A stretch of 13,863 bases of DNA from a virus, in the IMG/VR virus record IMGVR_UViG_3300024999_000044, positions 128,001 through 141,863 of that record. The stretch is one strand, 5' to 3'. The notes beneath the pieces were generated by a model, which worked only from the letters and a program-made list of their open reading frames with translations, was not told where the DNA came from and did not search any database. Positions 1-13,863 of the stretch are shown here, one piece after another (within the stretch, counting starts at the first letter, position 1; the number at the start of each line of letters is the position of its first letter). The translations under genes and the position numbers were made by a program.

Positions 1-1
1 G

Positions 2-919
2 CTGCCATATAATTCTAACATGGCGCAGTTTTCAGATAACGGTATAGATTTTCATGCTCCCTATGGGGAAAGATTGAGATCATGGAATAAATGCAATGCT
101 GAAGGATTTGTGTTCAATCCACTGGATCAGCTTGTTGATGTGTACAAAAAAATACAAGCTGACAAGGATACCCGGCAAGCTGTAGCAGTGATATACAATC
201 CGCTGTTTGATAATAACTTTATTGAGACTAAAGACCGTCCATGCAATATGATTTTGACTTTTAAGGTCCGTAAAAACAAACTTGAGATGGTGGTATTTAA
301 CCGCAGTAATGATCTGCATTGGGGACTTTTCGGTGCTAATCTGTGCCAATTTTCCACTATACAGGAGGTTATGGCCTCATGGTTAGGTATTGAAGCAGGC
401 ACTTATACTCACTTTACAGATTCTCTCCATGTATATCTTGAGGATTATGGAAGTGACATATCAAAGGAAATAACGGATTGTGAACAATGGGATGTTCCAG
501 CAATCGGCAATCCCAGGATTAGTAGCAGTTTTGAGGAGTTTCATAGATTGCTGTCTTACTTTGAAACGGATATTAACCCTTTGATACGGAATATAAAGCA
601 GCTAGATGGGGCAGAAAGCATTTTGAGGGCTGTGAGTAAAGTGAGAGACCCTTACCTTGTCACTACATTTCTTGCCATGGCTGCTTACAGAGCATATAAC
701 CTGAGTTTGTTTGAACCTATGAGAGAATTTTTAGATGCACTGCCCCATGGTCAATGGAGAATATCATGTCTCAGATTCTTATCTTCCAAGTATGGTAAAT
801 TTAATGAATCTAGTCACTCTCCAAAACTAACCAACTTTGATCAGGATTTCCTAAACCTATTCTCCAGTTATCCTGAGGAAGTGAAAGATTATATCATGCG
901 TACTGACATCAAGGCGTAA
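2..919 (+). CDS. Thymidylate synthase-family enzyme (ThyA / dUMP hydroxymethylase-like). 5'-partial: the N-terminal ~90 aa lie upstream of the window. Carries a ~100 aa C-terminal extension.
   Basis: The translation has ThyA-family landmarks in the right order. YGERLRSW matches YGxQWRxW. DTRQAVAVIYNP matches the DSRRxIxSAWNP loop. RPCNMILTFKV contains the catalytic-Cys P-C motif. FNRSNDLHWGLFGANL matches YQRSxDxxLGxPFN. DSLHVY matches GDxHxY. There is no in-frame stop between window position 2 and the first ATG at 20, and the ThyA N-terminal third is absent, so the gene is truncated by the window edge. About 155 aa follow the HxY motif, against about 55 in E. coli ThyA. The stop is TAA at 917-919. 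Confidence 0.8.
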   Translation: MPYNSNMAQFSDNGIDFHAPYGERLRSWNKCNAEGFVFNPLDQLVDVYKKIQADKDTRQAVAVIYNPLFDNNFIETKDRPCNMILTFKVRKNKLEMVVFNRSNDLHWGLFGANLCQFSTIQEVMASWLGIEAGTYTHFTDSLHVYLEDYGSDISKEITDCEQWDVPAIGNPRISSSFEEFHRLLSYFETDINPLIRNIKQLDGAESILRAVSKVRDPYLVTTFLAMAAYRAYNLSLFEPMREFLDALPHGQWRISCLRFLSSKYGKFNESSHSPKLTNFDQDFLNLFSSYPEEVKDYIMRTDIKA

Positions 920-944
920 AATTTCAAGGGGTTGGTTTTTTATT

Positions 945-971
945 AGGAGGGGTTCGCCCCTCCTAATTTTA
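945..971 (+). terminator. Rho-independent terminator or attenuator-like hairpin directly after the ThyA-like gene
   Basis: aggagggg-ttcg-cccctcct is an 8-bp G/C-rich stem with a UUCG tetraloop. It is followed by aatttta. Only 14 nt separate it from the next start codon, so partial read-through is likely. Confidence 0.55.
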
Positions 972-985
972 TACGGAGGTGTACT

Positions 986-1396
986 GTGAAAATACATGTT
1001 GGTGGCAAGAACATAGTGGCAGTTGATTTTGATGGGACTATAACGGAAATAGTGGGAAATGGATATCATGTTGGATATACCTTGAAACTCAGGAGGCACT
1101 GCAAAGAGGTGTTACTAGATCTCCACCGTAATGGAGTAAGACTGATCCTATGGACTTGCAGGACAGGAGTAGCGTTAGAGGAAGCGATCCTCTTTTTAAA
1201 AGAGGAGGGACTTTTTCATGTGTTTAGTTCTGTTAATGATCATCTACCTGAGGTAATTGAGGAATGGTTATTAAAGGGCTGTGAGTTATCAAGAAAGGTG
1301 TATGCTGATGTGTACATTGATGACCATAACCAAACACAAGAACTGGATTGGCATGCAATAGAAGATCAATTATGGAAGAAATGGGGAAGGTATTAA
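986..1396 (+). CDS. Small HAD-superfamily phosphatase (candidate 5'-(deoxy)nucleotidase)
   Basis: GTG start at 986 with SD ggagg at 975-979, spacer 6. All four HAD motifs are present in order. Motif I is VAVDFDGTIT (DxDGT). Motif II is ILWTCRTG (Thr). Motif III is SRKVYAD (Lys). Motif IV is VYIDDHN (DD). The protein is 136 aa with no cap domain. Confidence 0.75.
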   Translation: MKIHVGGKNIVAVDFDGTITEIVGNGYHVGYTLKLRRHCKEVLLDLHRNGVRLILWTCRTGVALEEAILFLKEEGLFHVFSSVNDHLPEVIEEWLLKGCELSRKVYADVYIDDHNQTQELDWHAIEDQLWKKWGRY

Positions 1397-1921
1397 ATGG
1401 AATATAGCAATGAGTACCATAATCGTTGCAATGCATCACAACATCCTGAGGGAGACTTTAACCAAGATACTACACCCAGCGACCTGACGCAAAATGATTT
1501 CACTAAGTTGTTCGAGAGTTTAAAGTGGTTAAAAGATATGAATCCTAGATCAGACAATCAAGCCATGCAGGAAATTATACCACTCTTACTTGCTGTTCAG
1601 TATGATAAAGAGGGTTCATACGGGAACAGCTGGTGTAAGCACGGTGAAGTAAGATCCATCTTGCCAAATATTGATCGTAAGTACGACAGATTAGACACTA
1701 TAGTGCAGTCAGAACTAAATGGTTCCAGACCTAAATTACCTAACAACAGGCCATCGAGCATGTCAAATGAACAATTTGACAGCTTAGTGGGAGAGAGCAA
1801 AATTGATGCGGTTGCGGATTTAGCTAACTATTGTATTTTATATATGGGGTGGTTAAAGAAAAATTACCCAGATGCCTTTGACACATGGGTAAGGAAAAAT
1901 GTTCCTGGGTATGCTTGGTAA
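1397..1921 (+). CDS. Hypothetical protein; possible all-alpha NTP-pyrophosphatase-like (MazG / DUF1599-like) fold
   Basis: ATG at 1397 abuts the TAA of the HAD gene. SD gaagg at 1386-1390, spacer 6. The string YGNSWCKHGEVRSILPNIDRKYDRLDTIV followed by IDAVADLANYCILYMGWL resembles, from memory, the YGxSW...G...DKxxRL / DxLxDLxNY pattern of DUF1599 / MazG-like proteins. No EExxE motif was identified, so the assignment is tentative. Confidence 0.5.
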   Translation: MEYSNEYHNRCNASQHPEGDFNQDTTPSDLTQNDFTKLFESLKWLKDMNPRSDNQAMQEIIPLLLAVQYDKEGSYGNSWCKHGEVRSILPNIDRKYDRLDTIVQSELNGSRPKLPNNRPSSMSNEQFDSLVGESKIDAVADLANYCILYMGWLKKNYPDAFDTWVRKNVPGYAW

Positions 1922-2107
1922 AAGTATAACTGCCCCTTTCTTCCATCAACGTAATACCCCAGGTACAACAAAAATGTTTTAACATGTCTGGGGAGAGGAT
2001 TTTTCTGTGGGTGGTTTTTTAAGTCAGAAGGGTCACAGCAAGAGAACTTACTTAATATGTGAGGGAAACCTGAGTGCGCCACTATAACAATATTAGGGGG
2101 AAGCAAA

Positions 2108-2452
2108 ATGAATAAGCAGGACATAGTGAAAGCCATTTCCAAAGACACCGGACTTACCCAAGTATCAATCAATAAAACAATTTCTTCGCTAGAGAAATTG
2201 GTGGGGGAACTCTTAGCTCAAGGTGAGAGAGCCCAGCTTACCGGATTTGTAACTTTTAAACCTGTATACCGTGCGGCTCGTAAGGGCTTTGATCCCATTA
2301 ATAAGGTTCCTATGGATATCGCTCCTGCAATCGGTGTATCGGTCAAGGCCGGGGATAAGATTCGTAAGGCCACTGAGGGCTTGGACGTATCTAAGTTTGC
2401 ACCTGCTCCAGGTGAGGTAATCGAACCTGAAGAGGACGAAACAGTAGTTTAA
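2108..2452 (+). CDS. HU/IHF-family (type II) DNA-binding protein, TF1-like, with an acidic C-terminal tail
   Basis: SD aggggg at 2095-2100, spacer 7. The N-terminus MNKQDIVKAISKDTGLTQVS is typical of HU. The arm region GFVTFKPVYRAARKGFDPINKVPMDIAPAIGVSVKAG matches the HU/IHF beta-arm consensus. From memory, the DTGLTQVS, QLTGF, KPVxRxARKGF, IAPxxGVSVKxG and KAxEGL strings are nearly the same as phage SPO1 TF1. The tail PEEDETVV is acidic. Confidence 0.85.
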   Translation: MNKQDIVKAISKDTGLTQVSINKTISSLEKLVGELLAQGERAQLTGFVTFKPVYRAARKGFDPINKVPMDIAPAIGVSVKAGDKIRKATEGLDVSKFAPAPGEVIEPEEDETVV

Positions 2453-2479
2453 TACTAAATTTAAGTGACCGCCGGCTTT

Positions 2480-2506
2480 AAACCCCTAAGTAATACTTAG
2501 GGGTTT
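2480..2506 (+). terminator. Perfect 12-13 bp hairpin downstream of the HU gene (weak terminator or RNA stability element)
   Basis: aaacccctaagt-aat-acttaggggttt is a perfect inverted repeat. The T-run tttttat lies about 20 nt downstream rather than adjacent, so intrinsic termination is uncertain. Confidence 0.4.
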
Positions 2507-2530
2507 CCTAATGCCCGAATAATTTTTATG

Positions 2531-2547
2531 TATATAAAGGAGTGGTG
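2531..2547 (+). promoter_or_regulatory. Conserved tatataaagg-N-(a)gtggtg / aggtg element overlapping the Nudix RBS (copy 1 of 2)
   Basis: tatataaaggagtggtg is at 2531-2547 and the ATG is at 2551. The same 10-mer plus ggtg recurs at 8611-8626 in front of the HD gene. It is AT-rich, resembles a -10 box and the T4 late promoter TATAAATA, and is fused to a Shine-Dalgarno sequence. Confidence 0.35.
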
Positions 2548-2550
2548 CAT

Positions 2551-3126
2551 ATGAATTTGGAAACTTTATGGAAAAATAAGTGGATTTCAATACGTAAGAG
2601 ATCGGATGGGTATACCTATTTACACGAGGACAAATGCAACGGCATGTTGGTGGCCATCTTACCATTTAAATTTCTGGCAAGGGATGAAATGTGCTATCTT
2701 GCTAGGTTTGAAGTTATACCACCACATTTACTGACAGATCAAACATTGCAGGAAGCATCAAAAAATCCACCACCCTCCTGTATCACAGGTGGTGTGGATA
2801 TACCAGATCCTCTTGATCTAGATAGGGAAGTGTTAAGAGAGTTAGAAGAGGAAGCTGGGTATATAGTAGACAAGAGTAAACTAATTTCATTAGGGTCTAT
2901 TAACCAATCTAAGATAGCAGATACAATAATTTACTTGTTCGCTGTAAATGTAACTGGTCTTGGTAAGATTAAACCATTAGGGGACGGCAGTAAATTAGAA
3001 AAAACTGCCAAATGTAAATGGATCACAGAACCATTGGCAATATGGGGATCTGACCCTCTTATGCCAGTTATTTTATTAAGGTTAAAAAATGCAGTAAACA
3101 ATAAGAAGATGTTGATCAAGGGATAA
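2551..3126 (+). CDS. Nudix hydrolase (ADP-ribose / nucleoside-diphosphate pyrophosphatase-like)
   Basis: ATG at 2551 with SD aggag at 2538-2542, spacer 8. The ORF track's 2542 start is a GTG 3 codons upstream. Nudix box: GGVDIPDPLDLDREVLRELEEEAGY matches REUxEExGU exactly and Gx5Ex7 approximately. The N-terminal WISIRKRSDGYTYL...GMLVAILPF is typical of NudF-like enzymes. Confidence 0.8.
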   Translation: MNLETLWKNKWISIRKRSDGYTYLHEDKCNGMLVAILPFKFLARDEMCYLARFEVIPPHLLTDQTLQEASKNPPPSCITGGVDIPDPLDLDREVLRELEEEAGYIVDKSKLISLGSINQSKIADTIIYLFAVNVTGLGKIKPLGDGSKLEKTAKCKWITEPLAIWGSDPLMPVILLRLKNAVNNKKMLIKG

Positions 3127-3182
3127 GTTTATATACCTACTATATGTGGGTATTTTTATGTCAGGAGTGAAGTTTTGGAGTT

Positions 3183-3214
3183 CCCTCCTTTTTAATAAAA
3201 AGGGGGAGTTTACA
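3183..3214 (+). terminator. Rho-independent terminator after the Nudix gene
   Basis: ccctccttttt-aat-aaaaagggggag forms a stem of about 10 bp with one G-U pair. It is followed by tttacatt. Confidence 0.5.
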
Positions 3215-3373
3215 TTATGTCATGCCTATGGGCAAATTTGACTGTGAAAGTGGGAGGTATCAATGTTACTCAAGTGGTGATGGGTGTGTATTTATGATGC
3301 CAGATTCCAAAGCCAAAGCATGTGCTGATAGATATGGGGAAGGACCCGATGCAACTAATGAGGAGGAATAATA

Positions 3374-3829
3374 ATGTTTCCAATACAAATACATCAGTTG
3401 GAACCCAAGGTAGTATCTACATTTGTGCGCACTGATAACACCTCTATAAAGGCTGCGCCTAGAGTTAAGTGGTCTAAACGTAATCGAGACAAAGTAACTA
3501 AACTCATGAAGCAGATCGGTAAGCTGCGTAAAGAAGGTCTATTGGAGTATGAAAGGGTGTGTTCCGAAAGAATTGAGTACAGACCCATTACTATAGATCT
3601 AGACAGACTATCGGAGTTTATGCATGACAGGTTGCGATATTTTCATGCTAAGGAACATGTTGAGATAGAGACTATCATTATGGGTAAAAGGTATTATCAG
3701 CATTATATTGATGGGGTGGTTAAATCTTCATTCTATGTGCCAATAGCCAAGTATAATTTCAGTGGCATAAGGGTGCTAATTGATCCCCTAATTGATGGTA
3801 TGGTTTTTGTGAGAAAGGAAACTACATGA
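3374..3829 (+). CDS. Hypothetical protein (151 aa), first gene of a translationally coupled trio ending in the DNA polymerase
   Basis: Strong SD aggagg at 3361-3366, spacer 7. No recognisable motif. The TGA at 3827-3829 overlaps the ATG at 3826 of the next ORF (ATGA). Confidence 0.65.
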   Translation: MFPIQIHQLEPKVVSTFVRTDNTSIKAAPRVKWSKRNRDKVTKLMKQIGKLRKEGLLEYERVCSERIEYRPITIDLDRLSEFMHDRLRYFHAKEHVEIETIIMGKRYYQHYIDGVVKSSFYVPIAKYNFSGIRVLIDPLIDGMVFVRKETT

Positions 3830-4005
3830 TTAAGATAGAAGAAGATGGTAAGAGTTTTTGTAACTGTTGTGATGCCAGAGACACTAATAATCCTAAAAGA
3901 GTATTGTTTGTAAGGGGAAGTTCTAATGCTATAGCTCTTACTCTCTGTAAGACTTGCAGGGAAGACTTATTAGACCTACTTCTAAAAGAAGGAGGACACA
4001 TATGA
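3826..4005 (+). CDS. Small zinc-ribbon protein (59 aa), absent from the ORF track
   Basis: The translation is MIKIEEDGKSFCNCCDARDTNNPKRVLFVRGSSNAIALTLCKTCREDLLDLLLKEGGHI. It has two Cys pairs (CNCC and CKTC) separated by 25 residues. SD-like gagaaaggaa at 3811-3820. ATGA overlap at both ends: with the upstream ORF at 3826-3829 and with the polymerase start at 4002-4005. Confidence 0.5.
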   Translation: MIKIEEDGKSFCNCCDARDTNNPKRVLFVRGSSNAIALTLCKTCREDLLDLLLKEGGHI

Positions 4006-6800
4006 GTTGCACTGAATGTAAATTACACACCCAGTGTAAGAATGTAAGACAAATGGGGTCTGGAAAGAAATCTGCTAGAATCATGGTAGTATCTGAATCA
4101 CCATACCAGACCGAGAATTTAAGGAACCAGCATATGTCAGGTAAGGGTGGAAGGTTACTTAGGGCATTACTTTCTGATGTGGAAATAGATCTTGATGATG
4201 TGTATTTCACAACAGTAGTTAAGTGCTCCACCCCAGAGGATAGACTGCCAAAACCTGATGAAATAGATGCATGCAAAGATTACTTACTATCTGAAATAGA
4301 TGTGATCCAGCCTGAGATTATTGTGCCGACAGGTAACATAAGTATGAAGGTAACTATGGGGCTTGTTGGTATCACTAAGCACAGAGGTAAAATGATAGAA
4401 AAAGACGGGATTAAATATTTTCCCATCATTCACCCCAACTTTGTGTTGAAGCAGCCAAAATGGCTAGAAATTTTTGGCAAGGACATAGAGAACCTGTCGA
4501 TCATCCTGAATGGAAGGGACATGGATCAAGAAGGTTCTCAGCCAGAGGAACGTAGATATTGTGACACGTATGAAGAAGCTATTGATGAGTTGTGGAGATT
4601 GATAAAGCTACCACCTTCACGTATAGTAGTGGACATAGAGGCAAAAAACTTAAATCCTTGGAAGGCAGATTCTAAGGTACTCAGTATCGGATTCTCTGAC
4701 AGACCAGGATATGCAAGTGTAATATGTCTTTATCATCGGGACACCCCTTTTACAGGTAACCAAATAGGAACCATGGTAAAGTTTCTGAGATTCTTGTTTC
4801 AGAACACTCTACATGAGTTTATTGAGCAGTATGGTAAGTTTGACACTAAATATCTCCTTATCAGTCTAGGTATTGTGACCATCAATTTTAAGTGGGACCC
4901 TATGCTAATGCATTATATTGGAGTCACTGAGGAAAGTGGTACTCATGGTTTAAAAGACTTCGCATGGCAATACACCAATAAAGGTGGGTATGACAACGAA
5001 TTAGATGATTTTAAGAAGACGCTGCCAGAAAAGGATAGATACAATTACGACCTGATTCCTTGGAACATATTAAAGCCTTACAATGGCATGGACTGTGATG
5101 TAACCTACAGGGTGTTTGATCAACTACTCCCTGTAATAGAAGATGGGGATGAAGACATTAGATGGTTGTACCATAACATCATGATACCAGGATCTATGGC
5201 TTTACAAACCATCGAAATTAATGGAATGTATGTAGATACTAAATGGTTAGATTTTCTAAACGAAAAATACCCAGAAGAGATTGAGAGGATATCTGACAAA
5301 TTACATCAGTTCCCTGAGGTTCTTTCAGTAGAAAGAGAGTATGATAGTAAATGGGAAGAAAGATGTAATATTGGGCTTATAAAGAAAGCTGTGCGCACAG
5401 AGGAACAGCAGGATAAATTTGAAAAGTACAAGAGGTATGATCCATCTAAGAGGGGAAACAAGTTCAAATTTAGCTCTACTCAGCAGTTGCAGGAACTCCT
5501 GTATGTCCGTCTCGGACTGAGGGGTGAGATGCTAACTGAGAAGGGTGAGGATTTTCGTAAGGAAAATGGCATAAGCATGAAGAGATTAAAGGAGCTACCC
5601 TACACATGTTTTAGCACTAGTGATGATGCTCTAAAGGGGTTGGCTAAACAACACCCTATGCCAGAAATACTGCAAGAATTTAGGAAAGCTAACCATCTAA
5701 TGAACAACTTTGTAAGGGGTATGTATGAAAACTTAACTCCAGATGGTCTTGTACACCCCACTATGAATATTCATGGCACAGCCACTGGACGTACTAGCTC
5801 CAATGACCCTAACGCCCAGCAATTCCCACGCAAGGTCAGTAGTCCCCTTCTGTTTCAATATCACCATGAAATAAAAAGATTATTTGTCTCTCGCTTTGGG
5901 GAAGATGGGGTAATCATACAATTAGACTATTCTCAGGTGGAAGTAAGAATCTTAGCGGTGTTGGCAGATGATGATGTCCTTAAGAATTTGTTTAAAAGTG
6001 GTATTGACATCCATATTGATAATGCTTCAGATGCATTCGGTATCCCTGCCAGCGAAGTCACTAAAGACCAACGTACAGCCAGTAAAAAAGTTACCTTTGG
6101 CATCATCTATCAAGAATCTCCACAAGGCTTATCTGATGACTTAAAAATGGAAGGAATCATAATGTCTAAGGCGGAGTGTGCTGATTTCATTGCTAAGTGG
6201 TTTAAGAAATTTGTTAAGAGCGATAAATGGATTAAAAACACTAAGAGAATGGTCAGAATAGAAAAGCAGGTTAAAAATGCTTTAGGTCGTATACGCCACC
6301 TGCCAACTATTGATTCCACTGAAGATTCAATACGAGGGGAGGCTGAACGCCAAGCCTGCAATAGTCCTATCCAATCTACATCCGCTGACATAACCTTAAT
6401 GGCATTAATCCAAATAAACAAATGGTTAAAAGATACCAACAAGCGTTCTGTTATATTTGTAACAGTTCATGACTCTATCGGTTTAGACTGCCCCAAAGAT
6501 GAAGTATTAGAAGTATCCTCGCATGTTAAGTACATTATGGAGAATATCTCAGAATACAATGAGAAGTATAAATTCCTAGGAGATATGCCTCTTGTGGTAG
6601 ATCTAGAAATCGGGTATGACTACGGGACCTTATATGAGTGCAAGGGGTATAATCTAGAAGAGATTGGGGTAGACAATTTTATCCAATCTCAACAAGCTAA
6701 GAAAGCTGCAAAGGAACAAGAGGCGTATTCTAAGGCTGAAGCTTCTGGCACCATAATACCAAAATTTGCATACTCATACTGGAACAAGGTTTCTTCATAG
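4002..6800 (+). CDS. DNA polymerase I-type (family A) with an N-terminal degenerate uracil-DNA-glycosylase family-4 domain and an active-looking 3'-5' exonuclease domain (SPO1-type polymerase architecture)
   Basis: Preferred start is ATG 4002 (SD aggagg at 3990-3995, spacer 6, ATGA coupling). The ORF track's ATG 3954 has no SD. UDG4-like N-terminal domain: CTECKLHTQC plus VVKCSTPEDRLP...DAC correspond to the Fe-S Cys ligands and vkCRPPxNRxPxxxExxxC. MVVSESPYQTE replaces GEGPGxxE. GKGGRLL corresponds to GxAGxLL. IHPNFVLK corresponds to HPSxxLR. 3'-5' exonuclease motifs: ExoI VVDIEAKNL, ExoII YGKFDTKYLL, ExoIII YNGMDCDVTYRVF. Polymerase motifs: A is LDYSQVEVRILAVLADDD, B is RTASKKVTFGIIYQESPQGL, C is VTVHDSIGLD. 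Confidence 0.9.
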   Translation: MSCTECKLHTQCKNVRQMGSGKKSARIMVVSESPYQTENLRNQHMSGKGGRLLRALLSDVEIDLDDVYFTTVVKCSTPEDRLPKPDEIDACKDYLLSEIDVIQPEIIVPTGNISMKVTMGLVGITKHRGKMIEKDGIKYFPIIHPNFVLKQPKWLEIFGKDIENLSIILNGRDMDQEGSQPEERRYCDTYEEAIDELWRLIKLPPSRIVVDIEAKNLNPWKADSKVLSIGFSDRPGYASVICLYHRDTPFTGNQIGTMVKFLRFLFQNTLHEFIEQYGKFDTKYLLISLGIVTINFKWDPMLMHYIGVTEESGTHGLKDFAWQYTNKGGYDNELDDFKKTLPEKDRYNYDLIPWNILKPYNGMDCDVTYRVFDQLLPVIEDGDEDIRWLYHNIMIPGSMALQTIEINGMYVDTKWLDFLNEKYPEEIERISDKLHQFPEVLSVEREYDSKWEERCNIGLIKKAVRTEEQQDKFEKYKRYDPSKRGNKFKFSSTQQLQELLYVRLGLRGEMLTEKGEDFRKENGISMKRLKELPYTCFSTSDDALKGLAKQHPMPEILQEFRKANHLMNNFVRGMYENLTPDGLVHPTMNIHGTATGRTSSNDPNAQQFPRKVSSPLLFQYHHEIKRLFVSRFGEDGVIIQLDYSQVEVRILAVLADDDVLKNLFKSGIDIHIDNASDAFGIPASEVTKDQRTASKKVTFGIIYQESPQGLSDDLKMEGIIMSKAECADFIAKWFKKFVKSDKWIKNTKRMVRIEKQVKNALGRIRHLPTIDSTEDSIRGEAERQACNSPIQSTSADITLMALIQINKWLKDTNKRSVIFVTVHDSIGLDCPKDEVLEVSSHVKYIMENISEYNEKYKFLGDMPLVVDLEIGYDYGTLYECKGYNLEEIGVDNFIQSQQAKKAAKEQEAYSKAEASGTIIPKFAYSYWNKVSS

Positions 6801-6900
6801 TCAGGAACACCAATTATATCCCTAACCCTTAAGAATCAAACGGAACCTTTCGGAGTAAACTTTTTGAAACGAGGTTTTGGAGTATCCTTAATAGGGGGGA

Positions 6901-7059
6901 ATGATGAGTTTGGTGGAAAAGAAAATATATCACTTGGTTAACAGCAGCAATAGCATACGGGTTAAGTGTACTGAAAAATATCTGCCACATTGGCTGGCTC
7001 GTGGATTCGAGGTGGAATTCATAGAATTTAAGAACGTAGATTTGTCACAGGATAATTAG
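6901..7059 (+). CDS. Small hypothetical ORF (52 aa) between the polymerase and its terminator, absent from the ORF track
   Basis: ATGATG at 6901/6904 is preceded by gggggga at 6894-6900. The translation is MMSLVEKKIYHLVNSSNSIRVKCTEKYLPHWLARGFEVEFIEFKNVDLSQDN, ending TAG 7057-7059. A strong terminator follows 20 nt later. No homology is recognisable. Confidence 0.3.
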   Translation: MMSLVEKKIYHLVNSSNSIRVKCTEKYLPHWLARGFEVEFIEFKNVDLSQDN

Positions 7060-7078
7060 TATAAGTTTTCTTACGAAA

Positions 7079-7113
7079 GTCTGCTCTCCTTAATAGGGGG
7101 AGCAGACTTTTTG
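7079..7113 (+). terminator. Strong rho-independent terminator ending the polymerase transcription unit
   Basis: gtctgctctcc-ttaata-gggggagcagac is an 11-bp stem with one G-U pair, followed by ttttt. It shares the tgctctcctt 10-mer with the terminator at 8581-8610. Confidence 0.8.
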
Positions 7114-7169
7114 CGTGCAGATTTTTTAATCTGATGAGACTCCACTCAGCAGGAAGTGAGGTGCGTATA

Positions 7170-7607
7170 ATGAAAGAATTACGAGTGAAAGTAAAATTAT
7201 CTTCAGATCGAATACTAGATGTGGATATAAGTAAAGAACTCACTATAGACACTAACAACCTGAGTAAAGAGTTGGTGTCTCAGGCAGGTAAGTATGCTTG
7301 GTGGGCGGTAGCTGAAGAACTTTCTAGGAAAAAGGTGGACATGGATCATAACTCTATTGATAATATAAAACAGGAGTTATCACAAGAGTATGGAAACCAA
7401 AATTATTTAGGTGACAGACGCTTAAAGAAGGCAGTATCTAGGTATGTCAGATCCAACATACAACATTCCTTTTTACTTCTTATTAAAGAAGCGTTTGAGC
7501 ATAAACGGGACACATTAATGTTACTGAGGGATAATCAGTCTTATGAGGGTGTTCTGCGCAGTTACAACTCAACCATATCCTATTATCTAATGGCACTCGG
7601 GGCGTAA
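7170..7607 (+). CDS. Probable UvsY-like recombination mediator protein
   Basis: Preferred start is ATG 7170 (SD gaggtg at 7158-7163, spacer 6). The ORF track's 7134 start lacks an SD. The segment IDTNNLSKELVSQAGKYAWWAVAEELSRKKVDM aligns by eye to T4 UvsY IDSTKLQYEAANNVMLYSKWLNKHSSIKKEM, sharing ID.t.L...Y..W.....KK.M. Length is about 145 aa, close to UvsY. It lies directly upstream of the gp32-like SSB. Confidence 0.4.
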   Translation: MKELRVKVKLSSDRILDVDISKELTIDTNNLSKELVSQAGKYAWWAVAEELSRKKVDMDHNSIDNIKQELSQEYGNQNYLGDRRLKKAVSRYVRSNIQHSFLLLIKEAFEHKRDTLMLLRDNQSYEGVLRSYNSTISYYLMALGA

Positions 7608-7645
7608 CGCCCACTTTGCCAAGTAAAGAAAGTGAGGAATTTAAA

Positions 7646-8554
7646 ATGGCAGGATTAGACATTGCGAAGTTAGCGAAACGATTAGAGGAACTTAATACTA
7701 AGAATACTAGTGGTGGAGGGGCCAACTTCATAGACCTAAAAGATGGAAGAAATGTGGTTCGTGTGTTACCACCTGCGGAAGGCAAGGAAGACTTTGCCCA
7801 AGAAGCATTTGTGCACTATGGGGTAGGTAAGACAGAAACTAACAAAAAGGGTACCATGATTGTATGCCCTACAACACATGGAGATAACAAACGCTGTCCA
7901 GTGTGCGATGCCTCTAAAGAATTCAAGGCCCTCTCTAAGAAGAAAGACGATGCCATGTCCAAGCAATCTAATGAGCTGTACCGGAAAAAACGTGTATACA
8001 TGAATGCCATCGACAGATCTGTTGACATCGAGGCCCTAGCTAGGGATGCCGAGGGGAACTACCTAGACCCTGATGGGAAAATATTCAATCCGGTTCAGAT
8101 CTTAGCAGTTGGAACTACAGTGTACAAGTCAATAATCGGTATTATATGTGATCCAGATTATGGAGACATCACTGACCCTGTTACAGGTTTGGATATTATC
8201 ATAACCAAAGCGGGTACTGGGATGAATACGGATTATGAGACTAAGACCGTTCGTAAGGAATCCCCTATTGGTTTTAGCGAGTGGAACGCAAAGTTAAACG
8301 ATTTGTCCACTTACGCTGTGTGTAAAACTTACAAAGAAATTCTAGGAATACTAAATGGGGACGAGCCGGACGAAGACGAGCCCGAAACTACTTCTAGTAC
8401 ATCCTCCAGATCCACTGACACAACTCAGGATACTACTCCCCCAAAGGAAAATACATCCACAGGGGATGGTGGCTCTGGTGATACTGGGGAATCTGATGAA
8501 GCTAGGATGGAACGAGAGATTGCGGAAGCCTTAGCAAAACGTAAGGCTAGGTAA
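7646..8554 (+). CDS. T4 gp32-like single-stranded DNA-binding protein (zinc-binding, acidic C-terminal tail)
   Basis: Preferred start is ATG 7646 (SD gtgagga at 7632-7638, spacer 7). The ORF track's 7616 start is a TTG. RVLPP matches gp32 RFLP. CPTTHGDNKRCPVCD matches the gp32 zinc motif C..STHGDYDSCPVC. The C-terminus is acidic and Ser/Thr-rich: DEPDEDEPETTSSTSSRSTDTTQDTT...GESDE. Confidence 0.8.
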   Translation: MAGLDIAKLAKRLEELNTKNTSGGGANFIDLKDGRNVVRVLPPAEGKEDFAQEAFVHYGVGKTETNKKGTMIVCPTTHGDNKRCPVCDASKEFKALSKKKDDAMSKQSNELYRKKRVYMNAIDRSVDIEALARDAEGNYLDPDGKIFNPVQILAVGTTVYKSIIGIICDPDYGDITDPVTGLDIIITKAGTGMNTDYETKTVRKESPIGFSEWNAKLNDLSTYAVCKTYKEILGILNGDEPDEDEPETTSSTSSRSTDTTQDTTPPKENTSTGDGGSGDTGESDEARMEREIAEALAKRKAR

Positions 8555-8580
8555 GGCTATAAAAGAAACATTGTGCATAG

Positions 8581-8610
8581 AAGGAGAGCAGACGTGCTCT
8601 CCTTTTTTAC
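8581..8610 (+). terminator. Rho-independent terminator after the SSB gene
   Basis: ggagagca-gacg-tgctctcc is an 8-bp stem followed by ttttttac. Confidence 0.8.
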
Positions 8611-8626
8611 TATATAAAGGCAGGTG
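8611..8626 (+). promoter_or_regulatory. Conserved tatataaagg-caggtg element (copy 2 of 2) immediately after the terminator and upstream of the HD gene
   Basis: Identical 10-mer tatataaagg as at 2531, again followed by aggtg/ggtg. The GTG start is at 8635. There is no room for a -35 box because the preceding bases are the terminator stem. This fits a -10-only (T4-late-like) promoter or a translational operator. Confidence 0.35.
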
Positions 8627-8634
8627 TTCTTCCA

Positions 8635-9426
8635 GTGAAACGAATAGAATTAGAAATAGAGCCAATCAGTGTATTTGGGTGGGAGTTAGATAAAATAGTC
8701 AATGAGCAGTGGCGTAGCATGTGTGCCCTAGCTTTGTACCGAGCACCTAATTATTTTTGGACAGCCCCTGCTAGCACCTCTGGTAAGTACCACCCTAGAA
8801 CTTCATTAGGAATGGGGGGATTAATCAACCATACTAAGGCTGCATTTTTAGTGGCTGAAAACCTGTTCACTAATGAGACATGTGCCCCTTTTACGGATGA
8901 ACAAAAAGATATAATAAGAATAGCTATAATACTACATGATTGCTGTAAGCAGGGGTTTGATGGGTTGGGGCATACAGCACCAAATCATCCCATGCTTGTT
9001 AGATCGTTGCTGAAGGTATTTGAGCCTGAAGATTTAGAGGTTGTGTGGGATGACATATGTGGTTGCATAGACTCGCATATGGGACAGTGGAACACAAATA
9101 AGGAAAAGGTAGAAATATTACCAAAGCCACAAACAGAAATGCAGAAATTTGTGCATTTATGTGACTTTATTGCATCCCGCAAGGATATAGAAGTAGATGT
9201 AAACAGAAGAGAAGGTCATACTAAGGAAGAATCTGCGTGGAAAGATGAAAGGGCTTCAGAAGGGCAGATAAACTTTATTGCAATCTTAGTTAAAAAGGCT
9301 ACGGATTCCGGTGTATCCTACAGTAATCTTCCCTTCAATGATGTGGGGGTTGATACACTTACTAAAGGATTAGCTTCCGATATAATCACCGCATACAAGA
9401 AGGTGTTGGGGATGGGGGATAAATAA
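8635..9426 (+). CDS. HD-domain metal-dependent phosphohydrolase (candidate dNTP/dNMP hydrolase)
   Basis: GTG start at 8635 with aggtg at 8622-8626, spacer 8. HD-domain signature in order: KYHPRTSLGMGGLINHTKAAF (first His), IAIILHDCCKQG (the HD doublet), DSHMGQW (His), VHLCDFIASRKD (distal Asp). The C-terminal ~80 aa are unassigned. Confidence 0.7.
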   Translation: MKRIELEIEPISVFGWELDKIVNEQWRSMCALALYRAPNYFWTAPASTSGKYHPRTSLGMGGLINHTKAAFLVAENLFTNETCAPFTDEQKDIIRIAIILHDCCKQGFDGLGHTAPNHPMLVRSLLKVFEPEDLEVVWDDICGCIDSHMGQWNTNKEKVEILPKPQTEMQKFVHLCDFIASRKDIEVDVNRREGHTKEESAWKDERASEGQINFIAILVKKATDSGVSYSNLPFNDVGVDTLTKGLASDIITAYKKVLGMGDK

Positions 9427-9434
9427 TACCAAAG

Positions 9435-9468
9435 AGCAGGAGTCAAAATCAGACCTCCTGCTTTTTTA
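9435..9468 (+). terminator. Rho-independent terminator after the HD gene
   Basis: agcaggagtc-aaaatca-gacctcctgct is an 8-10 bp stem with a one-base bulge, followed by tttttta. Confidence 0.75.
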
Positions 9469-9489
9469 TGGAGAAGGGGGAAATTTGAG

Positions 9490-9882
9490 ATGATGCGTGA
9501 ATTGGTATTATTTAACACGATTGAAGATATTAAGAAGTTTATACACGACCAGGGATACACTTATATACACCAGCTGTATAACCAAAATGAGATGGTATTA
9601 CCTGGAGTGTATCTTCCAATCTTATCAGAGGAGCAGTTTAAACCCTATGGAATTAATTTTGAGTATGTAGATAAGCCTTGTTCACTAGAGGAACTATTAA
9701 ACAAGCACAATCCCTGGAGTGGTGTAGGTCATATAAGAGGTAAACACAAGAGTGTAAACATCAATCCATCTTCTGAAGTAAGGAGATGCATAAACAGTGT
9801 GATTCAGAGTGGTGGTATTCACCCTAATTTTCACATGTTTTACACTCGTAGAACAGGGAGTGATATTGCTGATGAAACGTAA
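9490..9882 (+). CDS. Hypothetical protein (130 aa); its 3' end overlaps the sigma-factor start by 11 nt
   Basis: ATGATG at 9490, with aggggg at 9474-9479 upstream. No recognisable motif. The TAA at 9880-9882 lies downstream of the sigma ATG at 9872, indicating translational coupling. Confidence 0.55.
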   Translation: MMRELVLFNTIEDIKKFIHDQGYTYIHQLYNQNEMVLPGVYLPILSEEQFKPYGINFEYVDKPCSLEELLNKHNPWSGVGHIRGKHKSVNINPSSEVRRCINSVIQSGGIHPNFHMFYTRRTGSDIADET

Positions 9883-11020
9883 TCCGTATCTAGAAGGGAC
9901 ACCTGATGAGTTTATTGTCAACAATATGAATTTGGCTAGAGACGTAGCATGGCCCTTCATAAGGGCTTCATTTGGTAACCCTGCTAATACTTTTACTAAA
10001 GAAGACTTGTTATCAATAGCGTGTGAAGGCTTAATAAAAGCATACCAGAGATTTGATCCTACTAAATATGAAGGTGAGGGTGGTGAAGGAGTCAAGTTCA
10101 GCACGTATGCCATACCAGTGATTAGGGGTACCCTAATGGTAAATCTGAGGGACTTGAACTCTATGATAAGACCTAGCAGAGAATCCCTTGCTCTCTTGAC
10201 TTTAGTTAGAAAGTCGGGGCTGACTTCCAATTCTCCAATTAGTGAGCTGGTAGAAAAGGCAGGATTAACGGTTAAGGAAGCAATGGCAGTCAGCAGGTCC
10301 ACTAAATTGTCTGTGGTGGATAGCTTAGATCGTCCACTGGAAACTGATGACGGAGGTATAGTGTTTGGAGATACTATTCCTTTAAGGAATGAAGATAGTG
10401 AAAAATTATTAATCCTTAGTGACTTTATACGACGTTTAGAACCTCGACTTCAGAGGGTGTATCAGTTGCGCGTAGCAGAGGGCAAGTCACAAGCTGAAGT
10501 AGGAAGAGCCTTAAAACTCAGTCAAGTTCAGGTTGGTAGATTAGAGTATCAGTTGTTTTCGTACGCTGAACAATATGGGAAGGAAGAAAAAATGCTGAAG
10601 ATTCCAATACCCTCACGATCAGAGGGTTGGGGTAGTTCTCAGAATTACCCTAGGGAATGTAAAGAACGAGCTATAGAGTTATCTAAGACGCATGTACAAG
10701 CTGGACAAATAGTTAAGAAAATTGCTGAAGAATTCCCCGGAGAAACCATACCACCGAGCTCCATACACAACTGGGTGAGTCACTCTAGAAAGAAATTGGG
10801 GATCATAGTAGAACCGAGCACTAAGAGATCTAGAAAATATTCTATTGAAGCGGAAAACAGAGCAAAGGAACTGTTGAGTAGGGGGGTAAGTAGTAGGGAA
10901 GTGTGTAACATGCTGAGGGCGGAGTTCCCAAAGGAGAACATACCAGCATCATCGGTGTACGTTTGGGGAAGCAGGATAAGAGCAGATCTGTACAAGAAAG
11001 AAATGAATGGAGGGAAATAA
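9872..11020 (+). CDS. RNA polymerase sigma factor, SigF/SigG-like sigma-70 family, with a C-terminal extension of two tandem transposase-like HTH repeats
   Basis: Preferred start is ATG 9872. The ORF-track start at 9809 would add a hydrophobic 21-aa leader encoded inside the previous ORF. Region 2: LLSIACEGLIKAYQRFDP...KFSTYAIPVIRGTLMVNLRD matches the sporulation-sigma pattern. Region 4.2: LQRVYQLRVAEGKSQAEVGRALKLSQVQVGRLEYQ. The sigma fold ends after about 245 aa. A further ~140 aa then contain two similar ~55 aa modules: ECKERAIELSKTHVQAGQIVKKIAEEFPGETIPPSSIHNWVSHSRKKLG and IEAENRAKELLSRGVSSREVCNMLRAEFPKENIPASSVYVWGSRIRADL. Both resemble the IS3-type transposase N-terminal HTH. Confidence 0.8.
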   Translation: MKRNPYLEGTPDEFIVNNMNLARDVAWPFIRASFGNPANTFTKEDLLSIACEGLIKAYQRFDPTKYEGEGGEGVKFSTYAIPVIRGTLMVNLRDLNSMIRPSRESLALLTLVRKSGLTSNSPISELVEKAGLTVKEAMAVSRSTKLSVVDSLDRPLETDDGGIVFGDTIPLRNEDSEKLLILSDFIRRLEPRLQRVYQLRVAEGKSQAEVGRALKLSQVQVGRLEYQLFSYAEQYGKEEKMLKIPIPSRSEGWGSSQNYPRECKERAIELSKTHVQAGQIVKKIAEEFPGETIPPSSIHNWVSHSRKKLGIIVEPSTKRSRKYSIEAENRAKELLSRGVSSREVCNMLRAEFPKENIPASSVYVWGSRIRADLYKKEMNGGK

Positions 11021-11953
11021 ATGTCTCATACACTGGTAATTGATGGAAATAACATTGCTAGCAGGGCCTACCACACTCCCCAAGGGGAGCTACGCTCCCG
11101 TAAGGGGGAACCCACGGGTACTATTCTTGGTACTTTAAACTCATTAAAAGGGTATCTTGAAAAGTTTCAAGATGCCACACGTATGGTGGTAGTGTGGGAT
11201 TACGGAAAATCGGCAGAGCGTATGAAGCTGCACCCTGGCTACAAAATGAACCGTGATCACACTAGAGATGACCATACTCCGGAGGAAATACTAAAATTTG
11301 AAGAGTATAAGTGGCAAATGAATGAGATACACAAATTTCTTCCCAGCTTAGGCATAAACTCCCTGAAGGTTAAGGGTTGGGAAGCAGATGACCTTGTATA
11401 CGCTACAGTTTGTCTATTAGATGGCAGAAAGACCATTATTTCTTCAGACAAAGATATGCTCCAATTAATAAATGAAGAGGTGTCCGTGTTTGACCTATAT
11501 AAGGATATTATTGTGGGACCTCATAACTTTGAGGTGAAGACTGGGGGGGTAAGTCAGAAATGCTATCTTGGATACAGATCTTTATTGGGGGATGATTCAG
11601 ATAATATCGGGGGTGTACCTGGTATTGGTAAGGTTACTGCTAAAAAGCTTATGGACACTTACGGACATATAGACATCATGTTTAAGGATAAAAACAATCT
11701 CATGGCCAAGTCTAGAACTGCTGCCATATTCAAGCCTGAAAATCTAGCCATCATAGGTAGAAATCACAAATTGATGAATTTAGGTTACGTGAACTACGGG
11801 GACATACGTGAAGACATACTAGGCATGATAACCCCGAGACATGAGTTAAACACCCAAGGGGTTAAGGACTTTTTCATGAGGCTGGAGTTTGTATCTGTGA
11901 TGTCTAATTTCACCAGTTGGATGACTTATTTTAGGCTATTGGGGGAGGACTAA
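11021..11953 (+). CDS. 5'-3' exonuclease / flap endonuclease (T4 RNase H / T5 D15 / PolA N-terminal domain family)
   Basis: SD ggaggg at 11009-11014, spacer 6. The ATG directly follows the sigma TAA. Family motifs present: LVIDGNNIASRAY, VVVWDYG, YKMNRD, GWEADDLVYAT, ISSDKDMLQL, GDDSDNIGGVPGIGKVTAKKL. Confidence 0.85.
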   Translation: MSHTLVIDGNNIASRAYHTPQGELRSRKGEPTGTILGTLNSLKGYLEKFQDATRMVVVWDYGKSAERMKLHPGYKMNRDHTRDDHTPEEILKFEEYKWQMNEIHKFLPSLGINSLKVKGWEADDLVYATVCLLDGRKTIISSDKDMLQLINEEVSVFDLYKDIIVGPHNFEVKTGGVSQKCYLGYRSLLGDDSDNIGGVPGIGKVTAKKLMDTYGHIDIMFKDKNNLMAKSRTAAIFKPENLAIIGRNHKLMNLGYVNYGDIREDILGMITPRHELNTQGVKDFFMRLEFVSVMSNFTSWMTYFRLLGED

Positions 11954-11955
11954 AA

Positions 11956-12156
11956 ATGCTAGAGGAATGTAGATATTGCGGGTTTAAGCATGTTGACCAG
12001 TCATGTGTAGAATTTAAGAGAAACCATGTCAGCAATAGGGTGAACCCATATTGCACCAAGTGTGGCAGAAGACTATATAATGAAAAGGTAAGAGAACTAA
12101 GAGGAAGTGGTACTGAATGCACCATGAGAAGTCTTTCTTGTAGCCATGCTACTTAA
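11956..12156 (+). CDS. Small zinc-ribbon protein (66 aa)
   Basis: SD ggggagg at 11942-11948, spacer 7. The translation is MLEECRYCGFKHVDQSCVEFKRNHVSNRVNPYCTKCGRRLYNEKV.... It contains CRYCG and CTKCG (CxxC...CxxC), spaced 25 residues apart. Confidence 0.5.
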   Translation: MLEECRYCGFKHVDQSCVEFKRNHVSNRVNPYCTKCGRRLYNEKVRELRGSGTECTMRSLSCSHAT

Positions 12157-12170
12157 AAGGATTAGGATAG

Positions 12171-12198
12171 AGCCTCCCATAGGGGAGGCTTGATTTTT
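12171..12198 (+). terminator. Rho-independent terminator
   Basis: agcctccc-atag-gggaggct is an 8-bp stem followed by tgattttt. Confidence 0.75.
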
Positions 12199-12320
12199 CA
12201 CCTGTTTTGTGAGAAAATTAAAGAGAGGATTAATTCAACTAGTATAAAATATATGGCTTTTTACTGTTTGGAGTAAATTCTCATACTTTGGATTTAATTA
12301 AAAATGAGGGGGCAAACATA

Positions 12321-13589
12321 TTGGAAATACGTTTAATTGAAGAATGTTTCAATCTTTTTGAGGCTATTGGTAGTACCGCTTCTCGTAATATAAAAGCTGA
12401 GTACATTAAGACTGGCATGGAGAATCAAGCATTTCGCAAATTAGTTGAAGCCACCTACAACCCCTTCAGGATGTACAATATTAAGAAAGTACCGGAAGTT
12501 CTTAGCCCCTGTGATTGTGGGACTCATGAAGACAGGTTTACCATGTTCATGGATCTATTGCAGGATCTACAAGACCGAAAGCTGACTGGTAATATTGCTG
12601 TTGATGCTGTGTTTATATTTTTTAATTTATGCTCTAGCACTGAGGTCAAATGGTACTCCAAGGTACTCCAGAAGGATCTTAAAATTGGAGTGACGGACAA
12701 GAGTATTAATAAAGCTGAAAAGGGATTCATACCTACATTTGACTGCATGTTGGCACATCCATTTAAAAAATGGCCCAAACGATTTATTGAGGAGATCAAA
12801 TGGGATGGATACAGATGCCTGGGATTCCATCTAGATGATGATACGGTAGAGTTATTCACACGGAATGGGCACCGAATACTTGGGTACACAGGAATAGAGT
12901 ATGAACTTAAATTGAATACTGCTAAGGGGTTTGTATATGATGGAGAGATCGTGTCCAGAGATGAGTCATTTAATTCCACCCAAAAGGATATATTCAAGTT
13001 AGGAAAAACCGATAAAGATGGTGTGCTAAACATCTTTGACATGATACCAATACAAGAGTTCAAAGCAGGTAAAGGAACTCAACCATTGTATAGGAGACTT
13101 AGATCCATGTCAGTGAGTATTAATACTGAAGGTGCCAATTTCTTAAATCGTGAACTGCCAGGTAAGTTTTTTACTCCAGATGACGAAGAGGAAGTCCTGA
13201 AGGCATATGCAACCCTCACGGATGCAGGATACGAAGGTGCTATGATCAAGGATCTTGATGCTGTGTATGAGTGTAAACGCACATATTCATTACAAAAGCT
13301 AAAGCCTATGGAGACAATTGACCTAGTGGTCATTGGTGTGGAAGAAGGTAAAAAGGGTACTGATCTTGAAGGAACGTTGGGAGCTTTAGTAGTGGATTTT
13401 GAGGGTAACTCCGTCAATGTAGGCTCCGGGTTTAAGAAAAAGAATGGAGAAAGAGATAACCTGTGGGCTAGACGTAATGATCTCATAGATAGGACTATTG
13501 AGATAAGATACCAGGAGATTACCAGCAACCAGAAAGGTACAAAATCTCTGCGGTTCCCTACATTTGTCAGGTTCAGAGACGACAAATAG
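12321..13589 (+). CDS. ATP-dependent DNA ligase, T4 gp30-like, with an N-terminal DNA-binding domain
   Basis: There is no in-frame ATG before residue 43. TTG at 12321 has the SD gaggggg at 12306-12312, spacer 8. This start gives M-E-I-R-L-I-E-E-C-F-N-L-F-E-A-IGST, which is collinear with the T4 ligase MILKILNEIASIGST. An alternative TTG at 12288 is in frame but has no SD. RKLTGNIAVDAV matches T4 RKLTGNAAIEEL. Motif I is EEIKWDGYRC (KxDGxR). Confidence 0.8.
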   Translation: MEIRLIEECFNLFEAIGSTASRNIKAEYIKTGMENQAFRKLVEATYNPFRMYNIKKVPEVLSPCDCGTHEDRFTMFMDLLQDLQDRKLTGNIAVDAVFIFFNLCSSTEVKWYSKVLQKDLKIGVTDKSINKAEKGFIPTFDCMLAHPFKKWPKRFIEEIKWDGYRCLGFHLDDDTVELFTRNGHRILGYTGIEYELKLNTAKGFVYDGEIVSRDESFNSTQKDIFKLGKTDKDGVLNIFDMIPIQEFKAGKGTQPLYRRLRSMSVSINTEGANFLNRELPGKFFTPDDEEEVLKAYATLTDAGYEGAMIKDLDAVYECKRTYSLQKLKPMETIDLVVIGVEEGKKGTDLEGTLGALVVDFEGNSVNVGSGFKKKNGERDNLWARRNDLIDRTIEIRYQEITSNQKGTKSLRFPTFVRFRDDK

Positions 13590-13612
13590 GAAGTATAGAG
13601 GCGTGGGTAAAT

Positions 13613-13863
13613 ATGAAAAACATACATGTTGTAGCAGGAAACGTTACCCTGATATTTTTAGTTAGCAAAAAGAAAGTTGTGAAGATACGTTATATAAATA
13701 CTGAGGATTTATCTATATTTTTGTGCTATAAATATACTTGGTACTTTAATGCCAAGCCTGATAAGTATATACAAGTAGTGGGTTATAGAAGTGAGACATT
13801 GGCAAGATTTCTAACAAATTGTCCAAAAGAGAGGGTCGTGATCAATATTGATCACGACCCTCT
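13613..13863 (+). CDS. HNH homing-type endonuclease, 3'-partial (runs off the window end)
   Basis: ATG at 13613 (gtggg at 13603-13607, spacer 5), open to the window end. The reading KIRYINTEDLSIFLCYKYTWYF...KYIQVVGYRSETLARFLTNCPKERVVINIDHDP follows the phage HNH-endonuclease pattern vDxeDfelxxxykWxxxxxgYaxrxxxxxxxxlHRlixgxxxgxxvDHiNgnxlDNR. The region is markedly more AT-rich than the flanking genes, which is typical of acquired homing-endonuclease genes. Confidence 0.5.
   Translation, partial: MKNIHVVAGNVTLIFLVSKKKVVKIRYINTEDLSIFLCYKYTWYFNAKPDKYIQVVGYRSETLARFLTNCPKERVVINIDHDP
13830..13863. repeat. Perfect palindrome of at least 34 bp (17-bp half-sites) abutting the window end
   Basis: agagggtcgtgatcaat|attgatcacgaccctct is a perfect inverted repeat with no spacer. 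Its symmetry centre lies between 13846 and 13847. It reaches the last base of the window, so it may extend further. It lies within the HNH ORF, where it encodes ERVVINIDHDP. Confidence 0.9.

Follow-up and report, generated by a model that had tools for sequence, protein, structure and literature searches.

Promoter choice in bacteria is normally divided between proteins: the sigma factor reads the -10 and -35 elements, and the upstream DNA is read by separate activators or the alpha-CTD. The Bacillus sigma factors SigF and SigG (TIGR02980) contain regions 2, 3 and 4 and stop after region 4. SigF/G-like sigma factors are also encoded by Herelleviridae phages; they alter the expression of sporulation genes in the host and its yield of spores, and one of these factors is not needed for lytic growth (PMC9429907). 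In Caulobacter, GcrA acts as a cofactor of sigma70 and consists of an N-terminal HTH-type DNA-binding domain and a sigma-interacting domain (PMC4647560, PMC5887438, PMC9976885). In addition, multiple ECF sigma factors, including ECF41, ECF42 and ECF238, carry C-terminal extensions, which are SnoaL-like, TPR, Cys-rich or transmembrane and have regulatory roles (PMC7826278).

The DNA analysed here is a stretch of 13,863 nucleotides from the IMG/VR virus record IMGVR_UViG_3300024999_000044, referred to as the window. The window is colinear with SPO1 genes 29-34, and the gp34-like protein of its phage, which is of the same kind as SPO1, is 52% identical to SPO1 gp34. The slot that is occupied by gp32.5-32.8 in SPO1 holds an open reading frame of 382 codons plus stop, encoding a sigma factor with two C-terminal HTH modules (Table 1). 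This gene is located in the replication block, where it is flanked on one side by the SSB/HD genes and on the other by those for the exonuclease, the ligase and gp33-gp34, the last two being a late sigma pair. The block is conserved, and the sigma gene is translationally linked to the adjoining genes: its first 11 nt are shared with the upstream ORF (9490-9882), and its stop directly adjoins the ATG (11021) of the 5'-3' exonuclease gene. The reading frame is free of stops from a GTG at 9809 to the stop codon at 11018-11020. The ATG at 9872 was also chosen by independent gene callers in three assemblies, and it is the correct start, since MKRNPYLEGTPDEF lines up with the N-termini of all relatives (MDKNPHLPGTPDEF...). 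A megablast for near-identical DNA among cultured phages gave no match, and sigma-70-type promoters and terminators were not enriched in the window compared with shuffled sequences. The sigma factor was rejected as a homolog of SPO1 gp28 (best local BLASTP E value 0.069 over 25 residues), and the extension was rejected as a homolog of gp27, the neighbour of gp28, to which it has no similarity.

Table 1. Predicted features of the sigma factor gene (positions within the window)
Feature	Residues	Coordinates	Strand	Basis
Whole sigma-HTH gene		9872..11020	+	Same protein in three independent assemblies; N-terminus matches homologues
Sigma region 2	42-94	9995..10153	+	Pfam Sigma70_r2 PF04542, 25.7 bits, cutoff 24
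Region-3-like helical segment	103-146	10178..10309	+	AF2 helices 103-114, 123-130, 134-146
Sigma region 4, -35-binding HTH	181-225	10412..10546	+	Pfam Sigma70_r4_2 PF08281; PF04545 weak
Flexible linker, region 4 to module 1, KEEKMLKIPIPSRSEGWGSSQN, 22 aa	237-258	10580..10645	+	AF2 pLDDT <50 at 251-256
SD-like run gggaaggaag (10577-10586), 5-nt spacer, in-frame ATG 10592-10594	M241	10577..10594	+	Sequence read
HTH module 1, pI 9.4	259-310	10646..10801	+	AF2 helices 261-271, 277-287, 295-308; repeat alignment
Basic inter-module linker, IIVEPSTKRSRK, pI 11	311-322	10802..10837	+	AF2 pLDDT <50 at 316-320
HTH module 2, pI 9.3	323-382	10838..11017	+	AF2 helices 325-336, 341-351, 359-380

Judged by profile matches, residues 1-236 form a sigma factor of group 3, with SigB/F/G as the nearest family. 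Membership of the sigma-70 superfamily is indicated by TIGR02937 (61.4 bits, cutoff 42.9) and by the Pfam models of regions 2 and 4, both above their cutoffs; PF08281 covers residues 181-220 with 27.1 bits (cutoff 25.7). In an alignment with the relatives, region 2 contains the invariant motif FSTYA.P.I.G...R..RD, and the last sigma helix predicted by AF2 comprises residues 218-236. The best-scoring curated family is NCBIfam SigB/F/G (TIGR02980, E value 4e-24), matched over nearly the whole profile. This alignment is unbroken across residues 15-229, including the region-3-like segment, which points to a group-3 architecture. The same segment is an alignment gap in the short relatives P0004, P0008 and P0010 (205-223 aa), and Pfam Sigma70_r3 gives a weak match in the relatives P0003 and P0019 only. 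As in SigF and SigG, regions 2, 3 and 4 have the same order and size, whereas the C-terminal HTH modules have no counterpart in those proteins. The first-pass annotation had described a complete SigF/SigG-type sigma factor. The complete set of regions and the nearness to SigB/F/G stand, but the scores fall below the curated subfamily cutoffs, with 85.5 versus 234 bits for TIGR02980, 72.9 versus 321 for SigF (TIGR02885) and 56.4 versus 457 for SigG (TIGR02850). On these scores, the core is SigF/G-like and nearest to SigB/F/G, yet it is no member of that subfamily. The protein does belong to an informal phage sigma lineage, 'M.xNPHLPGTxDEFI...QYG', with variable C-terminal extensions, which is defined by an N-terminal NPHL.GT.DEF, FSTYA.P, an ...A.QYG ending region 4 and a location in the phage replication module. 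The relatives P0002-P0016 of this lineage were retrieved with E values from 6e-123 to 1.5e-32.

After the sigma core, the protein continues in frame with an extension of 142 aa from M241 (pI 9.8), in which two similar modules had been noted before. Both observations hold: the modules (about residues 257-313 and 321-377) align without gaps and fit the annotated motif E.K..A.EL....V...L..EFP.E.IP.SS...W.S. The BLOSUM62 score of this alignment is 88, compared with 22 +/- 4 after shuffling, and none of 2000 shuffles scored as high. Going by this alignment, the two modules are clearly duplicates of each other, beyond chance. In the AF2 model, each module folds as a three-helix HTH bundle (module pLDDT about 86-96; mean of the whole protein 86), and the domain prediction therefore agrees with the earlier assignment of these segments as HTHs. 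In module 1, the turn carries a 7-aa insertion, EEFPGET, and in module 2 the final helix is long. The two three-helix subdomains, joined by a linker that is disordered at 316-320, form a paired-like architecture. The sigma domains and the modules are probably not packed against each other, considering the pTM of 0.40, the high local pLDDT and the disordered linkers.

The modules had been likened to the N-terminal HTH of IS3/InsE-type transposases. This label is not borne out: Pfam HTH_Tnp_1 (PF01527) stays below its cutoff, with 18.9 versus 24.1 bits (E value 0.0018) for the 142-aa fragment and an E value of 0.036 for module 1 alone, and near the gene there is no transposase ORF or insertion-sequence setting. 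The nearest relatives point to homeodomain-like HTHs of the GcrA/HTH_32/HTH_38 kind. All Pfam matches of the window's own modules are below the gathering cutoff, and the assignment follows from relatives. The best relative outside the family, P0091 (E value 2.4e-11), is above the Pfam cutoffs for GcrA, HTH_32, HTH_38 and HTH_23, with 75.2 versus 26.9 for GcrA (PF07750). The same GcrA model matches five of 15 aligned modules (the two of the window and those of relatives; best E value 1.5e-4), module 1 of the window not being among them. Apart from designed repeat proteins, a profile search of the PDB with the extension matched only the GcrA chain 5yiu, and that weakly (E value 0.014), and a PDB sequence search with the extension gave no matches. 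With Foldseek, the top matches to the modules were the DNA-bound two-part HTH domains of Pax6 (probability 0.80), TnsB, MuA, SETMAR and Pax5, and none of the fold matches, including Pax, Tc1-mariner, Tc3 and TnpE, was significant (E value at least 0.14). Scans for the module pattern in IMG/VR and JGI metagenome contigs gave no confirmed relative.

Two known systems resemble this arrangement in different ways. GcrA is a small monomeric HTH DNA reader on sigma that adds promoter contacts, as is predicted for the window modules, and these are related in sequence to GcrA-like repeats (P0091). However, GcrA is not part of the sigma polypeptide but associates non-covalently with its region 2, whereas the window HTHs are covalently attached after region 4, in two copies and under the GcrA cutoff, and the extension has no C-terminal sigma-interacting domain. 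Two three-helix HTH subdomains with a short basic linker are also found in the Pax paired domain, Tc3, mariner, SETMAR, MuA, TnsB and IS3 OrfA/TnpE. Unlike transposases, the window sigma factor has no catalytic domain or mobile-element context, and its neighbours are replication genes (HD, exonuclease and ligase).

The fusion is not confined to the window. The identical protein (P0001) is encoded on contigs of three independent assemblies (ERZ27254726, ERZ909594 and SRR3309324), and a syntenic relative with 54% identity (P0002), present in three further assemblies (L007-L009), has kept the fusion. The identity between P0002 and the window protein is 57% for the core, 56% for module 1, 54% for module 2 and 23% for the linker. 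Both modules thus appear to be under constraint, since their identity equals that of the sigma core and that of the linker is only 23%. Relatives had been proposed as a check for a stop codon between the sigma and HTH parts or for a separate downstream ORF; the closest relatives carry the fused extension, and a separate form was found in one distant relative. This relative, L020, encodes a short sigma factor of the same family and, two genes on, a separate protein of 345 aa. The latter has the elements that are fused to the sigma factor in P0008, namely the HTH-like module, in two copies, and the tail helix. Another relative, P0003, has a single module, and some distant relatives of 205-240 aa have no extension. 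Tails beyond the HTH also differ among relatives, being Cys-rich in P0005 and P0009 and ending in a conserved terminal helix in P0003, P0005, P0008 and P0009. The window protein has no such variable tail, with only about 10 residues beyond module 2. Kinship of the window-type module with the HTH-like module of P0004, P0005, P0008 and P0009 is unsupported (hhalign probability 3%). For L030, the ORF downstream of its sigma gene was rejected as a PBC6-type extension, to which it has no similarity.

C-terminal HTH modules were also found in sigma factors of cultured Bacillus phages (Bastillevirinae). Bequatrovirus has one such module (Riley gp201, 301 aa), and the 566-aa sigma factors of Tsarbombavirus (PBC6_104 and BCP78_0108) have two, followed by a tail of about 180 aa. 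In all 15 Tsarbombavirus records, the extension is within the sigma CDS. The window modules are homologous to the C-terminal HTHs of these Bacillus phage sigma factors (hhalign probability 88%, E value 3e-6). The layout is also the same: behind a group-3 core and an acidic/Lys-rich linker, Riley has a single short HTH module and PBC6 has two, and all of these phages are of the Herelleviridae type. In contrast to the window, the Tsarbombavirus and Bequatrovirus sigma gene adjoins a second sigma gene outside the replication block, the proteins are only 25-27% identical to the window sigma factor, and their modules do not have the 7-aa EEFPGET turn insertion. These proteins are annotated merely as 'sigma factor' or 'SigF-like', and searches of open-access full-text papers gave no description of phage sigma factors with C-terminal HTH modules. 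By homology, the layout of a sigma factor with tethered HTHs occurs in cultured Bacillus phages and has so far gone unremarked.

The domain architecture, the tandem duplication and the conservation of the fusion are established, and the modules may let the sigma factor read additional promoter DNA unaided. The chances are about even that a single polypeptide combines a group-3 SigB/F/G-like sigma factor with a DNA-binding arm of two HTHs, the contacts of which lie upstream of the -35 element. In that case, the sigma core would associate with the core RNA polymerase of the host, its region 4 occupying the -35 element, and the linker of ~20 residues out of region 4 would let both HTHs and the basic TKRSRK linker reach the DNA just upstream, which is the usual place of the alpha-CTD and of class I/II activators. 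This reach is reasoned from the general structure of the holoenzyme. The HTH pair would bind two adjacent sites, by analogy with the two-part HTHs of the paired domain and Tc3/mariner. The sigma factor would then be its own activator, acting on a composite promoter class made up of the -10 and -35 elements and upstream half-sites. From its location in the replication block, which is the 'middle' block in SPO1, the gene is probably expressed at middle times, and its product probably serves a set of genes that are later or accessory.

The DNA-binding character of the arm is suggested by the relatives of the modules, which are HTH families, by the top Foldseek matches, which are DNA-bound two-part HTH domains though not at a significant level, and by the basic extension and inter-module linker. 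The separate two-module protein of L020 argues for an autonomous unit that works with sigma. Against an arm that reads DNA, three-helix bundles are also able to mediate protein-protein contacts. In about 30 kb of the ~142-kb genome, a conserved promoter-like motif, GGAGA-N18-TTTTTT, was found, which is taken here to resemble the SPO1 gp28-type middle promoters; none of the motifs could be assigned to this sigma factor. A search of the same 30 kb for an upstream repeat as the HTH target gave no obvious extra one at these motifs.

In addition to the full-length protein, a free double-HTH protein of 142 aa might be started at M241. The production of both from one gene is compatible with the DNA-reading arm and not exclusive of it, and it is considered possible though rather improbable. 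The free protein would occupy the same sites without recruiting the polymerase, and a role as competitor, timer or separate regulator is rated just as doubtful; the short and long forms of IS3 (OrfA and OrfAB) and of Tn5 (Inh and Tnp) are analogues of such a competitor. The internal ribosome binding site on which this proposal was based was confirmed in part: the in-frame ATG at 10592, the product length and the 5-nt spacer are as described, and the purine run is one base off. Only three of the 77 internal in-frame ATGs in the window are as good as M241, which places it in the top 4%. In seven of eight lineages, Riley being the exception, this linker contains an in-frame start codon with an SD-like run just ahead of the first HTH. 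The duplex energies at these starts are -7.9 kcal/mol in the window, -12.1 in L007 (M248, aaggaggcaaaaATG), -14.7 in L014 (V236, GTG), -11.1 in PBC6 (M267), -7.9 in L015 (M205), -10.8 in L019 (M205) and -11.2 in L028 (V207). The equivalent extension of L020, moreover, is a free-standing protein. On the other hand, the site in the window is weak, compared with a median of -10.6 kcal/mol at the real starts in the window, 15 of 17 of which are stronger. Shuffling synonymous codons with the amino acids kept gave P values of 0.37 for the window, which is not beyond chance, and 0.09, 0.05, 0.27 and 0.50 for others (Fisher combination about 0.08). From these values, the SD-likeness is mostly due to the Lys/Glu/Gly-rich linker (Lys/Glu/Gly/Arg-rich strings look SD-like by themselves), so that separate expression is putative. 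The distance from this Met to module 1 also varies among relatives (19 codons before YPRE in the window, three in L007), and an exhaustive search of 1.84 billion representative proteins with the 142-aa extension gave only six matches, with no standalone homolog of the window-type pair among them.

Taken at its widest, the proposal is that the uncultured SPO1-like phages, Tsarbombavirus and Bequatrovirus share an unrecognised, widespread class of phage sigma factors, in which tethered sequence-specific HTHs read a composite promoter and a start in the linker gives a free, competing HTH protein that times a switch. This full combination is unlikely. If true, a sigma factor with a two-part HTH arm would unite the roles of sigma and activator in a single protein, a new composite promoter architecture would be predicted for a class of phage genes, and synthetic biology would gain a natural model for building orthogonal sigma factors of high specificity. 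The idea is directly testable, since homologous fusions are known in cultured, plaque-forming Bacillus phages.

The modules could also be a regulatory or protein-binding appendage rather than DNA readers, serving autoinhibition or the docking of a phage or host partner such as an anti-sigma-like protein, an RNA polymerase subunit or the replisome. This is an improbable explanation, for which there is nevertheless a precedent: the C-terminal extensions of ECF sigma factors control sigma activity and not the choice of DNA (PMC7826278). The ECF proteins resemble the window sigma factor in having an extra domain beyond region 4 that modifies function (in the window, predicted), but they are group-4 sigma factors without region 3, and an HTH extension is not among the types described (PMC7826278). 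The very different tails after the HTH in relatives also suggest a modular regulatory region, and the fold matches to DNA-binding domains lack significance. However, the window protein has no such tail, the modules are not docked on the sigma part in the AF2 model (pTM 0.40, local pLDDT high), both modules and the linker between them are basic, and the nearest sequence relatives of the modules are bona fide DNA-binding HTH families. If the modules were regulatory, ECF-style control by a C-terminal extension would reach group-3 and phage sigma factors.

It is quite unlikely that the protein is an auxiliary, host-directed SigF/SigG mimic, which would reprogramme sporulation or dormancy genes of the host instead of the temporal programme of the phage and in which the HTH modules would be accessory. 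The top profile matches are SigB/F/G, SigF and SigG, and the effect of the Herelleviridae SigF/G-like factors on host sporulation (PMC9429907) would fit such a role. The phage also has the gp33/gp34-type late sigma pair, and the likeness of its intergenic motifs to SPO1 middle promoters means that a separate cascade may exist. The low SigF score (72.9 versus 321 bits) nevertheless makes a shared promoter specificity doubtful, the gene lies within the conserved replication block and has translational links to its neighbours, and no gp28 homolog of the window's phage was retrieved in a search that reached close relatives (all matches at least 49% identical).

Finally, an artefact, in which a frameshift or assembly error would have joined an HTH gene to the sigma gene upstream of it, is effectively refuted: although some distant relatives have no extension and L020 has it as a separate gene, the identical 382-aa protein comes from three independent assemblies, P0002 is fused in three more at 54% identity, the extension is inside the sigma CDS in fifteen Tsarbombavirus records, and the separate gene of L020 is not adjacent to the sigma gene, as a methyltransferase gene lies between them.

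The sigma factor encoded in the window carries two helix-turn-helix (HTH) modules behind its sigma core. The architecture is genuine and conserved, culturable phages allow it to be tested, and a function may be proposed for it. The frame opens at 9809 and closes with the stop codon 11018-11020. ATG 9872 is the true start, since all relatives align with MKRNPYLEGTPDEF at their N-termini and independent gene callers picked this ATG on three assemblies, giving a product of 382 aa. The gene is packed into an operon, as its ATG overlaps the upstream 130-aa ORF by 11 nt and its stop adjoins the ATG of a 5'-3' exonuclease gene at 11021. A 201-aa antisense ORF (9697-10302, minus strand) overlaps the gene and further minus-strand ORFs exist; the called genes in this block are all on the plus strand, and the antisense ORF is regarded as mechanical. 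The NCBIfam SigB/F/G profile covers residues 15-229 (E 4e-24) and scores 85.5 bits where the curated cutoff is 234, and the superfamily model TIGR02937 is the only NCBIfam model whose cutoff is passed. Judged by these profiles, the protein is a group-3 sigma nearest to SigB/F/G and outside that subfamily, so that the SigF/SigG-type label of the first-pass annotation holds for kinship but not for membership.

Features of the window sigma, its relatives and their surroundings (window positions unless residues or a locus are named)
Feature	Position	Detail
Window sigma (P0001)	9872-11020 (+)	two window-type modules
Sigma70_r2	residues 42-94	Pfam, barely over cutoff
Sigma70_r4_2	residues 181-220	Pfam, barely over cutoff
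Disordered linker	residues 251-256	AF2, pLDDT <50
Module 1, three-helix bundle	helices 261-271, 277-287, 295-308	AF2
Second disordered stretch	residues 316-320	AF2
Module 2, three-helix bundle	helices 325-336, 341-351, 359-380	AF2
Thymidylate-synthase-like gene		SPO1 counterpart: dUMP hydroxymethylase
HU/TF1-like gene	2108-2452	
PolA with N-terminal UDG-family domain	4002-6800	
gp32-type SSB		
HD protein, then 130-aa ORF, then window sigma	130-aa ORF 9490-9882	
Exonuclease and ligase		after window sigma
gp33-like and gp34-like pair		just past window end
Promoter-like motif	1992-2040, 7099-7140; L004 ~15132-15170; L007 2315, 7403	L007 sites orthologous
Sigma ending after region 4		P0006, P0007, P0010-P0016, L017, L020, L023-L027; 202-240 aa
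One window-type module + tail		P0003
Two window-type modules + tail		P0002
Different HTH-like module + long tails		P0004, P0005, P0008, P0009, L018, L019, L021, L022
Two HTH modules + ~180-aa tail		Tsarbombavirus (PBC6, BC01, BCP78, BCU4, BCP12, MarvelLand, others); 566-aa sigma
One C-terminal HTH		Bequatrovirus (Riley, Troll, Phrodo, others); 301-aa sigma
Linker start, window	M241	-7.9 kcal/mol
Linker start, L007	M248 (aaggaggcaaaaATG)	-12.1 kcal/mol
Linker start, L014	V236 (GTG)	-14.7 kcal/mol
Linker start, PBC6	M267	-11.1 kcal/mol
Linker start, L015	M205	-7.9 kcal/mol
Linker start, L019	M205	-10.8 kcal/mol
Linker start, L028	V207	-11.2 kcal/mol
Linker start, Riley		no linker start codon

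The last sigma helix (218-236) is followed by 146 residues, or 142 if counted from M241. In the AF2 model (36-sequence alignment, mean pLDDT 86), both modules are predicted to fold as three-helix bundles, and modelling residues 255-382 separately left the secondary structure unchanged. Local confidence is high but the full-length pTM is 0.40, and the domains are therefore read as not packed against one another in the model. The two modules align without gaps at a BLOSUM62 score of 88, against 22 +/- 4 for shuffles (0/2000 reaching 88), which bears out the tandem repeat noticed at first reading, and they have in common the signature RKY(P/S).E...RA.EL......(E/Q)(I/V).......EFP.E.IP.SS...W.S..R. 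The extension has a basic pI of 9.8 (individual modules 9.3-9.4), and the inter-module linker reads IIVEPSTKRSRK.

A frameshift or assembly artefact can be rejected, as the fused protein recurs in independent assemblies and in a relative. The identical protein is found in ENA ERZ27254726 and ERZ909594 (groundwater metagenome) and in Logan SRR3309324, two of the three contigs being ~141.8 kb. The closest relative, P0002 (54% identity, 430 aa), shows no break between sigma and HTH and keeps both modules in the same gene order in three further assemblies (L007-L009). The modules are conserved like the sigma core (56% and 54% versus 57%; linker 23%), and each resembles its orthologue (~55%) more than the neighbouring copy (~33%). 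The duplication therefore took place before the two phages diverged, and neither copy has been lost since.

Pfam matches of the window's own modules all fall under cutoff, the best being HTH_Tnp_1 (18.9 bits versus 24.1) and DUF4817 (17.8 versus 22.6), followed by HTH_32, HTH_38, HTH_7, HTH_23 and GcrA. The subtype is rare, since an exhaustive HMMER search of the 142-aa fragment against 1.84 billion representative proteins returned six proteins at E <=1e-3. The best non-self match, P0091 (E 2.4e-11), has tandem repeats, five of them aligned, and scores above the Pfam cutoffs of GcrA (75 bits), HTH_32, HTH_38 and HTH_23; P0093 has four tandem modules and then a large C-terminal domain, and P0094 is a eukaryote-like DUF4817 repeat protein. 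It is concluded that the modules are homeodomain-like three-helix HTHs, arranged as in two-part domains of the paired or Tc3 type. "Transposase-like" was thus a fair description of the fold, and the more specific IS3/InsE-type assignment is not established.

The motif M..NPHLPGT.DEFI...FSTYA.P...A.QYG places the sigma core in a phage lineage whose members differ downstream of region 4 and whose genes are part of the replication module in several phages that look unrelated; one extension-less copy resides in a Desulfosporosinus genome. The tails behind the different HTH-like module are partly Cys-rich and end in a conserved helix. At locus L020 (3001-5445), a short 205-aa sigma is followed by a DNA methyltransferase-like ORF and a separate 345-aa protein (4408-5445), which holds two tandem copies of the module that P0008 carries behind its sigma (E 3e-6 and 1e-5) and ends in the same terminal helix; module and helix also correspond to the fused forms in P0005. 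L020 thus represents the split form of the fusion, and relatives present both states, fused in P0002 and, for the P0008-type module, separate in L020. By the Rosetta-stone argument, this split versus fused pattern suggests an extension that is a unit in its own right and acts together with sigma. The terminal amphipathic helix (e.g. EEKWNHIQQEIDELRQLHMKRAKEEFDLQLAQVMG) closes P0003, P0005, P0008, P0009 and the free-standing L020 protein, and is missing from the window protein. Cys-rich stretches in P0005 and P0009 are reminiscent of Cys-rich ECF extensions. In another phage from the same sample (L015), whose sigma P0005 bears a long Cys-rich extension, adjacent proteins of 84 and 121 aa (14795-15404) have Pfam matches to the RNA polymerase alpha-subunit C-terminal domain and may represent further tampering with upstream promoter recognition.

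Searching 50,697 phage records with tblastn gave matches in 134, mostly Bacillus phages, and the alignment extends into the extension in two groups, Tsarbombavirus and Bequatrovirus. In Tsarbombavirus the extension lies inside the sigma CDS in all 15 records containing it. The window-type and Bacillus-phage module profiles are related (hhalign probability 88%, E 3e-6), the former differing by a 7-residue insertion (EEFPGET) in the helix 2-3 turn, and profile comparison detected no relation between the P0008-type and window-type modules. The PHROG 351 alignment ("RNA polymerase sigma factor") reaches residue 308, through module 1, and the cultured-phage homologues are annotated as "sigma factor" only.

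The architecture, the duplication, the conserved fusion, the basic charge and the kinship to HTH families are shown. From holoenzyme geometry, region 4 would occupy the -35 element and point its C-terminus upstream, and the ~20-residue linker would let both HTHs and the basic connector reach ~-40 to -70, where alpha-CTD and activators act. In two successive major grooves, the HTH pair would add affinity and specificity, and the sigma would thereby define a composite promoter class. In T4 MotA/AsiA, too, the upstream promoter element is redefined by a protein that binds DNA and is tied to sigma. The closest functional analogue is GcrA, an HTH DNA reader whose link to sigma70 is non-covalent (PMC4647560, PMC5887438, PMC9976885). 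A full-text search of open-access literature found no description of phage sigma factors with C-terminal HTH modules, and a jumbo-phage survey discussing phage sigmas covers only minimal and RpoD-like types (PMC7824862). The extension could instead be a regulatory or protein-binding appendage, for which ECF C-terminal extensions offer a precedent (PMC7826278).

Internal initiation could also yield two products. ATG 10592 is in frame behind gggaaggaag (spacer 5 nt), as first reported; the purine run lies at 10577-10586, one base off the coordinates first given. The anti-SD duplex energy of this start is -7.9 kcal/mol, against a median of -10.6 (range -6.4 to -13.7) over the window's 17 real starts, and only 3/77 internal in-frame ATGs match it. 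A start codon with an SD-like run occurs in the same linker, right before the first HTH, in seven of eight lineages. With synonymous redraws of the six codons upstream, sampled from the codon usage of the respective gene, P(sim <= obs) was 0.37, 0.09, 0.05, 0.27 and 0.50; the Lys/Glu/Gly/Arg-rich linker by itself yields SD-like strings, which explains most of the likeness. The recurring Met/Val is suggestive: it may serve as an internal start, or it may be left over from an ancestor with two genes, as in L020, and production of the double-HTH protein on its own is putative. Finally, the window sigma might be a host-directed SigF/G mimic, as has been shown for other Herelleviridae sigmas (PMC9429907).

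The window (20-13589) is colinear with SPO1 genes 29 to 34 (L012, SPO1 92-113 kb), with SPO1_gp51-family genes upstream and a gp34-like protein 52% identical to SPO1 gp34. The slot of the sigma is occupied in SPO1 by gp32.5-32.8, and no significant similarity was found between the sigma and gp28 or between its extension and gp27, so it is an additional or alternative sigma within the "middle" replication block. An intergenic, strand-specific promoter-like motif, GGAG(A)-N18-(G/A)TTTTTT(A/G)A, frequently with (C/T)TTTTTG inside it, precedes both the TF1-like gene and gene 7170-7607 and is kept at the orthologous places in L007, at a protein identity between the two phages of only ~55%. It resembles the consensus of SPO1 gp28 middle promoters (AGGAGA-N17/18-TTTNTTT). 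Part of the pattern matches are just terminator hairpins with T runs after them, and no tie between the motif and the window sigma was found. The phage, known from uncultured groundwater and other metagenomes, may contain hydroxymethyluracil in its DNA and encode a DNA-binding protein of the TF1 type, given its colinearity with SPO1 and its thymidylate-synthase-like and HU/TF1-like genes. Downstream of the window (L004 15124-19240), several long non-coding gaps (~140-740 nt) surround an HNH endonuclease gene; Rfam at gathering score found no family there besides a tRNA-Met (17842-17916), and ARAGORN called no tRNA at T-arm-like strings (GGTTCGACTCCTA) in the gaps. The family A DNA polymerase combines 3'-5' exonuclease and polymerase domains with its N-terminal UDG-superfamily domain (Pfam PF03167, E 1.2e-20), a layout also seen in the L007 relative.

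Follow-up and report, generated by a model that had tools for sequence, protein, structure and literature searches.

Chimeric molecules that arise at near-perfect palindromes during library preparation carry the neighbouring sequence as its inverted complement (the PDSM model), and they introduce false SNVs and indels exactly where the palindrome has a mismatch or a gap (PMC10908179). Among the artefacts of MDA, inverted chimeras make up 85-91%, with overlaps that are mostly 5-8 nt long (peak at 7) and with favoured hotspots of 12-13 nt (PMC9984789). During de Bruijn graph assembly, unitigs end at inverted loops, namely at k-mers with a palindromic (k-1)-suffix (Rahman and Medvedev 2022, PMC9528984). 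Imperfect palindromes are also targets of template switching by the Ripley mechanism, which was first described in rIIB of phage T4 and for which the Lovett laboratory has reporters (PMC7202029; Ripley 1982).

The window analyzed here, a 13,863-nt stretch of phage DNA (IMG/VR record IMGVR_UViG_3300024999_000044, positions 128,001 to 141,863), ends in a perfect 34-bp palindrome. We consider this palindrome to be most probably a fold-back artefact of the contig end, produced by inverted chimeric reads that were seeded at a natural quasi-palindrome; most likely, it is not a feature of the phage genome. As in PDSM and MDA inverted chimeras, the bases beyond the centre repeat the preceding ones as their exact inverted complement, the changes fall on a gap and a mismatch, and a short self-complementary seed, here of 14 bp, is present; unlike those chimeras, which are seen in reads, this putative one shows itself only indirectly, in the last 10 assembled bases. 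As at the inverted loops of assembly graphs (PMC9528984), the contig would, at k=35, end with a palindromic (k-1)-suffix, and a simulated walk with this k reproduced the end at 13863. However, the palindromes considered there are real genomic ones, whereas the true genome here has none that is long enough, and the palindromic k-mers must therefore have been supplied either by chimeric reads or by a variant allele. As in quasipalindrome template switching, an indel and a substitution arising together perfect an imperfect repeat and undo a frameshift; unlike in the described cases, none of the seven other contigs with the open reading frame (ORF) has the changed allele, and a continuation into the normal flank is not seen.

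The terminal palindrome and its read-through counterparts

The palindrome spans positions 13830-13863 and comprises two 17-nt arms with zero spacer that are 100% complementary (17/17). The left arm (13830-13846, without assigned strand) reads AGAGGGTCGTGATCAAT, the right arm (13847-13863) reads ATTGATCACGACCCTCT, and pairing is intact up to the last window base, 13863. Terminal or internal, no longer perfect palindrome exists anywhere in the window. By chance, 1.3e-6 palindromes with 17-nt arms would be expected in 13.9 kb of the same composition, and when 20.9 kb were shuffled 300 times with a Markov model, the longest arm reached 13. The recomputed arms and these counts bear out the original prediction, which had described a flawless inverted repeat with 17-bp arms that is perfect to the last base and has a negligible probability of chance occurrence. 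It had further placed the palindrome inside an ORF, where it encodes ERVVINIDHDP, and this reading was confirmed: the ORF that starts at 13613 ends with ...KERVVINIDHDP, and its window-end reading is ...CPKERVVINIDHDP.

The same phage was located in several public assemblies by exact-protein look-ups. An 86-aa frameshifted product of the ORF (P0001) is encoded on seven contigs, of which one is from Logan and six are 50-200 kb long; those of the six with a size on view measure 141.7-141.8 kb. Three of the seven were read directly: k141_465162 of ENA ERZ27254726 (141,748 bp; L011), k127_160621 of ERZ909594 (141,806 bp), and Logan SRR1658467_105987. Window positions 1-13861 align with k141_465162 without a mismatch and with a single 1-base gap, over 13,862 columns. 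In all three directly read contigs, the site is followed by unique sequence (...ATTGATCCACGACCCTTTAAACAATAG), a continuation that the original prediction had named as one of two outcomes that would refute it, and which is shown here by independent assemblies, not by reads. In k141_465162 the nearer contig end is ~40.7 kb away from the site, in k127_160621 one end is 558 bp away, and the Logan contig extends ~1.4 kb past the site; the long contigs end at different places.

Aligned at the centre, the read-through form has ...AGAGGGTCGTGATCAAT on the left and ATTGATC-C-ACGACCCTTTAAACAATAG on the right; a longer stretch reads ...AAAAGAGAGGGTCGTGATCAAT up to the centre and ATTGATCCACGACCCTTTAAACAATAGAAGAAG... 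beyond it. The junction sequence of this version is GATCCACGACCCTTT, and its normal downstream continuation is AAACAATAGAAGAAG. The read-through repeat is imperfect, with seven pairs on each side of the centre (a 14-bp core), a bulged C, eight pairs, a G/T mismatch, and one final pair; its halves are GGGTCGTGATCAAT to the left and, to the right, ATTGATC, the bulged C, and ACGACCC, after which the G/T mismatch follows. The window departs from this form by (i) the loss of a C after 13853 and (ii) a C at 13862, where the others have T. Both differences perfect the palindrome exactly, in that 13847-13863 becomes the reverse complement of 13830-13846, and the perfect 34-bp form is absent from all three read-through contigs that were read.

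Three parts of the palindrome can be distinguished by this comparison. The left arm, which is the same in the window and in the three aligned read-through contigs, is by all alignments genuine phage sequence. The core GATCAATATTGATC (13840-13853, without assigned strand), a 14-bp perfect palindrome found in L001, L002, L006, and L011, exists in the genome and is the likely annealing seed for a fold-back; arms of 7 nt are at chance level, with a mean best arm of 7 in the shuffles. The tail ACGACCCTCT (13854-13863, without assigned strand) comprises the last 10 bases, is the sole part of the window that differs from the other assemblies, equals the reverse complement of 13830-13839, and is a putative fold-back tail. 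Exact-pattern scans of IMG/VR, JGI metagenome contigs, and GTDB genomes returned no copy of the window end running past 13863. Exact look-ups of the two edge-truncated products and a blastn search of a phage database gave no match, and none of the other contig ends examined carried a terminal palindrome.

As single-stranded DNA, the natural quasi-palindrome forms a hairpin of -12 kcal/mol (z = -5.5), and the perfect version in the window folds at -17.5 kcal/mol; the RNA fold of the quasi-palindrome has z = -4.6. It ranks as the strongest in 20.9 kb of the phage genome and was equalled in 1 of 300 shuffles. The quasi-palindrome is real and moderately unusual, and it is far from a perfect 34-mer. 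A terminator scan did not call it terminator-like, Rfam contained no family matching the site, and the half-site had no second occurrence in ~24 kb; a role as an intrinsic terminator or as a repeated operator was rejected on these three grounds. The DNA of P0004, the closest homologous gene (57% identity), shows no palindrome at the corresponding motif, and for the conservation of the palindrome in relatives IMG/VR offers only ligases at 30-35% identity. Hence, the proposal that the palindrome is a recognition, operator, or nicking site, one of three options in the original prediction, is unsupported for the perfect 34-bp form, which the three read-through contigs lack, and it is weakened further by the unique half-site and by the P0004 gene.

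The interrupted endonuclease gene at the site

The palindrome lies in the 5' part of an HNH_3/AP2 homing-endonuclease pseudogene (13613-13863, plus strand); in the read-through genomes, the extra C shifts the reading frame, and the ORF is interrupted by a stop after 86 aa. By itself, the truncated 83-aa product of the window matched no Pfam family, and the label "HNH ORF" given to it earlier did not hold for this product alone; it did hold once the downstream sequence was added and one C was removed. Without the extra C, the read-through sequence encodes a 172-aa protein with matches to (i) HNH_3 (Pfam PF13392; 27.9 bits against a cutoff of 24.8), (ii) AP2, below threshold (21.2 against a cutoff of 33.3), and (iii) PHROG HNH-endonuclease families, with phrog_99 matching at 1.4e-25 over residues 71-162. 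The phrog_99 match therefore spans the frameshift, and since the HNH match is obtained only with the extra C removed, the read-through genomes carry a frameshifted pseudogene.

The closest homologue, P0004, has YHIDHNTLNN where this phage has INIDHDPLNN, and the more distant homologues P0002 and P0003 contain VDHxN(G/M)DxLDN. Even in the repaired frame, this phage has Asn where the H-I-D-H motif has its first conserved His. Because of this replacement and of the frameshift in the read-through assemblies, the homing endonuclease is probably inactive. In its HNH_3 and AP2-like domains, the gene resembles the free-standing HNH_3/AP2 homing endonucleases of phages (PF13392; phrog_99), and, like other phage homing-endonuclease genes, it sits in an insertion between conserved replication and late-transcription genes that is missing in a sister lineage; unlike functional HNH_3/AP2 genes, it is frameshifted in the read-through assemblies and lacks the first His, which is replaced by Asn.

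Upstream of the insertion lies a conserved ATP-dependent DNA ligase gene (12321-13589, plus strand; Pfam DNA_ligase_A_M and DNA_ligase_OB_2), whose exact product was found on five contigs of 50-200 kb. In the sister lineage, which has a 427-aa ligase at ~80% nucleotide identity, the gp33-like gene starts 11 nt after the ligase stop, and the HNH ORF is absent between the two genes. For this reason, the ~563 bp that hold the ORF, from the ligase to the T4 gp33-like gene (window 13590-13863, continuing as L001 12570-13132), were taken as an insertion. Judged from these features, the host ORF is a free-standing homing-endonuclease gene in decay. An intact or perfect-palindrome allele was not found among 5.8 billion clustered proteins, which returned only the 86-aa form and homologues of 30-57% identity; the sensitivity of this search is imperfect, and its negatives are not fully reliable, because the 172-aa query missed P0001 despite 81 shared residues, while the 83-aa query found it.

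Three further observations concern the reading frame around the hairpin. Directly 3' of it, past the window end, CCCTTTAAAC (L001 12842-12849) holds the slippery heptamer TTTAAAC. Programmed frameshifting at this heptamer was rejected, as the shift runs from the C-terminal to the N-terminal frame, which is the wrong way to rescue the gene, and its presence is probably fortuitous. A +1 slip at CCC-T was rejected as well, as it yields IDPRPLNN and not the family motif IDH(D/N). Lastly, without the extra C the read-through sequence would form a perfect 30-bp palindrome at 13833-13861, whose left arm encodes VVIN at a place where relatives have x-x-(D/Y)-H; we speculate that an old in vivo template switch, in which the right arm (IDHD) was copied onto the left, could have destroyed the catalytic His.

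Origin of the perfect palindrome and of the contig end

In the fold-back that we propose, a strand ending in or near the 14-bp core would, in the course of library preparation or amplification, pair with itself or with another strand of its kind, and its extension would copy the left flank backwards. Past the centre, the resulting inverted chimeric molecule would be the exact reverse complement of the preceding sequence; as the chimera copies the left flank, the bulged C would therefore be deleted and the mismatched T turned into C. In a low-coverage sample, the assembler would follow the chimeric k-mers and halt where the path meets its own reverse complement (the inverted loop), 17 bases past the centre. 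Reads with GATCACGACCCTCT would then run on into the reverse complement of the upstream flank (CTTTTGGACAATTTGTTAGAAATC); the bases after ...CCCTCT would be CTTTTGGACAATTTGTTAG, and CTTTTGGACA... would stand to the right of the palindrome. Such reads would occur at low frequency and with anomalous mate orientation, and a coverage gap would be expected within about 100 nt to the right of the site. We infer the chimeric reads, this coverage gap, and the assembler settings; the assembled bases themselves show that the distal sequence is the reverse complement of the proximal one up to the contig end (17/17) and that self-complementary microhomology is present as a seed (the 14-bp core, with eight pairs after the bulge). 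Of the three options in the original prediction, only that of an inverted chimeric join at the end of the contig gained support, through the read-through assemblies and the palindrome-perfecting differences.

We simulated de Bruijn walks for the true sequence, for an unlimited fold-back, and for a real 34-bp allele. The true sequence gave no graph break at the site for any k tested. For the unlimited fold-back, modelled as the left flank followed by its reverse complement, the walk ran into an inverted loop, and the unitig ended at the centre + (k-1)/2, which is 13863 for k=35 (equivalent to K=33 with 34-mer edges). Common default settings are not known to finish at k=35/K=33, a point against the artefact. 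A hypothetical real 34-bp palindrome allele likewise ended at 13863 for k=35. According to these simulations, the contig end points to perfect-palindrome k-mers in the reads, and, because both cases give k=35, a chimera and a real allele are not separable by the end coordinate.

A restriction or ligation origin, at GATC or at SspI sites (AATATT), was also considered and rejected, as a ligation of GATC ends centres elsewhere and no such library step is indicated. In another assembly, JGI 3300025011, the contig Ga0209000_1001285 (16,615 bp; L008 = record 229-8753) has an expected end at the window-equivalent position 13783 if it is colinear. A self-complementary edge of 128 nt (K=127) would start at this position, which precedes the palindrome centre by 64 nt, and the contig may be a second assembly that was broken by fold-back at the same site.

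The main competitor of the fold-back reading is a real allele, which we regard as unlikely. Here, an in vivo quasipalindrome template switch (the Ripley model) would have eliminated the bulged C and replaced T by C in a single step, leaving a genuine 34-bp palindrome with the HNH frame restored, at which the assembler then broke the contig; the sequence after the palindrome would be AAACAATAG..., that is, the normal downstream AAACAATAGAAGAAG. The parental quasi-palindrome does exist, the mutant is more perfect by coupled changes (C lost and T to C), and template switching is known to perfect quasi-palindromes and can revert frameshifts (PMC7202029). Moreover, the 34 bp are a natural limit, since the next true base, A, cannot pair with G13829, and a palindrome of this length also ends the contig at 13863 with k=35, so that the end coordinate, equally explained by a real palindrome, counts against an artefact. 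So does the fact that both changes read sensibly, as a genuine allele would show: coding is kept with IDHDPL in frame, the PHROG HNH matches span the junction, and CTN and TTA both encode Leu. Contigs also tend to break at strain-variable sites, which makes differences located at an end less surprising than a naive calculation suggests. However, none of the seven other contigs carries the allele (0/7), and the intact product was not found in the protein collection. The window is otherwise identical to a read-through contig over 13.86 kb, and a rare, probably neutral mutation would therefore have needed to spread through a clonal population; neutrality is probable because the restored protein keeps Asn at the conserved His position, which gives selection no evident reason to favour it.

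Two other explanations fare worse. Errors in a low-quality read tail, consisting of a CC-to-C homopolymer undercall and one substitution that made the palindrome perfect by coincidence, are highly improbable: the indel does affect a run of two C, and neither difference is more than 10 bases away from the contig end, but both errors would have to hit the exact perfecting positions with the right base (at most 1 in 1000, by a rough estimate), and random errors leave unexplained a stop coordinate that fits an inverted loop. A biological terminus, be it a hairpin telomere or resolution site, as the original prediction had also proposed, or a set of fold-back replication intermediates at the true end of the genome, is scarcely credible. 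The one point in its favour is that a perfect palindrome appears at the sequence end, but the site is internal in 141.7-kb contigs with different ends (in the 141,748-bp contig, by the ~40.7 kb given above), the Logan contig reads through it, and the read-through copies carry the bulge and the mismatch and so have no long perfect palindrome. Further, the ~31 kb of annotated genes inspected (of a genome of ~142 kb) contained no protelomerase. As a single mechanism, the fold-back covers both base differences, their positions, the perfection to the last base, the contig end, and the absence of the allele elsewhere.

The locus advises caution, in that a statistically impossible palindrome at a contig end can arise from a fold-back chimera at a modest natural quasi-palindrome. 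Such fold-back ends can mimic hairpin telomeres, nuclease targets, and intact genes; here, a frameshifted HNH gene would have been falsely "repaired". Their signature is that the differences from sister assemblies all lie past the palindrome centre and are exactly those that perfect the palindrome. If the real allele were true instead, the window would hold a natural template-switch reversion of a homing-endonuclease pseudogene in an environmental phage, an instance of the Ripley mechanism in the wild and moderately interesting for mutagenesis researchers.

Genes of the surrounding replication module

The window represents a phage replication module with a family-A DNA polymerase, a gp32-like protein, an HD protein, a sigma-like protein, a 5'-3' exonuclease, and the ATP-dependent ligase. 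A thymidylate-synthase-like gene at its start (1-919, cut by the window start; L011 2111-3274) encodes 387 aa, which is longer than a typical ThyA; together with the HD-domain protein (8635-9426), it might indicate nucleotide or base modification. In the family-A DNA polymerase (3954-6800), an N-terminal domain of the uracil-DNA-glycosylase superfamily is fused to 3'-5' exonuclease and polymerase domains; its ORF has 948 aa and was called with 932 aa in other assemblies.

A sigma-70-like protein with regions 2 and 4 is encoded inside the replication module (9809-11020), and a T4 gp33-like gene and a sigma-region-2 (gp55-like) gene lie just 3' of the HNH insertion (L001 13133-13974). The three genes resemble a T4-style late-transcription set. 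Between two small ORFs, positions 7076-7110 hold an inverted repeat with 17-nt arms, AAAGTCTGCTCTCCTTA and TAGGGGGAGCAGACTTT, which are 88% complementary and separated by a 1-nt spacer; this repeat could be a transcript stem-loop. A tRNA gene (L001 16693-16764; Rfam RF00005, 63 bits) is located ~3.8 kb downstream of the window end, in the full-length genome.
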